Source: an uncultured Planctomycetales bacterium (GTDB lineage: Bacteria > Omnitrophota > Gorgyraeia > Zapsychrales > Fredricksoniimonadaceae). From it: a DNA stretch of 64,000 nucleotides. Under the pieces are notes generated by a model. That model saw nothing but the letters and a program-made list of their open reading frames with translations, was not told the origin of the DNA and searched no databases. Positions 1-64,000 of the stretch are shown one piece after another; the first letter of the stretch is position 1, and every line of letters starts with the position of its first letter. Both the position numbers and the translations under genes were made by a program. The DNA lies in assembly GCA_964520655.1 (NCBI GenBank), contig CAZFNI010000005.1, positions 48,852 to 112,851 of the forward strand, given 5' to 3'.

Positions 1-1
1 T

Positions 2-889
2 CAATACCAGGCACTGAAAGCCAAGGTACCATTAAGAGATCTTTTCCGAAATCCTGAATTAGCTGGGGCGATCACGCTGCAGCCGCTGGAGATCATTGGG
101 GTGGATGCGGCGATCCTATTCGCGGATATTTTAACTATGCCGTCCGGAATGGGGTTCAATGTCGATTTTGTCGACGGTAAAGGGCCGGTGATCGATAATC
201 CCATACGGGGGCCGGAAGACTTAAAACGCTTGGGACGGTACAGCGGTCTGGAATACGTATCCCAAACGATCGGCTTGATCAATAAAGTCATTCCTCAGTC
301 AACTCCACTTATTGGGTTTGCTGGATCACCCTATACGGTATTGACATACTTGTGCCATAAACATCAGCACATGATGTTTGAAGATCCAAAAGCTTTTCAT
401 GGGTATATGAAATTATTAACAGAGAATACCATTCTGTATTTGAAAGACCAGAAGAAAGCGGGCATAAAGGCTTTTCAGTTATTTGACACCTGGGCAGGTT
501 CTTTGCGTCGTACGGAATACGAAGAGTTCGTGCTTCCTTATGTCCAGAAAATATTTAGATCAGTTGATCTGCCGTCGATATATTTCTTAAAGAACTGCGC
601 TCATTTATTTGATCTGATGGATAAAAGCGGAGCAGATATGCTGTCTGTTTGCGAGACAGTCGACATTGCTGAGATCAAAACGAAACGCGGGGTGCAGGGT
701 AATTTGCTAAATTCCATGCTTTATGCGCCAGAAAAAGAGCTGATGGCAGAAGTTGACAGGATCCTCAAAGCAGCCAAGAAACATCACCGCAAATATGTGT
801 TCAATCTCAATCACGGCGTCATGCCGGACGTTGATCCGGAAAAGTTAAAAGCCGTTGTTAAAAGGATCCACCAATTCAAATGGGCATAA
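2..889 (+). CDS. hemE: uroporphyrinogen decarboxylase, 5'-partial (gene begins upstream of window)
   Basis: Frame continues open from window edge (QYQALKAKVPLRDLFRNPELAGAITLQPLEIIGVDAAILFADIL). URO-D family hallmarks are present. Length is consistent with loss of ~60 N-terminal residues. Confidence 0.9.
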   Translation, partial: QYQALKAKVPLRDLFRNPELAGAITLQPLEIIGVDAAILFADILTMPSGMGFNVDFVDGKGPVIDNPIRGPEDLKRLGRYSGLEYVSQTIGLINKVIPQSTPLIGFAGSPYTVLTYLCHKHQHMMFEDPKAFHGYMKLLTENTILYLKDQKKAGIKAFQLFDTWAGSLRRTEYEEFVLPYVQKIFRSVDLPSIYFLKNCAHLFDLMDKSGADMLSVCETVDIAEIKTKRGVQGNLLNSMLYAPEKELMAEVDRILKAAKKHHRKYVFNLNHGVMPDVDPEKLKAVVKRIHQFKWA

Positions 890-2067
890 GATCGATCGCT
901 ATCATAGGTGGAGGCATATCCGGCCTGGCCACACTGCATTTTTTAAAAAAGCGTTTTAAGAATGACGTTTCGGTCACGCTCTATGAAGCCAATGATCGTC
1001 TCGGAGGTAATATCCGCTCGATGAGCGGTGACGGGTGGCTTTTTGAAGCGGGTCCCAATGGTTTTCTTAATAATTCCCCAGCGACGCTGGAATTGATCGA
1101 GGATCTAAATCTTTCTGGTGAGTTGGTCACGGCAGATCCGCTGGCTAAAAGACGTTACATCCAACTCAACGGGCGCCTTCATCTTTTGCCAACTGGATTA
1201 AAAGAATTTGTCAAGACCCCTATTTTATCGGTTTCTGAAAAGTTCCGTCTGATCGCGGGTATCTTTAAGAAGAATGTCTCTGTGGACCAATCGATCTACG
1301 ATTATGTCTCTGCACGTTTCTGCAAAGGGGTTGCCGAAAAGTTAGCTGATCCATTCATGCGGGGTATATTTGGAGGGGATATTAAGAAGCTCCATATGGG
1401 GCACGCTTTCCCTAAAATGAAAAAAGGAGCAATGACTTCTTTTCGAAAAGGGATGGGGCAGGTATTTGAAAGATTCGAAGAAAACTACACTCAGTATATC
1501 ATCAAGGGGAAAAGCATTGATGAGTTAAGTAAGATACAGGCGGATTGGATCATCAGTACTGTGCCAGCATACCAGGCAGCCGCTTTAACGAAGAATCCTG
1601 CATTAGGTGAAATTCATTATTGTACTGTTTCCGTTGTGGGTTTAGGATTTGATGGTTCTGCGTTTACAGTAAAACCGGACGGTTTTGGTTATCTGATCCC
1701 CTCAAACCAAGGTAAAGATATATTAGGCGTTCTTATTGAGAGCAATGTTTATTCACAACGGGCGCCGACTAATGGTGTTATGTTAAGGGTCATGATCGGC
1801 AAGGATGCGCATGCTCAAGAGTTGATCGATCTTGCTGTAAAAGAGTTGGATAGTATCTATGGGCTTAAGGCAAAACCTGTTAGATCCTGGGTTCAGTCGT
1901 GGCCGAGAGCTATTCCTCAATATGAGTTGAATTATCCTGATATATTAGGGAGGGTTTCACTGGATCAAGGAGCTTTAAAGGTTTCAGGTAACTTTATTAA
2001 CGGGATTTCTTTTAACGATTGCATTACAAACGCAAAAGCTATCGCGAATGCTGTGGAGCTCAAATGA
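880..2067 (+). CDS. hemY: FAD-dependent protoporphyrinogen/coproporphyrinogen oxidase (HemY-like), short 395-aa form
   Basis: N-terminal Rossmann dinucleotide motif IAIIGGGISGLATL. Amine-oxidase fold signatures (GGNI, EAGPNGF). ATG overlaps the hemE stop (ATGGGCATAA). Confidence 0.75.
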   Translation: MGIRSIAIIGGGISGLATLHFLKKRFKNDVSVTLYEANDRLGGNIRSMSGDGWLFEAGPNGFLNNSPATLELIEDLNLSGELVTADPLAKRRYIQLNGRLHLLPTGLKEFVKTPILSVSEKFRLIAGIFKKNVSVDQSIYDYVSARFCKGVAEKLADPFMRGIFGGDIKKLHMGHAFPKMKKGAMTSFRKGMGQVFERFEENYTQYIIKGKSIDELSKIQADWIISTVPAYQAAALTKNPALGEIHYCTVSVVGLGFDGSAFTVKPDGFGYLIPSNQGKDILGVLIESNVYSQRAPTNGVMLRVMIGKDAHAQELIDLAVKELDSIYGLKAKPVRSWVQSWPRAIPQYELNYPDILGRVSLDQGALKVSGNFINGISFNDCITNAKAIANAVELK

Positions 2068-3152
2068 TCCATATGATCAACATGAAAAATATACTTAGGA
2101 TACTCTCATCCGTAAAGATCACTGGTTTTTGTTTATTTTGGTTGTTTATATTGACCTTCTGGGGAACAGTGGCCCAAGTATCTCAGGGGTTATATGCAGC
2201 TCAAGAAAGATTTTTCTTTTCGATGTATTTTCTGGCAGCTGGCTTTATACCGTTGCCTGGTGCCCAGGGAGTATTGTGGATTTTATTCATCAACCTGTGC
2301 GCTTCCTCAATCGTTCATTTCTCCAAACTTAAGACATGGCGTTCTTCTGGGCTTAAACTAACGCATCTCGGTATTTTGATCTATTTTGTCGCTGCATTTG
2401 CCACATTTCACTTGACCCAGGAGAGCAATGTGCATTTGATGGAGGGTGAATCGACGAACGTGGGTACTTCCTACTCTGAGTGGGAGATCGCTTCATGGGT
2501 GGATAACGGGTCTCAAAAGCAGGTCTATGCATATGATCTTAAACATATCAAGGCTGGAAATGTTTTTCTCCTCAATGGCGTTGATGTGCGTGTCGAAGAA
2601 TTCTACTCCAATTGCGCCGCATTTACTTCGGATCAAGGTAAGAGTACGGTAAAGAATGCCTCAGGGATCGAGATCCTTAAACCGCAAGCGATGGAAAAAG
2701 AACGGGAAAAGAATGTTGCGGGAGGTGTTTTTAAGATCAATGGTCAATTGGTCCTGCTTTATGGAGATGAGATGCTTCCAACTAAGGTTGATGACAGGAT
2801 GTATCTGCTGCGTCACAAGCGCTACCCATTGCCGTTTATCATAAAACTCAAGAAATTTAAGGCTGAATTCCACCCGGGGACAAATACAGCCAGCAGTTAT
2901 GAAAGTCTGGTTGAGGTGATCAAGCCCAATGCCTCCAGAGATGTGCGAATTTACATGAATAATCCTCTCAGGGAGAAAGATTTTACTTTCTATCAGTCTT
3001 CTTATAATACAGATTCACAGGGGCGGCGTTATTCGACGCTGGCTGTCGTTAAGAACGCGGGGCAAGTGCTGCCGTATATTGCTTGTTTTGTTGTGTTCTT
3101 TGGTTTGGCGCTTCATTTTATTCTAGCGGCCCTGGACCGCAAACGCATATGA
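2064..3152 (+). CDS. resB: cytochrome c biogenesis protein ResB/Ccs1 (System II)
   Basis: Polytopic N-terminus plus large soluble domain typical of the ResB family. ATGA overlap with the hemY stop and ATGA overlap with the ccsA start. An earlier in-frame start at 2019 is possible. Confidence 0.7.
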   Translation: MIHMINMKNILRILSSVKITGFCLFWLFILTFWGTVAQVSQGLYAAQERFFFSMYFLAAGFIPLPGAQGVLWILFINLCASSIVHFSKLKTWRSSGLKLTHLGILIYFVAAFATFHLTQESNVHLMEGESTNVGTSYSEWEIASWVDNGSQKQVYAYDLKHIKAGNVFLLNGVDVRVEEFYSNCAAFTSDQGKSTVKNASGIEILKPQAMEKEREKNVAGGVFKINGQLVLLYGDEMLPTKVDDRMYLLRHKRYPLPFIIKLKKFKAEFHPGTNTASSYESLVEVIKPNASRDVRIYMNNPLREKDFTFYQSSYNTDSQGRRYSTLAVVKNAGQVLPYIACFVVFFGLALHFILAALDRKRI

Positions 3153-5017
3153 AAAAGATAATCATTGTTATACTTGCTGCAATATTGTGGCTAACACCAG
3201 CCCAGGCTGAGGATATCCCCAAACCCTTAAGGTCCTATGAGCTGTTCAAACATATTCCCGTATTGGATGCGGGAAGGATCAAGCCGTTAGATACATTTGC
3301 TCGAAATATTCTGTTGCAATTCTCTGGTAAGGATACGTATGATCGTCGTCCTGCGATCGAATGGTTTGCCAGGCTGTTGTTTGCTCCTGGAGCAGTTAAG
3401 GATGATAAGGTATTCTTGATCAATAATCCGGATATTGCCACGGCATTGGGAATTGAACCGGATACGCATCGCCGTTACTCTTTTGCCCAGCTGCAAAAGT
3501 CTGCTGGGAAATTATTTGGTCTTGCGGATGCCGCTCGTCATATCGAACAAAAGCAGCGCAGCATTGTGGAGGCAGAACTTATTCGCGTCTATGACAATTT
3601 GGAAGCCTATGCTGGACTCACGGAAGTGATGGCTTTTTCTTTTCCGCATGATGATTTTACAGTACAGTCGTCAGATTCGATCAGATCATTTAATTATCCT
3701 TCGGAGATCACTCAATTAAGTTTTTTGGATGTAGCGCTTCACGCCAAAGAGCTTCACGATCAGACATCGTCGCTTGTGAACAAAACTGAAGCTTCACTCA
3801 CGGCCAGCGATAAAGATCTGATGAAATTGTTGCGTAGTTTTGTCAGTTGGTCGTCCATGGGCAGCAGCTCTTCGTTCGCTTTGATCCCTCATTCAGAGCA
3901 TCCAGCTGTATGGATAAGCCCTTTTGAAGCTATCCTTAAAGACTTCAAAAGCGACGAGACCAAATCGATGCTCAGTCTATGGCAGAACATGGCCGCTGCT
4001 TTTTGGAACGGCGATCAGGTCCAATTTGATATTGAAATCAGGCGTTACCTGGAAATTGTCGCGCATCGCTTAGACGTCAAAGATCAGAAAAAGCTTGATA
4101 CTTTTTCATTGGAGATCGCGTATCATCGATTAATGCCATTCTTATGGGCCAGGATATTTTATATTTTGGCATTTATATGTTTTGTAGCTTCATTGATTTC
4201 TACCTCAAGATGGTGGTATACCAGTGCTTTTGCGTTGATCGTTCTTGGTTTTCTGCCGCATTTCGCTGCCCTAGTTGCGCGTATCATCATCATGGCCAGG
4301 CCCCCAGTCACAAGCCTGTATGAGACGTTTATTTTTTGCGCATGCATCTGTGTTGCTTTGGGGATCTGGATCGAGCGTGTCAATAAACAATGGATGGGGA
4401 TCTTAGTTGCTGCTATCAGCGGCAGTGCATTTTTATTCATTGCTTCCCGATATAGTTCTGAAGGCGATACCATGCAAATGCTTGTTGCCGTGCTCAACTC
4501 TAATTTTTGGCTGGCGACCCATGTCACAACGATCACGATGGGCTATGCGGCAACATGTGTCGCTGGTGTTTTAGGACACATTTGGCTGATCCAGGCCTGC
4601 TTTAAAAGAGAGAAAGAAGTCTTAAAGAATACCTATCAGGTCATGATGATCATTCTGGGGATATCGTTAGCATTGACATTCTTAGGGACGAATCTTGGTG
4701 GTATTTGGGCGGATCAAAGCTGGGGCCGGTTTTGGGGATGGGATCCAAAAGAAAATGGTGCGCTGATGATCGTACTTTGGACAGCGATGCTGTTCCATTT
4801 TAAGATCGCAAAAATGATAGGGCCTTTAGGAATGGCCGTTGGGGTATCGTTAGGAGTTGTGGTTGTCATGTGGGCCTGGTTTGGTGTTAATTTACTCAGT
4901 ATTGGCCTTCATTCCTATGGTTTTACTTCAGGGATCGCTAATGCACTATTATTGTACTTGATCATTGAGATCATTTTCCTTGGGGTGACATCCTATTTTG
5001 CCAAAAAAAATGCTTAG
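3149..5017 (+). CDS. ccsA: cytochrome c biogenesis heme-handling protein CcsA/ResC, long form with N-terminal periplasmic domain
   Basis: Signal peptide MKKIIIVILAAILWLTPAQA. C-terminal W-rich WWD heme-binding motif (WADQSWGRFWGWDPKENGAL) with flanking conserved His-containing TM helices. Confidence 0.85.
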   Translation: MKKIIIVILAAILWLTPAQAEDIPKPLRSYELFKHIPVLDAGRIKPLDTFARNILLQFSGKDTYDRRPAIEWFARLLFAPGAVKDDKVFLINNPDIATALGIEPDTHRRYSFAQLQKSAGKLFGLADAARHIEQKQRSIVEAELIRVYDNLEAYAGLTEVMAFSFPHDDFTVQSSDSIRSFNYPSEITQLSFLDVALHAKELHDQTSSLVNKTEASLTASDKDLMKLLRSFVSWSSMGSSSSFALIPHSEHPAVWISPFEAILKDFKSDETKSMLSLWQNMAAAFWNGDQVQFDIEIRRYLEIVAHRLDVKDQKKLDTFSLEIAYHRLMPFLWARIFYILAFICFVASLISTSRWWYTSAFALIVLGFLPHFAALVARIIIMARPPVTSLYETFIFCACICVALGIWIERVNKQWMGILVAAISGSAFLFIASRYSSEGDTMQMLVAVLNSNFWLATHVTTITMGYAATCVAGVLGHIWLIQACFKREKEVLKNTYQVMMIILGISLALTFLGTNLGGIWADQSWGRFWGWDPKENGALMIVLWTAMLFHFKIAKMIGPLGMAVGVSLGVVVVMWAWFGVNLLSIGLHSYGFTSGIANALLLYLIIEIIFLGVTSYFAKKNA

Positions 5018-6164
5018 TGTACAAAAAGCCTTCCGGATCGTTTTACGTCATTCTCGATTGACGCGTGACATAGCCTGCCCATTAGAAGATTCCGTTGGAA
5101 AGATCTTGAGAGAAAACATCTATGCGGATCGACCGTATCCGCCATTTGATAAAGCCTTAATGGACGGCATTGCCATTTCCTATAAAAGCTGGAAGGCGGG
5201 AGTGCGGTCGTTTCGTATCGAAAATATCATCCCTGCTGGTGTTCCCTTAAAACATTTAAATGATCCGGCATGTTGTGTAAAGATCATGACAGGAGCGGTT
5301 GTTCCGCGTGAGGTGGATTGCATTATTCCCATTGAACGTGTCAAGATAAAGAATGATACTGCTTATATTCTGGATCAGGAAATTCATCCGGGTCAATATA
5401 TTCGTCGTCAGGGTATGGATATTGAAAAAGGTGGGATGATCTTAAAAAAGGGGATAAAGATCTCACCGGCTCATGTCGGCGCTATTGCTTCTGTTGGCAA
5501 AAGATCGATCAAAGTATCAAAGAGCATACGCATCATGCTTGTGGTAACGGGAGATGAATTAGTGGATGTTGGAGTCCCCATCAGATCATTTCAAACACGC
5601 TTTTCCAATGCTTATGCGTTAAGCGCGGCGCTGGAAAGTACGGCTTTGGCTGTTGTTGATTTTGCTCATGTGAATGATGATATCCGGGATTTACGGGTAT
5701 ATTTGAAAAGATCATTAGAAGAATATGATCTGGTTGTTCTCAGCGGCGGGGTATCGAAAGGGGATTATGATCATATCCCTTCTGTTCTAAAAGATTTAGA
5801 AGTCAAAGCAGTATTTCACGGCGTCAACCAAAAACCGGGAAAGCCTTTGTGGTTTGGTATCTCAAAGGACAAAAGGCCTGTTTTTGCCTTGCCCGGTAAT
5901 CCTGTGTCATCACTGTTATGCGCGTATCGTTACATTATTCCGTTTTTATATTCAATGGCAGGAGGTGAATATCTTCAATGCTTCCTGAATTTGGACCTAA
6001 AAATTCCATCTCATGGAACGATCTTTTTGCCTGTTGCCAAGGGCAAGGTTCTTCAACACGGTGGTTCCGGGGATATTGTTTCGTGGGCTCACGCAGAAGG
6101 ATTTATCGAATATGATCAACAAGACAGCTCCACTTTACGGCCTTATTTTAGCTGGCGGATATAG
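5010..6164 (+). CDS. moeA: molybdopterin molybdotransferase MoeA
   Basis: MoeA N-terminal, MoCF-biosynthesis and C-terminal domains (LPGNPVSS motif). ATG overlaps the ccsA stop. Confidence 0.85.
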   Translation: MLSVQKAFRIVLRHSRLTRDIACPLEDSVGKILRENIYADRPYPPFDKALMDGIAISYKSWKAGVRSFRIENIIPAGVPLKHLNDPACCVKIMTGAVVPREVDCIIPIERVKIKNDTAYILDQEIHPGQYIRRQGMDIEKGGMILKKGIKISPAHVGAIASVGKRSIKVSKSIRIMLVVTGDELVDVGVPIRSFQTRFSNAYALSAALESTALAVVDFAHVNDDIRDLRVYLKRSLEEYDLVVLSGGVSKGDYDHIPSVLKDLEVKAVFHGVNQKPGKPLWFGISKDKRPVFALPGNPVSSLLCAYRYIIPFLYSMAGGEYLQCFLNLDLKIPSHGTIFLPVAKGKVLQHGGSGDIVSWAHAEGFIEYDQQDSSTLRPYFSWRI

Positions 6165-6702
6165 CAAGCGGATGGGGCAAGATAAAGCCCTGATCGACTT
6201 CCACGGTAAGCCCCAGGTAAACTATTGTTTTGACCTTGTATCAAAATTTTGTGAGCAGGTTTTTGTATCTGTTCGTGCTGACCAAAGGTATTTTAATTTA
6301 CCGCTGCTCAAAGACCGCGAGCAATATGCCAATCACGGCCCATTAGGGGGGATACTTTCCGCAATGGGGAGTTATCCGGATGTTTCGTGGCTAGTACTGG
6401 CTTGCGATTTACCATTAGTTGAAGAAAAGACCATTCGATTCCTTATTGCTCATCGAGAGGCATCAAAGATCGCTACAGCGTTTAAGAGCTCTGGGGATCA
6501 ATTGCCTGAACCTTTATGTGCTGTTTGGGAGTCACATGGCTTCAATGAGTTATTGGAAAGCTTTACAAAGGGGATCTTTTGTCCGCGAAAGATCCTGATC
6601 AATTCCAATGCGAATCTATTAACCTTGCCTGATGATCGATGGCTGCGTAATTTTAATTCTCCAACTGATCTAGATCATTTCTCCAGGGAAACGTTTTCTT
6701 AA
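6112..6702 (+). CDS. mobA: molybdenum cofactor guanylyltransferase MobA
   Basis: LYGLILAGGYSKRMGQDKALI nucleotide-binding motif. ~196 aa from the internal ATG. Overlaps the moeA 3' end. The upstream ATG at 6013 is judged unlikely. Confidence 0.8.
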   Translation: MINKTAPLYGLILAGGYSKRMGQDKALIDFHGKPQVNYCFDLVSKFCEQVFVSVRADQRYFNLPLLKDREQYANHGPLGGILSAMGSYPDVSWLVLACDLPLVEEKTIRFLIAHREASKIATAFKSSGDQLPEPLCAVWESHGFNELLESFTKGIFCPRKILINSNANLLTLPDDRWLRNFNSPTDLDHFSRETFS

Positions 6703-6791
6703 AAGTTTGATATTCAATTGAAATGGGTTAGGGTTCGGGTATACTTGAAATAGGACATTTTTGTGGAAGTGCCCCAGAAAGTGACATAAGC

Positions 6792-7592
6792 ATGTACCGG
6801 ATCTTGATCGTTGATGATGAGCATGATGTGGTTGACCTGACCCGTAAGCGTTTGATCAAAGACGGCTATGAGGTCTATCCCGCCTATAATGGCCAAGAAG
6901 CCTATCAATTGACTGTTAAATATGTGCCCGATCTGATCATCTCTGATGTATTAATGCCTGTCATGAATGGTTTTGAATTCTGCAAAGCGGTCAGAGATAA
7001 CGAAAAGACGAGAGATATCCCCATTATCATCATGACTGGAAACCGTTCGGACATGCAGGATGCTTTTTTATTCCTGGGGATAAAGGATATTCTGCATAAG
7101 CCTTTCAACCTTGATCAGCTTGAAGAAAAGATCAAGCAGCATTTGGGTTTGGCAAAACAGCTGCACACACAAAAAACAAAATTATTATTTCACTGTGTGC
7201 GTTCCGCCAAGATGGCTGCGACTAAGGCTGTTATTGAATCCATTCCTCAATGGCTTCCCAAATTTGTCACCTCGGGAGCGGAATTGATCGCTCGTGCAAA
7301 AGAATTCCAACCGGAAGTGGTGGTGGTTGATCTATTCATGAACGATATGCCGGTTGATGAGGCATTATTATGTTTAAAAGCGATCCCTCAATTAAAAGAT
7401 TCCCAGATCGTCACGTATTACAGCCCGATCGCGGAGGGGGATGAATATATTATCCAGGCGCGCATGATCGAGATCCAGTATCTTAAGGCGGCAACTGCTG
7501 CTGCCGGTGCCAAAGAATATTTAGGCCCTTTGAACAACCCCGCTAATTTTGTTGCCTTATTTGACGACTACCGCAAAGACTATGCTGTCTAG
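6792..7592 (+). CDS. response regulator with tandem receiver domains (REC + degenerate pseudo-REC), no output domain
   Basis: REC1 has a complete acidic pocket and phospho-acceptor (VDDE...ISDVLMP...IIMTG...HKP). The second domain is REC-like but lacks the N-terminal DD pair (LLFHC...VVVDLFM...YYSP). Confidence 0.8.
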   Translation: MYRILIVDDEHDVVDLTRKRLIKDGYEVYPAYNGQEAYQLTVKYVPDLIISDVLMPVMNGFEFCKAVRDNEKTRDIPIIIMTGNRSDMQDAFLFLGIKDILHKPFNLDQLEEKIKQHLGLAKQLHTQKTKLLFHCVRSAKMAATKAVIESIPQWLPKFVTSGAELIARAKEFQPEVVVVDLFMNDMPVDEALLCLKAIPQLKDSQIVTYYSPIAEGDEYIIQARMIEIQYLKAATAAAGAKEYLGPLNNPANFVALFDDYRKDYAV

Positions 7593-7603
7593 GCAGGTGC
7601 CCC

Positions 7604-8665
7604 ATGATCATCGTAGGTCTTAACCATAAAACAGCTCCGATCGAAATAAGAGAAAAGTTTTTTTTAAACCCCACTGAAGCAGATTTGTTGCTGTTGGAAT
7701 TGAAAAATAATCCCGCGATCAGTGAGGCGTTTGTTCTTTCGACGTGCAATCGCGTCGAAGTGTACCTTAAATCTATCCATCGTGATCTGCCAAAAGATTT
7801 TGTCCTGCAGTTGATATCAAAAGTCAAAAAAACGCAGCTGCCTGCTGAATTGCTACAGCATCTGTATTTTTATGAAGGGCAGGACGCTGTTGAACATTTA
7901 TTAAAAGTGACCAGCGGACTGGATTCACTGGTCATTGGTGAAAAGCAAATATTAGGCCAAGTCAAGAATGCGGTGGAAAGAGCAAGAGAATTAGGAACGA
8001 TCTCACGATATTTTAATATTTTGACGAACATCGCTATCAGGGCAGGGAAAAAATCACAGCAAGAAACCAATATTTCTTTTGGCGGCTCTTCTATCAGCTG
8101 GGCAGCGATCGCGATGGCAGAGCAGCTATTGGGAGATCTGGCGGGGAAATGTGTTCTGGTCATTGGTGCGGGTAAAATGGGGGAGCTGGCATTAAGGAAT
8201 TTAAATGACAAGGGCGTCGGCAAACTTTATTTGATGAACCGCAACGGAGAGAAGGCGGAACGTTTAGCGAAAGAATACAATGGGGTTCCGGCCTCATTCT
8301 GGGACATACAAAAACTATTGTTGGAGATCGATCTGTGTATTTGTTCAGTGGGAGCGCCGCACCATATCCTGGAAAGTTCCAATCTTAGTAAGCTTCTTCC
8401 AAAACGAGAAGGAAAGGAGCTAGTGTTCATTGATATTTCCATGCCGCGCAACATTGACCCGGACATAGGACTGCTGCCTTCTGTTAAGTTGAGATCGATC
8501 GATGATTTATCTGAGGTGGTTAACGAAAATTTAAAAAAGAGACAGGGCTCTGTCGGCGATGTTCATTCGATCATCCGGCAGAAAATGCTGGAATTTGAAA
8601 TTAAGCTTGAAAAGCTAAAAGCATTGAACAATTCCGATTTCTTTGAACCCAAAGAGAATAAATAA
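7604..8665 (+). CDS. hemA: glutamyl-tRNA reductase, short form (353 aa, abbreviated C-terminal dimerisation region)
   Basis: MIIVGLNHKTAPIEIREKF...STCNRVEVY catalytic Cys motif. NADPH-binding GAGKMGELA. Lies 11 nt downstream of the receiver gene. Confidence 0.9.
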   Translation: MIIVGLNHKTAPIEIREKFFLNPTEADLLLLELKNNPAISEAFVLSTCNRVEVYLKSIHRDLPKDFVLQLISKVKKTQLPAELLQHLYFYEGQDAVEHLLKVTSGLDSLVIGEKQILGQVKNAVERARELGTISRYFNILTNIAIRAGKKSQQETNISFGGSSISWAAIAMAEQLLGDLAGKCVLVIGAGKMGELALRNLNDKGVGKLYLMNRNGEKAERLAKEYNGVPASFWDIQKLLLEIDLCICSVGAPHHILESSNLSKLLPKREGKELVFIDISMPRNIDPDIGLLPSVKLRSIDDLSEVVNENLKKRQGSVGDVHSIIRQKMLEFEIKLEKLKALNNSDFFEPKENK

Positions 8666-8668
8666 CTT

Positions 8669-8833
8669 ATGAAAGATATTGGCTGGACAATCCTGGCTGA
8701 ATTCCTATTTCTATTTTTTGCAGGTTATTTTATGGATCAGCATTGGGGAACTGGGTGTGTTTGGACGTTGACCGGTATTGGCCTGGCTTTTGTGATGATC
8801 GGATATGAGATCTGGAAGTTAACCAAGAAATAA
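8669..8833 (+). CDS. AtpZ/AtpI-like small membrane protein (54 aa, 2 TM) preceding atpB
   Basis: Translation found by hand: MKDIGWTILAEFLFLFFAGYFMDQHWGTGCVWTLTGIGLAFVMIGYEIWKLTKK. Starts 3 nt after the hemA stop. Position and two-helix topology match the ATPase_gene1 family. Below the 60-aa cutoff of the ORF track. Confidence 0.6.
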   Translation: MKDIGWTILAEFLFLFFAGYFMDQHWGTGCVWTLTGIGLAFVMIGYEIWKLTKK

Positions 8834-8879
8834 ACATATTTGCTTGATTCTCCAAAGGATATAAATTACTATATCTGCC

Positions 8880-9659
8880 ATGCAAGCTTCAGGCCACGCA
8901 GAACCTTTTCTGTTAGACCAATACGTGATTCATCATATCCAGGATTCAAAAGAGTGGCATTTACCATTCTTAGAGCCTATTCATTTGCCTGGATTCTTGT
9001 CCATGCATTCTCTTATGTTGATTTTTTGCATGGGACTGCTGATATATTTATTTTGTTTTGCCTACCGAAAGAATGACCGCGTTCCTACAGGTGTAACCAA
9101 TTTATTAGAGTCATTCGTGCAGTTTGTCCGTGATGAGATCGCGATCCCCTCACTGGGGCATGAAGATGGGATAAAATTGACCCCACTTTTTTGCACACTG
9201 TTTTTCTTTATCCTGGGCCTGAATATCATTGGTCAGATCCCCTTGTTTGCCGCGGCAACAGCCAATATCAGCGTGACAGCCCCGCTGGCATTGATCGTAT
9301 TTTATATCATGACTGTAGGGGCCATACAAAAGAATGGTTTTGGCGGATTTTTGAAGGCTTTTGTCCCTTCAGGCGTTCCCAAATTGATCTTGCTACTGAT
9401 CGTCCCGTTAGAAGTGCTGGGCTTATTCATTAAAACATTTGCCTTGATGATCCGCTTGTTTGCCAATATGCTGGCAGGTCACATGGTTGTTTCGTCATTA
9501 TTAGGATTGGTAGTGCTGTTTGGGGCTTGGGCGACCCCTGCGATCGCCTTGGCGGTAGGTATATCGTTACTTGAAGTCCTGGTTGTTTTTTTGCAGGCGT
9601 ATATTTTTGTTTTATTGTCAGCGGTGTTTATCGGACAGATCCATCATCCGGAACATTAA
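8880..9659 (+). CDS. atpB: F0F1 ATP synthase subunit a
   Basis: Conserved stator arginine context LMIRLFANMLAGHMVV. 5-6 TM helices. Confidence 0.9.
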   Translation: MQASGHAEPFLLDQYVIHHIQDSKEWHLPFLEPIHLPGFLSMHSLMLIFCMGLLIYLFCFAYRKNDRVPTGVTNLLESFVQFVRDEIAIPSLGHEDGIKLTPLFCTLFFFILGLNIIGQIPLFAAATANISVTAPLALIVFYIMTVGAIQKNGFGGFLKAFVPSGVPKLILLLIVPLEVLGLFIKTFALMIRLFANMLAGHMVVSSLLGLVVLFGAWATPAIALAVGISLLEVLVVFLQAYIFVLLSAVFIGQIHHPEH

Positions 9660-9675
9660 TCATTCAACATCCTAA

Positions 9676-9927
<252 letters not shown>

Positions 9928-9938
9928 AGGATCCAATT

Positions 9939-10466
9939 ATGGAGAATACTTCAGTTGAAGCAAAAGTTGCTGCTTCATCCGGCGGTAATTTTTTAAGTCC
10001 AGAGCTTTCCATGATGCTCTTGACCTGGCTGACCTTTTTTATTTTGCTGGCTATTTTAAAGAAATTCGCTTTTAAGCCGATACTGGAAACCCTGCAGAAA
10101 CGAGAGGATTTTATCCGTAAGTCATTAGATGACGCGGATAAAGCCAAGCAACAGTTGGCTCAAATAGATCTTGAAAAAACCCAGATCATCAATACAGCCA
10201 AGGCTCAGGCAGCCAGCATCATTGATGAAGCGCGCAAAGCTGCGACTGTGATTGCTCATGAAACAGAGAATAAAGCTAGGACCAATGCTCAGGAGATGCT
10301 GACGAATGCCCAATCCCAGATCGAGGGAGAACGGCAAAAGGTACGTTTGGCTTTAAGGAAGGAAAGTGTTGACGTGGCCATACAGCTGGCTGGAAAGATC
10401 CTTAAGGAAAATACGGATACTGACAAGAACAGACGGCTTGTACAAGAGGCTGTTAAAGAACTATGA
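9939..10466 (+). CDS. atpF: F0F1 ATP synthase subunit b
   Basis: Single N-terminal TM helix followed by a long charged helix (KAKQQLAQIDLEKTQIINTAKAQAASIIDEARKAA). Start taken at MENTSVEA (ORF-track start 9891 is a possible alternative). Confidence 0.85.
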   Translation: MENTSVEAKVAASSGGNFLSPELSMMLLTWLTFFILLAILKKFAFKPILETLQKREDFIRKSLDDADKAKQQLAQIDLEKTQIINTAKAQAASIIDEARKAATVIAHETENKARTNAQEMLTNAQSQIEGERQKVRLALRKESVDVAIQLAGKILKENTDTDKNRRLVQEAVKEL

Positions 10467-10999
10467 GTTCCATTCAGATCTGTCAACGGTATGCGAAAAG
10501 CTTATATTCTTTGGCCCAGGATCAAGGGGTTGTTGAAGAGGTTTATGCCTGTTTACAATCCCTGGGACAGATCATTGAGCAGAGTGCGGACCTGCGGGAT
10601 TTTTTAGGGAATCCGTTGCTTGCGCAGTCGGAACGCCAAAAAGTCATCGCAGCGGTTTTTTCTGGAAAAGTCCCTGCGTTGGTAGAAAAATTTTTATATT
10701 TTATCAATCAAAAGAACCGCTTAAATCGATTAAGAGGTATCATCGACGCATTTGATGCTTTATATCTTCAGGCGCATAATCGGTTGCGTGCTCAGGTTCA
10801 GGTCGCTTTACCGCTAGAGCTGTCTGTGAAAGAGCAGATCTTGGCGCAATTAAGCAGGAAATATGGTAAGGATGTGCTGGCTTCATGGCAGATCCGCCAG
10901 GAGATCTTGGGTGGTTTTCGTATATTGATCGAAGGATATTTGCATGATTATAGTTTTACGGATCAATTGAATAAATACCGTCAGGAAGTTTTAGGTTGA
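10463..10999 (+). CDS. atpH: F0F1 ATP synthase subunit delta (OSCP)
   Basis: Start [18 protein letters not shown] typical of OSCP family. ATGA overlap with atpF. Confidence 0.85.
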
Positions 11000-11036
11000 C
11001 GGTGAAGCTGGTGCATATAACAAAAGAGGGAATACA

Positions 11037-12551
11037 ATGGCGAATCAATTAAATCCAGATGAAGTAAGTTCAATTTTAAAAAGAGAACTGAGCGATTTCA
11101 AAAGTAAGGTTGAGACTTATGAGATCGGTACGGTGCTCAACGTCGGCGACGGTATTGCACGTGTTCATGGTTTAAACAATGTCATGTCGGGTGAGATCGT
11201 TGAGTTTTCCAATGGTGTAAAGGGGATCGCGCTGAATTTGGAGCAGGATAATGTTGGGGTGGCTGTATTCGGAGAGGATTATCTGGTCAAGGAAGGCGAC
11301 GAAGTGCGCCGGACGGGTAAGATCGCCACAGTCCCTGCAGGCGAAGCCTTGTTGGGGCGTATTGTCGACGGATTAGGAACGCCAATTGATGGACAAGGTC
11401 CGGCAAAAGCAACATCCTATCAACAGATCGAGCTTAAAGCGCCGGGGATCATCGATCGCAAGAATGTGCATGAACCCATGCAGACAGGGATCAAGGTTAT
11501 CGATGCTTTGACGCCTATTGGCCGAGGGCAGCGTGAGTTGATCATCGGAGACCGCAAGACTGGTAAAACAACGCTTGCGATCGATGCGATCATTAACCAA
11601 AAAGGAAAAGGTGTTTATTGCTTTTATGTGGCGATAGGGCAAAAGAGGTCTACGGTTGTTCAAATTTATGAAAAGCTCAAGAAGTACGGGGCTATGGAGT
11701 ATACGACCATTATCGCGGCAACCGCTTCTGATCCGGCCCCGATGCAATTTTTGTCCCCTTATGCCGGATGCGCGATGGCGGAATATTTCCGGGATAACGG
11801 CAAACATGCGCTGATTATTTATGATGACCTGACAAAACAAGCTCAGGCTTACCGTCAATTGTCATTATTGTTGCGCCGTCCGCCAGGACGGGAAGCATAT
11901 CCTGGGGATATTTTCTATTTGCATAGCCGTTTGCTGGAAAGAGCGGCAAAGTTAAGTGATGCCAAGGGGGCGGGCAGTTTAACGGCTCTGCCGATCATCG
12001 AAACGCAGGCGGGTGACGTTTCGGCCTATATTCCGACGAACGTGATCTCGATCACGGATGGTCAAATATTTCTGGATACGGATCTCTTTAACGCAGGTCA
12101 GCGTCCAGCCATTAATGCAGGATTGTCTGTGTCCCGCGTCGGAGGTGATGCCCAGGTCAAAGCCATGAAGCAAACAGCGGGAAGTTTGCGACTGGAATTA
12201 GCGCAATACCGTGAATTAGCAGCATTTTCACAGTTTGCCTCGGACTTAGATCCGGCCACGCGCAAGCAGTTAGACCGCGGCAAGCGTTTGATGGAGTTGA
12301 TCAAGCAGGGCATACAAGTACCTTTACCTGTGGTTAAGCAGGTCGCCATCATTTACGCGGGTGTCAATGGCTACTTGGATGATATGCCTGTCGGAAAGGT
12401 CAAGGCATTTGAAGAGTATCTGCATATTCAGCTTGATGCTAAATACCAGTCCTTCGTGGAGATGTTCAACAAGAACTTGAGCATGACCGATGAGATCAAG
12501 GATGCGTTAAAGAAAATATTAACAGATGTTAAAGGGACGTTCGCAGGATGA
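11037..12551 (+). CDS. atpA: F0F1 ATP synthase subunit alpha
   Basis: Walker A GDRKTGKT and ATP-synt_ab signatures. 504 aa. Confidence 0.97.
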
Positions 12552-13414
12552 TCGGTATCAGGGAATATAATAAAAAGATCGGGTCTCTCAAAAATACCCG
12601 TAAGATGACAAAGACCATGAAAATGGTCTCTGCCAGTAAATTCAAAAGGGCCTACAAAGCTCAGTCCAATGCGCAGGAATATGCCCTAAAACTTGGCGAT
12701 CTTGTTGCCCGTTTATCCTCATTCTCTGACGGCCGCCACCCTTTGATGAAAACAAAGAAAGTCAATAACAATGCCCTGATCCTTGTCGTTACCTCTGATA
12801 AAGGCTTGTGCGGAGGGTTTAACAATAATCTTGTCCGTGAGATCAAACGGTGGCATAAAGAAAATCCTTACAAATACACCAAGCTGGATTTTTCATTCTG
12901 CGGCAAAAGAGGGTATATGATGTTCCGCCGGCATGTGACCATAAAAACGTTCTTTGAAGATGTGACGGTAAAACCTTCGTTTAAGGATGCCCTCAGGGTT
13001 TCGGCAGATCTCAAAGAAAGGTTTATCAACGGGGAATATGATGAGGTGTATATCGCTTATAATCGTTTTAATTCCCCATTGTCTCAAACACCTGTTATTG
13101 AAAAGATCCTCCCTTTAAGCACAGCCAATGCTCCCAAAGCAATTAATGCTTCTACCGGTGATTATGAATATGAACCCGCACAGCAGGAACTTTTTGATCT
13201 CTTGGTCCCGAAATTCTTGGATTTTAAGATCTTTTACACGTTCTTGGAAAATGCAGCAGGCGAACATGGGGCTCGTATGACCGCCATGGACAAGGCCTCA
13301 TCGAACACGGCGGATCTGATCGACCGGTATACATTACTGCGTAACAGGGCGCGTCAGGCGGCAATTACGACAGAACTTATTGAGATCATTTCAGGTGCGG
13401 AAGCTCTTAAATAA
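12548..13414 (+). CDS. atpG: F0F1 ATP synthase subunit gamma
   Basis: [22 protein letters not shown]-terminal gamma signature. ATGA overlap with atpA. Confidence 0.9.
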
Positions 13415-15090
<1,676 letters not shown>

Positions 15091-15101
15091 GCGAGGTGTC
15101 T

Positions 15102-15275
15102 ATGCCCGTCTTAACGGAAAAAAAACCGATCACGGTATTTAAGATCAAGAACCGCAGCGGATATGCAGCGATCTGCGACGAGCATTTAACCGAAGGCCAA
15201 AGCGAAGCTGAAGCCATCGACCGCATGAACAAAGCGTTAGACCGCACGTTGCGTAAAGAAACACAAAAACAATGA
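15102..15275 (+). CDS. HicB-like / UPF0150-family small protein (57 aa)
   Basis: Hand translation: MPVLTEKKPITVFKIKNRSGYAAICDEHLTEGQSEAEAIDRMNKALDRTLRKETQKQ. The GYAAICDEHLTEGQSEAEAIDRMNKAL segment resembles the Y-A-CPEL...G.T.EEA..N..EA core of the HicB/UPF0150 fold. Stop overlaps the NUDIX ATG (ATGA). Lies 11 nt after atpC. Confidence 0.5.
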   Translation: MPVLTEKKPITVFKIKNRSGYAAICDEHLTEGQSEAEAIDRMNKALDRTLRKETQKQ

Positions 15276-15832
15276 AAAAGATCGGCTCCAAGATCGTTTA
15301 TGAAGGCAGCTGGTTATCTGTCGAAGAAGCCCAATACACCAATCAAGATGGTAAGCTCTATACATGGGAATCGGTTCACCGCAAGCGTTCCAGCGTTGGA
15401 GTTGTTGTCGTTGCCAAATTAGTTCCTTCGAATCGTTTTATTCTTATCAAACAATTCCGCCCGGCCATTGAAGGGTATATTCTTAGTGTTCCTGCCGGTC
15501 TTGGGTTCGATGATCCTGATCATGGGTTGGTTGAATTAAAGGAAGAAACCGGCTATGTGGGACGCATTGTAGAAACCAGTCCCGTTCTTAAAACAGGTGC
15601 TTCATTGATCAACGACAGTGCCCGTATCGTCTATGTTGAAGTCGATGAACATTTACCAGCTAATCAGCACCCTGTCCAGGAGCTTGAATCAGCTGAAGAT
15701 ATCCAGGTTTGTTTGGTCCAAGACACCGCAGCAAAAGATTATATTTTAGATGAAGCCAAAAAAGGTGTTCATATTGCGGCGAATTTATGGTATCTTTTCG
15801 GTTTGCCTAAATATTTGCCGAAAGAAAAATAA
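15272..15832 (+). CDS. NUDIX hydrolase (ADP-ribose pyrophosphatase-like)
   Basis: Nudix box region PAGLGFDDPDHGLVELKEETGYVG. Confidence 0.75.
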   Translation: MKKIGSKIVYEGSWLSVEEAQYTNQDGKLYTWESVHRKRSSVGVVVVAKLVPSNRFILIKQFRPAIEGYILSVPAGLGFDDPDHGLVELKEETGYVGRIVETSPVLKTGASLINDSARIVYVEVDEHLPANQHPVQELESAEDIQVCLVQDTAAKDYILDEAKKGVHIAANLWYLFGLPKYLPKEK

Positions 15833-16720
15833 ATGCCTTACGATCCTCAGAATCCTCAACAAAGTCACAATGAATCCCAAGAAAAAAAAGGACTTTTCGG
15901 TGTCATCATTCACTCCTTTTTTGTGGTCCCATTCTTACTGGCCATTCTTAGCGTGTTGATGTTCGCTGCGGTAAGGATCCTGACAATGGAAAAACATTCC
16001 GTTTATGATTATTTGAACGACATCAAAAAGGGAGGGATCGATAAGCGCTGGCAAGCTGCATTTGAACTGTCCCGTATTTTAACAAGTCAGAAAGAAGTGC
16101 CTCAAGACCAGCAGTTCATCACAAAGATGGAAGAGGCTTTTAATGCATCATCCAGCGACGATGAACGCGTCAGGCAATATTTGATCCTGGCAATGGGCCG
16201 CAGCCAGCGCGTGGAATTTGTAAATCCGCTTTTAAAAGCGCTTCCACGTGAAAAAGATGAAAATGTATATGCAATTATCACTGCACTTGGTATACTGAAA
16301 TCCAATATTTCGGTCAGTGCTCTTTTAAAATATTTGGATCATCCCAATGCGCGCATCCGCTTGGCATCGGTCATCTCTTTAGGACAGATCGCTGCACCGC
16401 AGACAGCGGGTTCTCTAAAGAAAATGCTTCAAGACAGTGAACCCAACGTAACCTGGGATGCGGCTATAGCTTTGGCTAAAATGGGAGACAAGAGCGGTAA
16501 GGCGATAATTTTAAGTTTGATGGATAGGGAGCACCTGAAAAATTATCCAAACCTCTCACCCGAAAATGTCAGTAAGATCATTAGCGTTGCTATTAATGCG
16601 ACATTTGCCTGGAAGGATGATGACATTAAGCAGTCATTGATCAAATTATTTCAGATCGATCCTAATATGAATGTTCGTGCACTGGCGCATCATAGTTTAG
16701 AAAAATACAATAGTCCTTAA
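15833..16720 (+). CDS. membrane-anchored HEAT-repeat (PBS-lyase-like) protein
   Basis: N-terminal TM helix (FFVVPFLLAILSVLMFAAV) then repeated helical pairs (RWQAAFELSRIL / ERVRQYLILAMG / IRLASVISLGQIA / TWDAAIALAKMGD / NVRALAHHSLEK). ATG directly follows the NUDIX stop. Confidence 0.7.
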   Translation: MPYDPQNPQQSHNESQEKKGLFGVIIHSFFVVPFLLAILSVLMFAAVRILTMEKHSVYDYLNDIKKGGIDKRWQAAFELSRILTSQKEVPQDQQFITKMEEAFNASSSDDERVRQYLILAMGRSQRVEFVNPLLKALPREKDENVYAIITALGILKSNISVSALLKYLDHPNARIRLASVISLGQIAAPQTAGSLKKMLQDSEPNVTWDAAIALAKMGDKSGKAIILSLMDREHLKNYPNLSPENVSKIISVAINATFAWKDDDIKQSLIKLFQIDPNMNVRALAHHSLEKYNSP

Positions 16721-16721
16721 T

Positions 16722-17258
16722 ATGACAGAATCAAAATCTCCAGTTGGAAAATCAGTTGATCAAACAAATGCTACTATGGATCGACGTTCATTTATTAAAT
16801 GGTCTGTAGTCGGCTGGTCGGCTTTTGCGGCAGCCGTTGGCGGATATGGAACTCTGGTGTTGCGTTATTTGTTTCCTAATGTTTTGTTCGAGCCAGTGCA
16901 GACATTTAGAGCGGGTGTGCCGGAAGATTTTGAACCTCGAACTGTATCCGAAAAGTTCAAAGATCAGTATGGTGTTTGGATCGTCCGTGATGAAGAGAAG
17001 ATCTATGCATTATCCACTGTTTGTACGCATTTAGGATGTACCCCCAACTGGTCGCCTGCTGAAAATAAATTCAAATGTCCATGCCACGGCAGTGGGTTTT
17101 ATACCACGGGAGTTAATTTTGAAGGGCCAGCTCCAAGGCCTTTAGAACGTTTTAAGATCGGGCTTTCCGATGAAGGCGATATTGTTGTAGATAAAACCAA
17201 AAAATTCCAACAAGAGAAGGGTGAATGGTCTGATCCAGATTCATTCATTTTAGTTTAG
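16722..17258 (+). CDS. Rieske [2Fe-2S] subunit of a cytochrome b6-type quinol oxidising complex
   Basis: Twin-Arg signal ([22 protein letters not shown]). Rieske boxes CTHLGC and CPCHGS. Confidence 0.9.
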
Positions 17259-17262
17259 ACAT

Positions 17263-18057
17263 ATGAACGACCCCTCAAAGCCTTCATTATTTGATCGATT
17301 CAAACAAACGCAGTTTTTCCGAGCTGTTTTTCGGACTGGGGTTCCAGTAGTCACGCACCGCCAGCGGATGATGGTGGTGCTCAACAATGTGTTCCTGCAT
17401 TTACACCCCGTACGTTTACCAAAACACGCTGTAAAAGTACGTTACACCTGGTGCATGGGGGGATTGTCATTCTTTATTTTCCTGGTCCTAACAGTAACAG
17501 GCATACTGCTGATGTTTTATTATCGTCCAACAGTTGAGTATGCCTATGGAGATGTGACGGATTTAAGCCAACAGGTGCCGCTTGGGATCATGCGGGAGAT
17601 CCACCGCTGGGGCGCACATCTGATGGTGATCACAGTTTGGCTGCACATGTTCCGAGTTTTTATGACTGGTTCTTATAAGCCTCCCAGAGAGTTTAACTGG
17701 GTCATTGGTGTTGTGCTTCTTGTATTGACCATGCTCATGAGTTTTACAGGATATTTGCTTCCATGGGACCAACTGGCCATATGGGCCATTACAGTGGGCT
17801 CGAATATGGCTGGCGCAACCCCCATGGTTGGTATGGGTGGGCCGGGATCGTCACTGCTTTCCATTGGCGATGTGAATTTCGTTACTTCTGTTTCTGATGC
17901 CAGATTTGCCATGCTTGGCGGTCGTTTTGTAGGGGAGAGTGCTTTATTGCGTTTTTATGTGCTGCATTGCATTGGTCTGCCGTTCGTGATCATGATCTTC
18001 ATGATCGTGCATTTTTGGCGCGTCAGAAAAGATGGCGGTATTTCAGGACCGACATAA
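17263..18057 (+). CDS. cytochrome b6-type subunit (N-terminal four-helix, b-heme His ligands)
   Basis: [20 protein letters not shown]...[18 protein letters not shown] cytochrome b signature. Split (b6/subunit IV) architecture. Confidence 0.9.
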
Positions 18058-18060
18058 ACT

Positions 18061-19179
18061 ATGGTTGAATCGATCAAAGAGTTCATCAATATAATTGCCT
18101 CTCCTGCGATATTGTTCAATATCGTGGTCGTGGCGTATCTTATCCTTTTTCCGCCGATCAAATTCTTTGATAATATCCATAAGGCCCTGGGGATAGAAAA
18201 CCTTTGGACAAAGAAGGGTGGAATCGGCATCTTCAGTTTTCTATTTTTTGTTTTTGCTTTTGGTCTATCCGACGCCAATTTCCGCTTGATCGTATTAAAA
18301 CCTGATAATGTGCCGATCGTTGCGTTGATCTTTGTGGTTGTTTTCTTCTTATGGTTTTCCTTAAAACAAGCCAAAGAGAATGATGACGCTATCGCAAAAG
18401 GCGGGAAACCCAAAGAATGGGCTGAATCAAAAGAAAAAGTATTGGTTTTTCCTGACCTTGTTTATATTGAATTGATCGCTTTGATCGCCGCGGCCGCGCT
18501 TTTAGCTGTCTGGTCCATTGGTCTTCCAGCGCCTTTGGAAGATCCTGCCAATCCAACTGTTTCACCGAACCCCTCAAAAGCTCCCTGGTATTTTCTGGGA
18601 CTGCAGGAAATGCTGGTCTATTTTGATCCCTGGCTGGCCGGTGTTGTTTTCCCCACTGTTATCTTAGTCGGGCTGATGTCGATTCCTTTTATTGATAAGA
18701 ACCGCAAAGGCCTGGGGTACTACACCTATAAAGACCGCAAAATGGCGATCAATATCTTTATGTTCTTGTGGCTGGTGCTCTGGATCTTTTTGATCATCGT
18801 GGGTACGTTCCTGCGCGGTCCAAACTGGAATTTCTTCGGACCTTTTGAGTTCTGGGACCACTACAAATTGATCGCTTTAAATAATATCAACCTTTCGGAA
18901 TATGTGTACATGATCTGGTTGAACCGGGGGATGCCCAGCAATATTTTCTTAAGGGAACTCCCTGGATTTGTAGCACTCGTACTTTATTTCGGCCTGTTAC
19001 CACTGATATTCGCCAAAACAATATTCAAGGATCTTTATCAGAAAGTCGGTGTGGTGCGCTACAGCATTTTTGCTGTATTATTCTTGTTAGCGCTGCTGCT
19101 GCCGATCAAAATGTATTTACGCTGGCTGTTTAATATCAAATATCTGATCGCTATACCAGAATTCTTTTTTAACGTTTAA
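18061..19179 (+). CDS. subunit IV-like (cytochrome b C-terminal) protein, extended to 372 aa with extra TM helices
   Basis: PEWY-type motif region (PNPSKAPWYFLGLQEMLVYFDPW). Additional N- and C-terminal hydrophobic segments. Confidence 0.8.
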   Translation: MVESIKEFINIIASPAILFNIVVVAYLILFPPIKFFDNIHKALGIENLWTKKGGIGIFSFLFFVFAFGLSDANFRLIVLKPDNVPIVALIFVVVFFLWFSLKQAKENDDAIAKGGKPKEWAESKEKVLVFPDLVYIELIALIAAAALLAVWSIGLPAPLEDPANPTVSPNPSKAPWYFLGLQEMLVYFDPWLAGVVFPTVILVGLMSIPFIDKNRKGLGYYTYKDRKMAINIFMFLWLVLWIFLIIVGTFLRGPNWNFFGPFEFWDHYKLIALNNINLSEYVYMIWLNRGMPSNIFLRELPGFVALVLYFGLLPLIFAKTIFKDLYQKVGVVRYSIFAVLFLLALLLPIKMYLRWLFNIKYLIAIPEFFFNV

Positions 19180-19181
19180 TT

Positions 19182-22142
19182 ATGCCTGAGCCATTACCTC
19201 CAGAATCTCATTATAATCCAAAGCTTCTCGACAAGATCTTTGCGGCTGTCGCTGTTATTCTATTGATCTCGATCATCGGGCTATTTGCTAAAGATTATTC
19301 CAGGCAATGGAAGAATTATCAGAGAGAATTCAGGGCTTTAGAGGTTGAAAAGTCCCGTGTTAAACTTGATGAACAGGAGAATCTATTAAAGGGAAACGAG
19401 GAATATCAGGATATATTGAAAAAGCTGGAAGAAGTGACGAAAACCCTTTCAGCCAAAGCACCCCAAAGTAATGCCATAGCCACTAGATTGTCTGCCGCCC
19501 AAGCTGTGGAACGTCTGCATACCCAGCAGTATCAGTTCTCAAAAGCAAAGTATGATGCATTAAAATACCAATTTGAGAGCGCAGCTGATAAGAAAGCTTC
19601 TAATGCCCAGCAATTCAAGATCAATTTAGAGAATTTATCGACGCGCTTACAGAAACTAAGCGTATTAGTAGAGGTCGACAAGCATACAACAAAGGGAATT
19701 GAGCAAGAATTAAACGATGCACAGAAGGCTTATAAATCGATCGATAAGCAGCGACTGAATTTGGCTAAGAAAAAAGAGATCTTGGAAAAAAAACTGAAAC
19801 GCATTGATATCGCCGAAATGTCTGCGATGAATCAATTGGCTGAAATGGTCAGAGATCTGCCCATCATTGACTTGGCCAATCCGAATTATAAGATCCGCCA
19901 GATCGTTCTGAAGGATATTCCTGAAGATGTGAATTTCATGAAAGTTCCTCGTGTGGATCGCTGTACGACCTGCCACTTGGGTATTGATAATCCTGATTTT
20001 AAGGAAGCGGCCCAACCATACCGTACTCACCCAAATTTGGAATTGTACATGGATAAGAATTCTCCACACCCGTTGGATCAATTTGCCTGTACAACCTGTC
20101 ATGGGGGGCGCGGGAGAGCGACAGATTTCACGGCAGCGGCCCATACGCCTCGTAATGAAGAACAAGCCAGCGAATGGAAGAAAAAATATGGCTGGCATGA
20201 GCTGGAGCACTGGGAACACCCTATTTTACCGCTGCAATATACCCAAGCGGGTTGTTTTAAGTGCCACCAGGATCAGGGCAGTATCAAAGGAGCGGAAAAA
20301 TTAAATCTAGGGTTGACATTGATCGAACGTGCGGGATGCTACGGCTGCCATAATGTCAATAAGTACGCTTCCTGGCCGAAATCAGGACCGAATCTTGAAT
20401 ATGTCTCCAGTAAATTGACAAAAGATTGGACTTACCATTGGATCGAAAATCCCAAAGCGATCCGCCACAATGCCTGGATGCCGTCATATTTTAATCAAAC
20501 TAATAATAGTGACCCCGTATCTATAGAACGCAGCAAGCAGGAGATCAATGCCCTGGTCGAATTCCTCTTTGGCAACAGTAAGAAATTTTCTGTGGATGCA
20601 TTATCACAGAAGGGAGATTCTAAAAATGGCAAAGAATTGGTTGCGTCGCTTGGGTGCTTAGGGTGTCACCAGATCACTAAGGACAAGCCTTCAGAACCTC
20701 GAACACCAGACTCACTCCATAGGGAATTTGGCCCTAATCTGATAGGGTTAGGCAGCAAAACCACTCAGGCCTGGTTATATCAGTGGTTAAAAGATCCTAA
20801 GCGTTATCACGAAACGTCGCGTATGCCGTCGCTGCGTTTATCCGATCAGGAAGCCGCGGATATTGCGGCATTTTTGATCCAAGATAAGGATGCCAATTCG
20901 GTAAAACCTCGTCCCGCTCTCAATGAGACGGTTCTTAATGAGATCGTCATGGATTTCTTGAAAAAATCAGAATCAGTGGCGGATGCTCAGGCAAAACTCG
21001 CAACGATGGATAAAACAGCGAAACAAAAATTTGCCGGTCAGCGCTTGGTCCGTGAATATGGTTGTTTCGCCTGCCATAAGATCCCTGGATTTGAGAATGA
21101 AAAACCTATTGGTGTTGATCTCTCAGAAGAAGGTTCGAAAAGTATTGAGCGTTTGGATTTTGGTTTTGTGAAGATCGAACACAGTAAACATGCCTGGTTT
21201 AAACAAAAATTGTTAGATCCGCGTATCTTTGATCATGGTCGCGTTTTATCACCCTTGGAACGCAACAGAATGCCTAATTTCAACCTAACTCAGGATGAGG
21301 CAGATGCCTTAACAACACTGATCTTAGGGCTCGTGAAAGATAAACCAAATCAAAACAAAATGCCCAATACCTCGGTAAAAGCAGCGTTCGTGACTCAAGG
21401 TCAGAGGACGATCCGTCAGCTTAATTGCCAGGGCTGTCATATGATCGAAGGTCAAGGTGGAGGTGTGCAGTCAACTGTTGAGGACTGGCTGGTGCATTAT
21501 CAAAATAAAGATGTTAATGAAGCGAAAGCGATCTCCCGTAGTTTTTCACCGCCAAACTTGATCGGTGAAGGGGCTAAGATACAGGCTCAATGGATGTTTG
21601 AATTTTTCCATGAACCTATTGCCATCCGCCCATGGTTGAAGATCCGCATGCCAAGCTACAATTTTCATCAGGGTCAAGAGAATACATTGATCAAATATTT
21701 CAATTATTACGATGACCAGGAGTTCCCCTTTACTGAAATCTATCATGCGGATCTTTCTAAAGAAGACTATGCATCAGCCGAGAAACTTTTCTCCAAAGAA
21801 GTGTTTAATTGCGCACAATGCCACATCATCGGTAGTAAACATCCAGATGGAGCACCGGAAAACTGGGCTCCAGACTTGTCGCTGGCTTCAGAAAGGTTAA
21901 AGCCTGATTGGATCATTAAATGGATCACAAACCCGCCAGCGCTGCTTCCAGGCACAAAAATGCCTGTATTCTATGACCCGAAAGCTTTTGAAACCTCTGG
22001 TCCTCCTGATATATTTGGGGGGGATTCCAACCGTCAAATCCGTGCCTTGAGGGACTATGTCTTGTCCATTACAGCGGATCCCCAACCAACTAAATCACAT
22101 GATCCAGTTCCAGAAGCGTCCAAAGATGCTCCTGTAAAGTAA
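19182..22142 (+). CDS. membrane-anchored octaheme cytochrome c (N-terminal TM + ~200-aa coiled coil + 8 CXXCH)
   Basis: Eight CXXCH motifs: CTTCH x2, CFKCH, CYGCH, CLGCH, CFACH, CQGCH, CAQCH. The last five sit in tandem class-I cytochrome c-like units with GPNL...W...MP signatures. Residues ~40-230 are a K/E/Q-rich heptad region. Confidence 0.85.
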   Translation: MPEPLPPESHYNPKLLDKIFAAVAVILLISIIGLFAKDYSRQWKNYQREFRALEVEKSRVKLDEQENLLKGNEEYQDILKKLEEVTKTLSAKAPQSNAIATRLSAAQAVERLHTQQYQFSKAKYDALKYQFESAADKKASNAQQFKINLENLSTRLQKLSVLVEVDKHTTKGIEQELNDAQKAYKSIDKQRLNLAKKKEILEKKLKRIDIAEMSAMNQLAEMVRDLPIIDLANPNYKIRQIVLKDIPEDVNFMKVPRVDRCTTCHLGIDNPDFKEAAQPYRTHPNLELYMDKNSPHPLDQFACTTCHGGRGRATDFTAAAHTPRNEEQASEWKKKYGWHELEHWEHPILPLQYTQAGCFKCHQDQGSIKGAEKLNLGLTLIERAGCYGCHNVNKYASWPKSGPNLEYVSSKLTKDWTYHWIENPKAIRHNAWMPSYFNQTNNSDPVSIERSKQEINALVEFLFGNSKKFSVDALSQKGDSKNGKELVASLGCLGCHQITKDKPSEPRTPDSLHREFGPNLIGLGSKTTQAWLYQWLKDPKRYHETSRMPSLRLSDQEAADIAAFLIQDKDANSVKPRPALNETVLNEIVMDFLKKSESVADAQAKLATMDKTAKQKFAGQRLVREYGCFACHKIPGFENEKPIGVDLSEEGSKSIERLDFGFVKIEHSKHAWFKQKLLDPRIFDHGRVLSPLERNRMPNFNLTQDEADALTTLILGLVKDKPNQNKMPNTSVKAAFVTQGQRTIRQLNCQGCHMIEGQGGGVQSTVEDWLVHYQNKDVNEAKAISRSFSPPNLIGEGAKIQAQWMFEFFHEPIAIRPWLKIRMPSYNFHQGQENTLIKYFNYYDDQEFPFTEIYHADLSKEDYASAEKLFSKEVFNCAQCHIIGSKHPDGAPENWAPDLSLASERLKPDWIIKWITNPPALLPGTKMPVFYDPKAFETSGPPDIFGGDSNRQIRALRDYVLSITADPQPTKSHDPVPEASKDAPVK

Positions 22143-22144
22143 CA

Positions 22145-22918
22145 ATGCTTGTCAAAATCCTTATTTTGTCGTTTTTGATATTTGGAGTAACCTATCCGTT
22201 ATTCTTTTGGCTTAGTCATAAAAACCCCATTAAACACAATTTTCACCGATTTCACTTAGCTTGTCCTATAGTAGTCGCGGGTCTAGCGATCCTGGGTCTT
22301 TGGTTATTCCCGTTTGATGGCCTTTTAAGAGGGGCAGCCCTGTTATGGTTACTGGCGGCGTTGATCATAACTGCCTTATTTTGGAATAAGCAAGGCGTTC
22401 ATCTATTAACGATAACTTTTTTGAGTATTGGGGGGATCATTGTGTATGGCGCTATATTCGCCCATCTTGTTGCTGATGATCTTTGGTATGTGTTGGTGTC
22501 GATATTATCCGGACTTATTGTGAGTGCGGCCTTTTATGCCATGAATCTAGGCCATTTTTATTTGAATGTCCTGGGCCTGAAAGTCGACCATTTAAAGTCT
22601 GCTGTTGATCTTCTGGGACGCTTGATCGGCCTGCGATTCGTCTATGAGATCATGGTCCTGCCATTGATTCAGTTGAACTTCATTGGGGAGAAAATATCCG
22701 CGTTCAAATTTATGCTCACCCTGGACGGGTTTATGATATGGGTGGGTATTTTCTTTGGTGTTATTTTTCCATTAGGAGCTCTTTATTTCGCCAGGGGAAC
22801 ACTGCAGTTAAGAAATACTCAAGCGACAACGGGAATTTTATATGTAGTCCTATCCGGCATTCTTTTAGGCGATCTAATTTTGAAATATTCATTGATCAAG
22901 TACCATATTCCATTGTGA
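22145..22918 (+). CDS. polytopic membrane protein (7-8 TM), unknown function, co-transcribed with the bc-type complex
   Basis: Hydrophobic throughout. ATG 3 nt after the octaheme gene stop. No recognisable motif. Confidence 0.55.
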   Translation: MLVKILILSFLIFGVTYPLFFWLSHKNPIKHNFHRFHLACPIVVAGLAILGLWLFPFDGLLRGAALLWLLAALIITALFWNKQGVHLLTITFLSIGGIIVYGAIFAHLVADDLWYVLVSILSGLIVSAAFYAMNLGHFYLNVLGLKVDHLKSAVDLLGRLIGLRFVYEIMVLPLIQLNFIGEKISAFKFMLTLDGFMIWVGIFFGVIFPLGALYFARGTLQLRNTQATTGILYVVLSGILLGDLILKYSLIKYHIPL

Positions 22919-23331
22919 TCCCGACGATATCCCGTTTCTGTCCATCGTGTCAAAAATATGCTCGTCTTGCAATAAAGGACGGTACAGAACTTCAATGTCC
23001 CCATTGTCAGAATGGTTGGGGACAAGTTAAAAGTGTTAGTGAGGTATTCCAGAATTGTCCTGTTTGTTCATGCCGACAGTTTTATGTCGATAAGGATTTT
23101 AACCAGGTCATCGGTTTTATCATCATGGGGGTAGGGGTTCTGTTGGTACCAGCGACCTACGGACTTAGTCTTCCTGTTTTTGCCTTCATTGATTGGCTGC
23201 TGTATAAGAAAGTACCCCGTCTGATCGCTTGCTACCGTTGCGGTAGTGAATACCGTCATTTCAAGATACCTGCAGCATTAAAACCATTCCAGCATCACAT
23301 CGGTCTTAAATACGACAAATATAGGAAATAA
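22915..23331 (+). CDS. double zinc-ribbon membrane protein (4 x CxxC flanking one TM helix)
   Basis: CPSC-x15-CPHC and CPVC...(TM: VIGFIIMGVGVLLVPATYGL)...CYRC. The only in-frame start after the upstream stop is GTG 22915, which overlaps the TGA of the preceding gene (GTGA). The ORF-track ATG at 22738 would overlap 181 nt. Confidence 0.5.
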   Translation: MIPTISRFCPSCQKYARLAIKDGTELQCPHCQNGWGQVKSVSEVFQNCPVCSCRQFYVDKDFNQVIGFIIMGVGVLLVPATYGLSLPVFAFIDWLLYKKVPRLIACYRCGSEYRHFKIPAALKPFQHHIGLKYDKYRK

Positions 23332-23335
23332 AAGT

Positions 23336-24232
23336 TCAGGACCTCTTACGATCATTGCGGTTGATCATATCGTAGAAGAGCTGCGTGGCTTTTGAGAACA
23401 CTTTCTGGTTCTTATAGATGATAGATAGCGGGCGTTTAAAATTCATGTCTTTGACAGGGAGGATATCAAAGGACTTGCTTTTTATCTCTTGAGTAACGGT
23501 GGAGATAGGCAGTATCGAGCAGCCCACGCCCACATCGATCGCGTTCTTGATAGTTTCAATATTACTGTATACTTTGATGATATTGGGGCGGATCGATTTA
23601 TCGTGAAGGTATTGCTCGATCGCTTTTCCTGTTTGTGTCGTTGTATCAAAGCCAATAAAATCAACTCCATTCAAGTCTTCCAGGCGAAGGTTCCTTTTTT
23701 TTAGTAGAGGGTGGAGCTTAGACTGAACCAGCACCAGATCTTCCTCAGAAAAGATCTTTACCGTACATCCCGGCATGGGCTTTGGGTAAGCGACAAGCCC
23801 GAAGTCGGCTGTACCTTTTTTTATAGCCTCGTAAATATCATCCTGATGCATATATTCCAAGTTCACATTAATGTCAGGGTATTTCTTTAAGAGATGTTGA
23901 AGGATAGGCTTTAGCTGGTAAAGCCCCATGGTATAGATGGAAACAATGTGTATTGTTCCGGCATAATGCTTATTGTTCTCAGTGATCTTCGAGTGGGCAT
24001 TAGCGTATACTTCCAGCATTTGGCGCGCATAGGACATCAATATCTGCCCATCAGGCGTCAGAACGATCTTTTTTAAGGAACGTTCGAAAAGGATGCAGTG
24101 GAAATGCTTCTCAAGGATCTGGATATGCTGAGTCACGGCTGGCTGAGTGATGTTGTTCTTTTCTGCCGCAAGACGGAATGACCCGGTTTCAGCCACAGAG
24201 ATAAAAGTTTTAAAGAAGAATAAATTGATCAT
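23336..24232 (-). CDS. LysR-family transcriptional regulator
   Basis: N-terminal HTH FKTFISVAETGSFRLAAEKNNITQPAVTQHIQILE. LysR substrate-binding domain. Divergent from the nikM-hox operon. Confidence 0.9.
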   Translation of the reverse strand: MINLFFFKTFISVAETGSFRLAAEKNNITQPAVTQHIQILEKHFHCILFERSLKKIVLTPDGQILMSYARQMLEVYANAHSKITENNKHYAGTIHIVSIYTMGLYQLKPILQHLLKKYPDINVNLEYMHQDDIYEAIKKGTADFGLVAYPKPMPGCTVKIFSEEDLVLVQSKLHPLLKKRNLRLEDLNGVDFIGFDTTTQTGKAIEQYLHDKSIRPNIIKVYSNIETIKNAIDVGVGCSILPISTVTQEIKSKSFDILPVKDMNFKRPLSIIYKNQKVFSKATQLFYDMINRNDRKRS

Positions 24233-24358
24233 ATAGATCTCCCATAAGAAAAACTTATTACAAGTATAACATAAACCAACATGCGGTAAAGGTCAAAATG
24301 GTGTAATGTTGATGCATTATTAGTTCACGCGTTAAGGATCATAATTAAGGAGCAAAAG

Positions 24359-25252
24359 ATGCATATCCCACAACACATGCTTCAAGGCAATATTTGTCCA
24401 GTGACACTGGCAGTCGGCGTGGCCAGTACGGCTGCGGCTTTGTATTTTACGACCAAATCCCAGGATGAAGTTTCGCCAGCGCGTTTCGCCAGCGTTACGG
24501 CCTTGATCTTTGGGCTGCAGATGATCAATTTCCCTGTTGCAAACGGCACCAGCGGACATCTTATTGGAGGCGTCCTGGCTGCGGCACTGTTAGGTGTCCC
24601 CAGAGCCATTCTTTCCATAGTCCTTGTGTTATTGGCTCAGGTATTGTTTTTCGGGGATGGCGGACTGGACGCATTTGGAGCCAATATTTTAAATATGGCT
24701 ATCATAGGTGCTGGAGTTGGTGGAATTGGCATGCTGATGCTAAAACGCTTGCGGATAAGTCAGCCAGTTTTGATCTTCATGGCTTCCGCATCCTCAGTCG
24801 TGCTGGCAAGTCTTGCATGCACTGTTGAGGTCACATCCTCAAATCAGATCGGGTTTACGACCATGGCTCAAGCGATGATCCCATTGCATGCGCTGATAGG
24901 GATAGGAGAAGGAGTCCTGAGTGTTGCTGTATTTTATTTGTGTAGCGCTACACTAAAAGAACAAAGCAATATTCTTCCTCTTTCAATGAGAGCTTTACTT
25001 TTAATGAGTGCAGTAGCATTTGTAACTCCTTTTGCCAGTTCATTTCCTGATGGTCTAGAGCACACGATAGATCTGACGCAAATTATTTCCACAGGGAATA
25101 CATCCTTCCTGGCACTGTTAAATGATTATCAGACCCCAGGGGTCACTAATCCTTTTTGCTCAACCATAATAGCCGCAATGCTGGGCATGGGGATCGTCTA
25201 CATTTTTTCAATGGCAGTCATCCGGGTGAGGTACGCATATGATCATGGCTAA
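24359..25252 (+). CDS. ECF-type Ni/Co uptake substrate-capture protein NikM/CbiM with C-terminal PDGLE domain
   Basis: Conserved N-terminal MHIP (metal-binding N-terminus of the CbiM/NikM family). ~6 TM. C-terminal region carries the literal PDGLE motif (SSFPDGLEHT). Good RBS AAGGAG. Stop overlaps the hoxE start. Confidence 0.7.
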   Translation: MHIPQHMLQGNICPVTLAVGVASTAAALYFTTKSQDEVSPARFASVTALIFGLQMINFPVANGTSGHLIGGVLAAALLGVPRAILSIVLVLLAQVLFFGDGGLDAFGANILNMAIIGAGVGGIGMLMLKRLRISQPVLIFMASASSVVLASLACTVEVTSSNQIGFTTMAQAMIPLHALIGIGEGVLSVAVFYLCSATLKEQSNILPLSMRALLLMSAVAFVTPFASSFPDGLEHTIDLTQIISTGNTSFLALLNDYQTPGVTNPFCSTIIAAMLGMGIVYIFSMAVIRVRYAYDHG

Positions 25253-25760
25253 AAAAAAGACATATCTGGATATAGAGCTTCCCAAAAGCACTGATCCGCG
25301 ACTTAAACAGATCACCTTAAAGATGAAGAAGGAGAATTATCGTCCTGAATCATTGATCGAAGTGCTGCACACCGCTCAGAATGCTTACGGTTATTTACCG
25401 ATGAGCGTGCTGGCCTATATAACCCGGGAATTGAAATTACCGCCATCCAGGGTTTTCGGTACAGTTACGTTCTATCACTTTTTCTCTTTAAAATCCAAAG
25501 GTGATCATACTTGCCTGGTCTGTACAGGAACAGCCTGTTATGTGAAAGGCGCTCAGGCTGTACTGGATGAAGTAGAAAAAAATTTTGGTCTCAAATCAGG
25601 GGAAGTATCCAAAGACAATAAATTGGGCGTTCAGTCAGCACGCTGTATCGGGGCCTGCGGGCTCGCACCAGCTGTGGTTATTGACGAAGATGTCATTTCA
25701 AGAGCAAAACCTGAGGATGTCACCAGGATCCTCAAAGAAAAGGTGGGAGTGGCGAAATGA
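25239..25760 (+). CDS. hoxE: NAD-reducing [NiFe] hydrogenase diaphorase subunit HoxE (NuoE-like 2Fe-2S)
   Basis: CLVCTGTACYVKG...CIGACGLAP thioredoxin-like 2Fe-2S motifs. Start may be the ATG at 25245. Confidence 0.85.
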   Translation: MIMAKKKTYLDIELPKSTDPRLKQITLKMKKENYRPESLIEVLHTAQNAYGYLPMSVLAYITRELKLPPSRVFGTVTFYHFFSLKSKGDHTCLVCTGTACYVKGAQAVLDEVEKNFGLKSGEVSKDNKLGVQSARCIGACGLAPAVVIDEDVISRAKPEDVTRILKEKVGVAK

Positions 25761-27421
25761 ATCATCAGGAATTGACGACAATCGAAGAGAAATTCAAAGA
25801 AAAAGATCGCTGCTTGAAAGGTAAGGTGAGGGTTTGCTGCGGTACCGGCTGTATGGCTACCGGCAGCGAGAAGATCCTAAAAGAATTCCAAAATACCGCC
25901 AAAGAAAAAGGCGTTGAGAACGATTATGATATCAACATGTCAGGATGTATGGGGGCCTGCACCCAGGGGCCACTTGTCCGCATCGCTCCTGAAAATACGA
26001 TCTACGAACAGGTTAAAACGGATGATGTCAAAAAGATTTTTGATGAACACATTATAAAGAAGGAACCCATCAAGTCGATGTTCCTGTTCCATGAGACCAG
26101 GACAAAGTCATATGTAAATACATTCGAAGATCCGTTCTTTAAGAAGCAAGCCCACATTGTTTTAGGAGGTCGCGGGGAGATCAATCCGGAATCGATCGAA
26201 GATTATATTGGCTGCAATGACGGTTATAAAGCCCTTGAGAAAGCATTGCTGAGGTCAAGCCCGGAAGAAGTCATTTCTGAGGTTAAACACAGCCGTCTAC
26301 GAGGTCGCGGCGGTGCCGGTTTCCCAACAGGTCTTAAATGGGAAACGGTCTATAAGTATGTTTCCAATATCAAATATGTCATCTGTAACGGTGATGAAGG
26401 CGATCCAGGAGCCTTTATGGACCGCAGTGTGCTGGAGAGTAACCCTCATCGAGTTTTAGAGGGGATGATTATTGCCGGCTATGCGATCGGAGCGCAAAAA
26501 GGGTTTGCCTATATTCGCGGCGAATATGCATTGGCGGTCAAACGCTTTGAGTTGGCGATACGGCAAGCTAAAAAACTCGGCTTGTTGGGAGCTAATATTT
26601 TTGGAACTGATTTCTCTTTTGATATTGAAGTGCGCATTGGGGCGGGTGCTTTCGTTTGCGGTGAAGAAACAGCGTTGATCGCCTCCATTGAAGGAAAACG
26701 GGGTACACCAAGACCAAGACCTCCATTTCCCGCTGAGTCTGGTTTATGGGGAAAGCCTACGTTGATCAATAATGTGGAGTCACTGGCGGCTATCGCACCG
26801 ATCGTACTAAAGGGCGGTGAATGGTTCAGCGCTTTGGGTACACCCAAAAGCGCAGGTACTAAAGTCTTTGCACTCACAGGCAAAGTCATGAATTCCGGTC
26901 TTATCGAAGTCCCCATGGGGACGACACTGCGGGAGATCATTTTTGATATAGGGGGCGGCATCCCTGACGGACATAAGTTCAAAGCGGCCCAGACTGGAGG
27001 ACCATCAGGCGGCTGTATTCCAGAACAGCATCTCGATGTTAAAGTGGATTATGAATCCCTTGTTGAGGTAGGTTCGATCATGGGATCCGGTGGATTGATC
27101 GTCATGGATGATACCTGCGACATGGTTGACGTTGCCCGCTTCTTTATGGAATTCTGCATGGATGAATCTTGCGGTAAATGTGTCCCTTGTCGTGTTGGCA
27201 CCAAAATGATGTTCGATATCCTGACAAAGATCTGCGCTGGCAAAGGTAATGCGGATGATCTAAAAAAACTAGAGGAACTGGCATTCATGGTCAAGGAAAC
27301 AAGTTTATGCGGTCTGGGGATGTCTGCGCCTAACCCGCTGCTAAGCACATTGAGATATTTCCGGGGCGAATATGAAGCCTATGTGAATAAAGCCCAAAAA
27401 GCAATGGAAGCGGCACACTAA
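25757..27421 (+). CDS. hoxF: NAD-reducing hydrogenase diaphorase subunit HoxF (NuoF-like; FMN/NAD(H), 4Fe-4S, N-terminal 2Fe-2S domain)
   Basis: GRGGAGFPTGLKWE FMN-site motif. CGKCVPCRVG 4Fe-4S motif. N-terminal CCGTGC...C.GAC. Confidence 0.95.
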   Translation: MNHQELTTIEEKFKEKDRCLKGKVRVCCGTGCMATGSEKILKEFQNTAKEKGVENDYDINMSGCMGACTQGPLVRIAPENTIYEQVKTDDVKKIFDEHIIKKEPIKSMFLFHETRTKSYVNTFEDPFFKKQAHIVLGGRGEINPESIEDYIGCNDGYKALEKALLRSSPEEVISEVKHSRLRGRGGAGFPTGLKWETVYKYVSNIKYVICNGDEGDPGAFMDRSVLESNPHRVLEGMIIAGYAIGAQKGFAYIRGEYALAVKRFELAIRQAKKLGLLGANIFGTDFSFDIEVRIGAGAFVCGEETALIASIEGKRGTPRPRPPFPAESGLWGKPTLINNVESLAAIAPIVLKGGEWFSALGTPKSAGTKVFALTGKVMNSGLIEVPMGTTLREIIFDIGGGIPDGHKFKAAQTGGPSGGCIPEQHLDVKVDYESLVEVGSIMGSGGLIVMDDTCDMVDVARFFMEFCMDESCGKCVPCRVGTKMMFDILTKICAGKGNADDLKKLEELAFMVKETSLCGLGMSAPNPLLSTLRYFRGEYEAYVNKAQKAMEAAH

Positions 27422-27441
27422 AATTGGGATGAGGAGAAGTC

Positions 27442-28149
27442 ATGGCAAAAATCACACTGACAATAGATGATAAACAAATTGAAACAGAGCAGGGCAAGTC
27501 CCTCCTGGAGGTTTGCCGGGAAAATGGTGTCAATATCCCGACACTTTGCCATCTTGACGGGCTGACAGACGTTGGTGCCTGCCGGTTGTGCCTTGTTGAG
27601 ATCGAAGGAGTATCTAAGCTTTTGCCGACTTGCACAACTAAAGCGCAGGCCAACCAGGTCGTTAAGACGCAAACGGACAAGCTTAAAAAATACCGCCGGA
27701 TGATCGTGGAGATGTTCTTCGCGGAAGGGAACCACATCTGTTCTATCTGTATCGCAAACAATAACTGTGAACTCCAGGCGCTTGGATACCAGGTTGGAAT
27801 GGAGCATGTGCGGTTCCCATATATTTTTAAGAAGGCACGTGTGGATGCGTCGCATCCTTGGTTTGTGATGGACTATAACCGCTGCGTGCTCTGCACGCGC
27901 TGCGTTCGTGTTTGCGGTGAGGTTGAAGGAGCTCATAACTGGAGCGTAATGAACCGCGGACACCAGGCCAGGATCATTTCAGATTTTGACACTCCTTGGG
28001 GCGAATCCAGCACCTGTACCGATTGCAGCAAATGCGTTGATGCCTGTCCCACTGGCGCTCTTTGGCCCAAAAGGGGTATTCAGGGTCAGGTCAGGAAAAA
28101 TCCTCAAAAGATATCGCAACTTGTTGAAAAAAGGAAAATGAACCTATGA
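27442..28149 (+). CDS. hoxU: NAD-reducing hydrogenase subunit HoxU (NuoG-like 2Fe-2S/4Fe-4S)
   Basis: CRLCLVEIEG, CSICIANNNCELQ and CTDCSKCVDACPTGA cluster motifs. Confidence 0.9.
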   Translation: MAKITLTIDDKQIETEQGKSLLEVCRENGVNIPTLCHLDGLTDVGACRLCLVEIEGVSKLLPTCTTKAQANQVVKTQTDKLKKYRRMIVEMFFAEGNHICSICIANNNCELQALGYQVGMEHVRFPYIFKKARVDASHPWFVMDYNRCVLCTRCVRVCGEVEGAHNWSVMNRGHQARIISDFDTPWGESSTCTDCSKCVDACPTGALWPKRGIQGQVRKNPQKISQLVEKRKMNL

Positions 28150-28688
28150 GCAGAAAAAAGATCGCAACCGTCTGGCTGGGAGGATGTTCCGGCTGCCACA
28201 TGTCACTCCTAGATATTGATGAACGCATACTGGATGTGGCGAAACTGGCAGATATCGTTAAATGTCCTATCGTTGATGGCAAAGAATTGCCGGAGGTTGA
28301 CATCACATTGGTAGAAGGATCGATCACAAGCGACGAACATCTACATGAAATATTGATGATCCGCAAGCGCAGCAAGACAGTGGTGGCATTGGGTGATTGC
28401 GCGATCACGACCAATATCACTGGAATGCGTAATTATTTTGACAGACAGGAAGTTCTGGACCAGTCTTATGTGCATGCCGTATCCAATGACGGTAAAGGCA
28501 AAATGCCTTCACATCCGGCTTTGTTAAAACTGCATGAACGTGTGATCCCGCTTCATGAGGCAGTTCACGTGGATTATTATATTCCCGGTTGTCCACCTTC
28601 AGCAGATACGATTTTCTATGTTCTTTTTGAATTGCTCAATGATCGGGTGCCTAATTTGGACCAGGAAAGGAAATTGAAGTATGGATAA
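28146..28688 (+). CDS. hoxY: [NiFe] hydrogenase small subunit HoxY
   Basis: LGGCSGCHMSLLD proximal-cluster motif. ATGA coupling to hoxU. Confidence 0.9.
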   Translation: MSRKKIATVWLGGCSGCHMSLLDIDERILDVAKLADIVKCPIVDGKELPEVDITLVEGSITSDEHLHEILMIRKRSKTVVALGDCAITTNITGMRNYFDRQEVLDQSYVHAVSNDGKGKMPSHPALLKLHERVIPLHEAVHVDYYIPGCPPSADTIFYVLFELLNDRVPNLDQERKLKYG

Positions 28689-30117
28689 TAAACAACAATC
28701 AATCTTGATCAGCCCGGTGACACGGATCGAGGGTCATGCCAAGATCACGTTAATCTTAGATAATGGCGGCAAAATAGCTGACGCACAATTTCACATCAAT
28801 GAGTTTCGAGGGTTTGAAAAGTTTTGCGAAGGACGCCTGTTCTCGGAAATGCCAACGATCACACCCAGGATATGTGGGATTTGTCCGGTCAGCCACTCTG
28901 TCTCTAGTGCCAAGGCTTGCGAGATGATCATGGGCATAGCCCCAACGTATACCGGTAATCTTCTGCGGCGCATCATTCACATTGGGCAAACTGTTTCCTC
29001 ACACGCGCTGAGCTTTTTCCATTTGTCAGCACCCGATTTTCTTTTGGGATGGGACAGTGATCCATCGATGCGCAACATCATCGGTGTTGCTCAAAAATAC
29101 CCTGATCTGGCCAAACGCGGGATACGATTACGTAAATTCGGTCAAGAGATCAGCGAACGCGTCACAGGCAAAAAGATCCACATCATGGGCATTGTCCCTG
29201 GCGGGATGGCTTATCCGCTGACAGAAGAGAACCGCAAAGCCTTATTGGCCTGGATACCCGAAGCTCTGGAAACAACCAAAATGGGTATTGATCTGATCAA
29301 AAAATACATGGATGAGCACAAGGAAGAAGTCCAGACCTTCGCTAATTTCGAGTCTATGTATTTAGGGACAGTAGGTCCTGAAGGGGAGCTGGAACTATAT
29401 GATGGCAAACTGCGATTCATGGATAAAGACGGGACAATTTTAGATGACCAGATCGATCCAGCAAAATATCTGGATTATATTGCCGAGCGCTCGATCGATT
29501 GGTCATACCTTAAATATCCTTACTATAAAAAATTCGGATATGAAAAAGGCTTTTACCGTGTAGGCCCACTGGCGCGTCTGAATGTTGCCAGCCGCATGAA
29601 AACGCCGCAAGCCCAAAAAGAATTTCTGAATTTCAAGAAGATCAATGCTGGCAAACCTGTACACGGCACATTTTATTATCACTATGCCCGCTTGATCGAG
29701 GTGCTTGGGTGTGTTGAGGAGGCTGAATTGATCCTCAAAGATCCGAAAGTTACCGGTTTGGTAACACAAACGATCGGAAGTCAGAACGTAAAAGAAGGGA
29801 TCGGTTCATCTGAAGCACCACGCGGAACTTTGTTCCATCATTATGTGACAGATGAAGGCGGCCAGCTTACAAAAGTCAATCTATTGATCGCGACCGGCCA
29901 GAATAATCCGGCCATGAACCGTTCTGTTCTAGAAGTGGCCAAACAATATGTTGACGGCAAAAATGTTAAAGAAGGGGCTTTGAACCGTGTAGAAGCGGCG
30001 ATACGCTGCTATGACCCATGCTTGTCATGTTCAACGCATGCCATCGGTTCTATGCCGCTTTTGATCGAAATGAGAGATCATCAAGGTGAATTGATCAATG
30101 TCATTAAAAGAGGCTAA
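28681..30117 (+). CDS. hoxH: [NiFe] hydrogenase large subunit HoxH
   Basis: N-terminal RICGICPVSH and C-terminal DPCLSCSTH Ni-Fe ligand motifs, followed by a C-terminal extension for HoxW cleavage. Confidence 0.95.
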   Translation: MDNKQQSILISPVTRIEGHAKITLILDNGGKIADAQFHINEFRGFEKFCEGRLFSEMPTITPRICGICPVSHSVSSAKACEMIMGIAPTYTGNLLRRIIHIGQTVSSHALSFFHLSAPDFLLGWDSDPSMRNIIGVAQKYPDLAKRGIRLRKFGQEISERVTGKKIHIMGIVPGGMAYPLTEENRKALLAWIPEALETTKMGIDLIKKYMDEHKEEVQTFANFESMYLGTVGPEGELELYDGKLRFMDKDGTILDDQIDPAKYLDYIAERSIDWSYLKYPYYKKFGYEKGFYRVGPLARLNVASRMKTPQAQKEFLNFKKINAGKPVHGTFYYHYARLIEVLGCVEEAELILKDPKVTGLVTQTIGSQNVKEGIGSSEAPRGTLFHHYVTDEGGQLTKVNLLIATGQNNPAMNRSVLEVAKQYVDGKNVKEGALNRVEAAIRCYDPCLSCSTHAIGSMPLLIEMRDHQGELINVIKRG

Positions 30118-30550
30118 GAAATTCTTGGTATTGGGCGTGGGTAATCCGCTTCGATCAGATGATGGTGTTGGTCCGTTTATTGCCGCTCAGATCAAGAAGA
30201 AAAATATCCCTGGTGTAGATGTGATCATTTCCCATCAGCTTGATCTGGAACTTTTGGAAGAAACAGGAAAATACGCTAAAATACTGCTCATTGATGCCTC
30301 TTTTCTGGGTGAAGGTTTGGTATTTAGAAAAGTCGGTGGCATGGAACATGAGCACGGGGCTTCTTCGCATCATATGTCCCCAGAATTTTTCCGGGCATTG
30401 GCAAAGAAACTATATCACAGGGACTTGAATATTTTTCTTTGCGCTATACGCGGCCGCAATTTCGACCTGGGGGATCAACTGTCTTCAGATGTTGAGCTGT
30501 TGGTCCCAAAAGCATTAGATGAGATCTGCGCATTCTTGTTGGAGAAGTAG
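30098..30550 (+). CDS. hoxW: hydrogenase maturation endopeptidase HoxW
   Basis: LVLGVGNPLRSDDGVGPFIA signature of the HybD/HoxW protease family. Confidence 0.85.
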   Translation: MSLKEAKKFLVLGVGNPLRSDDGVGPFIAAQIKKKNIPGVDVIISHQLDLELLEETGKYAKILLIDASFLGEGLVFRKVGGMEHEHGASSHHMSPEFFRALAKKLYHRDLNIFLCAIRGRNFDLGDQLSSDVELLVPKALDEICAFLLEK

Positions 30551-30553
30551 TGT

Positions 30554-30901
30554 ATGCATGAAGGTGTTTTTACCGAAAAGATCGTTGAAGTTATCCTGGA
30601 AGAATTAAAGCAACATCCAGGTAAAAAGATCCAAAACGTCCATGTCACTGTGGGGGAAACATACCATCTGGTGCTAGAATCAGTTCTCCTGCATTTTGGC
30701 ATAGCGGTCCAGGGTACCCTTTTGGAGGGAGCTCAATTGCACATCAAAGAAGAACATATGAGGGTGGAGTGCCCGCAATGCCGAAAGATCGGTGTTGTGG
30801 AAGACCATCATATGCCGATGTGTTCTTTTTGCGGAGCGCTTAATGTCAAAACAGTCAGTGGCAACGCGATCACCGTTGATTCCATCCAATACGCTGCTTA
30901 A
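30554..30901 (+). CDS. hypA: hydrogenase nickel incorporation protein HypA
   Basis: MHE N-terminus. CPQC...CSFCG zinc site. Confidence 0.9.
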   Translation: MHEGVFTEKIVEVILEELKQHPGKKIQNVHVTVGETYHLVLESVLLHFGIAVQGTLLEGAQLHIKEEHMRVECPQCRKIGVVEDHHMPMCSFCGALNVKTVSGNAITVDSIQYAA

Positions 30902-30919
30902 ATAATCCAGGATATTCTG

Positions 30920-33214
30920 ATGATCGATACACAGCAGGACAAAAGATGGCAGATATTCCTACAGGGTTCCGTGCAGGGCGTTGGTTTTCGTCCATTCGTC
31001 TATCGGCTCGCCCTGGATATCGCATTAAGCGGCTTTGTCTGCAATACATCGCATGGTGTGACGATCGAGATTGAAGGAAATGATGACCGTTTGAATACCT
31101 TCATTAAACGTTTACGAACAGAATGCCCTGCGCATGCCGCTGTTAGTGATATGCGCATTGTGCAGATCCCTCTGCAAAAAGATGAGAATTTTGTGATCCG
31201 TGACAGTCGGGTAATGATGCGCCCGGAAGCATTTATACCTCCGGATCTGTGTATTTGTTCAGATTGCCTTAAAGAGATCTTAGATCCCGCTGATCGCCGC
31301 TATAATTATCCCTTTACAAATTGCACCCATTGTGGTCCAAGGTACACGATCATTGAGACTTTGCCTTACGACAGGGATAATACGTCGATGAAAAGATTTA
31401 AGATGTGTTCAAATTGTCAAGATGAATACAATGATCCGCTGAATCGGCGGTTTCACGCTCAGCCTAATGCCTGTCCTCAATGTGGACCGCAGCTGACACT
31501 AGTCGATCCATTGGGTAAGGATATAGCAGCAGGGCAGGAAGCTCTTACGAAAGCCGTTGAGGCCATAAGATCCGGAAGGGTTCTGGCATTGAAAGGTTTG
31601 GGTGGCTTTCAATTGATGGTCAATGCCTGTGATGACAATGCTGTAAAGACCCTGCGGGAACGCAAAGGCCGGGCAGAAAAACCTTTCGCCTTAATGTTCC
31701 CTGATGACGAGATGATTAAAGCGCACTGTCATGCGACAAAGTTTGACCTGCAGGCGCTGCAATCAGCGCAAGCGCCGATCGTGTTGATAGCGAGGAAAAA
31801 AAGTGTGCGCACAATTATTTCAATCGCTCGATCGGTCTCTTTAAGCAGTCCTAGTTATGGCGTCATGCTTCCTTATACGCCACTGCATGTGTTATTAATG
31901 AAGGATTTAGGGGTTCCCGTTGTTGCGACCAGTGCTAATTTATCCGAAGAGCCAATGTCCATTGATAATACAGAAGCATTGCAGAAATTAGGCAAGATCG
32001 CGGATGTTTTTTTGATGCACGATAGACCGATCGTCAGGCCTGTCGATGATTCTGTCGGCATGGTCATCAAAGACCGCTTTTCGGTATTACGAAGAGCCCG
32101 AGGATACGCACCGTTACCGGTCGTTGTTCATGATCATCACAATAACATCCTGGCCCTTGGATCGCAGATGAAAAACACGGTCGCTTTAAAATTGAAGAAC
32201 AAGGTCTATTTAAGCCAGCATATCGGTGATCTGCAATCTGAATCGTCCATGATAAGCTTTCATCAATCCATTGCTAGTTTAAAAGGGCTTTATCCACACG
32301 CAGTTGATTGTGTAGCCGTGGACCAGCACCCTGATTATGCGTCCACGCGTTTCGGCTTGACATGCAAAGAACCGTTGATCACGATCCAGCATCATCACGC
32401 TCATATTGCTGCGTGTATGGCGGAGAATCAGCTCAATAAAGAGGTTATGGGGATCGCCTGGGACGGCACGGGTTACGGAGAGGATCACACCATATGGGGT
32501 GGGGAGATATTATTATCAACCCTAACGGATTTTAAACGCGTGGGGCATCTTCTGCCGTTTCGTTTACCCGGAGGTGAAATGGCCATCCATCACCCAAAAA
32601 GGATCGCCTTAAGTTTATTGTACATGGTATCTGATGGGAACTTAGACATTGTCAAGGACCTGAAACTCGTTCAAGCCTTCACGAGCAATGAATTAATGAA
32701 TATTCAAAAAATGGTCGAAAAAGGTTTTCAATCCCCGATCTGCTCTAGCATGGGGCGACTATTTGACGGGATAAGTGCCTTACTGGGATTTTGTGATCAT
32801 TCCACCTATGAGGGACAGGCAGCCATTGAACTGGAGAATGGCATGAAGGGTTTGACAGATGATAGTTATCGGAAGATCATTCTTGATAATAATATACTGG
32901 ACTGGAGACCAATGTTAAAAGAGATCATCAACGACCTGCGTAAAGGTGTTGATGTTGGATGCATCGCGGATAAATTTCATAATACAATAGTTGAGATGGC
33001 TGTTGGTGTAGCACATAAGATGGGGCACAAACAAGTTGTATTAAGCGGCGGTTGTTTTCAGAATCGATACTTGATCACACGGATGATCGACCGTTTGCGG
33101 CAGGAAGGATTTGATCCTTATTGGCATTCTGTTGTCCCCACCAATGACGGCGGGATAGCTTTAGGACAGGCTGTGATCGCCTCTGCGCGATGCCATGGGG
33201 GGAAAGGTAAATGA
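30920..33214 (+). CDS. hypF: carbamoyltransferase HypF
   Basis: Acylphosphatase domain, two Zn-finger repeats (CSDC...CTHCGPRYT / CSNC...CPQCGP), YrdC and Kae1-like domains. Confidence 0.95.
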   Translation: MIDTQQDKRWQIFLQGSVQGVGFRPFVYRLALDIALSGFVCNTSHGVTIEIEGNDDRLNTFIKRLRTECPAHAAVSDMRIVQIPLQKDENFVIRDSRVMMRPEAFIPPDLCICSDCLKEILDPADRRYNYPFTNCTHCGPRYTIIETLPYDRDNTSMKRFKMCSNCQDEYNDPLNRRFHAQPNACPQCGPQLTLVDPLGKDIAAGQEALTKAVEAIRSGRVLALKGLGGFQLMVNACDDNAVKTLRERKGRAEKPFALMFPDDEMIKAHCHATKFDLQALQSAQAPIVLIARKKSVRTIISIARSVSLSSPSYGVMLPYTPLHVLLMKDLGVPVVATSANLSEEPMSIDNTEALQKLGKIADVFLMHDRPIVRPVDDSVGMVIKDRFSVLRRARGYAPLPVVVHDHHNNILALGSQMKNTVALKLKNKVYLSQHIGDLQSESSMISFHQSIASLKGLYPHAVDCVAVDQHPDYASTRFGLTCKEPLITIQHHHAHIAACMAENQLNKEVMGIAWDGTGYGEDHTIWGGEILLSTLTDFKRVGHLLPFRLPGGEMAIHHPKRIALSLLYMVSDGNLDIVKDLKLVQAFTSNELMNIQKMVEKGFQSPICSSMGRLFDGISALLGFCDHSTYEGQAAIELENGMKGLTDDSYRKIILDNNILDWRPMLKEIINDLRKGVDVGCIADKFHNTIVEMAVGVAHKMGHKQVVLSGGCFQNRYLITRMIDRLRQEGFDPYWHSVVPTNDGGIALGQAVIASARCHGGKGK

Positions 33215-33218
33215 CATG

Positions 33219-33467
33219 TGTTTAGCAATACCTGGAAAGATTGAAAGCATTGTTCATCACGGTTCTGATCCTTTAGGGAATATGGGAAAAGTTAATTTTG
33301 GCGGCATTCATAAAGAAGTTTCTTTAGCCTATGTCCCGCAAGCAAAAGTGGGGGATTATGTTATTGTCCACGTTGGTTTTGCCCTAAGCATTGTTGATCA
33401 AGAGGAAGCCATTAAAGTTTTTGCATATCTGAAGGAAATGGGTGAATTAGATGAAATTCATGGATGA
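33219..33467 (+). CDS. hypC: hydrogenase assembly chaperone HypC
   Basis: Begins MCLAIPGKI (the essential Cys2). The ORF-track start 33195 is upstream of the conserved MC start. Confidence 0.9.
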
Positions 33468-34548
33468 GTACAGGGATCCTAAATTAGCCTTACAGCTTTC
33501 CCGTGAGATCCACCGTATCACCACAAAACCATGGGTCTTAATGGAAGTTTGCGGCGGTCAGACTCATGCGATCGTTAAGTTCGGCATTGATGAATTGCTT
33601 CCTAAAAACATTGAATTGATCCATGGACCAGGATGTCCTGTATGTGTCACTCCGTTAGAGTTGATCGACAGGGCCATTCATTTAGCTAGTCGTCCTGATG
33701 TCATCTTTTGTTCTTTTGGTGATATGCTGCGTGTTCCAGGTTCTAACCGAGATCTATTTTCGGTCAGGGCCCAAGGAGGGGATGTACGTATTGTATACTC
33801 TCCACTCGATGCCCTGATGATCGCCCGTCAAAACCCATCTAAAGAAATCGTATTCTTTGCAGTCGGTTTTGAGACGACCGCACCGGCCAATGCCATGGCT
33901 GTTTATCAGGCTAAACAGGAAGGGATAAAGAACTTTTCTGTTCTCGTATCTCATGTACTTGTGCCTCCTGCTATTTCTGCGGTCATGTCCTCAAAAGTTA
34001 ATCGTGTACAAGCATTTCTTGCTGCGGGTCATGTATGTACGGTTATGGGCTATACGGAATATAAACCGTTGGTGGAAAGATTCAAGGTCCCTATTGTTGT
34101 GACAGGTTTTGAACCATTGGATATATTGCAGGGGGTATTGATGTGTGTTGCTCAGCTGCAAGAGGGACGTTATGCATTAGAAAATCAATATTCCCGCTGG
34201 GTCAAAGAGAACGGCAATGTTCATGCCATCAGTATTGTTGAGCGGGTATTTGACATTGTCCATCGCAAATGGCGGGGCATTGGAGAGATCCCTCAGAGCG
34301 GTCTGGGTTTAAAAAATGAATACAAAGTTTTTGATGCTGAAGAACGTTTTGATCTTAAAGGGATCATTACTTCAGAAAGCCCGGATTGCATCAGCGGTTT
34401 AATATTGCAAGGCGTAAAAAAACCATATGAATGCCCCGCCTATGGGAAGAAATGCACCCCAGACCATCCTTTAGGAGCCACCATGGTCTCATCCGAAGGG
34501 GCCTGTGCCGCGTATTACCGTTATCGGAAAGTGAGTGCAGGTGTTTAA
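33451..34548 (+). CDS. hypD: hydrogenase maturation factor HypD
   Basis: [19 protein letters not shown] and C-terminal [10 protein letters not shown] motifs. Confidence 0.95.
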
Positions 34549-35603
34549 TGGACCAAAATAAAGAGATCATGCTCAGTTGTCCGTTCCCTATTTCTGATTA
34601 TCCATATGTCCTGTTGGCACACGGTGGCGGCGGTCGATTCATGCATCAGCTGATCGAGAAAATGTTCTTGGCATCCTTTGAGAATCCTATTTTGATGCAG
34701 CGCCATGATGCGGCAGTCCTGGATGGCTTACAGGGAAAGATGGCCTTTACAACAGATTCATATGTGATAAGCCCTTTATTCTTTCCAGGAGGTAATATCG
34801 GTACTTTAGCGATTAATGGAACCGTCAACGACCTGGCGATGGCCGGTGCGCGTCCTTTATATTTAAGCTGCGGTTTTATCCTGGAAGAAGGGCTGCTGAT
34901 GGAGGACTTGTGGAAGGTGATCAATGCCATGCGTGTTGCCGCAAAAGAAGCTGGGGTGCAGATCGTGACGGGTGACACCAAGGTGGTGGGTAAGGGCAAA
35001 GCAGATGGGATTTTTATCAATACAGCGGGCATAGGGGTCATCGAACATAAACTGAACATTAATCCTGTATCAGTGAAAGAAGGGGATGCGATCATCGTTA
35101 ATGGCGACCTGGGTGATCATGGAATGGCGATCATGGCCAGCCGAGAGAATTTGTCGTTTGAAACAACCCTTCAAAGCGATACTGCTCCTTTGGCGGGGAT
35201 GGTCTTAGATTTGATCCGTCAACAGATCGATGTGCATTGTTTACGGGATCTGACCCGTGGCGGCCTTGCCAGCACCTTAAATGAGATCGCAAGCCTGTCT
35301 CACAAGAAACTTTTGATCAAGGAAGCAGCTATTCCAGTCAAAGAAGAGGTTGCGTCAGCTTGTGAACTGCTTGGATTTGACCCTTTATATGTGGCCAATG
35401 AGGGGCGTTTAGCGGTATTTGTGCCAGCCAATCAGGCGGAAAAGACGGTTTCGATCATGCGCGATCACCCTCAAGGTCAGGGCGCATGTATTATAGGCCA
35501 CGTAGAGAAATCAGAGTCGCCGCGCGTTGTTTTACACTGCAAAATTGGCACCCAGCGTGTCGTGGACATGATCTCAGGAGAACAGCTGCCCCGTATTTGT
35601 TAA
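34548..35603 (+). CDS. hypE: hydrogenase maturation factor HypE
   Basis: AIR-synthase-like fold. C-terminal ...PRIC. Starts at [13 protein letters not shown] (TAATG overlap with hypD). The ORF-track start 34431 lies inside hypD. Confidence 0.9.
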
Positions 35604-35626
35604 GCTCAAACTAAAGAAATAATATT

Positions 35627-35655
35627 TTGACTTGGGTTTATTAAGGTAGTAAGAT
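35627..35655 (+). promoter_or_regulatory. candidate sigma70 promoter for nifJ (TTGACT-N17-TAAGAT)
   Basis: -35 TTGACT at 35627-35632, 17-nt spacer, -10 TAAGAT at 35650-35655, about 35 nt upstream of the nifJ ATG. RBS AGGGAG. Confidence 0.4.
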
Positions 35656-35690
35656 TTTAAATTCATAGAAATTTATACATAGGGAGCAAT

Positions 35691-38600
35691 ATGAAAACAC
35701 GTAAACAGGTCACGATTGATGGAAATGAAGCAGCCTCTTATATAGCATTTGCCTTAAGCGAAGTGGTGGCGATCTACCCGATCACGCCATCTTCCTCAAT
35801 GGGGGAATGGACCGATGAATGGGCCTCCATGGGAAAAAAGAACATCTGGGACACAGTGCCCTTAGTCCAGGAAATGCAAAGTGAAGCCGGAGCTGTGGGG
35901 GCTGTCCATGGGGCGATTCAAACCGGAGCTTTGACCACAACGTTTACCAGCTCCCAGGGGTTATTACTGATGTTACCGAACATGTACAAGATCGCGGGGG
36001 AGTTATCCTCAACGGTCTTTCATGTGGCCGCACGCTCCATCGCGACCCAGGGTTTATCCATTTTTGGCGACCATCAGGACGTAATGTCTGCCCGTATGAC
36101 CGGTTTTGCCATGTTATGCTCCTGTTCTGTTCAAGAGGCCATGGATTTTGCCTTGATCGCGCATGCCGCGACCTTAGAATCCCGCATCCCGTTCATCCAT
36201 TTCTTTGACGGTTTCCGTACTTCCCATGAGATCGCGAAGATCGAACAGTTGACCTATGATGATATCCGCAGCATGATCGATGAAAATCTGGTGTTGGAAC
36301 ACCGTAATCGCCGTTTAACCCCGGATAATCCTGTCATTCGCGGCACGGCCCAAAATCCTGATGTGTATTTCCAGTCCCGCGAGACGGTTAATCCGTTCTA
36401 TAACGCTTGTCCTGGTATTGTTCAGAAAACAATGGATAAATTCGCTGCGCTTACTGGCCGCCAGTACAAATTATATGAATATTATGGCCACCCTCAAGCT
36501 GAACGCGTGATCGTGCTCATGGGTTCAAGCGCGGAAACGTGCCAGGATACGGTTGACCGTTTAAATGAAACCAACCAAAAGGTCGGTTTCATCAAGGTGC
36601 GTCTTTACAGGCCTTTTGATGTGGACGGCATCATCAATGTATTACCGAAGACAGTTAAAACAGTGTGCGTACTTGACCGCACCAAGGAACCTGGCAGCGC
36701 CGGCGATCCTTTATATCTGGATGTGGTCAATGCCTTGGTAGAATCCAATGCGGCAGGTAAGTTCCCATCGATCCCGCGCATTATCGGCGGGCGTTACGGT
36801 CTATCCTCCAAGGAATTCACCCCGGCAATGATCAAAGGCGTTTACGATGAAATGGCCAAATCAAAACCGAAAAATCATTTCACGGTCGGCATCAATGATG
36901 ACCTTTCCCATACCAGCATTGAATATGATGAGAATTTCATCATTGAGAACGAAGGTGGGGTTCGCGCGATCTTTTATGGACTGGGCGCCGATGGTACGGT
37001 CAGCGCGAATAAGAACTCGATCAAGATCATTGGCGAACATACCTCGATGTACGCTCAAGGGTATTTCGTCTATGACTCCAAGAAATCCGGTTCCGTCACT
37101 GTTTCACATTTACGCTTCGGTCCCAAACCCATCCATTCCACATTTTTAGTCAGCAAAGCCAGCTTCGTTGGCTGCCATCAATTCCAATTCCTGGAAAGCT
37201 ATGATGTTTTAGAGAAGATCGATGAAGGCGGAGTTTTCCTATTAAATACGATCTACGGGGTTGATGACATTTGGGCTCACATCCCTCGTAAAGTCGCTCA
37301 AACGATCAAAGATAAGAAACTAAAATTCTATATCATTGATGCCTATGAAGTCTCCAAGGCAGTCGGTCTTGGCATGCGCATCAACAGCATCATGCAGACC
37401 TGTTTCTTTGCCATTTCCGGCATTTTGCCTCAGCAGGAAGCTATTGAGGCCATCAAGGAACACATTAAGAAGAGTTACAGCAAGAAGGGTGAAGATGTCC
37501 TGCGCATGAATTACGAAGCTGTCGACCATACCCTGGTGCACCTCAAAGAAGTCAAGGTGCCGGCAGTAATTTCAAGTACTTTGGAACTGGCTGCAGCAGT
37601 GTCCGGCAAAGCACCGGCATTTGTCCAGAATGTGACGGCTAAAATGATCGCAGGCAGAGGTGATCAGATCTCGGTCAAAGCGCTGCCTTGCGATGGGACA
37701 TACCCGGTCGGGACAACCCAATGGGAAAAGCGCAATATCGCGCAGGATATCCCTGTCTGGGATGCCGATATTTGTATTCAGTGCGGCAAATGCGCCATGG
37801 TCTGTCCGCACTCGGTCATTCGTATCAAGGCCTATGATCCCAAGCATTTATCCAATGCCCCAGCGACATTCAAGGCTGTTGAGGCTAAGGATAAAGAATG
37901 GGCAGGATTAAAATACACCATTCAAGTAGCCCCTGAAGACTGTACAGGCTGCGCGATCTGCGTGGATATTTGTCCTGTTAAGAATAAGACAGAAACTAAA
38001 CTGAAAGCATTGAACATGAAAGCTCAACCGCCGCTGCGCGAGAGCGAGAAAAAGAACTGGGAACATTTCCTGGAGATCCCAGAGTTGGATCGGAACTTAG
38101 TCAAGATGAATTCCATCCGCTCGTCACAGGCTCTTCAGCCCTTGTTCGAGTTCTCCGGAGCTTGTGCAGGCTGCGGTGAAACACCCTATATCAAACTGGC
38201 GACGCAATTATTCGGCGACCGCATGGTGATCGCCAATGCCACCGGCTGTTCATCCATCTATGGCGGCAATTTACCGACAACACCCTATACCAAGAATAAG
38301 GATAACCGCGGGCCGGCCTGGAGTAATTCATTGTTTGAAGACAATGCGGAATTTGGTTTAGGTTTCCGCTTATCGATCGACAAGCAAAAGGAATACGCCC
38401 AGGAATTGACCAAAAAATTGGAATCGACGATCGGCACAGCCCTTGTTGAATCCATCATCAATGCGCCGCAGAAAGATGAAGCGGATATCTTTACCCAACG
38501 CGAGCGCATCGCTGAATTGAAGAAAAAACTGCAAGGCCAAACATCCATTGAAGCCAAACAATTGCTCAATTTAGCCGATATGATGGTCAAGAAGAGTGTC

Positions 38601-39254
38601 TGGATCTTCGGCGGTGACGGCTGGGCCTATGATATCGGGTTTGGCGGATTAGATCATGTGATCTCTTCTGGACGCAATGTGAATATCCTTGTTCTGGACA
38701 CAGAAGTTTATTCCAATACTGGCGGCCAGATGTCCAAATCAACACCGCGGTCGGCTGTTGCCAAATTTGCGGCTGGCGGGAAAAGCACCGCGAAAAAAGA
38801 TCTAGCCCGCATCGCCATGACCTACGGCCATGTGTATGTGGCCTCTGTCGCCATGGGTGCCAAGGATGAACATACCTTAAGGACTTTCCTGGAAGCGGAA
38901 GCTTACGAAGGGCCGTCATTGATCATCGCCTACAGCCACTGCATTGCCCACGGGATCAACATGACCACAGGTATGCAGAACCAGAAATCTGCTGTCCTTT
39001 CTGGATACTGGCCGTTATTCCGCTTTAATCCGATGCTGGCCATGGAAGGAAAGAATCCATTGCAGTTGGATTCAGCTGATCCTAAATTAATGTTAAAAGA
39101 ATTCATGGGATTAGAGAACAGGTTCAAGATGCTTAACAAAACAAAACCGGAAGCAGCCGCGGAATTAGCGAAATATGCTCAGCAAGACGTTAATGATCGC
39201 TGGCAAATCCTTAAAACAATGGCCGCAACACCTGAACAGGCCAAGGGGGTATAG
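35691..39254 (+). CDS. nifJ: pyruvate:ferredoxin (flavodoxin) oxidoreductase, single-chain NifJ type
   Basis: 1187 aa. Fused POR domains. Ferredoxin domain CIQCGKCAMVCP / CTGCAICVDICP. TPP-binding GDGW motif. Confidence 0.95.
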   Translation: MKTRKQVTIDGNEAASYIAFALSEVVAIYPITPSSSMGEWTDEWASMGKKNIWDTVPLVQEMQSEAGAVGAVHGAIQTGALTTTFTSSQGLLLMLPNMYKIAGELSSTVFHVAARSIATQGLSIFGDHQDVMSARMTGFAMLCSCSVQEAMDFALIAHAATLESRIPFIHFFDGFRTSHEIAKIEQLTYDDIRSMIDENLVLEHRNRRLTPDNPVIRGTAQNPDVYFQSRETVNPFYNACPGIVQKTMDKFAALTGRQYKLYEYYGHPQAERVIVLMGSSAETCQDTVDRLNETNQKVGFIKVRLYRPFDVDGIINVLPKTVKTVCVLDRTKEPGSAGDPLYLDVVNALVESNAAGKFPSIPRIIGGRYGLSSKEFTPAMIKGVYDEMAKSKPKNHFTVGINDDLSHTSIEYDENFIIENEGGVRAIFYGLGADGTVSANKNSIKIIGEHTSMYAQGYFVYDSKKSGSVTVSHLRFGPKPIHSTFLVSKASFVGCHQFQFLESYDVLEKIDEGGVFLLNTIYGVDDIWAHIPRKVAQTIKDKKLKFYIIDAYEVSKAVGLGMRINSIMQTCFFAISGILPQQEAIEAIKEHIKKSYSKKGEDVLRMNYEAVDHTLVHLKEVKVPAVISSTLELAAAVSGKAPAFVQNVTAKMIAGRGDQISVKALPCDGTYPVGTTQWEKRNIAQDIPVWDADICIQCGKCAMVCPHSVIRIKAYDPKHLSNAPATFKAVEAKDKEWAGLKYTIQVAPEDCTGCAICVDICPVKNKTETKLKALNMKAQPPLRESEKKNWEHFLEIPELDRNLVKMNSIRSSQALQPLFEFSGACAGCGETPYIKLATQLFGDRMVIANATGCSSIYGGNLPTTPYTKNKDNRGPAWSNSLFEDNAEFGLGFRLSIDKQKEYAQELTKKLESTIGTALVESIINAPQKDEADIFTQRERIAELKKKLQGQTSIEAKQLLNLADMMVKKSVWIFGGDGWAYDIGFGGLDHVISSGRNVNILVLDTEVYSNTGGQMSKSTPRSAVAKFAAGGKSTAKKDLARIAMTYGHVYVASVAMGAKDEHTLRTFLEAEAYEGPSLIIAYSHCIAHGINMTTGMQNQKSAVLSGYWPLFRFNPMLAMEGKNPLQLDSADPKLMLKEFMGLENRFKMLNKTKPEAAAELAKYAQQDVNDRWQILKTMAATPEQAKGV

Positions 39255-39256
39255 AC

Positions 39257-40246
39257 ATGGATCTATCAACATCATACTTAGGAATGACATTAAAAAATCC
39301 CCTGGTGGCTTCGGCATCCCCGTTGACCTGGGAGCTGGATAATTACAAACGCTTGGAAGATGCCGGCGTTGCTGCGATCGTTACGCATTCCATTTTTGAA
39401 GAGCAGATAACGCATGAAGTGGGGGAATTACAGCATTATTTAAAACAGGGATCGGAGAGCTACGCGGAATCGTTGTCTTATTTTCCTCAACCTTCTGAAT
39501 TCCCATTGGGCCCTGAGGAATATCTGGATCATATTTACAAAGCTAAGAAATCCGTCAAGATACCTGTGATCGCCAGTCTCAATGCGCACACAGAAGGCGG
39601 ATGGCTTACGTTTGCCAAACAATTAAAAAGCGCTGGGGCGGATGCGTTAGAGTTAAATGTTTATTTTATGGCCACAGACGTTAATGTTGACGGCAGGGCT
39701 GTTGAAGAAACATACTTGGATATCCTCAAAGGGATCAAAACCGTCGTCAATATCCCAGTTGCAGTTAAGATCGGACCATATTTCAGTGCGTTGGCCAATA
39801 TGGCACAGCGTTTGGATCAAGCAGGTGCAAATGGTTTAGTCTTGTTTAATCGTTTTTACCAGCCGGACATTGATCTAGATGAATTGGCTGTTTCTCCCAA
39901 CGTTGTGTTAAGCAATTCCTATGACCTTCGCCTTCCGATGCGCTGGATAGGGGTCCTTTATGGACGCATTAAGGCCAATCTTGCCGCTTCAGGAGGTATT
40001 CATTCGGAAGAGGATGCGATCAAAATGATCATGTCCGGCGCGGATGTGACCATGATGTGTTCTGTCCTGTTACGTCATGGGCCAGCTCATGTGAAAAAAG
40101 TATTAGCGGGGATGGAAAAATGGATGAATGAACATGAGTATAGTTCTGTCTCACAGATGAAGGGCAGTATGAGTCAGAGATCATGTGCTAATCCAGAAGC
40201 GTTTGAACGCGCTAATTATATGAAAACACTTCAAAGTTATAAGTAA
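39257..40246 (+). CDS. dihydroorotate dehydrogenase-like FMN-binding TIM-barrel protein (PFOR-associated)
   Basis: DHOD family N-terminus (LKNPLVASASPLT) and lysine/asparagine barrel motifs. No obvious pyrD-type catalytic Cys/Ser context was verified. 2 nt after the nifJ stop. Confidence 0.65.
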   Translation: MDLSTSYLGMTLKNPLVASASPLTWELDNYKRLEDAGVAAIVTHSIFEEQITHEVGELQHYLKQGSESYAESLSYFPQPSEFPLGPEEYLDHIYKAKKSVKIPVIASLNAHTEGGWLTFAKQLKSAGADALELNVYFMATDVNVDGRAVEETYLDILKGIKTVVNIPVAVKIGPYFSALANMAQRLDQAGANGLVLFNRFYQPDIDLDELAVSPNVVLSNSYDLRLPMRWIGVLYGRIKANLAASGGIHSEEDAIKMIMSGADVTMMCSVLLRHGPAHVKKVLAGMEKWMNEHEYSSVSQMKGSMSQRSCANPEAFERANYMKTLQSYK

Positions 40247-40261
40247 TAATACTTACAAAGC

Positions 40262-40286
40262 GGCTTGACAGTTCAAGCCTTGTTCC
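40262..40286 (+). terminator. weak hairpin (7-bp stem, 4-nt loop) followed by TTGTTCC
   Basis: GGCTTGA-CAGT-TCAAGCC at 40262-40279 followed by a T-rich tract. Overlaps the predicted -35 of the downstream promoter. Confidence 0.3.
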
Positions 40287-40294
40287 ATTAAGAT
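40265..40294 (+). promoter_or_regulatory. candidate sigma70 promoter for the cupredoxin-cox operon (TTGACA-N18-TAAGAT)
   Basis: Consensus -35 TTGACA at 40265-40270. -10-like TAAGAT at 40289-40294, the same -10 hexamer as the nifJ candidate. Confidence 0.35.
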
Positions 40295-40334
40295 ACAGTA
40301 ATAATTTTAAGATCATCAAACAAAAGGGGTTCGC

Positions 40335-41045
40335 ATGAAAAGCTCATTTCTAAAAATCTTTATGGGGATCATGATTGCAACTGCTAGCGCCGCAACAGCC
40401 ATGGCAGGTTCCGTCTCTGGTACGATCAAATTTGAAGGTAATGCCCCCAATTTCAAAGCGGTCAATATGGATGCGGATCCGATCTGTGCTGCTCAGCATA
40501 AAGATGCCGTCATGCCTCAAACCCTGGTTTTAGGCGAAGGCAATACAATGGGTAATGTGTTCGTGTACATCAAGAACGCCCCGGCCGGTGATTATAAAGC
40601 TCCGGCAGATCCTGTTGTCGTGGATCAAAAAGGATGTAACTATAGCCCTCATGTGTTAGGGGTCATGGTTGGTCAACCCGTTAAGATCTTAAATCCTGAC
40701 GGGACTTTACATAATATCCACGCGATCAGCAAAATTAATCCTGAATTCAATATGGCCATGCCAAAATTCCGTACGGAATTGACAAAGACATTTGATAAAG
40801 CGGAATTCATGTTCGCCATGAAGTGCGATGTTCATCCCTGGATGGGAGCTTGGATATCTGTCATGCCCAATCCATTTTTTGCCGTGACGGGTACAGATGG
40901 TAAATTCGAGATCAAGAATCTTCCTGATGGCACATATACCATTGAAGCCTGGCATGAAAAATTAGGGACAAGATCCGCCAGTGTCACTGTTTCAGGCGGA
41001 ACTGCGACTGCTGATTTTTCATTTGCTGTTCCAACGAAAAGTTAG
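40335..41045 (+). CDS. secreted cupredoxin (blue-copper, amicyanin/pseudoazurin-like) domain protein
   Basis: Signal peptide MKSSFLKIFMGIMIATASAATAMA. Type-1 Cu ligand pattern GQPVKILNPDGTLHNIHA (His) ... CDVHPWM (Cys-x2-His-x2-Met). Confidence 0.6.
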   Translation: MKSSFLKIFMGIMIATASAATAMAGSVSGTIKFEGNAPNFKAVNMDADPICAAQHKDAVMPQTLVLGEGNTMGNVFVYIKNAPAGDYKAPADPVVVDQKGCNYSPHVLGVMVGQPVKILNPDGTLHNIHAISKINPEFNMAMPKFRTELTKTFDKAEFMFAMKCDVHPWMGAWISVMPNPFFAVTGTDGKFEIKNLPDGTYTIEAWHEKLGTRSASVTVSGGTATADFSFAVPTKS

Positions 41046-41062
41046 TCTAACTTAAGGAACTT

Positions 41063-42796
41063 TTGATGGCTCATTCCCAACCGCATGATCATGCTGTGCC
41101 TTTTTGGCGTAAATACATTTTCTCCACTGATCACAAGATCATCGGGATCCAATACGGCATCACATCCTTGATATTCTTACTTTTGGGTTTTGGCATGATT
41201 CTGCTCATGCGCTGGCAGCTGGCTAATCCTGGCGTGGCGCTGCCTTTGGTCGGAAAACTCTTTGGTGAGAACAATATGCCTGGCGGCGTGATGCTTCCAG
41301 AATTTTATAATCAGCTTGGCGCGATGCATGGAACCATCATGGTCTTTTTAGGTGTTGTTCCTTTAGCGGTTGGCGCCTTTGGTAATTATCTGGTGCCGCT
41401 TCAGATCGGCGCACCTGACATGTGTTTCCCCAAACTCAATATGATGAGCTATTGGGTTTATCTAACTGGCGGTCTTATCATGATGGCCAGTTTTTTCCTA
41501 CCTGGAGGGGCTGCTAATTCGGGATGGACTTCTTACCCGCCGCTATCAGAGTTCGCCACAATTGGGCAGACAGCATGGCTCATCGGAATGGTGTTTTTGA
41601 TCACATCCTCGTTGCTGGGGGCTGTCAATTTCATCTGTACGATTTTCCAATTAAGAGCGTCGGGCATGACCTGGATGCGTCTGCCATTCTTCACTTGGAC
41701 GCAATTGGTAACATCCTTTTTACTATTATTAGCTTTCCCACCGCTTGAAGCTGCCGGTGTGATGCAGTTAATGGACCGGCTTTTCCATACAAGTTTCTTT
41801 TTACCTTCTGGTCTTGTTGTTTCCGGCCAACCTCTGCACGTCAGCGGGGGAGGGAGCGTCCTGTTATGGCAGCACTTATTCTGGTTCCTCGCGCATCCAG
41901 AAGTTTATGTCTTGATCTTACCGGCACTCGGGATCGTTACCGAGATCATCGCCAATAATATCCGCAAACCCATCTGGGGATTGCGTACCATGATCTATTC
42001 CATCATCGGCTTAGGTTTTTTATCGTTCGTTGTTTGGGCTCACCACATGTATTTAACCAACATGGGAACAATGATCAGCGCGTTCTTCCAAACCACGACC
42101 ATGATGATCTCAATCCCTTCGGTTATTATCCTGACATGCTTGTTCATTTCCTTGTGGGGCGGTTCCATCCGTTTCAATACGCCGATGCTTTTCGCCATCT
42201 CTTTCTTACCGATGTTCGGATTAGGCGGGTTAACAGGGCTTCCATTGGGATTGGCTTCTCCTGATATCCACCTGCATGATACCTATTATGTGATCGGACA
42301 TTTCCATTATGTAGTTGCTCCCGGAACGATCTTTGCCATGTTTGCCGGTATCTATTTTTGGTTCCCGAAATTAACCGGGAAGAAATTGAATGAATTTCTT
42401 GGTCAATTACATTTCTGGCCATCATTCGTTTGCATGAACTTTATCTTTTTTCCCATGCTGATCCAGGGATTAGCGGGTGTTTCCAGACGTTTGTACGACG
42501 GAGGAGCAAGCTACGCTCACGCTCAGCCGGTACTGTATTTAAACGGTGTTATGTCAACAGCCGCCTTTATTATGGGTGCAGTCCAATTCATTTTTATCAT
42601 TAATATTATCTGGACGTTGATCGCAGGCAAGAAAACCAATAGCGATAATCCATGGGATGCGACGACCCTTGAATGGGCAACACCAACACCGCCAGGGCAC
42701 GGTAATTTCACGCATCCGCCGATCGTTTATAAAGAACCTTATGAGTACAGTGTACCGGGTGCGCCTAAAGATTTTAGTCCGCAATTTGAGAAGTGA
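41063..42796 (+). CDS. ctaD: heme-copper oxidase subunit I (A-type aa3)
   Basis: FSTDHKIIGIQY N-terminus. 12+ TM. Conserved His ligands (WAHHMY, HYVV). Confidence 0.95.
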   Translation: MMAHSQPHDHAVPFWRKYIFSTDHKIIGIQYGITSLIFLLLGFGMILLMRWQLANPGVALPLVGKLFGENNMPGGVMLPEFYNQLGAMHGTIMVFLGVVPLAVGAFGNYLVPLQIGAPDMCFPKLNMMSYWVYLTGGLIMMASFFLPGGAANSGWTSYPPLSEFATIGQTAWLIGMVFLITSSLLGAVNFICTIFQLRASGMTWMRLPFFTWTQLVTSFLLLLAFPPLEAAGVMQLMDRLFHTSFFLPSGLVVSGQPLHVSGGGSVLLWQHLFWFLAHPEVYVLILPALGIVTEIIANNIRKPIWGLRTMIYSIIGLGFLSFVVWAHHMYLTNMGTMISAFFQTTTMMISIPSVIILTCLFISLWGGSIRFNTPMLFAISFLPMFGLGGLTGLPLGLASPDIHLHDTYYVIGHFHYVVAPGTIFAMFAGIYFWFPKLTGKKLNEFLGQLHFWPSFVCMNFIFFPMLIQGLAGVSRRLYDGGASYAHAQPVLYLNGVMSTAAFIMGAVQFIFIINIIWTLIAGKKTNSDNPWDATTLEWATPTPPGHGNFTHPPIVYKEPYEYSVPGAPKDFSPQFEK

Positions 42797-42811
42797 TCTA
42801 GAAGGAGAGAT

Positions 42812-43414
42812 ATGTCCGCGGAAACTATTCCTTATACAGTAGAAGAGAGACCAGATACCGGCTTTAATAATGCCACCTTAGGGATCTGGTTATTCATAGC
42901 TTCTGAGATCATGCTTTTTGGCGGCTTGCTTTCCGCTTATGTCTTGCTGCGGACAAGTGCGGCCAATTGGCCGATGGGTGCCAGTATACTTAATATACCG
43001 CTCGCCACATTAAATACGCTCATCCTTGTCATTTCTTCGATCGCGGTTGTTTTTGCCTGGGCCGCTATTCGTTCAGGCGATGTGCCCAGATTCCGTAAAT
43101 TCTGGATCATTTCAATTTTATGCGGCTTGGGATTTCTGGCACTTAAAACCTTCGAGTATTCGGTCAAATTCCATCACGGCCTTTATCCGTCCTCGAATAC
43201 CTTTCTGGCGACATATTTTACCCTGACGGGGCTGCACGCGCTGCATATTATCGGCGGTCTGATCGTCAATACCTATCTGTTGATCCCAGGCTTCGCAATG
43301 CAGAAAGAAGATCCTCACCGCTTTGCGCATCGTATCGAAATAGCAGGGATCTACTGGCATTTTGTGGACCTATTGTGGATCATTCTATTATTCCCGGTTT
43401 TGTACCTTTTATAG
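42812..43414 (+). CDS. ctaE: cytochrome c oxidase subunit III (5-TM short form)
   Basis: [21 protein letters not shown] and [11 protein letters not shown] motifs. Confidence 0.85.
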
Positions 43415-43417
43415 AGG

Positions 43418-43783
43418 GTGACTATGTCGCAAATGCATGATGTCCCTAAAATGGTAGAAGTGTATAAGAAGCTCTTTATTTTGATCGTTTCTGTGACCGC
43501 ATTAGGGATCGTTCTATCGGCGCTGCATATGCCTCTTTTTTGGACGGTCATTATTGCATTATCGATCATTGTATTTAAAGGCAAGATCGTTTACGATTCA
43601 TTTAAAGATCTCTTGATAGGGAAGAATGCCCTGATCGTTGTTTTTATCCTGACCATTTTCTTTTTTTTGATGATCTTGTTATTGCCCTTATTCAACCACG
43701 AAAACCTCATCGTTGGGACTGAAGATATCTCAAAAGATATCCAAGCCCAGGAGCACGCACAAGGGGGTGGCCATGGGCATTAA
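43418..43783 (+). CDS. putative cytochrome c oxidase subunit IV-like small membrane protein (3 TM)
   Basis: 121 aa, three hydrophobic helices. Position after subunit III as in Bacillus-type ctaF. His-rich C-terminus (GGGHGH). Confidence 0.5.
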   Translation: MTMSQMHDVPKMVEVYKKLFILIVSVTALGIVLSALHMPLFWTVIIALSIIVFKGKIVYDSFKDLLIGKNALIVVFILTIFFFLMILLLPLFNHENLIVGTEDISKDIQAQEHAQGGGHGH

Positions 43784-43949
43784 AAATATCCACATACTTT
43801 TGATCACTGCAGCTGTCAGTATTTCGATGATCTTTGGGATCTGGGGATTAAATCATGATTACCAGATATTAGGGATCATTGCCCTTGTGATCGCTGTCGG
43901 ATTGGCGGTTTATGGTGTGCAATTCCTTAAAAAGGCCCAAACATTATGA
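43773..43949 (+). CDS. small membrane protein (58 aa, 2 TM) inside the oxidase operon
   Basis: MGIKNIHILLITAAVSISMIFGIWGLNHDYQILGIIALVIAVGLAVYGVQFLKKAQTL. The ATG overlaps the end of the preceding gene. Confidence 0.45.
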   Translation: MGIKNIHILLITAAVSISMIFGIWGLNHDYQILGIIALVIAVGLAVYGVQFLKKAQTL

Positions 43950-44107
43950 TCTGTGCTGTCTGTTTTGGTGACCCTTCATCGTTGGTCACACAGGGCTATA
44001 ATTACGGCATATTATCGCTGCTCGGTGTAGTGATAGCGGTTTTGATCGGTTTTGTATTCCTTTTTATCAATATTTCTAACCGCAGCAGGAGATCACCCTT
44101 ATGTTAG
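43946..44107 (+). CDS. small membrane protein (53 aa, N-terminal CxxC, 1 TM) inside the oxidase operon
   Basis: Hand translation: MICAVCFGDPSSLVTQGYNYGILSLLGVVIAVLIGFVFLFINISNRSRRSPLC. ATGA overlap with the upstream micro-ORF. Its 3' end contains the AGGAGA RBS and the ATG of coxB. Confidence 0.4.
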   Translation: MICAVCFGDPSSLVTQGYNYGILSLLGVVIAVLIGFVFLFINISNRSRRSPLC

Positions 44108-44865
44108 GTTTACCGCCTATTGCTTCCGCTCATGGTTACCAGATAGATCAGATGATATATCTGATCCATGGCTTAATGCTTCTATTATTTGTCGGGTGGG
44201 GCGTTTTTTTTATCATCACACTCATCCGTTTCAACAAATGGGCAAATCCAAAAGCTAATTATCACGGTGTTCAAAGTCATATCTCCAGCACGTTGGAGGT
44301 CGCTGTTGTCGTGGCCGAAGTTATCCTGCTGGTATGTTTTTCCATACCGTTCTGGTCAAAGCAGATCAATTCTTTTCCAAACAGGCCGGATGCGATCGAA
44401 CTGCGTGTTATTGCCGAACAGTTCGCGTGGAATATCCATTATCCAGGTAAAGACGGTAAATTCGGCAAGACGAAGATCGCGCTCATCGATCAGCAAAACA
44501 ATCCCATTGGTTTAGACGTCACCGACCCCAACGCAAAAGATGATTTCACCACTGTCAATCAAATGCATATACCAGTGGGCCGTCCAGTGATCGTATATTT
44601 ATCATCGAAAGATGTGATCCATTCTTTTGCCTTGCCGATCATGCGCGTCAAACAGGATGTGATACCTGGCATGGCGATCAAAACATGGTTCGTACCGACA
44701 AAGACAGGGAAATCCGAGATCGCCTGCGCGCAATTATGCGGCATTGGTCACTATCGGATGAAGGGTTATTTAACGGTCGATTCTCAAAAAGATTACGATG
44801 AATGGATTTCTAAACAAACGCCTGCAGGCGGCGCCGGATCTTCCGGTGATAACTTCTGGAACTAA
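44101..44865 (+). CDS. ctaC: cytochrome c oxidase subunit II (CuA, no fused cytochrome c domain)
   Basis: CuA site HSFALPIMRV...CAQLCGIGHYRM (H, C-x3-C-x3-H-x2-M). No CXXCH. Confidence 0.9.
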   Translation: MLGLPPIASAHGYQIDQMIYLIHGLMLLLFVGWGVFFIITLIRFNKWANPKANYHGVQSHISSTLEVAVVVAEVILLVCFSIPFWSKQINSFPNRPDAIELRVIAEQFAWNIHYPGKDGKFGKTKIALIDQQNNPIGLDVTDPNAKDDFTTVNQMHIPVGRPVIVYLSSKDVIHSFALPIMRVKQDVIPGMAIKTWFVPTKTGKSEIACAQLCGIGHYRMKGYLTVDSQKDYDEWISKQTPAGGAGSSGDNFWN

Positions 44866-44868
44866 ATC

Positions 44869-45873
44869 ATGAATGAATCTCACATCTTTCTGCGCCGTTT
44901 CTCCAAAATTCTTTCTTTTGTCACACTGCTCTTGATCTATTTAGGAGCTTTGGTAAAAAGCACTGATTCAGGCTTATCTGTACCCGATTGGCCGACGACA
45001 TATGGCAAATTCATGTTCAGTTTTCCCTTGGATCAAATGGCAGGGGGGATCAAATATGAACATACCCATCGGATGCTGGCCTCAATTGTGGGTCTCATGT
45101 CATTGACGTTATGCGTACTTTTGCTTAGATCCAATGTCCCTGTCTGGATCAAACGTTTAGGGATCGCATCATTTGTTTTAGTCGCGGCGCAAGGCCTTTT
45201 GGGTGGGCTCACGGTCATTCATTTCCTGCCAGTCTCTTTATCTTCCTTACACGGTGTATTTGGACAGTCATTTTTCGTGGTCTGTTTAATGATCTCTTAT
45301 GGTCTTTCCGTTGAACGCGGCTTACGTCTCAACGCCTCTGAAGAATATGATGGGAAATTCATCCGTTTTGTATTGATTTTAACGGGAATGGTCTTTATTC
45401 AACTGATCATCGGCAATATCCTGCGTCACACGAATTCCGGTCTCGCTATCCCTGATTTCCCAACAACAGGTGGAACATTCATCCCGACAATGAATCAAGC
45501 AATGTTAGAGAGGATCAATGTTTGGCGTTTTGAGCATAATTTGGATCCTGTGAAAATGGGTCAGGTCCATATCCATTTGACCCACCGTATCTGGGGGGTG
45601 TTGATCCTGTTAAAATTGATCTTTATCAATCAGGTCGCATACAAACGCTATTTGAACAACATGCTTGTCATGAAAACATTATTCTGGCTTAATATGGCTG
45701 TCGTTCTCCAGATCGGACTGGGGATCGGAACCGTATTAATGGAAAAAGAACCTGTCACAACAACACTACACGTCACGGTTGGAGCCATTGTTCTGGCGCT
45801 TAGTTTCCTGTTGTTCCTGCGGGCGTCACCGTGCACGATCGCTGCTTATCAGAAAGCCATTGCAAAAAAATGA
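44869..45873 (+). CDS. ctaA: heme A synthase (CtaA/COX15 family)
   Basis: 8 TM with paired His-containing helices (EHTHRML; HLTHRIWG). Confidence 0.85.
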   Translation: MNESHIFLRRFSKILSFVTLLLIYLGALVKSTDSGLSVPDWPTTYGKFMFSFPLDQMAGGIKYEHTHRMLASIVGLMSLTLCVLLLRSNVPVWIKRLGIASFVLVAAQGLLGGLTVIHFLPVSLSSLHGVFGQSFFVVCLMISYGLSVERGLRLNASEEYDGKFIRFVLILTGMVFIQLIIGNILRHTNSGLAIPDFPTTGGTFIPTMNQAMLERINVWRFEHNLDPVKMGQVHIHLTHRIWGVLILLKLIFINQVAYKRYLNNMLVMKTLFWLNMAVVLQIGLGIGTVLMEKEPVTTTLHVTVGAIVLALSFLLFLRASPCTIAAYQKAIAKK

Positions 45874-46733
45874 ATAGATCCATCCTCAACGCTTGCATAA
45901 AGATGGCAAAGCCGAACATCTGCCTGTCGGTCATGATCACGACTGTATGGGGTTTTTATTTTGCCAAAAGCGGGATTAAGGACTTTTCATTATTATTTTG
46001 GACGCTTCTAGGAACAGCTCTTTCCTGCGGCGGTTCATCCATCCTTAATCAATACTTGGAAAGAGATGTGGATGCTTTGATGCAGAGGACAAAAACACGT
46101 CCTATTCCCATGGGGATCGTCAGCCCCAATAATGCCATGTACTCAGGTATTCTTCTTGTGTTGCTTGGCGTATTTATCTTAATGGTGAAGGTTAATCTAT
46201 TGACAGCCTTTTTATGCTTATTAACCGCATTCCTGTATGTTCTTGTGTATACGCCCATGAAACGCCTGAGTTGGCTTAATACCACCATTGGGGCTATCCC
46301 AGGGGCTTTACCGACAATTGGCGGATGGTCAGCGGCAAGCGGTACGATCGATCCTGGTGCATGGATCCTTTTCTTTATTTTGTTTTCCTGGCAGCATCCT
46401 CATTTCTTTGCCATTTCCTGGATGTACAAAGAGGACTATAAAAAAGCTGGGTTCAAAATGCTGCCGTGTGTATATCCGGAGGGACGTTTTACATTTGCCC
46501 AAATGATGGCTTTTTGTTTTGCCTGCATTGCCTTTTCCTTAATGCCGTCAATGATCGGGATGAGCGGTAAAGTATATTTCTGGGGGGCTCTATTTCTAGG
46601 AACATTGCTTGTCATCCCGACACTCATGTTTAGAACAAATTATTCCATAGCCAATGCTCGAAAGGTCTTGGCGGCGTCGATCCTTTATTTACCATTACTA
46701 TTATTCTTTATCGTGTTGGATGTCATTCTCTGA
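45870..46733 (+). CDS. ctaB: protoheme IX farnesyltransferase (heme O synthase)
   Basis: UbiA-family motifs (NQYLERDVDALMQRTKTRPIP; YT..KR). ATGA overlap with ctaA. The ORF-track start 45831 lies inside ctaA. Confidence 0.9.
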   Translation: MNRSILNACIKMAKPNICLSVMITTVWGFYFAKSGIKDFSLLFWTLLGTALSCGGSSILNQYLERDVDALMQRTKTRPIPMGIVSPNNAMYSGILLVLLGVFILMVKVNLLTAFLCLLTAFLYVLVYTPMKRLSWLNTTIGAIPGALPTIGGWSAASGTIDPGAWILFFILFSWQHPHFFAISWMYKEDYKKAGFKMLPCVYPEGRFTFAQMMAFCFACIAFSLMPSMIGMSGKVYFWGALFLGTLLVIPTLMFRTNYSIANARKVLAASILYLPLLLFFIVLDVIL

Positions 46734-47724
46734 TCGTTTTCTTAAACTACAGGTCCTATTCACCGCTTTAGTCCTTGTTCTGTTCGTTGCCTACAAAAAC
46801 GTTCATTCCAACAGCGGACTGCCTGTACTGGGCCATGTCAATGATTTTTCGCTCACCTCACAGCATAACGCATCATTTTCTTTAAAAGACCTCAACGGGA
46901 GCGTCTGGGTCGCTGATTTTGTTTTTACGACCTGCTCCGGCATTTGTCCGGGTATGAGCACGCACATGTCAGGTATATCAAAAGCGTATAATGCCTATAA
47001 AGATGTCCGCATGGTCTCCATCACGGTGAATCCGGAGAATGATACACCGGATGTGTTGACAAAATACTTGAAGAAATACGGAGCAAATGACCGCTGGACA
47101 TTCTTGACAGGAACAAGGGATCAGATCCAGAAACTAGCTGTCGAAAGTTTTAAAATAGGGGACATGAAGGAGATTGTTTTTCACTCGTCGATGTTCGTGC
47201 TGGTAGACCAAAAGGCCAGGATCCGTGGATATTACGACAGTTCGGACGAGGATCGTATGAAAATGCTTTACGCTGATATCGGAGCGCTTCGCAAAGAACT
47301 CAATCTCCCGATCCTGCCGTCGATTAACGCCACTCTCAACGGTCTGGCGGGTATACTATTATTGTTCGGCTTTATGGCGATCAAAAATAAGCAAAAAGAA
47401 CTTCATAAAAGATTCATGCTGTCCGCGATCATTGCCTCATGCGTATTTTTGATGTCATACCTGTATTATCACGCCACAACCCATATTATCACCAGATATC
47501 AGGGGGAAGGGATGCTTCGCATGGCGTATTTCTTTATTCTGACGACTCATACGATCCTGGCGGCTGTGATCGTGCCATTGATACTGTTCGCTGTAAAGCA
47601 CGCCTTAAGGGGGAATTGGGAAGGACATACACGCATTACAAAGTGGCTTTATCCGTCCTGGGTGTATGTTTCCTTGACCGGAGTGATCGTATATTTAATG
47701 CTTTATGTGTTTAAACCTGCCTAA
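46720..47724 (+). CDS. SCO1/SenC copper chaperone fused to a C-terminal DUF420-like membrane domain
   Basis: N-terminal anchor, thioredoxin-like domain with CSGICP (C-x3-C-P) and downstream conserved His (VFHSS). C-terminal ~140 aa has 4 TM resembling DUF420, which is often encoded next to aa3 oxidase genes. An alternative ATG lies at 46654. Confidence 0.7.
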   Translation: MSFSDRFLKLQVLFTALVLVLFVAYKNVHSNSGLPVLGHVNDFSLTSQHNASFSLKDLNGSVWVADFVFTTCSGICPGMSTHMSGISKAYNAYKDVRMVSITVNPENDTPDVLTKYLKKYGANDRWTFLTGTRDQIQKLAVESFKIGDMKEIVFHSSMFVLVDQKARIRGYYDSSDEDRMKMLYADIGALRKELNLPILPSINATLNGLAGILLLFGFMAIKNKQKELHKRFMLSAIIASCVFLMSYLYYHATTHIITRYQGEGMLRMAYFFILTTHTILAAVIVPLILFAVKHALRGNWEGHTRITKWLYPSWVYVSLTGVIVYLMLYVFKPA

Positions 47725-48057
47725 GATCAGATCCAGCCGCTTTTTGGCCTGGCCCACAACAAACTCCTTCTGGCCAAGCAAAGTCCCGTAAACGACAAAT
47801 CCGATCATATAGGTTGTTGAGATCAAGGGGATGTAAACAAGTACTTTGATCCACATCGGCGTTTTTTCTGTTATCCCGAACAGATGAAAGACTGGATTTC
47901 TGACAAAAACGATCGTGATCCCGGCTAAAGAATAGGCAAGCATCCTTAACCAATAAACCTTTTCATTATCAATGCCCATGCGTTTCATAAAATTCTTTTT
48001 AAAGATAAATAAGCATATTGTCCCAATGAGGATAAAAATGCGAAAGAAAGTTCTCAT
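47695..48057 (-). CDS. small polytopic membrane protein (120 aa), unknown function
   Basis: 3-4 hydrophobic helices. AAAGGA RBS 8 nt upstream of the ATG on the minus strand. 3' end overlaps the convergent SCO1-DUF420 gene by 30 nt. Confidence 0.45.
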   Translation of the reverse strand: MRTFFRIFILIGTICLFIFKKNFMKRMGIDNEKVYWLRMLAYSLAGITIVFVRNPVFHLFGITEKTPMWIKVLVYIPLISTTYMIGFVVYGTLLGQKEFVVGQAKKRLDLILGRFKHIKH

Positions 48058-48384
48058 GATATTCCTTTTAAGTCTTTAACGACAATTGATAAAAAGATCA
48101 TCCCGATAATTAGTGTCAACACCGCGGCAATTGCCAGGACGGCGATCATTTTCATAAAACCGTCAGCGCCAACATCAAATTTCAATATCGTTCGGATATT
48201 ATTCTCTTTCATTGTAACGGCCTAATGTTTTAACAGCAATGATTGAATGATCCAGCCTATTAAAAACAAAACGCCCGCCATCAGGAAAATATGATGCGGC
48301 ATTAATGCCGGGAAATACTTGATGAATCCAAAAGCCATCACAGATAATCCCGACGCCTGAAAGATCTTCGCGAGCCAGTACATA

Positions 48385-48861
48385 TCACTTCTTGATCCCT
48401 GACATTTCCAGAATTATAAATGTATTGTCACGAAAACTCTGGTGCTGGATACGTTTCGCGTAGCAAAAATGGATAATACCTGCCAGAAGGAGCCCCTGAT
48501 AAACGAATTGAGGTATCTTACCAGTATCGGCCGCACCGTAAAGGATGAACGCGGTCATCAAGATCAGCAGATTGAGCATTTGGGCAGGATACATAAAACG
48601 TTTGATGGCGATCATCCGCTGATGAAAGTTCCCGTGGATCTTATGTTCTAGCATATATTCTTTCACGCTGACACCCGTGCCGACAAAAAAGAAAATGATC
48701 AATGTTTCCGTGAACAAATACACGATCGCGGTCAGGATCAAAAAAGACATTGGCGATGCCTTAAAGACATAAAAGGGCGATAAACTCTGGCCAAAAACAA
48801 TCCCTAGCATCAGGAATGATGCTAGGGAGAAGAAATAACAGCTATACATGAAAAACCACAT
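48385..48861 (-). CDS. polytopic membrane protein (158 aa, 4 TM), unknown function
   Basis: Starts 1 nt after the fdxA stop on the minus strand. Hydrophobic helices with a His-containing loop (EHKIHGNFHQRM). Confidence 0.5.
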   Translation of the reverse strand: MWFFMYSCYFFSLASFLMLGIVFGQSLSPFYVFKASPMSFLILTAIVYLFTETLIIFFFVGTGVSVKEYMLEHKIHGNFHQRMIAIKRFMYPAQMLNLLILMTAFILYGAADTGKIPQFVYQGLLLAGIIHFCYAKRIQHQSFRDNTFIILEMSGIKK

Positions 48862-48862
48862 T

Positions 48863-49144
48863 TTACTTCTTGTCTGCTAAGGGGGTCTTTCTTTCAGTGA
48901 TGACTGGAAGAGCCTTGGCCTTATCCGCGTTCAAGCTGACAAAGCTCTTATATTTCTCCGGCAGATCAGAATCAGAGAAGATCGCCTGAACAGGACATTC
49001 CGGGATACAGGCACCGCAATCAATACAAACTTCAGGATCAATGACAAGCATCTCGGCATCTTCGTGGAAACAGTCAACAGGACATACCGTGACGCAGTCA
49101 GTGTATTTGCACTTAATACAGGGTTCAGCAACTATGTGAGCCAT
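48863..49144 (-). CDS. fdxA: 7Fe ferredoxin ([3Fe-4S][4Fe-4S], Azotobacter FdI type)
   Basis: [18 protein letters not shown] ... [12 protein letters not shown] with spacing identical to 7Fe ferredoxins. Strong similarity to A. vinelandii FdI recalled from memory. Confidence 0.9.
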
Positions 49145-49163
49145 AATGTTCTCCTTTTTTCAG

Positions 49164-50708
49164 TTAACGAAATGATGAAAGTTCTGGCGCGGGCGACATC
49201 GCTTTTGTCACAGGCCGCACTTCACGGTGCAGAAATTTAGTTTGACGGGCGGAATCAGTCTTAACACCTTTGATCAAACGGACAAATTTCTGAACAAAAT
49301 AATCAATGAACGCTTTAAAGCCATGGATTTTCCTTAAAAGATCACCCACAGAATTAATGGAAATAAGCATACGCCAGATTTGTCTGGGACGCAAATAAAA
49401 TTCTTTAAGACCAATATCGATATGTTCATCAATGTCTTTATGAGAGAATTGAGGATACGATAACAAGGTGCGCTGTTCACCTGTTGGGGTTAACCAGTCG
49501 CGCCAATCTTTGGCTAAGAGATAGTTATTATCCTTTGCCCAGTTGTAGAGGGAAGTGCCGGGATAAGAAGCGACTCCTGTGATCTGTATCGTATCTAATG
49601 GCATTGACTTGGCTAGATCGATCGTTTTACGGGCTGAGGCTTTTGTCTCTCCTGGAGCCCCGATCATAAAACACCCATGGACTGTAAACCCAAGCCTGTG
49701 GGCTTCTTTCGAATATTCTCGTGCCATATTGACACTGACGCCGCCTTTACGGATAACACGAAGATTCTCATCTGTCCCAAACTCAAAACCGGTCATCAGC
49801 ATACGGCAGCCGGCCTCGCGCATTAAAGGCAGGAGGGAGAGGTCCGTATTAACTCTCATATTACAAGACCAGGTGATCTGCTTATTGATCCCTTTTTGAA
49901 TGATCAGGTCGCAGACTTCTTTGACATGCTTTGCCTCAGCAGCAAATGTGTCTGTTTCAAACATGATCTCGCGTATCTGCGGATGGAGTTTAAGGTCATG
50001 TTCCATTTCCGCCACAACTAACGCGGCCGAACGGTTACGTAATTTATATCCATACATCAGCTGGGGATCGCGGCAGAAGGTGCAGGCATTATTGCAGCCA
50101 CGGCCGGTGATGAGGGTCAGAAAAGGGAACTTTTTACCGCCGTCAGGATACCACTCTGGCTTGATCAGTTGCCAGGCCGGAAAAGGCAATTGATTGACGT
50201 CAATATCAGGACGGGGGAGATTGCGTATCACCTGTCCGTTCTTTGTCCAACATAACCCAAGATTCTTATCATCTGGTATTCCGTTCGCCAGATCAAGCAG
50301 TGTATAGTCATACTCACGCGGTAAAATGTAATCCACAACGCCGCGTCCGATCTCAAAGGTATTATCAACCTCGGCGGTGGCATGCTGGCCAACGAAAACA
50401 ACCCGGCAGCGCGTGCGTTTTTTGATCGTTTTAGCCTGTTCTATATCTGAATAGATGGACGGGGTGGTCACATGCATGACCAGCAATTCCGGTTTAAGCG
50501 CGATAGCTGTTTCGATCGATTGTTCTTCAGTGAAATTACGCGCGGCAGCTTCCACAAAATGGGTATCGTGGCCGGCATCCAAAAGGACTTGGGCTGCTGT
50601 CAACAGGTACTCCGGATGACGCTGCACACGGCCGCGGGACTTGGCTGCCCAGCGGGCAACACGCACGAAATTTTCGCCGAAGGAAGGATTAAGAATGACA
50701 ACTTTCAT
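49164..50708 (-). CDS. B12-binding domain radical SAM protein (class B; BchE/HpnJ-like family, C-terminal DUF4070-like region)
   Basis: N-terminal cobalamin-binding-like domain (MKVVILNPSF...). Radical SAM CNNACTFC (CxxxCxxC). Start taken at MKVVIL (the ORF track extends to 50756). Confidence 0.8.
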   Translation of the reverse strand: MKVVILNPSFGENFVRVARWAAKSRGRVQRHPEYLLTAAQVLLDAGHDTHFVEAAARNFTEEQSIETAIALKPELLVMHVTTPSIYSDIEQAKTIKKRTRCRVVFVGQHATAEVDNTFEIGRGVVDYILPREYDYTLLDLANGIPDDKNLGLCWTKNGQVIRNLPRPDIDVNQLPFPAWQLIKPEWYPDGGKKFPFLTLITGRGCNNACTFCRDPQLMYGYKLRNRSAALVVAEMEHDLKLHPQIREIMFETDTFAAEAKHVKEVCDLIIQKGINKQITWSCNMRVNTDLSLLPLMREAGCRMLMTGFEFGTDENLRVIRKGGVSVNMAREYSKEAHRLGFTVHGCFMIGAPGETKASARKTIDLAKSMPLDTIQITGVASYPGTSLYNWAKDNNYLLAKDWRDWLTPTGEQRTLLSYPQFSHKDIDEHIDIGLKEFYLRPRQIWRMLISINSVGDLLRKIHGFKAFIDYFVQKFVRLIKGVKTDSARQTKFLHREVRPVTKAMSPAPELSSFR

Positions 50709-50802
50709 TGCTGATATAGTACATTTATCAGCATATTCCCGCAATGAATTTTTCAATTATTGATTCTTGTTTATTCTGGCAAACATCGTTAATATAGTGG
50801 CC

Positions 50803-51498
50803 ATGCCTAAATTATTTTTGATCCCAAACTTTATCTCTGAGAATTCAAATGAAAGGCCGGCTTTTGACCCGCAAATAATAAGGCATATCAAACTGTTCTT
50901 TGTTGAGGAACCAAGATCTGCTCGTGCGCTGCTGCGGGTATTGATCCCAGATTTTCCTTTAAGTGAAGCAGTGATGGTCGAATTAAGCGAGCACTCTGGA
51001 TCAAAAGCAATACAAGAGTACGGGGTGATGCTGAAAGATCAGGATGCCGCCATTATCAGTGAATCTGGCTGCCCTTGTGTGGCTGACCCTGGGTCAGATC
51101 TAGTCCTTTACGCGCATGAGCTGGGAATAGATGTCATCCCCTTGGTTGGACCATCCTCGATACTGTTAAGTTTAATGGCCAGCGGACTTAACGGACAGAA
51201 TTTCGCCTTCAATGGGTATTTGCCAAAGGATGCTAACGAGCGACAGAAGAAGATCAAGTCTTTAGAACAGCGCGCGGCTAAAGAAGGGCAGACACAAATA
51301 TTCATGGATACACCCTACCGCAACACGCCCGTGTTGGAACAGCTGCTGGAGGTCTTGGAAGCATCGACCTTGTTATGCATTGCGCTGGATATTTCCGGTC
51401 CCCAGCAAATAATTCAGACGAGAACAGTGCAGGAATGGCGAAAGAAGAATCTTCAATTGCCCAAAAAACCGGCATTGTTTATAATAAACAAATCTTAA
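50803..51498 (+). CDS. tetrapyrrole-methylase-superfamily SAM-dependent methyltransferase (RsmI-like)
   Basis: [15 protein letters not shown]...[18 protein letters not shown]...FAFNGYLP matches RsmI/TP_methylase core motifs. Start at MPKLFLIP. Confidence 0.65.
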
Positions 51499-51520
51499 TG
51501 ACACTCATTTAGGAGCCGCT

Positions 51521-54226
51521 ATGTCAAGTTTTGATAAATCATCCGTTAAAAAAACATTGACCGTCAATGCCTCAACCTACACCATTTATTCACTGCCCAA
51601 ATTAGCGAAAACCCTGAAGACCAGCATTGACCACTTGCCGTTCTCCATCCGGATCTTGCTTGAATCGGCGATCCGCAATTTTGATAATTATCAAGTTACT
51701 GAAAAAGACATCTCCACAATTCTCGGGTGGAAGCCCAATGAACTTAAAAGTGAGATCGCTTTTAAACCCGGGCGTGTCGTCCTGCAGGATTTCACGGGTG
51801 TTCCCTGTGTGGTTGATATGGCGGCCATGCGTGATGCGATGAAAAAATTAGGTGGCGATATCACCAAGATCAATCCCCAGGTCCAGTGTGATCTGGTCAT
51901 TGACCATTCTGTTCAGGTCGATGCCTTTGGGACAAAAGATGCCTTGGCGGAAAATGTGAAACTGGAGTTTGAACGCAATCGTGAACGTTACGAATTCTTA
52001 AAATGGGGGCAAAGCGCTCTTGAGAATTTCCGCGTTGTTCCGCCGGCCACAGGGATCGTCCATCAGGTGAATTTAGAATACCTGGCCAAAGGCGTATTAA
52101 AGAAAAAGATCAATAAAGAACAGGTCGCCTATCCGGACAGCTGCGTCGGTACTGATTCCCACACCACAATGATCAATGGTTTAGGCGTTGTCGGCTGGGG
52201 AGTCGGTGGTATTGAAGCCGAATCGGTCATGTTGGGTGAACCCATTTACATGCTACTGCCGGAAGTTGTAGGATTTAAAATAACTGGCGCGCTCAAGGAC
52301 GGCGTGACGGCAACAGATCTGGTTCTAACGGTTACTCAAATGCTGCGTAAAAAAGGTGTTGTCGAAAAGTTCGTAGAATTTTTCGGTCCAGGCTTGGCGC
52401 ATTTATCACTGCCGGATAGGGCTACCATTGCGAATATGGCGCCTGAATACGGGGCCACGATCGGTTTATTCCCTGTAGATCAGGAAACGTTGAACTTCCT
52501 TAAGCTTTCCGGCAGAACACCGGCAGAGGTGGCGCTCGTTGAAAAATATTACAAAGATCAGGGCTTATTCTATACGGATAAGACCAGTGCTCCTCAATAC
52601 AGCGATCTTCTTGAGCTGGACTTATCCACCGTAGAACCTTCACTAGCTGGCCCCAAGCGTCCACAGGATCGTGTCCCTCTTAAAGACCTTAAACAAAACT
52701 TTAAATCAACATTAACAGCAGATATTAAATCCCGTGGGTATGGACTATCAGAAGGGGATCTCTCTAGAACTCAAACGGTACAGGACCAAGGTAAAGAAAA
52801 TATCGGCCACGGTGCTGTCGTTATTGCGGCGATCACCAGCTGTACCAATACGTCCAATCCATCTGTCTTGATCGCTGCTGGCCTGTTGGCAAAAAAAGCT
52901 GTTGAAAAAGGATTGACCACACACAGTTATGTGAAGACTTCTTTTGCGCCAGGCTCCCAGGTTGTTTTAGATTATCTCAAAGACGCTGGATTAATGAAAT
53001 ATTTGGAAAAGCTCGGATTTAATATCGTCGGTTACGGATGTACGACCTGCATCGGCAATTCCGGTCCATTGCCTGAACCTGTCGCCAAGGCGGTGGTGGA
53101 AGGGAATCTGGTCGCTGCGGCTGTTTTATCAGGTAACCGCAATTTTGAAGGCCGCGTCAACCCTCATGCCAAGGCCAACTTCCTGGCAAGTCCACCGCTG
53201 GTTGTGGCCTATGCCTTAGCCGGTACAGTCAATCGTGATCTGATCAATGAACCGGTAGGACATGACACAAAAGGTAATGCGGTTTACTTGAAAGATATCT
53301 GGCCTGCCCAGAATGAGATCAATACCTTGGCAAAGAAATTTGTCAAAGCCGCCATCTTTAAAAAACGTTATAAGAATGTGGATAAAGGCAACAAGAATTG
53401 GAACGCGATCAAGTCCGCAAGATCCGACCTGTTCAATTGGGATGATAAAAGTACCTATATCCAAAACCCGCCGTATTTTGTGGGGATGGCTGCCAGTGCA
53501 TCACCTATCCAGCAAGTCAGGGGGGCACGCTGTTTGGTCATGGTTGCTGATTCCATCACAACAGACCATATTTCACCGGCAGGCTCAATTTCCAAGGACT
53601 CTCCAGCAGGTAAATTCCTGTTGGATAATGGCGTGGCTCCAAAAGATTTTAACCAATACGGGGCACGACGTGGTAATGACCGGGTCATGACCCGAGGGAC
53701 TTTCGCCAATATCCGTTTGCGTAATCTGATCGCACCTGGTACCGAAGGCCCGTGGACAACCTATTGGCCTGCTAATGAAAAATTATTCATCTATGACGCG
53801 GCCATGAAATATAAGGCTTCTAACACTCCACTGATCGTGTTAGCCGGGAAAGAATACGGCACAGGATCATCACGTGACTGGGCCGCCAAAGGCACAACAC
53901 TCCTTGGAGTAAAAGCCGTTATTGCGGAAAGTTTTGAACGCATTCACCGCAGTAATTTGGTGGGGATGGGGGTTCTGCCATGCCAATATAAGGACGGCGA
54001 GAACGCGGCATCTCTTGGTCTTAAAGGCGATGAAACATTCGATTTTCTAGATCTCAGTGATGCGCTTAGATCCCGTCAGGAATTAACCATTCAAGCTAAA
54101 TCTCCAGACGGCAGCACAAAACAATTCAAAGTTCTCTCCCGGGTCGATACGCCGGTTGAAGTGGATTATTTGCGTAACGGAGGTATTTTACAAACTGTCT
54201 TAAGAAAACTAGCCCAAACGAAATAA
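51521..54226 (+). CDS. acnA: aconitate hydratase A
   Basis: 901 aa. Fe-S ligands in CTNTSNP and [20 protein letters not shown] swivel-domain motif. Confidence 0.97.
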
Positions 54227-54237
54227 GGGGAATCCTC

Positions 54238-54819
54238 ATGAAATTGCTTTATACCAAACGTTCGCCATTTGCCCGTAAAGTCAGGGTGGTTGCCTTGGAA
54301 AAGAATATCCATTTGGAATTCATTGACGAGGATCTTCAGAATAAATCGACCCAATTAAAGAAGGCCAATCCTATTGCGAAAGTCCCAACATTGATCACGT
54401 CTGACGGTGGATCTTTGTACGATTCTAAGGTCATTGTCCAGTATTTAGAATCCTGCTACCCAACTCCCGCGTTGATCCCGGCGGGTGAGAAACGATTCGA
54501 GGCCCTGAAATTGGAGGCCATGGCAGACGACTTGGTCGTCAATGCGATCAATGCCTATATGGAAAAGATCCGTCATCCCAAAGATCCGAGCCTTGCCTTC
54601 ATTGAAGGCCAGGAAGAATCGATCAAGAATGTTTTTGCTTATTTAGGGGATCATCTGGAATTATTGCATGAGTTTCATATTGGGACGATCAATGTGGCTT
54701 GCGCGATCGGCTATATCCATTTTCGTTTGCCTCATTTAAAGGCAAAGGGAAGGTTGTTAGAATGGTTTGAAAACATTTCTCAGCGCCAAAGTTTTGCGCA
54801 GACTGTGCCGGTGGCCTGA
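54238..54819 (+). CDS. glutathione S-transferase family protein
   Basis: Thioredoxin-like N-terminal GST domain (LYTKRSPFARKVRVVALEK...KVPTL) plus helical C-terminal domain. Confidence 0.8.
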   Translation: MKLLYTKRSPFARKVRVVALEKNIHLEFIDEDLQNKSTQLKKANPIAKVPTLITSDGGSLYDSKVIVQYLESCYPTPALIPAGEKRFEALKLEAMADDLVVNAINAYMEKIRHPKDPSLAFIEGQEESIKNVFAYLGDHLELLHEFHIGTINVACAIGYIHFRLPHLKAKGRLLEWFENISQRQSFAQTVPVA

Positions 54820-55310
54820 TGGCTAGACGTAAACTTGATTTCAGGCGCAACGAACCGGTGAAATTACCCAATGGACGTACCATCACCATCTCCTATATTG
54901 TCCATCCAGGGGCTGTCATCATTGCCCCATTCTTATCTAAAGATAAAGTTCTCTTCATTCGTCAATACAGACCAGCATTAAAGAAATATATCTATGAGCT
55001 TCCGGCGGGCACACTTGATCCTAACGAATCCTTAATGACCTGTGCCAAGAGGGAGTTGATCGAAGAAACAGGGTACCGCACATCCAGGATCAAAAAGGTC
55101 GGACAGATCTATCCGGTGCCTGGTTATTCAACTGAGATCATCCATATCTTTAAAGCAGAGAATTTAGTGAAGGGTGAAGCCCAGCCTGAAATATACGAAG
55201 TCATCAAATTGCACCCGTTGACAAGATCTGAAGTAATAAGATTATTTAAGAACGGCCAATTGCAGGATGCCAAAAGCATATGCGCGCTGACTTTTTGCGG
55301 ATGGCTTTAG
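54819..55310 (+). CDS. NUDIX hydrolase
   Basis: Canonical Nudix box AGTLDPNESLMTCAKRELIEETGY. Confidence 0.85.
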   Translation: MARRKLDFRRNEPVKLPNGRTITISYIVHPGAVIIAPFLSKDKVLFIRQYRPALKKYIYELPAGTLDPNESLMTCAKRELIEETGYRTSRIKKVGQIYPVPGYSTEIIHIFKAENLVKGEAQPEIYEVIKLHPLTRSEVIRLFKNGQLQDAKSICALTFCGWL

Positions 55311-55942
55311 CCGCGATCCCGTTGATTCTGCTGACAGCCTGCGCTCCGTTATTGCCACAGGCATTGCAGCACACAAACCCTCAAACACGGCAAGTCATTA
55401 TCGTCAATGCTAAAGGGATCACGGCGAACCTGTCTTTATGGGAAAAAGATCCAAAAGATGTCTGGGGGAGGAGATATCATTTTCCAGCAGTCATCGGCCG
55501 CAATGGACTGGCGGATCCAGGTGATAAAAAAGAAGGCGACGGGAAAACTCCCCAGGGTATCTATGATATCCGCCGTTCATTTGGCTATGATACCCACTTT
55601 TCAACAGGGATCGACTATACGCCTGTCACCCAGGAAGATAGATGGGTGGATGACCCACTATCCGCGGATTACAACACCTGGGTCAAACATACGACAGCTT
55701 CTTCATTTGAATCATTAAAAAGGAACGATGATCTATACCATGTTGCGGCGGTCATCGAATATAATACAATGGATATTAAAAAAGGGGCAGGCAGCGCCAT
55801 ATTCCTGCATATTTGGCGCACCTACTACAAACCAACGGCAGGGTGCGTTGCTCTCTCAAGCAGATCATTACGTAAGATATTAAGCCGTTTAAACAAGGAC
55901 GATCAACCTGTCATCATTATAGGAAATGCCCATGGATATTGA
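55304..55942 (+). CDS. L,D-transpeptidase (YkuD family) lipoprotein
   Basis: Lipobox LILLTAC. Catalytic SAIFLHIW...TAGCVAL (His...Gly-Cys) motif. The ORF-track start 55280 would overlap NUDIX by 31 nt. Confidence 0.8.
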   Translation, partial: ALAAIPLILLTACAPLLPQALQHTNPQTRQVIIVNAKGITANLSLWEKDPKDVWGRRYHFPAVIGRNGLADPGDKKEGDGKTPQGIYDIRRSFGYDTHFSTGIDYTPVTQEDRWVDDPLSADYNTWVKHTTASSFESLKRNDDLYHVAAVIEYNTMDIKKGAGSAIFLHIWRTYYKPTAGCVALSSRSLRKILSRLNKDDQPVIIIGNAHGY

Positions 55943-56213
55943 TCAGATCAATCCTTCACAGATTAATTCATTATTGCAGATCTCTGGGGTCACAACGGCC
56001 AATGGGGGGATCAATATCGCCGGCATTATCGCTAATCTGCTTTTTGGGACAATTGGATTTGTCGCGCTCATGTATGGTTGGAAGAATAAGGACCCCAAAC
56101 CGCTGGCGATCGGCCTTGCATTATCTGTATTCCCATTCTTTGTTTCTAATACTCTTTGGCTTTATGTGATCGGCACAGCACTGACGGCATTATTATATTT
56201 TTGGAGAGATTAA
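55932..56213 (+). CDS. small membrane protein (2 TM), unknown function
   Basis: Hydrophobic hairpin GIIANLLFGTIGFVALMYGW ... LALSVFPFFVSNTLWLYVIGTAL. Confidence 0.4.
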   Translation: MDIDQINPSQINSLLQISGVTTANGGINIAGIIANLLFGTIGFVALMYGWKNKDPKPLAIGLALSVFPFFVSNTLWLYVIGTALTALLYFWRD

Positions 56214-56216
56214 TTC

Positions 56217-56870
56217 ATGAAAAGCTCAAAAAAATTCGCAGTTGTTTTAGCTGGCTGCGGCAATAAGGACGGTGCCGAGATCCAGGAATCAGTGTTAACC
56301 TTGCTGGCCATTGACAAAGAAGGCCACACCTACCACTGTTTTGCACCTGATATTGACCAGTTCAGGGTCTTAAATTTTTTAACGAACCAGGAATTAAAAG
56401 AAAAACGCAATGTCTTGGTTGAGTCCGCGCGCATAGCTCGTTCTAAGATCCAGCCTTTATCCCAGTTCAATCCAGCCGATTTTGATATCTTGATCTTGCC
56501 TGGAGGTTCAGGAGTAGCCTATAATTTGTGTTCCTATGCGTTAAAAGGACCAGACATGGAGGTTCAAGCAGATGTCAAGCAGGCTGTAATCTCCATGCAC
56601 CAGGCCCAAAAACCCATAGGCGCGCTCTGTATTGCTCCCGTTATCCTTGCCAAGCTTATACCAGGCGTACACCTGACATTTGGCCAAGATCAAAAAGCCA
56701 ATGCTGCTTTTGCGGCCAGCGGCGTTAAAACTACGGATACTAAGCCCCAGGAGATCGTGATCGATACAACGAATAAAGTGGTCTCAACCCCATGTTACAT
56801 GGTTGATGCCAGGATCAGTGATCTGGCCACAGGCATTGAGAAATGCGTCAAAGCCCTGGCCGCTCTCTAG
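56217..56870 (+). CDS. elbB: DJ-1/PfpI-family protein, ElbB-like
   Basis: MKSSKKFAVVLAGCGNKDGAEIQESVLTLLAI matches the ElbB N-terminus. Nucleophile-elbow Cys (LCIAP). Confidence 0.8.
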   Translation: MKSSKKFAVVLAGCGNKDGAEIQESVLTLLAIDKEGHTYHCFAPDIDQFRVLNFLTNQELKEKRNVLVESARIARSKIQPLSQFNPADFDILILPGGSGVAYNLCSYALKGPDMEVQADVKQAVISMHQAQKPIGALCIAPVILAKLIPGVHLTFGQDQKANAAFAASGVKTTDTKPQEIVIDTTNKVVSTPCYMVDARISDLATGIEKCVKALAAL

Positions 56871-56882
56871 TTAACCCAACCG

Positions 56883-56911
56883 TTGACACATCCTCCAAAG
56901 GGACATATAAT
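56883..56911 (+). promoter_or_regulatory. perfect consensus sigma70 promoter TTGACA-N17-TATAAT upstream of leuC
   Basis: TTGACA at 56883-56888, 17-nt spacer, TATAAT at 56906-56911. RBS GAAGGGGG then ATG at 56938. Confidence 0.65.
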
Positions 56912-56937
56912 CTTAGCTTTAATTGAAGGGGGAAATT

Positions 56938-58338
56938 ATGGGTCAAACCATGTTTGAAAAGATCTGGAACGATCATTTGGTGCGGGATTCCCAAGGGGAC
57001 ACCTCGATCATCTATATTGATCTGCATTTAATTCACGAAGTGACGTCACCGCAGGCATTTGCGGCATTACGGGAAACAAAACGGACGGTCCGCAAACCGC
57101 ACAATACCTTTGCGACAATGGACCATAATGTCTCTACCAGAACCAAGGATATCACCAAGGTTGAGGCATCGTCCAGAAATCAAATGGACACCTTATCCAA
57201 AAATTGCCAGGAATTCGGCGTCAAATTGTATGATTTTGAAAGTGAAGACCAGGGTATCGTGCACGTTATCGGGCCGGAACAGGGATTGACATTGCCTGGG
57301 ATGACGATCGTCTGCGGTGATTCCCACACCGCGACCCACGGCGCTTTTGGCGCTTTGGCATTTGGGATCGGCACCTCTGAAGTAGAGCATGTCTTGGCTA
57401 CCCAAACATTGCAGCAGAACAAGCCCAAGACCATGCTGATCAATATTGAAGGGGACTTGCCCAAGGGTTCAACTGCCAAAGACATCATCCTGTATATCAT
57501 CGGTAAGATCGGAACAGCCGGGGGTACGGGGTATGTCATCGAATATGCCGGATCAACCATACGGTCATTATCCATGGAAGCCCGCATGACGATCTGCAAT
57601 ATGTCGATCGAAGCCGGCGCGCGCGCAGGGATGATCGCTCCAGATGATGTCACTTTTGAATATATCCAGGGTAAAGATTTCGCCCCCAAAGGTGCGGATT
57701 GGAATAAAGCCATTACCTATTGGAAAACTTTACCGTCGGATAAAGGCGCTAAATTCGACATGGTATTGAATTTAAAAGCAGCGGACATTAAGCCACAGGT
57801 GACCTGGGGGACAAGCCCGGGCCAAGTTGCCCCGATTGATGGGGTAGTCCCTGACCCGGAGAGTTTCACCAATCCGGTTGACCGCACAGCGGCAAGAAAT
57901 GCTTTATCCTACATGCAGTTAACACCGGGCACAAAGATCACGGACATCAAGATCGATAAGGTCTTTATCGGATCATGTACGAACGGGCGCATGGAAGACT
58001 TGCGCGCAGCCGCGCAAATGGTCATCGGCAAACGCGTGGCACCGGGTGTTACCGCCATTGTCGTCCCGGGTTCCGGCCGCGTCCGCAAACAAGCGATCAA
58101 AGAAGGTTTAGATAAGATCTTCTTAGACGCTGGATTTGAATGGCGTTATGCCGGATGTTCCATGTGTTTAGGCATGAACGACGACCAGTTGAAAAAAGGC
58201 GAGCGCTGCGCATCGTCAAGCAACCGTAACTTTGAAGGCCGACAAGGCCCAGGCGGATTGACCCATTTGATGGGACCAGAAATGGCAGCCATTGCCGCAT
58301 TGACAGGCAAGATCACTGATATCAGAAAATCAACTTAA
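56938..58338 (+). CDS. leuC: 3-isopropylmalate dehydratase large subunit
   Basis: Aconitase-family Fe-S ligands in GSCTNGR and GCSMCLGM motifs. Start [10 protein letters not shown]. Confidence 0.95.
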
Positions 58339-58346
58339 GGACTCTT

Positions 58347-58964
58347 ATGGAACCATTTGTCACACATACCGGGATCTCACTGCCGCTTAATCGCGTCAAT
58401 GTCGATACCGACGCGATCATCCCCAAACAATTCTTACGTAAGATCGACCGTAAAGGTTTCGGCCAGCATTTGTTCCATGAATGGCGTTACCTGGATTATG
58501 AAGGAACTAAAGAGAATCCTGACTTCATCATGAACAAAGAACCCTATCGGAAAGCGACGGTCTTGTTAGCCCGGGATAATTTTGGCTGCGGCTCAAGCCG
58601 TGAACACGCGCCATGGGCTTTAGATGATTTTGGCTTTAAAGTCATCATCGCACCGAGTTTCGCGGATATTTTCTACAATAACTGCGTCAAGAACGGGATA
58701 TTACTTGTTCAATTAAAACCGGCTGAAGTGGATGCGTTGTTCCAATACGCAGAAAAGAATGTCGGCGCGACCATCACTGCTGATCTGCCGTCGCAAAAAA
58801 TATCCGCCGGCGGGAAGAAATATGATTTCATGATCAGCGCTTTTAATAAAGAATGTTTGATCAAAGGCTTAGACGGGATCGGCTGGACTTTGCAATTTGA
58901 AAGCCGTATCAGTGAATTTGAAAATAAGATACAGGATACTAAACCCTGGTTAGTGAGAAAATAA
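58347..58964 (+). CDS. leuD: 3-isopropylmalate dehydratase small subunit
   Basis: Aconitase swivel domain ([13 protein letters not shown]). Confidence 0.95.
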
Positions 58965-58965
58965 T

Positions 58966-60648
58966 ATGGCCGATACACGGAAATTTTCTTCAGTTGTTCT
59001 AGATGGCTACGACCGCGCCGCCTCACGCGCGATGCTAAGGGCAGTTGGTTTTAAAGACGGGGATTTCAAAAAACCACAGATCGGTATCGCCTCCACCTGG
59101 TCGGAAGTTACTCCCTGCAATGTGCATATCAATGACCTGGCCAAACATTCCGCTCAAGGCGTTAATGAAAATGGGGGAAAAGCTGTCACGTTCAATACGA
59201 TCACCATCTCTGACGGGATCTCCATGGGCTCTGAAGGGATGAAATATTCGCTTGTTTCCAGAGAAGTTATCGCGGATTCGATCGAGACAGTGGTGGGCTG
59301 CCAGGGATTTGACGGTTTTGTAGCCATAGGCGGATGCGATAAGAATATGCCCGGCTGTTTAATGGCCATGGCTAGACTCAATCGTCCCAGTGTTTTCGTC
59401 TATGGGGGGACGATCTTACCAGGTTGCTATGAGAATAAAAGTGTTGATATCGTCTCTGTTTTTGAGGCTGTAGGAAAATTTGCCGCCAAAACGATCACAG
59501 AAAAGCAATTGCATGAGGTGGAAAGCTGCGCCATACCTGGTCCAGGTTCCTGCGGTGGGATGTATACCGCCAACACCATGGCCTCGGCGATCGAAGCTTT
59601 GGGGATGAGCCTGCCTAACAGCTCTGCTCAGGCTGCCATATCTCAAGAAAAAATTGATGATTGTAAAGAAGCGGGAAAAGCTGTTTTGAATTTACTCAAG
59701 AAAAATATCCGTCCGCTGGATATCATGACCAAGAAAGCATTTGAGAACGCGATCACGGTCTTAACCGCTTTGGGTGGATCGACCAATGCGGTTTTGCATT
59801 TACCGGCGATGGCCCATGCGGCTGGCGTGAAATTATCGATCGATGATTTTACCCGCGTCGGCAAACGCGTTCCAGTGCTGGCAGATCTGAAACCATCCGG
59901 GCGTTTTGTGATGGCTGAACTGGTCAATATCGGCGGGACCTTGCCGCTCATGAAAATGCTGCTGGATAAAGGATTATTGCACGGCGACTGTATGACAGTG
60001 ACGGGCAAAACCTTGAGAGAAAATCTAAAGCATGTAAAACCGTATCCTGCAGGCCAGGAGATCATCCGTTCTTTTGATAATCCTATTAAGAAAGAAAGCC
60101 ACTTGGTCATCCTTTACGGAAATTTAGCCTCAGAAGGGGCTGTCGCCAAGATCTCGGGCAAGGAAGGTCTGCAATTTACAGGCACAGCCAAGGTCTATGA
60201 TTCTGAAGAAAAAGCCTTACAGGCGATCTTGGCCGGAAAGATCAAAAAAGGGAATGTGGTCGTTGTCCGTTACGAAGGCCCTAAAGGCGGACCTGGTATG
60301 AGAGAAATGTTGTCGCCAACTTCGGCCATTATGGGCCGCGGGTTAGGCAAGGATGTAGCCCTGATCACGGACGGTCGTTTTTCCGGCGGCAGCCACGGAT
60401 TTGTGGTCGGTCATATCACCCCTGAAGCTTATGTCGGCGGAACACTTGCCATTGTTAAGGACGGGGATATGATCACCATTGATGCCCAAAAGAGGACCAT
60501 TGAATTAAAGGTCTCCACATCTGAGATCAAAGCGCGCCTAAAAAAATGGAAGCAGCCGAAATCCAAATATACGCATGGTGTTCTGGCAAAATATGCTAAA
60601 CTTGTCAGTAATGCCTCACAAGGCGCAGTAACCGATAAGGATCTATAA
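58966..60648 (+). CDS. ilvD: dihydroxy-acid dehydratase
   Basis: CDKNMPG, SGGSHG and [21 protein letters not shown] family motifs. Confidence 0.95.
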
Positions 60649-61715
60649 TGGCTGGGAACAGTTTTGGAGATTTATTTAAGATCACGACTTTTGGCGAAAG
60701 CCATGGCCCTGCCATCGGCGTTGTCATTGACGGAGTCATTCCTAAACTACCTTTAACTGAAGCCGACATTCAAGTTGACCTGGATCGCCGCCGTCCTGGG
60801 CAAAGCAAGATCACGACCCAGCGTAAGGAAGGCGATAAAGTTGAGATCCTTTCCGGTGTTTTCGAAGGGAAAACGACCGGCGCACCGTTGGCTTTATTGA
60901 TCCGCAACTTAGACCAGCGTTCCAAGGATTATGACAATATCAAGAATATTTTCCGCCCAGGCCATGCGGATTTCACTTATTTGACCAAATTTGGGATCAG
61001 GGATCACAGAGGCGGCGGCCGTTCATCAGGACGGGAAACAGCATGCCGCGTCGCTGCTGGGGCTGTAGCCAAAAAGATCCTGAAGAAACATAAGATCAAT
61101 ATCATTGTTTACACGTTAGCGGTCGGGGATATCTATGCACAGAATATCGACTACAAAGTCATAGAAAAGAATATTGTCCGAACAGCTGACGCTAAAGCCG
61201 CGCAGGCCATGATCGCGCGTATCGAAGAAGTGCGTAAGAACGGTGATTCGATCGGCGGTATTTTGCAATGTGTCATTAAAGGTGTCCCTGCCGGTCTAGG
61301 TGACCCCTGTTTTGATAAATTAAATGCCAAATTAGCCCAGGCGCTCATGTCCATCGCCACTGTTAAAGGCATCGAGTTCGGCGAAGGTTTTGGTGCCAGC
61401 GAAATGCTGGGCAGCCAGCATAATGATGTGTTCACGGCCGCATCGGGAAAACCCTCCTTGAAGACCAATCATGCGGGTGGGATCTTAGGCGGAATATCCA
61501 CAGGGGCGGACATTAATATCCGTTTGGCCCTTAAACCTCCATCATCTATTTCCCAAAAACAACGAACGATCAACGAAGATCTGGAAATTGTAGAAACACA
61601 GGTCAAAGGCAGGCATGATCCCTGCTTGTGTCCGCGCGTCGTTCCGGTCGCAGAAGCCATGATCGCATTGACGTTAGTCGACCGTTTAATGGTCAACCGC
61701 TCCTTATCGATCTAA
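60648..61715 (+). CDS. aroC: chorismate synthase
   Basis: GESHGPAIGVVIDG and GRSSGRETA signatures. ATGA-type overlap with ilvD. Confidence 0.95.
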   Translation: MAGNSFGDLFKITTFGESHGPAIGVVIDGVIPKLPLTEADIQVDLDRRRPGQSKITTQRKEGDKVEILSGVFEGKTTGAPLALLIRNLDQRSKDYDNIKNIFRPGHADFTYLTKFGIRDHRGGGRSSGRETACRVAAGAVAKKILKKHKINIIVYTLAVGDIYAQNIDYKVIEKNIVRTADAKAAQAMIARIEEVRKNGDSIGGILQCVIKGVPAGLGDPCFDKLNAKLAQALMSIATVKGIEFGEGFGASEMLGSQHNDVFTAASGKPSLKTNHAGGILGGISTGADINIRLALKPPSSISQKQRTINEDLEIVETQVKGRHDPCLCPRVVPVAEAMIALTLVDRLMVNRSLSI

Positions 61716-62587
61716 TGTCTCAAGAATCTAAGCCCAAAGTCATCCTCATCTCTGGAACATCCAGTGGTTTCGGCGCCTTCTTCGCTGTGCGTTTGGCCAA
61801 ACTAGGCCATATTGTTTATGCCAGCATGCGCGACCTCAATAAAAAAAGCGCATTAGAACAGCTGGCTGCCAAACGCGGTGTATCACTACACATTTGTGCG
61901 ATGGACGTCACCGTCCCTGAGACCATTGATCTCCTTGTGACAACGATCATCCAAAAGCATGGCCGATTGGATGTCGTTATCAATAATGCGGGTGTGGCCT
62001 TAGGCGGATTTTTCGAAGATCTGGACATAGAACAAATGCGGACAGTCATGGAGATCAATTTCTGGGGAGCAGTGAACGTCAATCAACGAGTAGTTCCTCA
62101 AATGAGAGCACAGAAAAACGGCATGATCATCAATATTTCCAGCATCGCGGGACAGACAGCCAGCCCGGCATTAAGCGCGTACCATGCCAGCAAATGGGCG
62201 CTGGAAGGCTATAGCGAAGGCCTTTATTATGAATTAAAACGCTACGGTGTCCACATTGTCTTAGTCGAGCCCGGAAGTTATCCGACAAAGATCTTCAAAG
62301 AAAATACGCTGACAGGAAAAAGGTCTCTTGACCCGAGAAGTCCTTACTATCATTATTCACAACGCCTCAATGCTTTTGTTGACGATTTCCGGAAAAAAAC
62401 ACGGCGAGATCCAGAGGACGTAGCCGTCTTGGTTGAGAAGATCGTTGGATCCAAGAACCCCAGGTTGCGTTATGTTTCCGATCTTTCATCCCTGCTGAGG
62501 GTGTTCTCAAGCAAAATTATTCCACCATCTATGTATCGTTACATTTACGAAAAGGTGATCTATGGACAATCAAGCAACGCCCTATAA
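61715..62587 (+). CDS. short-chain dehydrogenase/reductase (SDR)
   Basis: TGTSSGFG cofactor motif, NNAG, catalytic YHASK. Start at MSQESKPKVIL (TAATG overlap with aroC). Confidence 0.85.
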   Translation: MSQESKPKVILISGTSSGFGAFFAVRLAKLGHIVYASMRDLNKKSALEQLAAKRGVSLHICAMDVTVPETIDLLVTTIIQKHGRLDVVINNAGVALGGFFEDLDIEQMRTVMEINFWGAVNVNQRVVPQMRAQKNGMIINISSIAGQTASPALSAYHASKWALEGYSEGLYYELKRYGVHIVLVEPGSYPTKIFKENTLTGKRSLDPRSPYYHYSQRLNAFVDDFRKKTRRDPEDVAVLVEKIVGSKNPRLRYVSDLSSLLRVFSSKIIPPSMYRYIYEKVIYGQSSNAL

Positions 62588-62846
62588 ACGCCAAATTTTT
62601 GTATGTACCCACAATGCCAATGGAGAAAAGGCTTCCTGTGGCGACCACCAGGGGGAGCTCATTTTCAAAGAGCTTCGAGAAACAGCAAAAAGCCGTAAAC
62701 TGCACCCAATGATCCGCGTAGCACAAGCCAAATGCCTGGGACAGTGTGAAAAGGGTGCGAATATCATGATATACCCAGACAATGTCTACCTGTCCCATGT
62801 TAAGGTCTCGGATATCAACACCATTGCTGACAAATACATCGTTTGA
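62562..62846 (+). CDS. thioredoxin-like (2Fe-2S) ferredoxin
   Basis: Four Cys in C-x8-C ... C-x3-C arrangement (FVCTHNANGEKASCGD ... CLGQCEKG). Confidence 0.6.
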   Translation: MDNQATPYKRQIFVCTHNANGEKASCGDHQGELIFKELRETAKSRKLHPMIRVAQAKCLGQCEKGANIMIYPDNVYLSHVKVSDINTIADKYIV

Positions 62847-62878
62847 TCCGTTTTTCTTCAAAAAAGTTAAACCTTCTG

Positions 62879-62906
62879 TTGATTTTTCCCCCACAGGTTC
62901 TATACT
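62879..62906 (+). promoter_or_regulatory. candidate sigma70 promoter for the acyl-CoA dehydrogenase gene (TTGATT-N16-TATACT)
   Basis: -35 TTGATT at 62879-62884, -10 TATACT at 62901-62906. Followed by the 8-bp palindrome AATGCATT at 62925-62932 and a GAGG RBS. Confidence 0.3.
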
Positions 62907-62981
62907 TAAAATAGAATCGTTGTAAATGCATTAATATCAATAATTTCGCCATTATAACTGCTGCCTAAAACGAGGTGTCCT

Positions 62982-64000
62982 ATGAGCATGTTTGACAAAA
63001 ACATAAGCCAAGAAAAGTTAAAGTCTTTGGAATTCGCGGAAGCGGCTCGTGAGCAGGAATGGAAATCACCTAGTTTTGCGCTGCAATTATTCCACGGCAA
63101 CCCCAATTTTGACCTGATCTTTCCGTTCCCTTCTCAAAGCTCTGAAGAAAAGAAACTAGGCGATGACTACCTGGTTAAAATGGAGAAATTCCTCAAAGAA
63201 AATTTGAATCCAGATGAAGTTGACCGCACAAACCAGATCCCGGACAAAGTGATGAAAGGATTGGGCGAGTTGGGGGCTTTTGCCTTAAAGATCCCCAAAG
63301 AGTACGGCGGCATGGGATTCTCCCAATATAATTACAACCGCATCATGCACCTTGTTTCGTCTTATTGCGGTTCAACCGCTGTTTTGCTCTCAGCCCATCA
63401 AAGCATCGGCGTGCCTCAGCCGTTAAAATTATTCGGTACCCCGGAACAGAAGAAAAAATATTTACCGCTTTTTGCCAAAGGCGCTGTTTCAGCATTCGCA
63501 CTGACGGAACCAACTGTCGGTTCTGACCCCAGGAACATGAAAACGGTCGCGACATTAAGTGAAGACGGAAAAAGTTTTATCCTTAACGGTGAAAAATTAT
63601 GGTGCACCAACGGCCTTATTGCTGACGTCTTAGTTGTCATGGCTGTCACGCCGCCCAAGATCATCAAAGGCAAAGAGATCAAACAGATCACGGCCTTCAT
63701 TGTTGAAGCGAATTCACCGGGCATTGAAAAAGTCCACCGCTGCCAGTTCATGGGCCTGCACGGCATCCAGAATGGTTTAATGCGTTTTAAAAATGTCGTT
63801 GTCCCCAGAGAAAATGTCATCTTAGGCGAAGGGGAAGGCTTAAAACTCGCACTGATGACATTAAATACCGGACGTCTAACATTGCCGGCGGCATCTGCGG
63901 GTATTTCCAAATGGTGTTTAAATGTTGCCCGCATCTGGTCGAGCAAACGCCAGCAATGGGGCGGACCTATTGGCGAACATGAATCGATCGCCTTGAAATT
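62982..64000 (+). CDS. acyl-CoA dehydrogenase, 3'-partial (runs off the window end)
   Basis: Hand translation is open to the window edge. It contains the ACAD signature FALTEPTVGSDP and an N-terminal extension. Absent from the ORF track because no stop codon is reached. Confidence 0.85.
   Translation, partial: MSMFDKNISQEKLKSLEFAEAAREQEWKSPSFALQLFHGNPNFDLIFPFPSQSSEEKKLGDDYLVKMEKFLKENLNPDEVDRTNQIPDKVMKGLGELGAFALKIPKEYGGMGFSQYNYNRIMHLVSSYCGSTAVLLSAHQSIGVPQPLKLFGTPEQKKKYLPLFAKGAVSAFALTEPTVGSDPRNMKTVATLSEDGKSFILNGEKLWCTNGLIADVLVVMAVTPPKIIKGKEIKQITAFIVEANSPGIEKVHRCQFMGLHGIQNGLMRFKNVVVPRENVILGEGEGLKLALMTLNTGRLTLPAASAGISKWCLNVARIWSSKRQQWGGPIGEHESIALK

Follow-up and report, generated by a model that had tools for sequence, protein, structure and literature searches.

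An orphan tandem-receiver protein beside a short glutamyl-tRNA reductase at the head of an Omnitrophota ATP synthase operon

The window analysed here, a stretch of DNA of 64 kb in total from a Candidatus Omnitrophota bacterium, carries directly in front of hemA the gene of a response regulator that will be referred to as REC-X. We favour, with moderate confidence, the view that two separate things stand side by side at this locus, an ordinary Omnitrophota hemA-atp unit and an accessory orphan REC-X acting by protein contact in haem synthesis or respiration. REC-X is an accessory, output-less response regulator, old within the group and repeatedly lost. Its partner most plausibly belongs to haem or respiratory energy metabolism, a proposal made from gene position only, since REC-X always heads hemA-atp inside a haem, cytochrome and respiration island. 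Three other readings were weighed. The adjacency might be historical, a generic orphan signalling gene having been inserted once by the hemA promoter and carried along, with a target unrelated to haem or ATP synthesis; In that case REC-X could, for instance, act as a connector in a phosphorelay, as a phosphate sink or in the regulation of some other process. We regard this as unlikely. REC-X might instead bind glutamyl-tRNA reductase (GluTR) and control its activity, oligomeric state or proteolytic stability in a phosphorylation-dependent manner, in the style of the RssB/CpdR-type adaptors, which we consider doubtful. Finally, it might control hemA-atp expression, for example via RNA polymerase, a sigma or anti-sigma factor or a DNA-binding partner at the hemA promoter or operator, which is very improbable. 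The features concerned are as follows.

6718..6745, + strand: promoter-like site, TTGAAA-16 nt-TATACT, in the 89-nt mobA/REC-X intergenic region (sigma-70-type consensus and phylogenetic footprint)
6792..7592, + strand: REC-X gene, 266-aa output-less tandem-receiver response regulator (Pfam, AF2, Foldseek)
6792..7157, + strand: REC1, canonical phospho-receiver, residues 1-122, with D8, D9, D52, T82 and K103-P104 (PF00072, Foldseek)
7170..7592, + strand: pseudo-receiver domain of REC-X, residues 127-266 (AF2, hhalign, PDB profile search)
7604..8665, + strand: hemA, 353-aa GluTR without C-terminal dimerisation domain (TIGR01035, Pfam, 1GPJ alignment)
8633..8644, + strand: S-D-F-F motif, HemA residues 344-347, at the end of the truncated spinal helix (homologue comparison)
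8669..8833, + strand: atpZ/ATPase_gene1, 54 aa, linking hemA to atpBEFHAGD from 8880 onward (PF09527, E = 1.3e-5)

Anatomy and family of REC-X

The first-pass annotation had described a 266-aa protein consisting of a receiver and a degenerate second receiver without output, and this was borne out by Pfam, AF2 and hhalign with exact coordinates. Residues 4-115 correspond to Pfam Response_reg (PF00072; E = 1.9e-28, 99.3 bits versus a cut-off of 30.2, full profile covered), and the catalytic quintet is complete in the window protein (D8, D9, D52, T82 and K103, the latter followed by P104). AF2 places strands at residues 3-7, 27-31, 48-52, 78-82 and 99-102 with helices between them, a (beta-alpha)5 fold that matches the receivers of RR468, VicR, PhoP and CheY4 in Foldseek with TM ~0.9 and rmsd 1.1-1.7 Å.

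For residues 127-266 Pfam called no domain (REC E = 0.16). AF2 gives a second (beta-alpha)5 domain here with a mean pLDDT of 88 and the topology strand 129-134, helix, strand 154-159, helix, strand 176-180, helix, strand 205-210, helix 218-237, strand 242-246, helix, in which helix 4 carries an insertion of ~16 residues. The profile of this C-terminal domain aligned to REC1 of the same protein with an hhalign probability of 93.7%, D180 falling on D52 and 'GAKEYLGPF' on 'GIKDILHKPF', and a PDB search with the profile yielded receiver domains exclusively (best E 4e-5). Pseudo-receivers are receiver-like domains without key catalytic residues (PMC12632262). The C-terminal domain of REC-X is a pseudo-receiver by this definition, because the acidic pair gives way to H134/C135, at positions that carry no acidic residue in any of 25 sequences, and the lysine to an invariant G245. 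D180 at the phospho-site position is also invariant, as are the motifs YY(S/T)P (209-212), Q229, K232 and EYLG (242-245). Both domains and the linker helix together account for all 266 aa, so that there is no third domain. Neither the two receiver folds nor the C-terminal half, on which Pfam is silent, provides a DNA- or RNA-binding domain, which argues against a role of REC-X in hemA-atp expression.

The family has few members: a search of 5.8 billion proteins gave about 26 full-length clusters, and one of 1.84 billion gave only 40 representatives of the C-terminal domain at E<=1e-3. Metagenomes were also scanned with the family alignment. As the patterns used fell in REC1, 77 of 80 loci carried unrelated gut-bacterial receivers, and L091-L093 alone belong to the REC-X family. 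Judged from the sequences collected, REC-X is a small Omnitrophota-restricted family with a sharply conserved pseudo-active-site surface.

Conservation of REC1 over 25 orthologues is uneven: D9 is present in 13 (E in 6, K in 2, others in 4), D52 in 23, and T/S82 and K103 in 24 each. The full phospho-acceptor set is kept in 13 of the 25, and the acidic pocket or the Asp is changed in the other 12, D9K and D52N included. Phosphorylation is therefore no conserved requirement of the family, and with K at 9 or N at 52 among the 12 orthologues without a complete quintet, a phospho-switch cannot be its universal mode of action. Degeneration of the phospho-acceptor pocket in about half of the orthologues also weakens the idea of phosphorylation-dependent GluTR control.

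Distant tandem-receiver relatives of ~30% identity (P0027 and P0036) occur in signalling or unrelated contexts and not beside hemA, as would be expected if the adjacency were historical. P0246 and P0248 lie on contigs of ~1 kb. One contig there carries two REC-X paralogues in tandem, which can be counted for the same reading.

The short GluTR and its gene neighbourhood

The 353-aa HemA reaches 349.3 bits with TIGR01035, for which the cut-off is 209.55, and spans positions 2-338 of the 416 in that profile. Pfam assigns to it GlutR_N and Shikimate_DH and nothing else, PF00745, the dimerisation domain, giving no match. Its alignment ends at residue 327 of 404 of M. kandleri GluTR 1GPJ and at residue 370 of 472 of Arabidopsis GluTR, and profile coverage and 1GPJ alignment thus agree with the abbreviated C-terminus noted previously. 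The motif 'STCNR', with the catalytic Cys, aligns with the active-site region of 1GPJ, and the NADPH motif 'GAGKMG' with its 'GAGEMG'. With canonical GluTR (M. kandleri 1GPJ, Arabidopsis 4N7R) HemA shares the Cys-nucleophile catalytic domain, the NADPH-binding domain and the start of the spinal helix; it differs in lacking ~65-75 C-terminal residues, which form the dimerisation domain of the V-shaped dimer, and in having a short SDFF tail instead.

All 120 best homologues are 346-367 aa long and none has the dimerisation domain. In 117 of them [ST]D[FY][FY] occurs within the last 35 residues, loci without REC-X included. The model of the short chlamydial-type HemA (NCBIfam NF001909, 338 positions) is matched weakly, with 59 bits, indicating that this HemA is a separate, independent short form, characteristic of Omnitrophota. 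By its sequence, the short GluTR is the normal and catalytically complete form of this uncultured phylum, without a dimerisation domain. As a by-product, the analysis thus reveals an SDFF-ended Omnitrophota GluTR lacking this domain that leads an ATP synthase operon, and raises the question of how, in the absence of the V-shaped dimer, such an enzyme functions and hands its substrate on to GSA aminomutase.

The missing domain bears in two ways on a direct control of GluTR. PleD-type REC1-REC2 modules are phospho-dependent dimerisers, and a GluTR without its own dimerisation domain next to a protein that structurally matches such a dimeriser counts for the idea. However, the truncation is not linked to REC-X, since the short form with its SDFF tail is found phylum-wide and is unchanged in the four of five loci sampled through hemA that have no REC-X (L088, L089, L173 and L174). 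Furthermore, no HemA position tracks the presence of REC-X, a weakly negative result from a small sample (14 versus 4 sequences).

REC-X and hemA are separated by 11 nt in the window (7593-7603), atpZ starts 3 nt past the hemA stop codon, and atpB, E, F, H, A, G and D follow, which bears out the first-pass annotation in joining the pair to the atp operon. Most related genomes do with this same short GluTR and atp operon in the absence of REC-X, a point against the reading we favour. The order hemA-atpZ-atp is kept in all 16 loci, with or without REC-X, and hemA-atpZ-atpB is the order in L084, L088, L089, L090, L173 and L174. The deeply conserved unit is hemA-atpZ-atp, with hemA at its head throughout the group. 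As hemA is tied at least as tightly to atpZ/atp, the position of REC-X as its neighbour does not single out GluTR.

The suggestion that REC-X/hemA adjacency be sought in other genomes was followed in 11 independent relatives with readable context, which together with the window make up 12 REC-X loci. In all 12 hemA lies directly downstream of REC-X, at REC-X identities from 89% down to 37% and with gaps of 6-128 nt. Tight junctions occur in the window and in L001 (6 nt) only. The gene upstream of REC-X varies (mobA, a 337-aa NHL protein or a ~950-aa secreted protein), and the hemA side is constant. This pattern and the tight junctions favour direct control of GluTR. They likewise argue against a merely historical adjacency, for the exact position has been kept in three HemA clades despite upstream turnover, and the clade of the window has brought the genes closer together (6-11 nt), not apart. 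The REC-X/hemA gap is in any case too short an insertion target to be informative.

REC-X identity drops in parallel with HemA identity, which points to vertical co-inheritance. Lineages that have REC-X and lineages that lack it are intermingled in the HemA tree, suggesting an ancient origin followed by repeated loss. Such losses without visible change in the neighbouring genes are what a historical adjacency would predict. The same can be said of the surroundings, as synteny across the group extends to the entire block hemN-hemE-hemY-moeA-mobA-[slot]-hemA-atp, in which the slot is in some cases vacant or occupied by a P-type ATPase. In so strong a syntenic block adjacency can persist by inheritance alone, which counts against the reading we favour.

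The window itself is a haem, cytochrome and respiration island comprising HemE, HemY, ResB, CcsA, MoeA, MobA and atp, as well as Rieske/cytochrome b, a multihaem cytochrome, COX, CtaA/B and SCO1. Truncation of hemE at the left edge was considered and rejected, the gene running past the window boundary. The 64 kb contain neither a histidine kinase (HisKA/HATPase_c) nor che genes, and none are present in the flanks of L081, L083, L084 and L090 either. REC-X is the sole signalling gene of the island, a position that speaks against a purely historical adjacency. The case named beforehand as refuting, a CheY-like component linked to che genes, did not materialise; a CheY chemotaxis regulator is rejected, as che, MCP and flagellar genes are missing from the 64 kb and the related flanks and REC-X has a second domain.

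Promoters and the proposed action of REC-X

With agreement at 10 of 12 positions, the site at 6718..6745 ranks in the top three sigma-70-type matches within 16 kb. Its two hexamers do not change between the window, L001 and L002, and its spacer and flanks do. A second predicted promoter, TTGATT-17 nt-TAtAgT, separates REC-X from hemA in 10 of the 12 REC-X loci; three of the four loci without REC-X have it directly upstream of hemA. The window and L001 are devoid of this conserved hemA promoter between the two genes. An internal hemA promoter in the 3′ end of REC-X was also considered for the window and rejected, the sole candidate (TTGACG-14 nt-TATGCT) having a spacer out of range. In the lineage of the window the ancestral hemA promoter thus appears to have been lost. 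REC-X, hemA and atp seem to have become, by secondary fusion, a single transcription unit driven by the promoter upstream of REC-X. To judge from these predictions, co-transcription or translational coupling of REC-X and hemA would not be conserved across loci, and with separate promoters in most relatives even co-expression is not assured. Separate promoters being the rule fits an adjacency of historical origin and disfavours GluTR as target.

Regulators are commonly encoded beside the promoters they control, and the end of REC-X always lies 0-60 nt ahead of the conserved hemA promoter, after the -10 of which a palindrome resembling an operator or a 5′-UTR hairpin (CCAGTAT...ATACTGG, arms up to 13 bp) is found in L003, L083 and L093. 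Nevertheless, control of expression by REC-X is very hard to reconcile with the palindrome not being kept in all clades, with an Rfam scan of positions 1-16000 that detected no RNA element, and with a window lineage that seems to have lost the promoter and kept the regulator.

The preferred reading, an accessory regulator acting by contact, can be put as a sequence of steps that we infer upon the observed anatomy. An unlinked kinase or a small phosphodonor would phosphorylate D52 of REC1. REC1 might then re-pack on the pseudo-receiver as in the PleD stem, changing oligomeric state or exposure; as the pTM of the REC-X model (0.56) leaves the packing of the two domains undefined, PleD-like re-packing is an analogy. 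Finally, the invariant surface of the pseudo-receiver (D180, YY(S/T)P, Q229, K232 and EYLG), in the region equivalent to beta3/beta4/alpha4/beta5, would bind the partner protein, a proposal that has a parallel in DrdR acting on the PilB/PilT ATPases.

GluTR is the single best candidate for this partner, a tentative and rather improbable choice made from gene position only. Phospho-REC-X might, though we doubt it, dock on the GluTR lacking a dimerisation domain and set its oligomeric state, activity or turnover, and the contact could involve the invariant pocket of the pseudo-receiver and the spinal helix or SDFF tail of GluTR. Precedents for post-translational control of the enzyme add to the case: Salmonella GluTR is turned over by Lon/ClpAP. 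HemX controls GluTR post-translationally in S. aureus (PMC5801465) and GBP does so in plants (PMC6597238). Gene adjacency is the only connection between REC-X and GluTR, so that this control would be a guess. The first-pass annotation had called control of GluTR by a receiver protein a mechanism not yet described, and indeed our literature search found no description of it. If true, the first committed step of tetrapyrrole synthesis and a co-transcribed ATP synthase would be placed under direct two-component control at the post-translational level, and REC-X would be the first two-component receiver protein found to act at the protein level on the enzyme that limits the rate of haem synthesis. 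A rare functional handle on a pseudo-receiver domain would also be gained, the mechanisms of this class being largely unknown (PMC12632262).

Comparison with known systems

The best two-domain match to REC-X is the REC1-REC2 stem of Caulobacter PleD (PDB 1W25, 2V0N, 2WB4 and 9G85; Foldseek E ~1e-15 over ~270-290 columns), and PleD is also the best NCBIfam match of REC1. Both proteins share the order of a phosphorylatable REC1 followed by a degenerate REC2, the adaptor in PleD. The relative orientation of the domains does not superpose (rmsd ~16 Å, at the low pTM given above), and REC-X is without the C-terminal GGDEF diguanylate cyclase output of PleD. Membership of the PleD family (NF007135) was rejected, with 87.7 bits versus a cut-off of 474, REC1 alone covered and no GGDEF.

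RssB and CpdR, the ClpXP adaptors behind the idea of controlled GluTR stability, are response regulators that set the stability of their targets by contact. Unlike REC-X, neither possesses a pseudo-receiver as second domain: the C-terminal domain of RssB is PP2C-like, and CpdR consists of a single REC. The RssB models match REC-X below their cut-offs (71.4 bits versus 329 for NF007969, and 51.5 versus 700 for the Pseudomonas-type NF045505), and no protease link is visible at the REC-X/hemA locus.

With two receiver folds and no output, REC-X has the architecture of the stand-alone tandem-receiver regulators of the DrdR/FrzZ/RedD type. FrzZ and RedD of Myxococcus xanthus are output-less dual-receiver proteins that signal by protein contact or phosphotransfer. 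Both receivers of FrzZ are phosphorylatable, and the genes of FrzZ and RedD lie beside those of chemosensory or kinase partners. Compared by description, REC-X differs in having one pseudo-receiver and no signalling neighbours.

The orphan tandem-receiver response regulator DrdR of Xanthomonas campestris, without output domain and without an adjacent kinase, combines one canonical receiver with one catalytically dead yet essential pseudo-receiver and stimulates the PilB/PilT ATPases by direct contact (PMC13507683). Like REC-X it is an output-less orphan with a canonical REC and a pseudo-REC, a likeness seen in the architecture. The domain order is pseudo-REC then REC in DrdR and REC then pseudo-REC in REC-X. 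DrdR furthermore differs in target system, type IV pili, and in phylum. Most likely, REC-X represents a new small family within an already known kind of output-less REC plus pseudo-REC regulator.

A receiver and pseudo-receiver protein without output domain

The two adjacent genes proposed in the first-pass annotation were confirmed as open reading frames with exactly the reported lengths, coordinates and spacing:

6792-7592, plus strand, gene encoding REC-X, 266 aa
7604-8665, plus strand, hemA encoding glutamyl-tRNA reductase (GluTR, HemA), 353 aa, after an 11-nt gap

REC-X residues 4-115 match the Pfam receiver profile PF00072 (E 1.9e-28), and this N-terminal receiver (REC1) contains the complete catalytic set D8, D9, D52, T82 and K103-P104. 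The C-terminal half (C-domain, residues 127-266) was not called by Pfam (REC E = 0.16); three independent tests identified it as a diverged receiver. AlphaFold2, supplied with a 25-sequence family alignment, predicted two consecutive (beta-alpha)5 domains with a long helix between them (mean pLDDT 88.3, pTM 0.56). The top two-domain matches obtained with Foldseek in the PDB were the PleD REC1-REC2 tandem (E about 1e-15, 270-290 columns). Finally, the C-domain profile retrieved receiver domains only from the PDB and was aligned by hhalign to REC1 with 93.7% probability, pairing D180 with D52 and 'GAKEYLGPF' with 'GIKDILHKPF'. Since H134/C135 occupy the position of the acidic pair and an invariant Gly that of the Lys, with an invariant Asp (D180) kept at the phospho-site position, the C-domain fits the definition of a pseudo-receiver (PMC12632262). 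Its helix 4 carries an insertion of ~16 residues. No output domain is present in REC-X, and the predicted output-less arrangement of a receiver plus a degenerate second receiver was thus verified. The family is very small, with about 26 full-length clusters among 5.8 billion proteins; the pseudo-receiver domain has 40 representatives only (E<=1e-3) among 1.84 billion.

Across 25 REC-X orthologues, Asp occupies the D52 position in 23 and Asn in two; at the second acidic position, which binds Mg, there is Asp in 13, Glu in six, Lys in two and another residue in four. The Thr/Ser and the Lys of REC1 are each kept in 24. Phosphorylation is only partly conserved in the family. By its residues the window protein looks fully phosphorylation-competent; judged from the alignment, a phospho-switch cannot be how all family members work. 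Within the pseudo-receiver, by contrast, no variation occurs at D180, Y209-Y210, Q229, K232 and E242-Y-L-G245. Located at the ends of beta3, beta4 and beta5 and in helix 4, these residues make up the pseudo-active site and the usual partner-contact face of receivers, and point to a conserved binding surface.

A short GluTR at the head of the atp operon

HemA is a bona fide GluTR, scoring 349 bits against TIGR01035 (cut-off 209.55) and containing the 'STCNR' Cys and the 'GAGKMG' NADPH motif. As proposed, its C-terminus is abbreviated: the protein ends within the spinal helix (TIGR01035 positions 2-338 of 416; 1GPJ up to residue 327 of 404), and PF00745, the dimerisation domain, was not detected. 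All of the 120 best HemA homologues (P0121-P0240, 57-100% identity; named members are Omnitrophica) are likewise 346-367 aa long with GlutR_N and Shikimate_DH only. The truncation is a phylum-level trait, normal for the phylum, and cannot be taken for a REC-X-related adaptation. In the HemA alignment, no column tells lineages carrying REC-X from those lacking it. A [ST]D[FY][FY] motif was found within the last 35 residues of 117 of these homologues, with or without REC-X, and may represent a docking motif or degron standing in for the missing dimerisation-domain function.

8633-8644, 'SDFF' motif, HemA residues 344-347, just past the truncated spinal helix
8669-8833, atpZ/ATPase_gene1, 54 aa, starting 3 nt past the hemA stop and followed by atpBEFHAGD

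The connection of the gene pair to the atp operon was also correctly recognized. In 16 of 16 Omnitrophota loci examined, hemA leads the F1Fo ATP synthase operon (hemA-atpZ-atpBEFHAGD; 7604-14839 in the window), and this order holds despite wholly different upstream genes (loci L084, L088, L089, L090, L173 and L174). Such a phylum-wide fusion of the GluTR gene to the atp operon is unusual. The closest genomic relatives of the window are Candidatus Omnitrophota MAGs, some of them mislabelled 'uncultured Planctomycetales'.

Nearly all of the window (1-64000) forms one co-directional respiratory/energy island. REC-X, hemA and atpZ-atp are accompanied by genes for a HEAT protein, Rieske/cytochrome b and a 986-aa multihaem cytochrome c; haem and cofactor genes comprise hemE and hemY (haem synthesis), resB and ccsA (cytochrome c maturation) as well as moeA and mobA (Moco). 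A haem-copper oxidase (COX1/2) with ctaA/B and SCO1, NuoF/G-like proteins with NiFe hydrogenase, hypFDE, PFOR and aconitases complete the island. The moeA (4998-6164) and mobA (6013-6702) frames as listed share about 150 nt; since Pfam matches MobA only from residue 43 on, translation of mobA probably begins at an internal Met. The window MoeA has no MoeA_C domain match, whereas that of locus L173 has one.

Only two regulators are encoded in the window, REC-X and the following:

23336-24232, minus strand, divergent LysR regulator

Neither a histidine kinase nor che genes are present in the 64-kb window; REC-X is thus an orphan, the sole two-component gene of the island. An association with che genes, which would have spoken against the proposed pairing, was not found there, and identity of REC-X with CheY was rejected.

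Synteny, inheritance and promoter-like elements

The adjacency suggested for other genomes exists: REC-X lies directly upstream of the short hemA in every orthologue with readable context (12 loci: the window, L001-L004, L081, L083, L084 and L090-L093), with REC-X identities from 89% down to 37% and gaps to hemA of 6-128 nt. The gene upstream of REC-X varies (mobA, a 337-aa NHL-repeat protein or a ~950-aa secreted protein). The last of these (L084 2065-4914 and L092 1861-4767, ~950-970 aa) separates mobA from REC-X in two distinct clades and has a signal peptide, with no domain recognised by Pfam; over the N-terminal ~330 aa the two copies share 53% identity (E 2e-111), and no homologue occurs in the window. 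Tandem-receiver relatives at a greater distance (~30% identity) do not have hemA nearby. On L172, a 1.1-kb contig, two REC-X-family genes stand in tandem (2-157 and 199-990): the C-terminus of one copy, ending 'DEYLGAFSPGTFLNLINAYRNDL', and 41 nt on the 263-aa paralogue P0246, with no hemA start visible in the 165 nt downstream.

In the reverse approach, four of five loci reached via HemA homologues were without REC-X, and all five kept hemA-atpZ-atp. In L088 and L173 mobA adjoins hemA, in L089 a P-type ATPase occupies the REC-X slot, and in L174 unrelated glycosyltransferase and methyltransferase genes precede hemA. In a neighbour-joining tree of HemA, REC-X lineages fall into three clades with REC-X-less lineages interleaved, and REC-X identity falls in parallel with HemA identity. 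REC-X is thus an accessory gene, ancient in the group, passed on vertically and lost many times over.

Of 16 loci, 13 carry a conserved promoter-like element (TTGATT(GTC) TTGATTGTC, 17-nt spacer, extended -10 TTTGnTAtAgT TTTGCTATAGT) directly in front of hemA. Ten of the 12 REC-X loci have it between REC-X and hemA, and so do three of the four loci without REC-X ahead of their hemA; the element is missing from the window and from L001 (6-nt gap).

L002 6802-6862, L003 6793-6868, L004 4816-4874, L081 8796-8903, L083 8781-8863, hemA promoter-like element
L088, L173, L174, the same element just upstream of hemA
window 6718-6745, promoter-like site upstream of REC-X: TTGAAA, 16 nt, TATACT
L083 ~8830-8862, palindrome (TAGTCCAGTATCA...TGATACTGGACTA, 13-bp arms)
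L003 ~6832-6860 and L093 ~735-790, palindromes

In several loci just 6-9 nt separate the element from the ATG, suggesting that the hemA mRNA is leaderless or has a very short leader. The palindromes just downstream of the -10 in L003, L083 and L093, whose arms reach up to 13 bp, are clade-specific; they may act as an operator or as a 5'-UTR hairpin in the control of hemA-atp. The site upstream of REC-X differs from the hemA element, its hexamers being invariant in the window, L001 and L002. From this distribution we infer REC-X, hemA promoter and hemA-atp as the ancestral order; the single REC-X-hemA-atp unit of the window would be a secondary, lineage-specific fusion.

Possible function and relation to known systems

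REC-X is an orphan, output-less receiver plus pseudo-receiver protein with a conserved pseudo-active-site surface, fixed ahead of hemA-atp in a respiratory island. Modelled on the PleD stem and DrdR, it would work via protein-protein contact, with REC1 as a switch, at least in the window lineage, and the pseudo-receiver as adaptor or output; we regard this general model as evenly balanced. The haem and respiration module is its most plausible target neighbourhood, with GluTR as the single best candidate. The first-pass interpretation of the pair as a unit for control of GluTR stands as to synteny, but REC-X is accessory, mostly not operonic with hemA and not tied to the GluTR truncation, and direct control of GluTR is unlikely. 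That the adjacency is purely historical seems similarly doubtful, whereas indirect promoter control by REC-X is very improbable. Post-translational control of GluTR is already known for HemX and for GBP/FLU/Clp, and Lon/ClpAP provides a further one; a limited literature search yielded no description of control by a receiver protein.

Compared with classical GluTR, the window HemA deviates in one feature, the dimerisation domain. Membership of REC-X in the PleD family was rejected, as it lacks GGDEF and scores 87.7 bits, far under the cut-off of 474. DrdR, a recently described orphan tandem-receiver regulator, binds and stimulates the PilB/PilT ATPases (PMC13507683); the domain order of REC-X is opposite. 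With DrdR, FrzZ and RedD, REC-X falls into an established class, the stand-alone tandem-receiver regulators, of which it represents a new, narrowly distributed member.

Follow-up and report, generated by a model that had tools for sequence, protein, structure and literature searches.

The region between the ATP synthase genes and the Rieske/cytochrome b6 genes of the window (the whole 64,000-nt stretch of DNA analyzed here, from an uncultured Omnitrophota bacterium) is probably the junction of two closely packed respiratory operons, and the three genes located there (a 57-aa micro-protein gene, a NUDIX gene, and a gene for a membrane-anchored HEAT-repeat protein) most likely have three separate explanations; we put the probability of this reading at roughly 0.7. 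The ORF map contains an open reading frame at exactly the coordinates listed for each of the three genes (Table 1), and their homologues show all three to be real genes. The operon atpBEFHAGDC occupies positions 8880–15090, atpC is its last canonical gene, and the atpD/atpC junction is an ATGA overlap at 14836. The atpC stop codon TAA (15088–15090) is followed by an 11-nt spacer and by the ATG of the 57-aa gene at 15102. The 57-aa gene and the NUDIX gene overlap by ATGA (15272–15275), the ATG of the HEAT gene stands directly after the TAA of the NUDIX gene (15830–15835), and a gap of 1 nt separates the HEAT gene from the Rieske gene (16720/16722). The unbroken chain of ATGA and stop–ATG junctions that the initial annotation drew from atpC to the Rieske gene is accurate for the later junctions and needs a minor correction at the first, where the spacer contains a Shine–Dalgarno sequence. 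From 14836 to 17162, no terminator-like hairpin was found on the + strand and promoter-like matches did not exceed chance level; no Rfam RNA family was found in the window. The three genes and both flanking operons have the packing of a single transcription unit, in which no terminator-like site intervenes, as had been proposed, and Pfam and NCBIfam scans bear out that none of the three belongs to a known ATP synthase or bc-complex subunit family.

Table 1. Features of the atp–Rieske/cytochrome b6 junction and the downstream operon (positions in the window).
Feature	Position	Strand	Evidence
atpC (F1 epsilon)	14836–15090	+	Pfam ATP-synt_DE_N 1.9e-20; ORF map
Shine–Dalgarno-like GAGGTG of the 57-aa gene	15093–15098	+	GAGG 5 nt upstream of ATG; sequence reading
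57-aa micro-protein, core TVFKIKNRSGYAAIC..HLTEG, predicted beta-beta-beta-alpha fold, basic C-terminal tail	15102–15275	+	71 homologues; AlphaFold2 pLDDT 81.7
186-aa putative NUDT5-like ADP-sugar (ADP-ribose) pyrophosphatase, Nudix superfamily	15272–15832	+	PDB profile; weak NCBIfam NudE/YffH
Shortened Nudix box PAGLGFDDPDHGLVELKEETGY	15491–15556	+	Family alignment; alignment with NUDT5 and non-Omnitrophota relatives
295-aa single-pass membrane protein, PBS-type HEAT-like repeat solenoid	15833–16720	+	Pfam HEAT_2 2.4e-21; AlphaFold2 pLDDT 91.6
Transmembrane helix of the HEAT protein (residues ~21–51), face H27 S28 F29 F30 P33 F34 invariant	15893–15985	+	Alignment; model helix H21–51
Rieske [2Fe-2S] subunit, twin-arginine leader (MDRRSF), CTHLGC/CPCHGS motifs	16722–17258	+	Pfam Rieske 1.9e-11; NCBIfam PetC-like
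Four-helix cytochrome b6-type subunit	17263–18057	+	Pfam Cytochrome_B 1.1e-43; NCBIfam ExtP-like 6.7e-81, cytochrome b6 3e-54
CxGG motif (C64-M-G-G) of cytochrome b6	17452–17463	+	Aligns with PetB FYCIGG
372-aa subunit IV-like membrane protein	18061–19179	+	Pfam Cytochrom_B_C 4.8e-6; NCBIfam ExtQ 9e-16
986-aa membrane-anchored multihaem cytochrome c	19182–22142	+	Pfam Cytochrom_C, Cytochrome_C7, Paired_CXXCH
257-aa polytopic membrane protein	22145–22918	+	Conserved position in all HEAT-type operons (L001, L095, L097, L179, L180)
~136–138-aa Cys-rich protein after the 257-aa gene	22915–23331	+	Genes of 132–143 aa in the corresponding place of related loci

The three genes had been read together as an uncharacterized regulatory or assembly module dedicated to the downstream bc-type complex. 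The junctions (ATGA, TAAATG, and the 1-nt gap) fit such a module, as does the order atpC–small gene–NUDIX–HEAT–Rieske, which is kept in L001/L099, L097/L100, and L103. However, comparison of about 180 related loci revealed separate distributions of the three genes, and the full trio was confined to these close relatives of the window and largely absent from orthologous loci, the outcome named beforehand as telling against a module. Specifically, (i) HEAT-type bc operons occur without the small gene and the NUDIX gene (L094, L095, L179, and L180); (ii) the NUDIX gene occurs without the small gene or the HEAT gene, at the ends of atp operons or elsewhere (L004–L011); and (iii) the small gene lies outside any respiratory context in 76 of 80 loci centered on it. 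Synteny has already largely refuted the single module, which we regard as improbable; tight gene packing between two operons can look like a module. The HEAT and NUDIX proteins of the relatives that keep the trio share 59–79% identity with those of the window, and the packing itself may therefore have some selective value.

The HEAT gene lies directly upstream of the genes for the Rieske protein, cytochrome b6, the subunit IV-like protein, and a multihaem cytochrome c of ~1000 aa in 7/7 lineages, with identities of the encoded protein to that of the window of 71% (L001), 59% (L097), 57% (L094), 50% (L095), 49% (L179), and 47% (L180). In five lineages, the HEAT and Rieske genes overlap by 4–14 nt or are separated by 1–3 nt; in the other two, L180 and L179, the called gaps measure 64 nt and about 230 nt, respectively. 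The upstream neighbors of the HEAT gene vary and include a NUDIX gene, a PilZ gene, atpC (twice), and an aldehyde dehydrogenase gene with a 340-nt gap. Because adjacency to the Rieske gene is conserved while the upstream neighbor varies, the HEAT gene is, judged by gene order, conserved as the opening gene of a Rieske/cytochrome b6 operon of the Omnitrophota type. It is the only one of the three genes that travels with the cytochrome complex, and its product is therefore a candidate accessory or assembly factor. The strict adjacency in seven lineages backs the assembly or scaffolding role suggested in the initial annotation; gene order by itself fits a subunit, an assembly factor, or a regulator.

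The downstream genes follow a known scheme. Cytochrome b6f, the b6c complex of Firmicutes, and the Planctomycetes/Geobacter-type complexes with multihaem cytochromes, which have a split cytochrome b and haem cn, likewise combine a Rieske protein with a four-helix cytochrome b6 carrying the CxGG motif and a protein of the subunit IV type, and downstream of these stands a lineage-specific cytochrome c; modular lineage-specific extra subunits are typical of b6f-like Rieske/cytochrome b complexes (PMC5600118). Compared with these complexes, the Omnitrophota operon adds the HEAT membrane protein in first position, the 986-aa multihaem cytochrome, and two further conserved genes that are unannotated. 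One of the latter encodes the 257-aa membrane protein, which matched nothing in Pfam and NCBIfam scans, and the other the Cys-rich protein of ~138 aa, which matched nothing in a Pfam scan and probably starts at the GTG at 22915, in a GTGA overlap with the stop codon of the 257-aa gene. Our search of the literature joining Omnitrophota with Rieske proteins and ATP synthase, or HEAT repeats with Rieske/cytochrome b operons, found no description of this operon, and the terms “Rieske” and “bc1” are absent from a large survey of the Omnitrophota (PMC10066038). Rieske/cytochrome b complexes have a central place in both respiration and photosynthesis and gain lineage-specific partners; the operon described here links a conserved HEAT membrane protein to a b6-type complex with a haem cn attachment motif. 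The Omnitrophota are, to our knowledge, a phylum without cultured respiratory representatives.

The HEAT assignment of the 295-aa protein was confirmed by Pfam matches to HEAT_2 (2.4e-21), HEAT (5.9e-9), and HEAT_PBS (6.2e-6), and the protein contains tandem HEAT-like repeats of ~31 residues that match HEAT_2/HEAT_PBS. A homology search returned 870 matches; the best 120 of these are orthologues along the full length. In a profile search against the PDB, the protein matched an alphaRep at 5.8e-73 and chain 10lk_d2, a 291-aa “HEAT repeat domain-containing protein,” at 3.9e-5. The confident AlphaFold2 model consists of one transmembrane helix and an alpha-solenoid. Designed alphaRep proteins gave the top structural scores for the solenoid, and its neighbors are generic for PBS-type HEAT-like repeats; the closest natural structural neighbors are E/F-type bilin lyases. 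In 27 HEAT sequences with overall identities of only 45–70%, neither the helix face H27-S28-F29-F30-P33-F34 nor the segment KRWQAAFELS varies. We propose that the HEAT protein may be an accessory subunit or assembly factor physically associated with the Rieske/cytochrome b6 complex: the invariant transmembrane helix would dock onto the membrane core of the complex, and the alpha-solenoid, exposed to the cytoplasm or the periplasm, would provide a protein- or cofactor-binding surface.

A more specific role can be considered from the cytochrome b6 sequence, in which a CxGG motif occurs at the start of helix A (YTWCMGG, aligned with FYCIGG of PetB). The CxGG motif of cytochrome b6 is the covalent attachment site for haem cn (ci); the CCB system is confined to cyanobacteria and plastids, and the attachment of haem cn in other bacteria “remains a mystery” (PMC5600118). 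In bacteria without the CCB system, the missing factor that matures cytochrome b6 by inserting haem cn and linking it covalently to the cysteine of CxGG could be the HEAT protein, as a membrane-tethered relative of the E/F-type bilin lyases, which make the same type of Cys–vinyl thioether on a tetrapyrrole. Consistent with this role, sequence profiles match the HEAT protein to NblB (2.4e-12) and CpcE (1.5e-7), and the HEAT gene accompanies a CxGG-type cytochrome b6 in 7/7 cases and is absent beside a non-CxGG cytochrome b in 2/2: all HEAT-linked cytochrome b genes encode YTWCMGG, and the bc operons without the HEAT gene (L003 and L006) encode T-L-G-S at that position. This correlation is confounded, however, because the two types of bc operons are distant paralogues (about 40% identity). 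Moreover, the PBS-type HEAT-like repeat is a widespread scaffold, and in NCBIfam the HEAT protein does not reach the equivalog cut-offs of the E/F-type bilin lyases (CpcE/F, CpeY, and NblB), its scores falling far below them (46.8 bits against 300 for NblB, 22.3 against 600 for CpeY, and 21.2 against 330 for CpcE). The role also requires the solenoid to be on the n-side, and the positive-inside rule gave an ambiguous topology, with nearly symmetric charges on the two sides of the transmembrane helix. We know of no equivalent of the HEAT gene beside the CxGG cytochrome b of Firmicutes, which we count against a lyase-like function as well. In contrast to CpcE/CpcF, MpeQ, and NblB, the HEAT protein is anchored by an N-terminal transmembrane helix, one face of which is invariant, and, unlike the phycobilin lyases, it occurs in a non-photosynthetic phylum and is always encoded with a Rieske/cytochrome b6 operon rather than with phycobiliproteins. 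Haem cn attachment is thus an unlikely function compared with a general accessory or assembly role, but the HEAT gene is a concrete and testable candidate in the open question of haem cn attachment beyond cyanobacteria and plastids (PMC5600118).

The 186-aa protein has 287 homologues, and its initial NUDIX label was confirmed only through a profile search against solved structures, in which it showed homology along the entire fold to structurally characterized Nudix enzymes and matched human NUDT5 (6e-27, residues 4–153), bacterial NudF (5c7q, 1.9e-10), and ADP-ribose pyrophosphatases (1e-8). A match of the window protein to the Pfam NUDIX model PF00293 was not found at E<=0.1; a Clostridium homologue with 42% identity to it matches this model at 2.8e-8, and the Nudix homology of the window protein is therefore transitive. 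The canonical 23-residue Nudix box GX5EX7REUXEEXGU is not present: the box reads GLGFDDPDHGLVELKEETGY, is 3 residues shorter, lacks the glutamate of GX5E, and has valine in place of arginine, and the part E-x-x-E-E-x-G-Y (EUXEEXGU) is kept and invariant. Compared with NUDT5 and NudF, the box of the Omnitrophota clade as a whole is 3 residues shorter, lacks the GX5E glutamate, and has Val, Ile, or Glu for the arginine of REUXEE, whereas the non-Omnitrophota relatives retain RELKEETGY. The protein nevertheless shares TWE..R, KQFRP, and ELxEETGY (the metal-binding part of the Nudix box) with NUDT5. Residues W32, E33, R37, R63, P64, E142, and D143 are invariant in the family and aligned with the NUDT5 motifs for substrate binding that lie outside the Nudix box (TWE..R, KQFRP, and an acidic residue in the C-terminal strand); their presumed roles are taken from NUDT5 structures. 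The 186-aa protein is thus predicted from its sequence to be a NUDT5-like ADP-sugar pyrophosphatase; enzyme activity is not guaranteed, because the box lacks the canonical Glu and Arg.

Unlike the genes of NUDT5 and NudF, the NUDIX gene is usually terminal in the atp operon of related Omnitrophota. In L005, L006, L007, L008, and L011, it overlaps atpC or lies at most about 14 nt behind it, with neither the small gene nor the HEAT gene present, and in L005 the genes after it are on the opposite strand. The NUDIX gene is normally the last atp operon gene in this clade, translationally coupled to atpC, and its product may serve the adenylate/ADP-ribose pool in a housekeeping capacity while being expressed together with ATP synthase. 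A conserved NUDIX–atp link in Fibrobacterales was rejected, as 2.7 kb separates the NUDIX gene there from atpC and a gene on the opposite strand lies in between. Two small families at this junction merit annotation, namely this Nudix clade with its truncated box and the micro-protein family of about 50 residues, found so far almost only in Omnitrophota.

Conservation and codon pattern indicate that the 57-aa ORF, which could have been spurious, is a real gene maintained by purifying selection. Its product has homologues at 60–91% identity, in which the core is invariant and which begin at the equivalent Met in the family alignment. Divergence between the genes is mostly at third positions (for example, 25 third-position changes against 3+2 first- and second-position changes), and comparison with L106 gave 21 synonymous and 5 non-synonymous codon changes. 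Pfam and NCBIfam scans of the window protein gave no match, a Pfam scan of 64 family members at E<=10 gave scattered chance matches only, and a PDB sequence-profile search gave nothing significant. Among 1.84 billion protein representatives, the family HMM recovered only 38 cluster representatives at E <= 0.001, with no bridge to a larger family, and nearly all family members seen in the searches made were metagenome sequences that are either labelled Omnitrophota or carry no label.

The description of this protein as HicB-like stands for the predicted structure, which has the small and common HicB-N/dsRBD-like beta-beta-beta-alpha fold, and finds no match in sequence. That the protein is an orphan HicB-type antitoxin has next to no probability: (i) the HicB, UPF0150, and DUF1902 profiles match none of the 64 family members even at E<=10; (ii) no HicA-like ORF is present on either strand beside the gene, and the antisense ORFs have no family match; (iii) the C-terminal DNA-binding (RHH/HTH) domain is missing, the protein ending after a single helix at residue 57; (iv) the predicted structure scores equally well or better against MmoD, dsRBDs, and ribosome hibernation factors; and (v) the distribution of the family is housekeeping-like, within one phylum. 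The lack of a HicA partner, stated at the outset, extends to the related loci: the neighbors here are atpC and the NUDIX gene, and none of the identified neighbors elsewhere is a toxin. Relative to the HicB-N, UPF0150, and dsRBD-like small domains, the family has no profile match, HicA partner, or DNA-binding domain and has a core motif of its own (FKIKNRSGYAAIC..HLTEG).

The 57-aa protein is not an antitoxin, nor is it a respiratory subunit. The commonest context in the 80 loci centered on its gene is flavin reductase/acyl-CoA dehydrogenase/patatin (about 28), GreA, UbiA-like, deaminase, UvrD-like, or S15–PNPase genes form the context in about 15, and a NUDIX gene lies downstream in 4. The gene is a free-standing micro-protein gene that moves among many neighborhoods and, in the lineage of the window, probably landed between atpC and the NUDIX gene. 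A role as a small regulator or inhibitor of F1Fo ATP synthase, analogous to cyanobacterial AtpTheta or the alphaproteobacterial zeta subunit, would fit the location of the gene 11 nt after atpC with its own Shine–Dalgarno sequence and the conservation of this position in L001, L097, and L099, but is very improbable in view of the family members, most of which lie away from atp genes, and of the several atp operons of related genomes that do not contain the gene.

Somewhat more plausible, though still doubtful, is that the 57-aa protein and the Nudix enzyme form a pair, for example with an RNA- or nucleotide-binding micro-protein that targets or regulates the pyrophosphatase, possibly on nucleotide-capped RNA. 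The dsRBD-like predicted fold agrees with such a pair, as does the presence of GreA, S15–PNPase, and a UvrD-like helicase among the other neighbors of the small gene. Pairing was nevertheless seen in only 4/80 loci centered on the small gene and in 3 lineages among about 20 Omnitrophota loci centered on the NUDIX gene, and the most frequent context remains flavin reductase/acyl-CoA dehydrogenase. The two genes are adjacent in three arrangements, namely small gene–NUDIX with the ATGA overlap in the trio, ruvB–small gene–NUDIX with a 3-nt gap in L106, and NUDIX–small gene in L015, where the NUDIX protein is only 46% identical; this adjacency is a hint of a functional link, which the reading of the three genes as independent underplays.

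The + strand of the window carries an unbroken series of genes from atpB to a gene for a ~138-aa Cys-rich protein (8880–23331; Table), and named matches of all 3 proteins encoded between atpC and the Rieske gene (57, 186, and 295 aa) indicate an assignment to Candidatus Omnitrophota. The presence and packing of this trio were confirmed from the ORFs and the junction sequence. The initial annotation had chained the trio to both neighbors by ATGA or stop-ATG junctions, with a 1-nt gap before the Rieske gene. This holds except at the atpC end, where an 11-nt spacer with a GAGG Shine–Dalgarno sequence, and no such overlap, precedes the 57-aa gene. From atpC to the middle of the Rieske gene, no terminator-like site was found on the + strand, and promoter-like matches were not more frequent than in shuffled sequence. 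All 3 ORFs are real genes.

Table. Genes of the atp and bc-type operons and of the adjoining ~17-kb insert (window positions)
Feature	Position	Strand	Remark
atpB-E-F-H-A-G-D-C	8880-15090	+	
57-aa ORF	15102-15275	+	
186-aa ORF	15272-15832	+	
295-aa ORF	15833-16720	+	
Rieske	16722-17258	+	
Four-helix cytochrome b	17263-18057	+	
372-aa subunit IV-like protein	18061-19179	+	
986-aa multihaem cytochrome c	19182-22142	+	
257-aa polytopic membrane protein	22145-22918	+	
~138-aa Cys-rich protein	22915-23331	+	probable GTG start 22915, overlapping preceding stop
Divergent LysR regulator	23336-24232	-	~17-kb insert
CbiM	24359-25252		~17-kb insert
NuoF-like flavoprotein	25757-27421		~17-kb insert
HypF	30920-33214		~17-kb insert
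Pyruvate:ferredoxin oxidoreductase	35691-39254		~17-kb insert

The trio had been read as one regulatory or assembly module for the downstream bc-type complex. This reading was only partly supported, because the HEAT, NUDIX, and small genes each occur without the others in related loci (L numbers); their differing contexts, on which the decision chiefly rests, thus make the trio a lineage-specific juxtaposition. In 7 lineages (the window, L001, L097, L094, L095, L179, and L180), the gene directly preceding Rieske is HEAT, with HEAT identities from 71% down to 47%; 5 of these junctions are overlaps of 4–14 nt or gaps of 1–3 nt, and in L180 and L179 the genes as called stand 64 nt and about 230 nt apart, respectively. 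The series that follows is constant (b6, subunit IV-like, ~1000-aa cytochrome c, ~257-aa, and ~136-aa proteins), whereas the upstream neighbor is NUDIX (the window, L001, and L097), PilZ (L094), atpC (L095 and L179), or, beyond a 340-nt gap, an aldehyde dehydrogenase (L180). Therefore, the bc-type operon begins with HEAT, and the HEAT protein most likely serves an undescribed b6-type complex of Omnitrophota, as accessory subunit or as assembly factor. No description of this HEAT-type operon was found in the searchable literature.

The window cytochrome b is b6-like, carries the CxGG haem-cn motif, and has the Geobacter ExtP/ExtQ pair as its best NCBIfam match; the subunit IV-like protein has roughly double the normal length, and the 986-aa cytochrome c has a long coiled-coil-like region at its N-terminus. 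The 257-aa and ~138-aa proteins, the latter with a CPSC...CPHC...CPVC pattern, match no Pfam or NCBIfam family, recur after the multihaem cytochrome in all HEAT-type operons examined, and probably belong to the complex as well. CarboxypepD_reg-COX1 directly follows the operon in L001, L095, L097, and L180 and lies apart from it in the window (40335–41045 and 41063–42796), which therefore contains an insertion of ~17 kb (23336–40300).

The HEAT protein has 870 matches, the best 120 being full-length orthologues (45–100% identity). The model comprises a single transmembrane helix (residues ~21–51) and a confident α-solenoid of PBS-type HEAT-like repeats (residues 57–293; pLDDT 91.6), and Pfam HEAT_2 matches at 2.4e-21. 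Designed alphaRep proteins ranked first in the sequence-profile comparison, followed by deoxyhypusine hydroxylase (1.5e-9) and CpcE (1.5e-7). In 27 orthologues that are 45–70% identical overall, H27, S28, F29, F30, P33, and F34 in the N-terminal half of the helix and the KRWQAAFELS segment after it are invariant, which points to a putative specific intramembrane partner. A weak profile match (3.9e-5) was a 291-aa "HEAT repeat domain-containing protein" of nearly equal length in a large multi-chain PDB entry (10lk, chain d2).

The cytochrome b after every HEAT gene contains YTWCMGG, aligned with PetB FYCIGG; CxGG is the site of covalent haem cn/ci binding (PMC5600118). In the HEAT-less bc operons of other Omnitrophota (L003 and L006), whose cytochrome b is about 40% identical and preceded by cytochrome oxidase genes, this position reads T-L-G-S. 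No CCB maturation system exists outside cyanobacteria and plastids, and haem cn attachment in other prokaryotes "remains a mystery" (PMC5600118). The HEAT protein, membrane-tethered, always encoded with a CxGG b6, and with nearest natural structural relatives that make Cys-vinyl thioethers on tetrapyrroles, makes an appealing candidate for the attachment factor. We nevertheless consider this improbable, since repeats of this type are widespread, paralogy confounds the correlation, and flanking charges do not decide the membrane topology; the hypothesis is testable and, if true, of higher value than the rest.

The 186-aa protein (287 homologues; best 120 at 64–100% identity) did not match the Pfam NUDIX model and gave only weak NudE/YffH matches in NCBIfam. 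The Pfam miss is explained by the Nudix box of the Omnitrophota clade (PAGLGFxDPxHxLVELKEETGY), which is 3 residues shorter and lacks the GX5E glutamate and the REUXEE arginine; a Clostridium homologue matches PF00293, and relatives from Clostridium, Fibrobacterales, Asgard archaea, and others retain RELKEETGY. A profile of 14 family members matched human NUDT5, an ADP-sugar pyrophosphatase, at 6e-27 over nearly the full length; with bacterial NudF and ADP-ribose pyrophosphatases it scored 1e-8 to 2e-10. The metal-binding glutamates are still present in the clade, as are TWE..R and KQFRP, motifs of the NUDT5 type; the protein is therefore a divergent member of the NUDT5/NudF branch and is likely enzymatically active. 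The NUDT5-like subfamily with ELKEETGY (30–44% identity) also occurs in L032 and L035 (Lokiarchaeia), L027 (Woesearchaeota), and L016–L020 (Clostridium), a spread over very distant lineages, Asgard archaea included, of possible relevance to how eukaryotic NUDT5 arose.

In L005, L006, L007, L008, and L011, NUDIX (66–71% identity) directly follows atpC, overlapping it or with a gap of at most about 14 nt, and neither the small gene nor HEAT is present; the next genes in L005 are on the opposite strand, so NUDIX closes the atp operon. In L003, a long-read assembly with many frameshifted genes, 2 unannotated genes intervene (8401–9995; adjacent, 265 and 263 aa, without Pfam match), and NUDIX is placed elsewhere in L004, L009, L010, and more distant genomes. 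The enzyme most likely has a housekeeping role as an ADP-sugar pyrophosphatase, and its gene tends to be carried last in the atp operon. In other Omnitrophota, atpC-NUDIX is followed by a second, different respiratory set (L003, 11800–17700; L006, 5700–13213; L008, 6393–11385): CarboxypepD_reg-like, COX1, COX3, small subunits, COX2, Rieske, and a 776-aa cytochrome b fused to a cytochrome c domain, without CxGG or a HEAT gene.

The 57-aa protein has 71 homologues of 48–65 aa with a near-invariant core, TVFKIKNRSGYAAIC..HLTEG; a profile searched against 1.84 billion representatives retrieved only 38 members at E ≤ 0.001. Nucleotide changes relative to orthologues cluster at third codon positions, with 21 synonymous and 5 non-synonymous codon changes against L106. 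AlphaFold2 with the family alignment predicted a β-β-β-α unit and a basic tail (pLDDT 81.7). Likeness to HicB, as first proposed, is limited to the fold: no family member matched HicB, UPF0150, or DUF1902 profiles even at E ≤ 10, no HicA-like ORF lies nearby, and the protein has no DNA-binding domain. It is most likely an independent small protein of a family so far almost exclusive to Omnitrophota.

Among 80 metagenome loci centered on the small gene, about 28 have a flavin reductase on one side and an acyl-CoA dehydrogenase/patatin pair on the other, about 15 adjoin GreA, a UbiA-like gene, a deaminase, a UvrD-like helicase, or rpsO-pnp, and the remainder are unidentified or truncated contexts. 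NUDIX lies downstream in 4, of which 3 are the trio and the fourth, L106, has the order ruvB-small-NUDIX without atp or HEAT genes; in L015 the order is NUDIX-small. A minor alternative is that these 2 genes belong together, theirs being the sole recurrent pairing beyond the trio. The homologue directly follows greA in L141, L156, L165, L167, and L172, and is flanked by a UvrD-like helicase and rpsO-pnp in L123, L147, and L159. These transcription and RNA turnover contexts, together with the dsRBD-like fold and the basic tail, hint at a nucleic-acid-related role.

Follow-up and report, generated by a model that had tools for sequence, protein, structure and literature searches.

A b6f-type Rieske/cytochrome b gene cluster with a predicted octaheme cytochrome c in the c1/f position and its linkage to a cupredoxin-aa3 oxidase operon

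Described complexes and the layout of the locus

The cytochrome b6f complex (PetC, PetB, PetD, PetA) shares with the gene cluster described here a split four-helix cytochrome b6 and subunit IV with H-x13-H and H-x14-H heme-ligand spacings, the CxGG heme-cn motif, and a Tat-type Rieske protein. In the anammox bacterium Kuenenia, the cytochrome b of the complexes Kustd1480-1485 and Kuste4569-4574 resembles b6 and bears heme cn, subunit IV is enlarged, and cytochrome f gives way to a hexa- or octaheme cytochrome c (PMC12954380), as is predicted here, the multiheme subunits being likened by description. The long alpha-helices of Kustd1485 were modelled as wrapping the complex (PMC12954380), and they parallel a helical hairpin (residues 42-208) of our octaheme protein. 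The Geobacter Ext/Cbc and the anammox Rieske/cytochrome b complexes have been proposed to serve anaerobic or extracellular acceptors, and the Geobacter families ExtP and ExtQ (NF040969 and NF040970) are the nearest curated families for our b6 and subunit IV (271 and 58 bits, respectively). In the actinobacterial bcc-aa3 system (QcrCAB and CtaCDEF), bc and oxidase genes are functionally coupled, and a membrane-bound multi-heme cytochrome c bridges the Rieske protein to the aa3 oxidase with no soluble cytochrome c step (PMC4505504); the coupling predicted from the genes here is alike in logic.

The locus differs from each of these. Compared with b6f, a 986-aa octaheme protein holds the cytochrome f position, subunit IV has about eight helices and not three, KAPWYF stands for PEWY, no PetG/L/M/N genes were seen, and a HEAT-repeat gene lies in front; where the two align, the b6 also exceeds cyanobacterial b6 by about 20 residues, and a VFLHLHPVR motif is conserved at its N-terminus. 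The anammox complexes include an FeS/FAD NAD(P) oxidoreductase subunit and, in one of them, an HAO-like octaheme protein, neither of which is encoded in our cluster (15272-23331), and their subunit IV has five helices whereas ours has eight. The c-type partner differs from that of ExtP/ExtQ, and the genomic context is an oxidase operon. In Actinobacteria, cytochrome b is long and fused and lacks heme cn, and QcrC is a diheme protein, whereas our locus has a split b6 with a heme-cn motif, eight hemes and an interposed cupredoxin gene.

We analyzed a 64-kb stretch of DNA (hereafter, the window), the features of which are listed in Table 1. The original prediction had proposed a six-gene module at 16722-23331 (Rieske protein, split b6, 372-aa subunit IV, octaheme cytochrome, TM257 and ZnR), and all six plus-strand ORFs are present. 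The genes are spaced by -4 to +4 nt throughout, and the HEAT-repeat and NUDIX genes abut them upstream equally tightly. For the last ORF, the zinc-ribbon reading and the end at 23331 stood but the start did not; the 197-aa reading was replaced by one of 138 aa, because the ATG at 22738 overlaps TM257 by 180 nt and the GTG at 22915, which overlaps the TM257 stop codon (GTGA), is conserved. The cluster is not a chance arrangement, because HMM E-values reach 1e-43, other CXXCH strings are nearly absent (three in six frames of the window outside the octaheme gene, none in a cytochrome), and every cluster gene has full-length conserved homologues, whose order is kept in dozens of other genomes. Scans for promoters and terminators gave signals at or near chance level. 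Elsewhere in the window, the ResB-like and CcsA-like genes (2019-5017) would, from their context, supply the machinery that attaches the octaheme protein's eight c hemes.

Table 1 Features of the window, with positions counted from its first nucleotide.
Product	Coordinates	Strand	Family match or remark
ResB-like protein, System II cytochrome c maturation	2019-3152	+	PF05140, E=2e-18
CcsA-like protein, System II cytochrome c maturation	3083-5017	+	PF01578, E=5e-21
NUDIX protein	15272-15832		directly before the HEAT-repeat gene
HEAT-repeat protein, membrane-anchored, 295 aa	15833-16720	+	PF13646 (HEAT_2), E=2.4e-21
Rieske [2Fe-2S] protein, 178 aa, Tat signal/anchor	16722-17258	+	PF00355, E=1.9e-11
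Four-helix cytochrome b6, 264 aa	17263-18057	+	PF00033, E=1.1e-43
Extended subunit IV, 372 aa	18061-19179	+	PF00032 on residues 162-249 only
Octaheme cytochrome c, 986 aa, membrane-anchored	19182-22142	+	8 CXXCH
TM257, 257 aa, 8-TM	22145-22918	+	no Pfam or NCBIfam match
ZnR, 138 aa	22915-23331	+	a pair of Cys4 sites of zinc-ribbon type, plus a short membrane hairpin
Secreted cupredoxin, fusion of an amicyanin-like blue-copper domain with a CarboxypepD_reg beta-sandwich	40335-41045	+	PF13620, C-terminal
CoxA	41063-42796	+	PF00115, E=1.9e-132
CoxC	42812-43414	+	PF00510
Small membrane protein	43418-43783	+	
CoxB without heme-c domain	44101-44865	+	PF00116
CtaA	44869-45873	+	PF02628
CtaB	45831-46733	+	PF01040
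Sco-DUF420 fusion	46654-47724	+	PF02630 and PF04238

The Rieske/cytochrome b core, the octaheme cytochrome and the HEAT-repeat protein

The Rieske protein carries both cluster-binding boxes of the bc1/b6f superfamily (CxHxGC and CxCHxS), as CTHLGC at residue 101 and CPCHGS at residue 119, along with a twin-arginine at residue 21, and it matches the PetC NCBIfam below the cut-off (E=1.5e-20). The best solved relatives of the b6 protein are cyanobacterial and chloroplast b6 (E=8e-44), and it also matches cytochrome b6 PRK03735 (184 bits). Its heme bL/bH histidine pairs, His114/His128 (x13) and His235/His250 (x14) on helices B and D, are kept in all of 27 homologues. The CMGG at residues 64-67 corresponds to the CxGG motif and is conserved in all aligned homologues, thus the b6 has a predicted covalent heme cn (ci) site. 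Identity of b6 across phyla is 72-94%.

Subunit IV is encoded separately from b6, a split of the b6f type that goes with the H-x14-H spacing on helix D, and it matches ExtQ (E=9e-16) and PetD (E=2e-7). Hydropathy predicts eight transmembrane segments, of which three are extra at the N-terminus and two at the C-terminus, and the extensions carry conserved motifs. In its Qo motif the P-W-Y of PEWY is kept and the glutamate is gone, and the KAPWYF is identical in Poribacteria and Vicinamibacteria. Neither protein reached equivalog status in the Ext families (271 against a cut-off of 290 bits for ExtP, and 58.3 against 150 bits for ExtQ). By family matches and motifs, the core of the cluster encodes a Rieske/cytochrome b complex of the b6f type that carries a motif for heme cn.

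The octaheme protein has exactly eight CXXCH motifs (residues 261, 303, 358, 386, 492, 628, 749 and 877), all invariant in 36 homologues, as are H283, H296, H321 and five M-P pairs (433, 548, 697, 823 and 927); the predicted ligation is thus three bis-His and five class-I His/Met hemes. Hemes 1-3 show weak matches of the MtrC/c3/c7 type, and the His/Met domains resemble FixO/cbb3-type and SoxX-type domains. In the AF2 model, a transmembrane anchor (residues 13-39) is followed by a putative long helical hairpin (helices 42-136 and 142-208, pLDDT about 84-94) and then by the heme domains. No solved homologue was found, the PDB sequence match being weak and confined to the C-terminal class-I domain, and a Foldseek search of the PDB with the model returned only coiled coils, none with a significant E-value. 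There are more than 900 homologues, the best 120 being full-length at 962-1039 aa; the protein is also found in Acidobacteriota, Polarisedimenticolia, Luteitalea, Hydrogenedentes, Marinimicrobia and Poribacteria, and its gene lies directly 3' of the subunit IV gene in every relative examined. None of the cluster ORFs matched a cytochrome f or c1 family, and the window holds no other c-type cytochrome gene. The octaheme protein is therefore predicted to occupy the c1/f position.

Several claims of the original prediction were borne out by these results: a Rieske complex with split b6 and subunit IV (family matches and motifs), an extended subunit IV, an octaheme cytochrome within the Rieske/cytochrome b operon, and the lack of a c1 or f gene in the operon, which extends to the whole window. 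Its suggested likeness to multiheme bc variants also held, the closest relatives among curated families and described complexes being of the Geobacter ExtP/ExtQ type and the anammox b6f-like complexes with hexa- and octaheme cytochromes.

The HEAT-repeat protein has one N-terminal transmembrane segment (about residues 29-47) and matches HEAT_PBS (E=6e-6), with NblB/CpcE-type NCBIfam matches far below the cut-off. Its gene ends 1 nt before the Rieske gene, and it is directly upstream of Rieske in those Omnitrophota-type loci with enough flank for which it is listed, as well as in Poribacteria (L031), Vicinamibacteria (L071) and two genomes of 4.6-5.4 Mb (L081 and L086). The order HEAT-Rieske-b6-subunit IV-octaheme recurs in Omnitrophota, Poribacteria and Acidobacteriota-type genomes, and no other partner is co-conserved with the bc genes as consistently as the HEAT protein. 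It may be the fifth conserved component, as a subunit of the complex or as an assembly factor dedicated to it. The system that attaches heme cn outside cyanobacteria and plastids has been called 'a mystery' (Dibrova et al. 2017), and a HEAT_PBS-type membrane protein related to the CpcE/NblB bilin lyases could be the factor attaching heme cn to a non-photosynthetic b6. A literature search on HEAT proteins and heme-cn attachment factors yielded nothing specific. Both the HEAT-repeat gene and the oxidase link (40335-47724) had been overlooked in the original prediction.

The TM257-ZnR pair and its gene neighbourhoods

TM257 has two four-helix bundles, a fold resembling NrfD, ActC and CydA, and in its heme-free two-bundle form it is NrfD/ActC/PsrC-like. 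Two motifs, LGH(W/F)YLN and TQ(S/A)ATGILYV, are invariant and lie on the predicted cytoplasmic face, the sidedness being based on loop charges and the positions of invariant residues. The family comprises about 1,000 clusters at 50% identity in at least six phyla, all unannotated; 20 diverse members gave no Pfam match at E<=10, and the family profile had no match among all PDB sequences. ZnR carries four knuckles, two per site (CPSC at 9 and CPHC at 28; CPVC at 48 and CYRC at 106), which make two predicted Cys4 metal sites. All eight Cys, K60, G67, D93 and Y107 are invariant or nearly so among 61 homologues from at least five phyla, and annotation returned only generic or structural zinc-ribbon matches. 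The claim that both proteins are conserved and fall outside all annotated families was thus upheld by homologue searches, Pfam and the PDB profile.

Other assignments of TM257 were tried and rejected. A bis-His heme site formed by H37, H137 and H149 fails, as H137 is the sole universal histidine and the other two are not conserved outside Omnitrophota. Membership in the NrfD/PsrC family fails on the lack of a Pfam match and of an adjacent FeS partner gene, which leaves a likeness of fold; there is no sequence similarity to NrfD-type proteins (PsrC, ActC/ActF) or to CydA/CydB, TM257 is 130-200 residues shorter than most of these fold matches (PsrC, at 250 aa, is similar in size), it has no periplasmic FeS partner, and its conserved residues are cytoplasmic and not periplasmic. 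As a CydA it would have a single universal histidine instead of the CydA-type set of heme ligands, a length (257 against 377-449 aa) that leaves no space for a Q-loop, and a cytoplasmic zinc-ribbon hairpin protein as its partner. Any function for TM257 is one that we infer; its polar residues are almost absolutely invariant, which is more in keeping with a site for catalysis or ligand binding than with a passive role in assembly.

A ZnR gene was detected next to that of TM257 in 68 of 81 loci (51 of 52 once the group of Acidobacteriota and others is set aside), and the start/stop overlap of the two genes recurs in at least five phyla. Among 150 representatives, two long proteins from high-GC contigs (P0306 and P0330) resemble TM257-ZnR read-through fusions, possibly frameshifts, which are consistent with the two acting together and give no clue to function. 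In Planctomycetota (0/7) and in the majority of Vicinamibacterales, neither bc nor cox genes adjoin the pair, and an FAD/FeS/CCG oxidoreductase or an Fe/Mn SOD is encoded beside it; this would suit a broader role in redox chemistry.

The pair might be an autonomous, cytoplasm-facing quinone-reactive anchor, a mirror image of the NrfD/PsrC type, with ZnR as an Fe(Cys)4 relay that links cytoplasmic dehydrogenases to the quinone pool from which the bc complex is fed. Clusters of His, Tyr, Thr and Gln at a membrane interface are typical of quinone sites, and the invariant His, Tyr, Thr and Gln of TM257 form such a cluster at the membrane-cytoplasm interface, within the heme-free fold described above. 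Moreover, the pair is followed in all Planctomycetota loci examined by a FAD-oxidase/4Fe-4S/CCG protein of about 1000 aa without a membrane anchor of its own, and the Cys4 sites of ZnR are indistinguishable by sequence from rubredoxin knuckles, with a weak rubrerythrin rubredoxin-like match in 3 of 19 family members. We nevertheless regard this reading as unlikely, given that the pair has no dehydrogenase gene beside it in Omnitrophota, Spirochaetia or Acidobacteriota, that the matches of ZnR are to structural zinc ribbons, that TM257 has no sequence relationship to NrfD, and that a redox cofactor would be hypothetical.

Gene order near the bc genes could also suggest that TM257 and ZnR are stoichiometric, dedicated bc subunits, which replace the small Pet subunits or add a function. 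In the window, TM257 starts 2 nt after the octaheme gene and is translationally coupled to it; the pair is directly downstream of bc in 21 of 21 Omnitrophota-type loci with sufficient flank and in Poribacteria, and it is near bc in two Vicinamibacteria (L058 and L071). b6 and octaheme genes were present in all 21 Omnitrophota-type loci with at least 6 kb upstream. However, octaheme bc clusters of the same type from other lineages (Acidobacteriota-type genomes, Polarisedimenticolia, Luteitalea and Marinimicrobia) lack the pair, which is absent after the octaheme gene in five loci (L081, L083, L084, L085 and L086). In Spirochaetia the pair stands ahead of a cupredoxin-CoxA-CoxC-CoxB operon, with cox in 4 of 5 loci (located by tblastn) and bc in 0 of 5 within about 10 kb upstream, and in Hydrogenedentes a mobile insert parts the pair from bc and not from cox. 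Dedicated bc subunits are thus quite improbable, and the original prediction was not supported in treating the pair as such; the co-occurrence with bc that it had looked to was found in the Omnitrophota-type loci and failed in Planctomycetota. The pair adjoins bc as often as it adjoins cox, and only the Spirochaetia and the pair-less bc clusters separate the two. TM257-ZnR is a separable, widespread two-gene module that is not bc-specific and travels with the oxidase at least as much.

Linkage to a cupredoxin-aa3 oxidase operon and the proposed electron path

The genes at 41063-47724 form an A-family heme-copper (aa3-type) oxidase cluster. The cupredoxin gene in front of them has no Pfam copper-binding match; residues 92-173 of its product align to amicyanin with a modest E-value (0.0017), and the His...C-x2-H-x2-M ligands are in register, with HN(I/V)H and C-D-V-H-P-W-M opposite the ligands of amicyanin, as expected for a type-1 copper site. 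The same copper-ligand motif is present in L013.

In relatives, the cupredoxin-CoxA-CoxC-CoxB-CtaA-CtaB-Sco genes follow ZnR within 0.5-4 kb, and the cupredoxin gene itself is within about 0.5 kb after ZnR in L001, L007, L008, L011, L022, L026, L028, L031 and L032. Among Omnitrophota-type loci, cupredoxin was found in 17 of 24 and CoxA in 12 of the 16 with enough flank; oxidase genes also follow ZnR in both Poribacteria loci and in Hydrogenedentes, and in Marinimicrobia (L083) the cupredoxin gene directly follows the octaheme gene. The linkage of the octaheme module to the cupredoxin-aa3 operon thus recurs in four phyla. L001, the closest relative sampled with this arrangement (65-93% identical), runs from bc-TM257-ZnR straight into the oxidase operon. 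In the window, a 17-kb hydrogenase/PFOR block parts the two; its HoxEFU genes are missing from L001, and L002 shares the LysR-CbiM-Hox block after ZnR.

It is very improbable, in our view, that the complex is not wired to oxygen and that the octaheme protein leads electrons through the periplasm to an acceptor that is anaerobic or extracellular, such as a metal, selenite or a nitrogen oxide, with the cox adjacency secondary: the idea keeps some standing because hemes 1-3 are bis-His with their MtrC/c3/c7-type matches and the nearest curated families are Geobacter Ext (ExtP, ExtQ and ExtS as the best matches), and it draws on a long hairpin that weakly resembles periplasm-spanning adaptor hairpins, on the hydrogenase and PFOR encoded in the window and on many Omnitrophota being considered anaerobes, but five of the eight hemes are class-I His/Met of a kind typical of high-potential carriers, the oxidase linkage recurs across phyla as described, and the cluster has no outer-membrane conduit or reductase gene.

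We consider it probable that this Candidatus Omnitrophota genome carries, in the cluster, the quinol-oxidizing half of a conserved respiratory supercluster, in which the octaheme protein takes the place of c1/f and feeds the aa3 oxidase and TM257-ZnR is a separable accessory. By analogy with the established bc1/b6f Q-cycle, quinol would be oxidized at the Qo site of b6 and subunit IV, one electron would pass from Rieske to the octaheme wire, and the other would return through bL, bH and cn to quinone at the N side. From the octaheme protein, electrons would reach the oxidase directly or via the amicyanin-like cupredoxin, a path suggested by synteny and by there being no alternative carriers within 64 kb; the cupredoxin is a likely carrier between the octaheme protein and CuA. 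Such a chain from bc to oxidase would be obligate, with a logic comparable to actinobacterial bcc-aa3. ZnR would be anchored by its short hairpin, with its two Cys4 domains facing the conserved cytoplasmic surface of TM257, and our preferred reading is that the pair acts from the cytoplasmic side as an accessory or biogenesis factor for this oxidase/bc lineage. In the window, the pair would have been left on the bc operon when the 17-kb block was inserted before the cox genes.

Tentatively, and with more doubt than confidence, these features can be read jointly as at least three conserved components without a described counterpart in any bc or oxidase system, including the TM257-ZnR module and the HEAT protein as a heme-cn factor. 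The pair would then be a new cytoplasmic-face device for quinone or proton handling, or for cofactor insertion, in a bc-cupredoxin-aa3 supercomplex.

On the evidence of its genes, the module is a real variant form of complex III of respiration, with an octaheme protein predicted to replace c1/f, and it occurs in six or more phyla that have been little studied. b6-type complexes with multiheme cytochromes have already been noted in comparative genomics, and apart from the anammox models there is no purified or solved example; a literature search on bc and respiratory complexes of Omnitrophota yielded nothing specific. The present analysis defines one coherent lineage, with a HEAT protein, a Rieske protein, b6 with a heme-cn motif, an eight-helix subunit IV and a 3+5 octaheme cytochrome, that spans Omnitrophota, Poribacteria, Acidobacteriota, Hydrogenedentes and Marinimicrobia and is genetically wired to a cupredoxin-aa3 operon. 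It also isolates three conserved unknowns (the HEAT protein, the TM257-ZnR pair and the cupredoxin fusion) that bear on, among others, heme cn attachment in non-photosynthetic bacteria. Cultured Acidobacteriota relatives offer an experimental entry point, and a Luteitalea MAG carries the octaheme cytochrome. The lineage suggests that phyla usually held to be anaerobic "dark matter" respire under aerobic or microaerobic conditions.

Gene content and the quinol-oxidizing core

Eight abutting genes on the forward strand, with gaps of -4 to +4 nt, fill positions 15272-23331 of the window. The genes placed at 16722-23331 by the original prediction were all present, and a single correction was made to the start of the 138-aa double zinc-ribbon protein (hereafter, ZnR). 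We placed it at 22915, since a GTG there overlaps the stop (GTGA) of the preceding gene, which encodes a 257-aa membrane protein (hereafter, TM257), and homologues begin at this position; these same points ruled out the mechanical ORF start at 22738, inside the TM257 gene. The region at 101-15090 is also bioenergetic in content.

Features of the window (strand left empty where not recorded)
Feature	Coordinates	Strand	Remark
HemE-like	101-889		by eye
Protoporphyrinogen oxidase-like	880-2067		by eye
System II cytochrome c maturation genes	2019-5017		ResB/CcsA
HemA-like	7604-8665		by eye
F-type ATP synthase operon	8880-15090		complete; by eye
NUDIX hydrolase	from 15272	+	first of eight genes
HEAT-repeat protein	15833-16720	+	one N-terminal TM helix
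Rieske protein	16722-17258	+	
Cytochrome b6	17263-18057	+	
Subunit IV	18061-19179	+	372 aa
Octaheme cytochrome c	19182-22142	+	986 aa
TM257	22145-22918	+	polytopic, 257 aa
ZnR	22915-23331	+	138 aa; GTG start
Inserted block	23336-40246		LysR (- strand), CbiM, HoxEFUYH, HoxW, HypA/F/C/E, 1187-aa PFOR, DHOD-like gene
Oxidase operon	40335-47724		
Cupredoxin fusion	40335-41045		first oxidase-operon gene; secreted amicyanin-like type-1 copper domain + CarboxypepD_reg beta-sandwich
Sco1/SenC fusion	46654-47724		fused to DUF420 (CtaM-like) membrane domain

Judged from its sequences, the cluster core is a b6-type Rieske/cytochrome b complex. The Rieske protein carries both cluster boxes as well as a twin-arginine motif. 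Cytochrome b6 matched PF00033 (E=1.1e-43), with Geobacter ExtP as the nearest model (271 bits vs a cut-off of 290) and cyanobacterial b6 as the nearest solved structure (E=8e-44). Its His pairs are His114/128 (x13) and His235/250 (x14), the latter being the b6 spacing, and residues 64-67 read CMGG, matching the CxGG motif linked to covalent heme cn (Dibrova et al. 2017). Upstream of CMGG lies a strongly conserved N-terminal motif (residues 40-56), and the protein is ~20 residues longer than cyanobacterial b6 across the aligned region (about residues 190-225 flagged). AlphaFold3 models of anammox complexes predict an extra b heme with an N-terminal His ligand from each monomer (PMC12954380), and by analogy H46 or H48 could be the equivalent of that ligand.

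Subunit IV is extended as predicted: its PetD/ExtQ match is confined to residues ~132-262, flanked by three extra predicted helices on the N-terminal side and two on the C-terminal side, and these extensions have conserved motifs of their own. KAPWYF replaces PEWY as its Qo motif, and Poribacteria and Vicinamibacteria have the identical sequence there.

All eight CXXCH motifs of the octaheme cytochrome were invariant across 36 homologues (49-79% identity), as were H283, H296, H321 and, following each of hemes 4-8, a Met-Pro pair (five in total). We read the protein as a probable c3/c7-like module with three bis-His hemes followed by five class-I His/Met domains, and the Pfam and NCBIfam domain matches agree with this reading. 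The AlphaFold2 model, which is apo and leaves the multiheme stretch unmodelled, had a mean pLDDT of 73.9, with a TM helix at 13-39 and a helical hairpin (42-136 and 142-208) at pLDDT 84-94; no solved structural relative was found. Fully extended, the hairpin (residues 42-208, window 19305-19805) would measure about 14 nm, and it weakly resembles periplasmic adaptor hairpins (EmrA by fold; a faint Pfam match to HH_AprE on the database protein P0457). It may project into the periplasm or run alongside the complex, the placement modelled for Kustd1485. No gene for c1, f or any other cytochrome c was found within the 64-kb window, and the octaheme gene directly follows subunit IV in every relative examined. 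The octaheme thus substitutes for c1/f, in line with the original prediction of a complex lacking both.

Distribution and the HEAT-repeat partner

The named relatives of the octaheme in a sequence search were Candidatus Omnitrophota, and a Vicinamibacteria octaheme used as query returned full-length relatives named Acidobacteria, Polarisedimenticolia, Luteitalea, Hydrogenedentes and Marinimicrobia. We ran a TM257 profile against GTDB genomes, one for each species, kept 80 of the 432 loci returned, and ran the window proteins against these by tblastn. Every Omnitrophota-type locus with enough flank had the strict order HEAT-Rieske-b6-subunit IV-octaheme-TM257-ZnR, with b6 and octaheme detected in all 21 having at least 6 kb upstream, at TM257 identities down to 35%. 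The same order was found in Poribacteria, and a HEAT gene also precedes the Rieske gene in Vicinamibacteria (L071) and two further genomes (L081, L086). Because this arrangement recurs across all these loci, HEAT and the four redox subunits form the conserved unit. By family, the HEAT protein falls in HEAT_2/HEAT_PBS, a group with bilin lyases among its members, and handling of heme cn by this protein would be an attractive idea.

Among third-party assemblies, the complete Omnitrophota-type order was present, at 37-65% TM257 identity, in L001, L007-L009, L011, L014, L018, L022, L023, L027 and L029, titled 'uncultured Planctomycetales'; L017 (Lysobacterales) has the octaheme-TM257-ZnR part, and L060, L076 and L079 (Kuenenia stuttgartiensis) a Planctomycetota-type TM257-ZnR pair. 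All of these titles are probably imprecise.

The TM257-ZnR pair

TM257 was modelled at pLDDT 93.4, its eight helices forming two four-helix bundles, and searches of Pfam, NCBIfam and the PDB gave no related sequence. At 50% identity the family counts 1,084 representatives, almost all of them 240-290 aa long, and the pair is kept across phyla. Among 76 sequences from at least five phyla, G136, H137, Y139 and L140 (LGH[W/F]YLN), T225, Q226, T229, G230 and Y233 (TQ[S/A]ATGILYV) and G205 were invariant, and R164 and W80 were above 90% conserved. The motif residues are all at the ends of TM5, TM7 and TM8, on the cytoplasmic side by the positive-inside rule. ZnR keeps eight Cys as two Cys4 sites, together with a hydrophobic hairpin of ~35 residues that has an invariant Asp, a Tyr adjacent to the last CxxC, and a basic stretch (K-D-F). 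As the hairpin splits the second Cys4 site, the soluble parts lie on one side of the membrane, which we infer to be the cytoplasm. Two high-GC database proteins, P0306 (477 aa) and P0330 (428 aa), carry both parts in one ORF, through natural fusion or through a frameshift in the gene call.

The pair is not bc-specific. Its co-occurrence with bc genes held in Omnitrophota-type and Poribacteria loci and failed in several other groups: in L081, L086, L085 (Polarisedimenticolia), L084 (Luteitalea) and L083 (Marinimicrobia) no TM257-ZnR follows the octaheme gene, and what comes next is either the cupredoxin gene itself or unrelated genes; in Spirochaetia, Planctomycetota and many Vicinamibacterales the adjacent pair has no bc within 10 kb. 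Searched by tblastn with the window oxidase proteins, Omnitrophota-type loci showed ZnR followed by cupredoxin-CoxA-CoxC-(small)-CoxB-CtaA-CtaB-Sco (cupredoxin 17/24, CoxA 12/16), either within 0.5 kb (e.g., L001, L007, L022) or after about 3.6-4 kb containing an ECF sigma/anti-sigma pair. Oxidase genes likewise follow ZnR in both Poribacteria loci and Hydrogenedentes L082, and TM257-ZnR-cupredoxin-CoxA-CoxC-CoxB was found in four of five Spirochaetia loci, none with bc upstream. Neither bc (0/7) nor cox (0/7) was near the pair in Planctomycetota, where it precedes a ~1000-aa FAD-oxidase/4Fe-4S/CCG protein, and the Vicinamibacterales pair comes after an Fe/Mn SOD.

In L013 the larger gap (11333-14615) encodes an ECF-type sigma factor and a 902-aa anti-sigma-like von Willebrand-A protein, with equivalents in L015, L016, L019, L021, L029, L033 and L042, all of one Omnitrophota sub-lineage; this pair may provide dedicated regulation of the oxidase genes. 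In L082 (JACQVH010000179.1, 5513-9426), HTH/peptidase M78, Beta_protein and phage P4 cII-like genes separate octaheme from TM257, leaving TM257-ZnR attached to the cupredoxin-COX1 genes.

We favor TM257-ZnR as a separable accessory or biogenesis module that would serve this oxidase/bc lineage from its cytoplasmic face, and about half of our belief goes to a tie with the oxidase side or a supercomplex rather than bc itself. A role in copper or heme handling is possible: TM257 has an M133-x3-H137 motif, the pair has four CxxC pairs, a copper protein and a copper oxidase are encoded downstream of it, and neither Cox11/CtaG nor Surf1 was found among the eight oxidase-cluster genes scanned, but no homology supports such a role. 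An autonomous cytoplasm-facing quinone-reactive anchor with a rubredoxin-like ZnR would fit the Planctomycetota context and the NrfD-like fold of TM257, and we consider it unlikely. A function unrelated to respiration is another alternative. That the two proteins are true bc subunits, as the Omnitrophota-type order might suggest, is less likely still than the quinone-reactive anchor, given the neighborhoods lacking bc.

Proposed coupling to the oxidase and relation to anammox complexes

L001, the nearest relative as judged by TM257, has its bc genes, TM257-ZnR and oxidase operon in one uninterrupted stretch, 65-93% identical to the window across the cluster, with 92 nt between ZnR and cupredoxin. 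A 17-kb block fills this position in the window, so the supercluster is cut in two here. The block includes an NAD-linked [NiFe] hydrogenase (HoxEFUYH), its first 6.5 kb are common to L002 (the closest relative by octaheme gene), and it appears to be a lineage-specific insertion that placed an anaerobic/hydrogen module within a supercluster for aerobic respiration.

The cupredoxin aligned with amicyanin (E=0.0017), with four copper ligands in register (HNIH ... C-D-V-H-P-W-M). Its fusion gene precedes CoxA in Omnitrophota, Poribacteria, Hydrogenedentes, Spirochaetia and Vicinamibacteria, and directly follows the octaheme gene in Marinimicrobia L083. No heme-c domain was found in CoxB. Electrons would pass from quinol through Rieske, octaheme and (cupredoxin) to CuA and heme a/a3-CuB, while bL, bH and cn would recycle the second electron. 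What concerns the Q-cycle in this path is established for bc1/b6f, and synteny suggests the octaheme-to-oxidase link.

The likeness to multiheme bc variants noted originally was substantiated by the anammox complexes Kustd1480-85 and Kuste4569-74, which comparably combine a heme-cn b6 and an enlarged subunit IV with a large multiheme cytochrome containing long helices, but also have NAD(P) oxidoreductase subunits absent from the window cluster. The general type of b6, subunit IV and multiheme c is already known from comparative genomics (Dibrova et al. 2017) and anammox work. The literature searched gave no description of the TM257-ZnR family or of this bc lineage, with its 3+5 octaheme, HEAT partner and cupredoxin-aa3 coupling. 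The lineage has several conserved uncharacterised components.

Follow-up and report, generated by a model that had tools for sequence, protein, structure and literature searches.

A probable junction of independently inherited gene modules around a 7Fe ferredoxin gene in Omnitrophota

Described relatives and gene layout

Radical SAM enzymes require a low-potential one-electron donor, and one of them, the apramycin diol dehydratase AprD4, acts on an aminosugar. Contraction of lipid-linked hexose rings has been proposed for HpnJ and calditol synthase, the HpnJ substrate being a lipid-linked glucosamine (PMC13459092). In a published survey, HpnJ annotations were confined to genomes that also have SHC and HpnH, and SHC was poorly conserved in Omnitrophota (PMC12324291). 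In yeast, heme A synthesis by the membrane protein Cox15 depends on a ferredoxin, Yah1, together with Arh1 (PMC7140478).

The locus described here lies in a window of 64,000 nucleotides (the whole stretch of DNA that was analysed; contig CAZFNI010000005.1 of assembly GCA_964520655.1, a metagenome-assembled genome of an uncultured Omnitrophota bacterium), the minus strand of which carries six co-oriented genes. These encode an HpnJ-like class-B-type radical SAM enzyme (rSAM; 49164..50708), a 7Fe ([3Fe-4S][4Fe-4S]) ferredoxin of the Azotobacter FdI type (fdxA; 48863..49144, 93 aa), a four-helix membrane protein of an orphan family (m158; 48385..48861, 158 aa), a small membrane protein (s53; 48222..48383, 53 aa), a single-pass membrane protein (s52; 48054..48212, 52 aa) and a DUF6787 membrane protein (47695..48057, 120 aa). 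They are spaced by gaps of 19, 1, 1 and 9 nt and then by a 4-nt overlap, in which the s52 stop overlaps the start of the DUF6787 gene (ATGA). The 3′ end of the latter overlaps by 30 nt the convergent SCO1-DUF420 gene of a plus-strand oxidase cluster, COX1-COX3-COX4-COX2-CtaA-CtaB-SCO1/DUF420 (41063..47724), assigned with Pfam.

The first-pass annotation had named four ORFs here, and both their minus-strand positions and the identities given to them were confirmed: the radical SAM enzyme is of the class-B type, the ferredoxin is of the 7Fe type, and the other two are membrane proteins. The 120-aa membrane protein is indeed found further downstream, but the apparent gap before it holds two conserved ORFs that had been missed, s53 and s52. 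The ORFs of the stretch are not chance ones, because each has conserved homologues, and purifying selection acts on each of the five small genes, as judged by dN/dS. The rSAM ORF called mechanically runs from the first TTG (50756) and spans 49164-50756 (530 aa). Since its homologues are 480-521 aa long and begin with MKVVILNP, translation probably begins at the ATG at 50708, for a protein of 514 aa.

Placement of the radical SAM enzyme

The rSAM protein matched the Pfam Radical_SAM model over residues 216-382 (63.8 bits) and contains the CxxxCxxC core motif, GRGCNNACTFCRD. Its match to the B12-binding domain PF02310 was below the gathering score (27.0 bits vs 32.1); this domain is carried by most of its homologues and orthologues, and the HpnJ, BchE and AprD4 models all align over the N-terminal region in which a Rossmann-like domain would lie. 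No cobalamin riboswitch was found within the window. A CbiM/NikM-type transporter is encoded at 24359-25252, for which nickel uptake for hydrogenase is an equally possible role.

The best NCBIfam match was HpnJ (TIGR03471), aligned over model positions 2-467 of 472, with a score of 318 bits compared to a cutoff of 577.6 bits, which was also missed by the ten nearest representatives from outside Omnitrophota (262-435 bits). Orthologues in approximately 38 Omnitrophota genomes share 65-89% identity with rSAM; identity to true HpnJ was 33%. In an unbootstrapped neighbour-joining tree of 118 sequences, the HpnJ of Paraburkholderia graminis, the gene for which adjoins hpnI, was placed apart from the Omnitrophota rSAM clade and its successive sister clades (44-57% identity to rSAM). 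The latter, which include the uncharacterised metagenomic proteins P0391, P0397, P0244 and P0242, are all encoded next to orthologous GT2 genes, being translationally coupled to an MftF/EpsD-like GT2 among class I methyltransferases, DUF2304, GT2s of the polyprenyl-phosphate-hexose-synthase type and GT-C enzymes, with AglB/PMT/Wzy genes present. A homologue on a Lawsonia intracellularis plasmid (LI_RS06575; 32% identity) belongs to a different clade and likewise resides in a glycan cluster. By these comparisons, rSAM represents an orphan, Omnitrophota-specific clade in the HpnJ-like branch of class-B-type radical SAM enzymes.

rSAM and HpnJ share a domain architecture that can be aligned end to end, and both belong to a large HpnJ-like radiation. 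They differ in that rSAM falls below the family cutoff, is in a separate clade and is partnered by a ferredoxin instead of a glycosyltransferase, with no hpnI, hpnK or other hopanoid genes nearby: none of the families hpnI, hpnK, hpnH and squalene-hopene cyclase was present among about 50 ORFs of the window searched with Pfam. Compared to their GT2-coupled relatives, the Omnitrophota enzymes have lost the glycan neighbourhood and gained fdxA. No ferredoxin was found in the sister rSAM loci or in the HpnJ loci. The solved structure closest in sequence was AprD4 (PDB 6fd2; E 5e-18, residues 10-397), in which an N-terminal Rossmann-like domain precedes the radical SAM core, but this kinship is distant (71 bits vs an NCBIfam cutoff of 500), and the context of AprD4 is that of a natural product.

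The substrate of rSAM is probably a sugar. None of the 38 Omnitrophota rSAM loci has a glycosyltransferase gene at a distance of up to 10 kb, and the window contains none at all, so that it is ancestry to which this assignment appeals. On the same grounds, the enzyme would carry out 5′-deoxyadenosyl-radical chemistry on the sugar part of a substrate that is a glycan or is linked to a lipid, either a rearrangement or ring contraction, for which the reaction proposed for HpnJ serves as a model, or a cobalamin-dependent C-methylation. The lipid- or tetrapyrrole-modifying system suggested at first did not find support, given that the nearest relatives of rSAM are found in GT2 glycan clusters and not in tetrapyrrole or fatty-acyl lipid pathways. 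Of what the first-pass annotation had named as refuting its proposal, one half was observed, in that rSAM orthologues elsewhere do occur without the membrane ORFs, and the other was not: rSAM did not group closely with a functionally characterised family.

The ferredoxin gene, its terminator and the membrane proteins

The fdxA gene, preceded by an AAGGAG site, starts 19 nt past the rSAM stop. Its product aligned over its full length to the chains of Azotobacter vinelandii 7Fe ferredoxin I (E 3e-33), from which it differs by being 13 residues shorter at the C-terminus, and it carries the 7Fe-type motifs CxxCxxxxCxxxCP and CxxCxxCxxxCP; the NCBIfam model FdxA_Protbact (NF045490) scored marginally under its cutoff (128.3 vs 135 bits). 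The pairing noted by the first-pass annotation is real: fdxA comes next after rSAM in 55 out of 61 loci, which keeps the ferredoxin a plausible reductant for the enzyme, to the [4Fe-4S] cluster of which it would deliver an electron. It also precedes m158 in 58 of 72 loci.

An intrinsic-terminator-like hairpin follows fdxA (48792..48828 with its tail, minus strand). The 12-bp stem with a 4-nt loop (48828-48801; dG -19.8 kcal/mol) and the T-tract, TTGTTTTTG, begin 34 nt past the fdxA stop, inside the m158 ORF and within 60 nt of its start. A stretch of 79 nt that includes the hairpin had a folding z-score of -4.09, and none of 200 shuffled sequences folded as well. Of 36 genome-derived loci that were scanned, 18 have a terminator with a dG of -16 or lower (-16 to -42) behind fdxA, as does the window, and a homologous hairpin is intergenic in two loci that lack m158 (L014 and L016). 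With m158 starting 1 nt past fdxA and the terminator inside it, the membrane genes of the window must rely on read-through from the rSAM-fdxA transcript, which implies at least partial co-transcription of the two halves.

The AlphaFold2 model of m158, described at first as a 4-TM protein, showed four long helices (pLDDT 92). The protein is not covered by any Pfam or NCBIfam model and contains no recognisable cofactor-binding motif, and no profile homology of m158, s53 or s52 to the oxidase accessory families DUF420/CtaM, COX3 and COX4 was found. Its family comprises 420 homologues with 33 invariant columns, those in the N-terminal helix included, and spans Omnitrophota, Poribacteria and Marinimicrobia. 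Wherever a related locus has m158 and its sequence extends far enough, both s53 and s52 are kept: s53 is conserved beside m158 in Omnitrophota and in Poribacteria-type loci (dN/dS 0.19-0.28) and s52 in the Omnitrophota m158 loci (0.11-0.33), these ratios being given where computable; dS is saturated. A low dN with saturated dS was common to m158, s53 and s52.

A co-directional ferredoxin gene is found directly upstream of m158 in 68 of the 72 loci, as fdxA alone (36 loci), as fdxA plus a second, 2x[4Fe-4S] ferredoxin gene (22) or as the second gene alone (10). The order is COX2-fdx2-m158 in L117 and fdx2-m158-s53, convergent with DUF420, in L128. Outside Omnitrophota, m158 is not beside cox: in Poribacteria an anaerobic sulfatase maturase gene comes next, and in Marinimicrobia m158 adjoins fabAB-ychF. 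The DUF6787 assignment (PF20584; 51.8 bits vs a gathering score of 27.5, residues 39-111) concerns a family of which no mention was found in the literature. Loci in which the DUF6787 gene comes after fdxA include ones with each of the two cox cluster types and also four cox-less ones (L015, L017, L025 and L026).

Separate distribution of the modules and its interpretation

Among approximately 120 related loci, the two halves of the stretch are present or absent separately. In the fdxA-anchored loci, rSAM and m158 occurred together in 21, rSAM only in 20 and m158 only in 12, counts which show that these combinations exist and not how frequent they are, since every sample took a single gene as its anchor and many of the loci are relatives of one another. 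fdxA keeps its position where rSAM is absent: in eight loci (L055, L061, L077, L078, L092, L093, L109 and L114), the distance from the end of an AcnA or RsmI gene to fdxA is only approximately 110-380 nt, into which rSAM could not fit. Conversely, rSAM-fdxA-DUF6787 is kept in L025 and L026, which have neither m158/s53/s52 nor cox. A remnant of about 75 nt of the m158 5′ end in L014, together with the homologous hairpin in L016, shows that m158 was deleted in a lineage whose cox cluster has Rieske and cytochrome b genes.

Within Omnitrophota, m158, s53 and s52 co-vary with the ctaAB/cox cluster. Of the m158 loci with 4.5 kb or more of downstream sequence, 23 have ctaAB in a cluster without a Rieske gene; m158 is missing from seven cox loci that contain a Rieske gene and from 11 loci that have no cox genes. 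Since genomes in which ctaAB accompanies a Rieske-type cox cluster have rSAM but not m158, the latter is not generally needed for heme A synthesis. The coupling of rSAM to the membrane proteins proposed by the first-pass annotation therefore did not survive the neighbourhood comparison, in which loci with one half and without the other, including those of Poribacteria and Marinimicrobia, and the terminator between the halves spoke against a single unit; the membrane proteins follow the ferredoxin gene and the ctaAB/cox cluster instead.

We consider it likely that modules with separate inheritance meet in this stretch, at a general-purpose 7Fe ferredoxin gene, and that they do not form one enzyme system. 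One module would be rSAM-fdxA, a two-gene operon closed by the intrinsic terminator. The other would be m158-s53-s52 followed by the DUF6787 gene, nearly always with a ferredoxin gene ahead and, in Omnitrophota, abutting the ctaA-ctaB-SCO1-DUF420/cox cluster; its conserved, positively charged cytoplasmic face may dock a ferredoxin, and it may serve the oxidase or heme A cluster.

That all six genes form one operon-encoded system, in which an FdxA-reduced rSAM, kept at the membrane by the small proteins, acts on a membrane lipid or, for the oxidase encoded nearby, on a tetrapyrrole (e.g., heme O or heme A), would agree with their tight packing and common orientation, with the dependence of m158 in the window on transcription through the fdxA terminator, with the convergent ctaA/ctaB genes and with the recurrence of the arrangement in 21 loci. 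This reading is improbable, and already largely refuted by the presence/absence pattern: either half occurs without the other, a terminator lies downstream of fdxA, the relatives of rSAM belong to glycan and not to heme or lipid clusters, and genomes with ctaAB and Rieske-type cox retain rSAM without m158. An even smaller chance is left to rSAM being an HpnJ orthologue that makes bacteriohopanetetrol cyclitol ether; HpnJ is the top, full-length match, but the score, identity and clade described above argue against it, tblastn with HpnI detected no hpnI homologue in the window or in the 38 related loci, and in the survey HpnJ annotations occurred only alongside SHC and HpnH, SHC being poorly conserved in Omnitrophota (PMC12324291).

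Somewhat unlikely, although well above these two, is that the adjacency of rSAM and fdxA is conserved synteny only, such that fdxA may be a housekeeping gene, or one mainly for m158 and the oxidase cluster, with another donor, e.g., flavodoxin, reducing rSAM. In favour of this are the persistence of fdxA beside AcnA or RsmI genes where rSAM is missing, its place ahead of m158, as consistent as that behind rSAM, the ferredoxin-free sister rSAM and HpnJ loci, and the AcnA-LeuCD block, which is likewise syntenic across the phylum and has no obvious functional link. The 19-nt spacing and the shared terminator, which make a single transcript of rSAM and fdxA, and the need of radical SAM enzymes for a low-potential one-electron donor weigh against it. 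The reading of m158, s53 and s52 as spurious ORFs or non-coding spacer could draw on their lack of family annotation, on the NCBI call for the source contig, which starts m158 at an internal Met (121 aa, P0154), and on the hairpin within the ORF; it is refuted by conservation, namely by the homologues with their invariant N-terminal helix positions, the low dN in all three ORFs, the confident structural model and the three-phylum distribution of m158, and we give it virtually no credence.

Returning to the junction of modules, ferredoxin-m158-s53(-s52), present in at least three phyla, may constitute an undescribed membrane module. It would bind a low-potential ferredoxin on the cytoplasmic side of the membrane and, in Omnitrophota, pass electrons to heme A synthase or the A-type oxidase machinery, a proposal that we regard as speculative and rather doubtful. 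If true, it would correspond in bacteria to the Yah1-Cox15 link and would be a candidate electron donor for bacterial heme A synthase; to our knowledge, no such donor has been identified and no bacterial equivalent of Yah1-Cox15 ferredoxin-dependent heme A synthesis has been established. The likeness lies in ferredoxin genes and small membrane protein genes abutting ctaA and ctaB, although Yah1 is of the [2Fe-2S] adrenodoxin type, unlike the 7Fe FdxA.

Gene organization and modularity of the minus-strand unit

Six co-oriented, closely packed ORFs were identified on the minus strand of the window between positions 47695 and 50756, with best matches throughout the unit in Candidatus Omnitrophota. 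The first gene encodes a radical SAM enzyme (rSAM, 49164-50756) of 530 aa or, counted from the ATG at 50708, of 514 aa; this ATG is the likely start because the homologues, with a length of 480-521 aa, open with MKVVILNP. It is followed after 19 nt, behind an AAGGAG motif, by the 7Fe ferredoxin gene fdxA (48863-49144; 93 aa) and then by the genes for three small membrane proteins, namely m158 (48385-48861; 158 aa, 1 nt after fdxA), s53 (48222-48383; 53 aa, 1 nt after m158) and s52 (48054-48212; 52 aa, 9 nt after s53). The last gene (47695-48057), which shares an ATGA overlap with s52, codes for a 120-aa DUF6787 membrane protein. The five small ORFs are real genes, with low dN and saturated dS in all of them and dN/dS values of 0.06-0.33 where computable. 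The first-pass annotation was right about the ORFs that it described, but it counted four of them instead of six, s53 and s52 being added here. Genes for an RsmI-like methyltransferase and aconitase lie upstream of the unit in divergent orientation, and at the opposite end the DUF6787 gene shares 30 nt at its 3' end with the convergent SCO1-DUF420 gene, which closes the cluster COX1-COX3-COX4-COX2-CtaA-CtaB-SCO1/DUF420 (41063-47724).

In order to compare neighbourhoods, 40 genome loci anchored on rSAM and 80 metagenome loci anchored on m158 were scored by tblastn; as these are single-gene anchors and many loci are related, the counts show which combinations exist and not their frequencies. Within this sample, fdxA was located downstream of rSAM in 55 of 61 loci (each sample being anchored on a single gene, with many loci related), which shows that rSAM-fdxA, hereafter module A, is a conserved bicistronic unit. 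The membrane genes (m158-s53-s52, then DUF6787; module B) were present independently of rSAM: of the loci anchored on fdxA that had sufficient flanking sequence, 21 carried both rSAM and m158, 20 rSAM only and 12 m158 only. In loci devoid of rSAM, the end of the AcnA or RsmI gene lies only ~110-380 nt before fdxA, and there is therefore no space for rSAM. Two loci (L025 and L026) have kept DUF6787 and lack both the cox cluster and m158-s53-s52, each of which was either lost or never present. A deletion of m158 took place in loci L014 and L016, since ~75 nt of its 5' end persist in the former and a homologous hairpin in the latter. Hence, the proposal that the radical SAM enzyme and the membrane proteins form one system modifying a lipid or tetrapyrrole found no support, and the best reading of the unit is a set of modules joined at a general ferredoxin gene. 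An attractive but mistaken connection of a B12-type radical SAM enzyme with heme or oxidase biogenesis is thereby removed. As for other flanking genes, an IlvD-LeuC-LeuD-AcnA block, all Fe-S dehydratases, lies in divergent orientation to rSAM-fdxA across much of the phylum (Omnitrophota genome loci L011-L048), and an F-type ATP synthase operon forms the other flank in some Omnitrophota genomes.

Transcription and RNA signals

A canonical hairpin with a T-tract was found 6-60 nt past fdxA, with dG values of -16 to -42 and regardless of what is located downstream, in most of the genome-derived loci scanned (18 out of 36 at dG -16 or lower, plus the window). The predicted intrinsic terminator of rSAM-fdxA in the window (48792-48828, minus strand; dG -19.8) falls inside m158 codons 12-21, and the 79-nt stretch around it has a folding z of -4.1; the homologous hairpin occupies the same codons in locus L011. 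In relatives that lost m158 this hairpin is intergenic, and the m158 N-terminal helix is conserved at the protein level despite the presence of the hairpin in the coding sequence. Because the predicted terminator sits inside the 5' coding end of m158, the membrane genes of the window seem to depend on read-through, which would imply attenuated expression. Neither a cobalamin riboswitch nor any other Rfam element was found in the window, the only matches being sub-threshold and on the terminator hairpin, and a promoter scan gave no signal over shuffle expectation. Elsewhere in the window, a CbiM/NikM-type membrane protein for metal uptake is encoded at 24359-25252 (plus strand), with genes for a LysR regulator and a NuoF-like subunit adjacent to it; its role could be the import of cobalt, for cobalamin, or of nickel, for the hydrogenase.

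Placement and ancestry of the radical SAM enzyme

The core of rSAM contains the CxxxCxxC motif and matches Pfam Radical_SAM with 63.8 bits, while its N-terminal region scored 27.0 bits against the B12-binding domain, below the threshold of 32.1. The best curated match was HpnJ (TIGR03471), with an end-to-end alignment at 318 bits versus a cutoff of 577.6; the BchE, ApyD, PhpK and AprD4 models were far weaker, and the nearest solved structure was that of AprD4 (PDB 6fd2, E 5e-18). Sequence searches returned a tight Omnitrophota cluster, strongly conserved at 65-89% identity, a few metagenomic relatives at 44-57% and a broad radiation at ~30-38%, and a bona fide HpnJ adjoining hpnI on a Paraburkholderia plasmid was 33% identical to rSAM. 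A neighbour-joining tree of 118 sequences, built without bootstrap, showed the Omnitrophota enzymes as monophyletic and nested among the homologues P0241, P0245/P0397, P0244, P0247, P0243 and P0250, apart from the HpnJ clade. The possibility that rSAM is an HpnJ orthologue was ruled out by its sub-cutoff score, the failure of all 10 representatives tested from among the nearest to reach the HpnJ cutoff, the separate clade and the lack of an hpnI homologue in the window and in 38 related loci. The phylogenetic placement suggested in the first-pass annotation thus led to the HpnJ-like branch, but outside the HpnJ clade itself. [quoted passage not shown] The word 'radical' does not occur in the Omnitrophota genome survey (PMC10066038).

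In every sister locus that was readable, the rSAM homologue is adjoined by an orthologous MftF/EpsD-type GT2. These loci also hold class I methyltransferases, more B12-type radical SAM enzymes and DUF2304, as well as a polyprenyl-phosphate-hexose-synthase-type GT2 together with AglB, PMT or Wzy genes, and a Lawsonia plasmid homologue has a glycan context of the same type. No GT2 of the sister-locus type was present within 10 kb of rSAM in 38 Omnitrophota loci, nor anywhere in the window, and the clade is therefore of glycan-cluster descent with a changed neighbourhood. This descent marks it as a candidate for unusual chemistry on sugars or head groups in a phylum without cultured members. Based on this ancestry, on the ring contractions proposed for HpnJ and calditol synthase (PMC13459092) and on AprD4, module A would rearrange or methylate a sugar by radical chemistry.

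The fdxA product aligns over its full length with the 7Fe ferredoxin I of A. vinelandii (E 3e-33), both having the 7Fe-type Cys motifs in common, and reached 128.3 bits with NCBIfam FdxA, slightly under the cutoff of 135. It would be the reductant of rSAM.

The ferredoxin-associated membrane module

No Pfam or NCBIfam family matched m158, for which 420 homologues with 33 invariant columns were retrieved. Across 72 m158 loci, a co-directional ferredoxin gene precedes m158 in 68; of these, 36 have only fdxA, 22 have fdxA and a second ferredoxin gene, fdx2, and 10 have only fdx2. In many relatives, fdx2, which encodes an RnfB/PorD-like 2x[4Fe-4S] ferredoxin of 120-145 aa, lies between fdxA and m158 (locus L001, 11978-12340; locus L002, 7699-8070; also 22 metagenome loci); it is missing from the window and is the sole ferredoxin gene ahead of m158 in distant loci. 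Thus, m158-s53-s52 is an orphan ferredoxin-associated membrane module, and m158 represents a conserved small membrane family nearly always found behind a ferredoxin gene. In Poribacteria (L122, 2907-7484; L126; L127), the genes after fdx2-m158-s53 code for a bona fide anaerobic sulfatase maturase (TIGR03942, 509 bits) and for a membrane protein of the DUF6785/DUF6784 type. This maturase is a second, unrelated radical SAM enzyme beside the ferredoxin-m158 module; its position may be fortuitous, or it may point to radical SAM enzymes as clients of the module. In Marinimicrobia, m158 occurs alone, adjoining fabA-fabB-ychF.

Module B is linked to ferredoxin and, in Omnitrophota, also to cox genes and those for heme A. 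Where at least 4.5 kb of downstream sequence was available, the m158 loci of the Omnitrophota type, 23 in number, all contain ctaAB/cox and no Rieske gene in the cluster; m158, s53 and s52 are absent from seven loci whose cox cluster includes Rieske and cytochrome b/c genes and from eleven cox-less loci. A role in heme A synthesis is conceivable by analogy, because yeast Cox15 requires a ferredoxin (PMC7140478); however, genomes with ctaAB and a Rieske-type cluster manage without m158. Conserved residues and positive charges of module B fall on loops predicted to be cytoplasmic, an arrangement that would be suited to the docking of a ferredoxin, and the family would be of wider interest if it mediates electron delivery to membrane enzymes. 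The profile comparison suggested for the 158- and 120-aa proteins was run by hhalign against oxidase families and cox-cluster ORFs: m158, s53, s52 and DUF6787 gave no match to DUF420, COX3, COX4 or two small cox-cluster ORFs, the best result being s52 with c27 (26% probability). A word-based search gave five close matches for DUF6787, and no mention of it was found in a literature search.

The absence of m158, s53 and s52 where cox clusters hold Rieske and cytochrome b genes also raised the idea that they replace the bc complex, which was rejected since Rieske, cytochrome b and a multi-cytochrome c of 986 aa are all encoded in the window (16722-22142, plus strand). Together with an unannotated 372-aa protein, these form a bc-type complex at a distance of ~20 kb from the oxidase genes; other Omnitrophota have a Rieske gene and a cytochrome b/c fusion within the cox cluster, between CtaA and COX2.

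SCO1/SenC and DUF420 (CtaM-like) are fused into a 356-aa protein in the window (46654-47724, plus strand) and separate in L001 and other relatives (198 and 137 aa). Just upstream of COX1 (40335-41045, plus strand), a secreted 236-aa protein with a C-terminal CarboxypepD_reg-like domain is conserved with both cox cluster types; an amicyanin-like copper motif, LHNIH ... KCDVHPWM, was seen by eye, and the protein may pass electrons to the CuA oxidase as a donor of the cupredoxin type. The hydrogenase maturation proteins HypF, HypD and a HypE-like protein, a pyruvate:ferredoxin oxidoreductase of 1187 aa and a DHODH-like protein are encoded at 30920-40246 (plus strand), immediately ahead of the aerobic oxidase cluster and in the same orientation, placing a ferredoxin-reducing enzyme beside an O2 reductase. 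At 101-8665 (plus strand), genes of heme synthesis (HemE, an amine-oxidase-type HemY/HemG-like protein and HemA) are interleaved with ResB and CcsA (system II cytochrome c biogenesis) and with MoeA and MobA (molybdenum cofactor).
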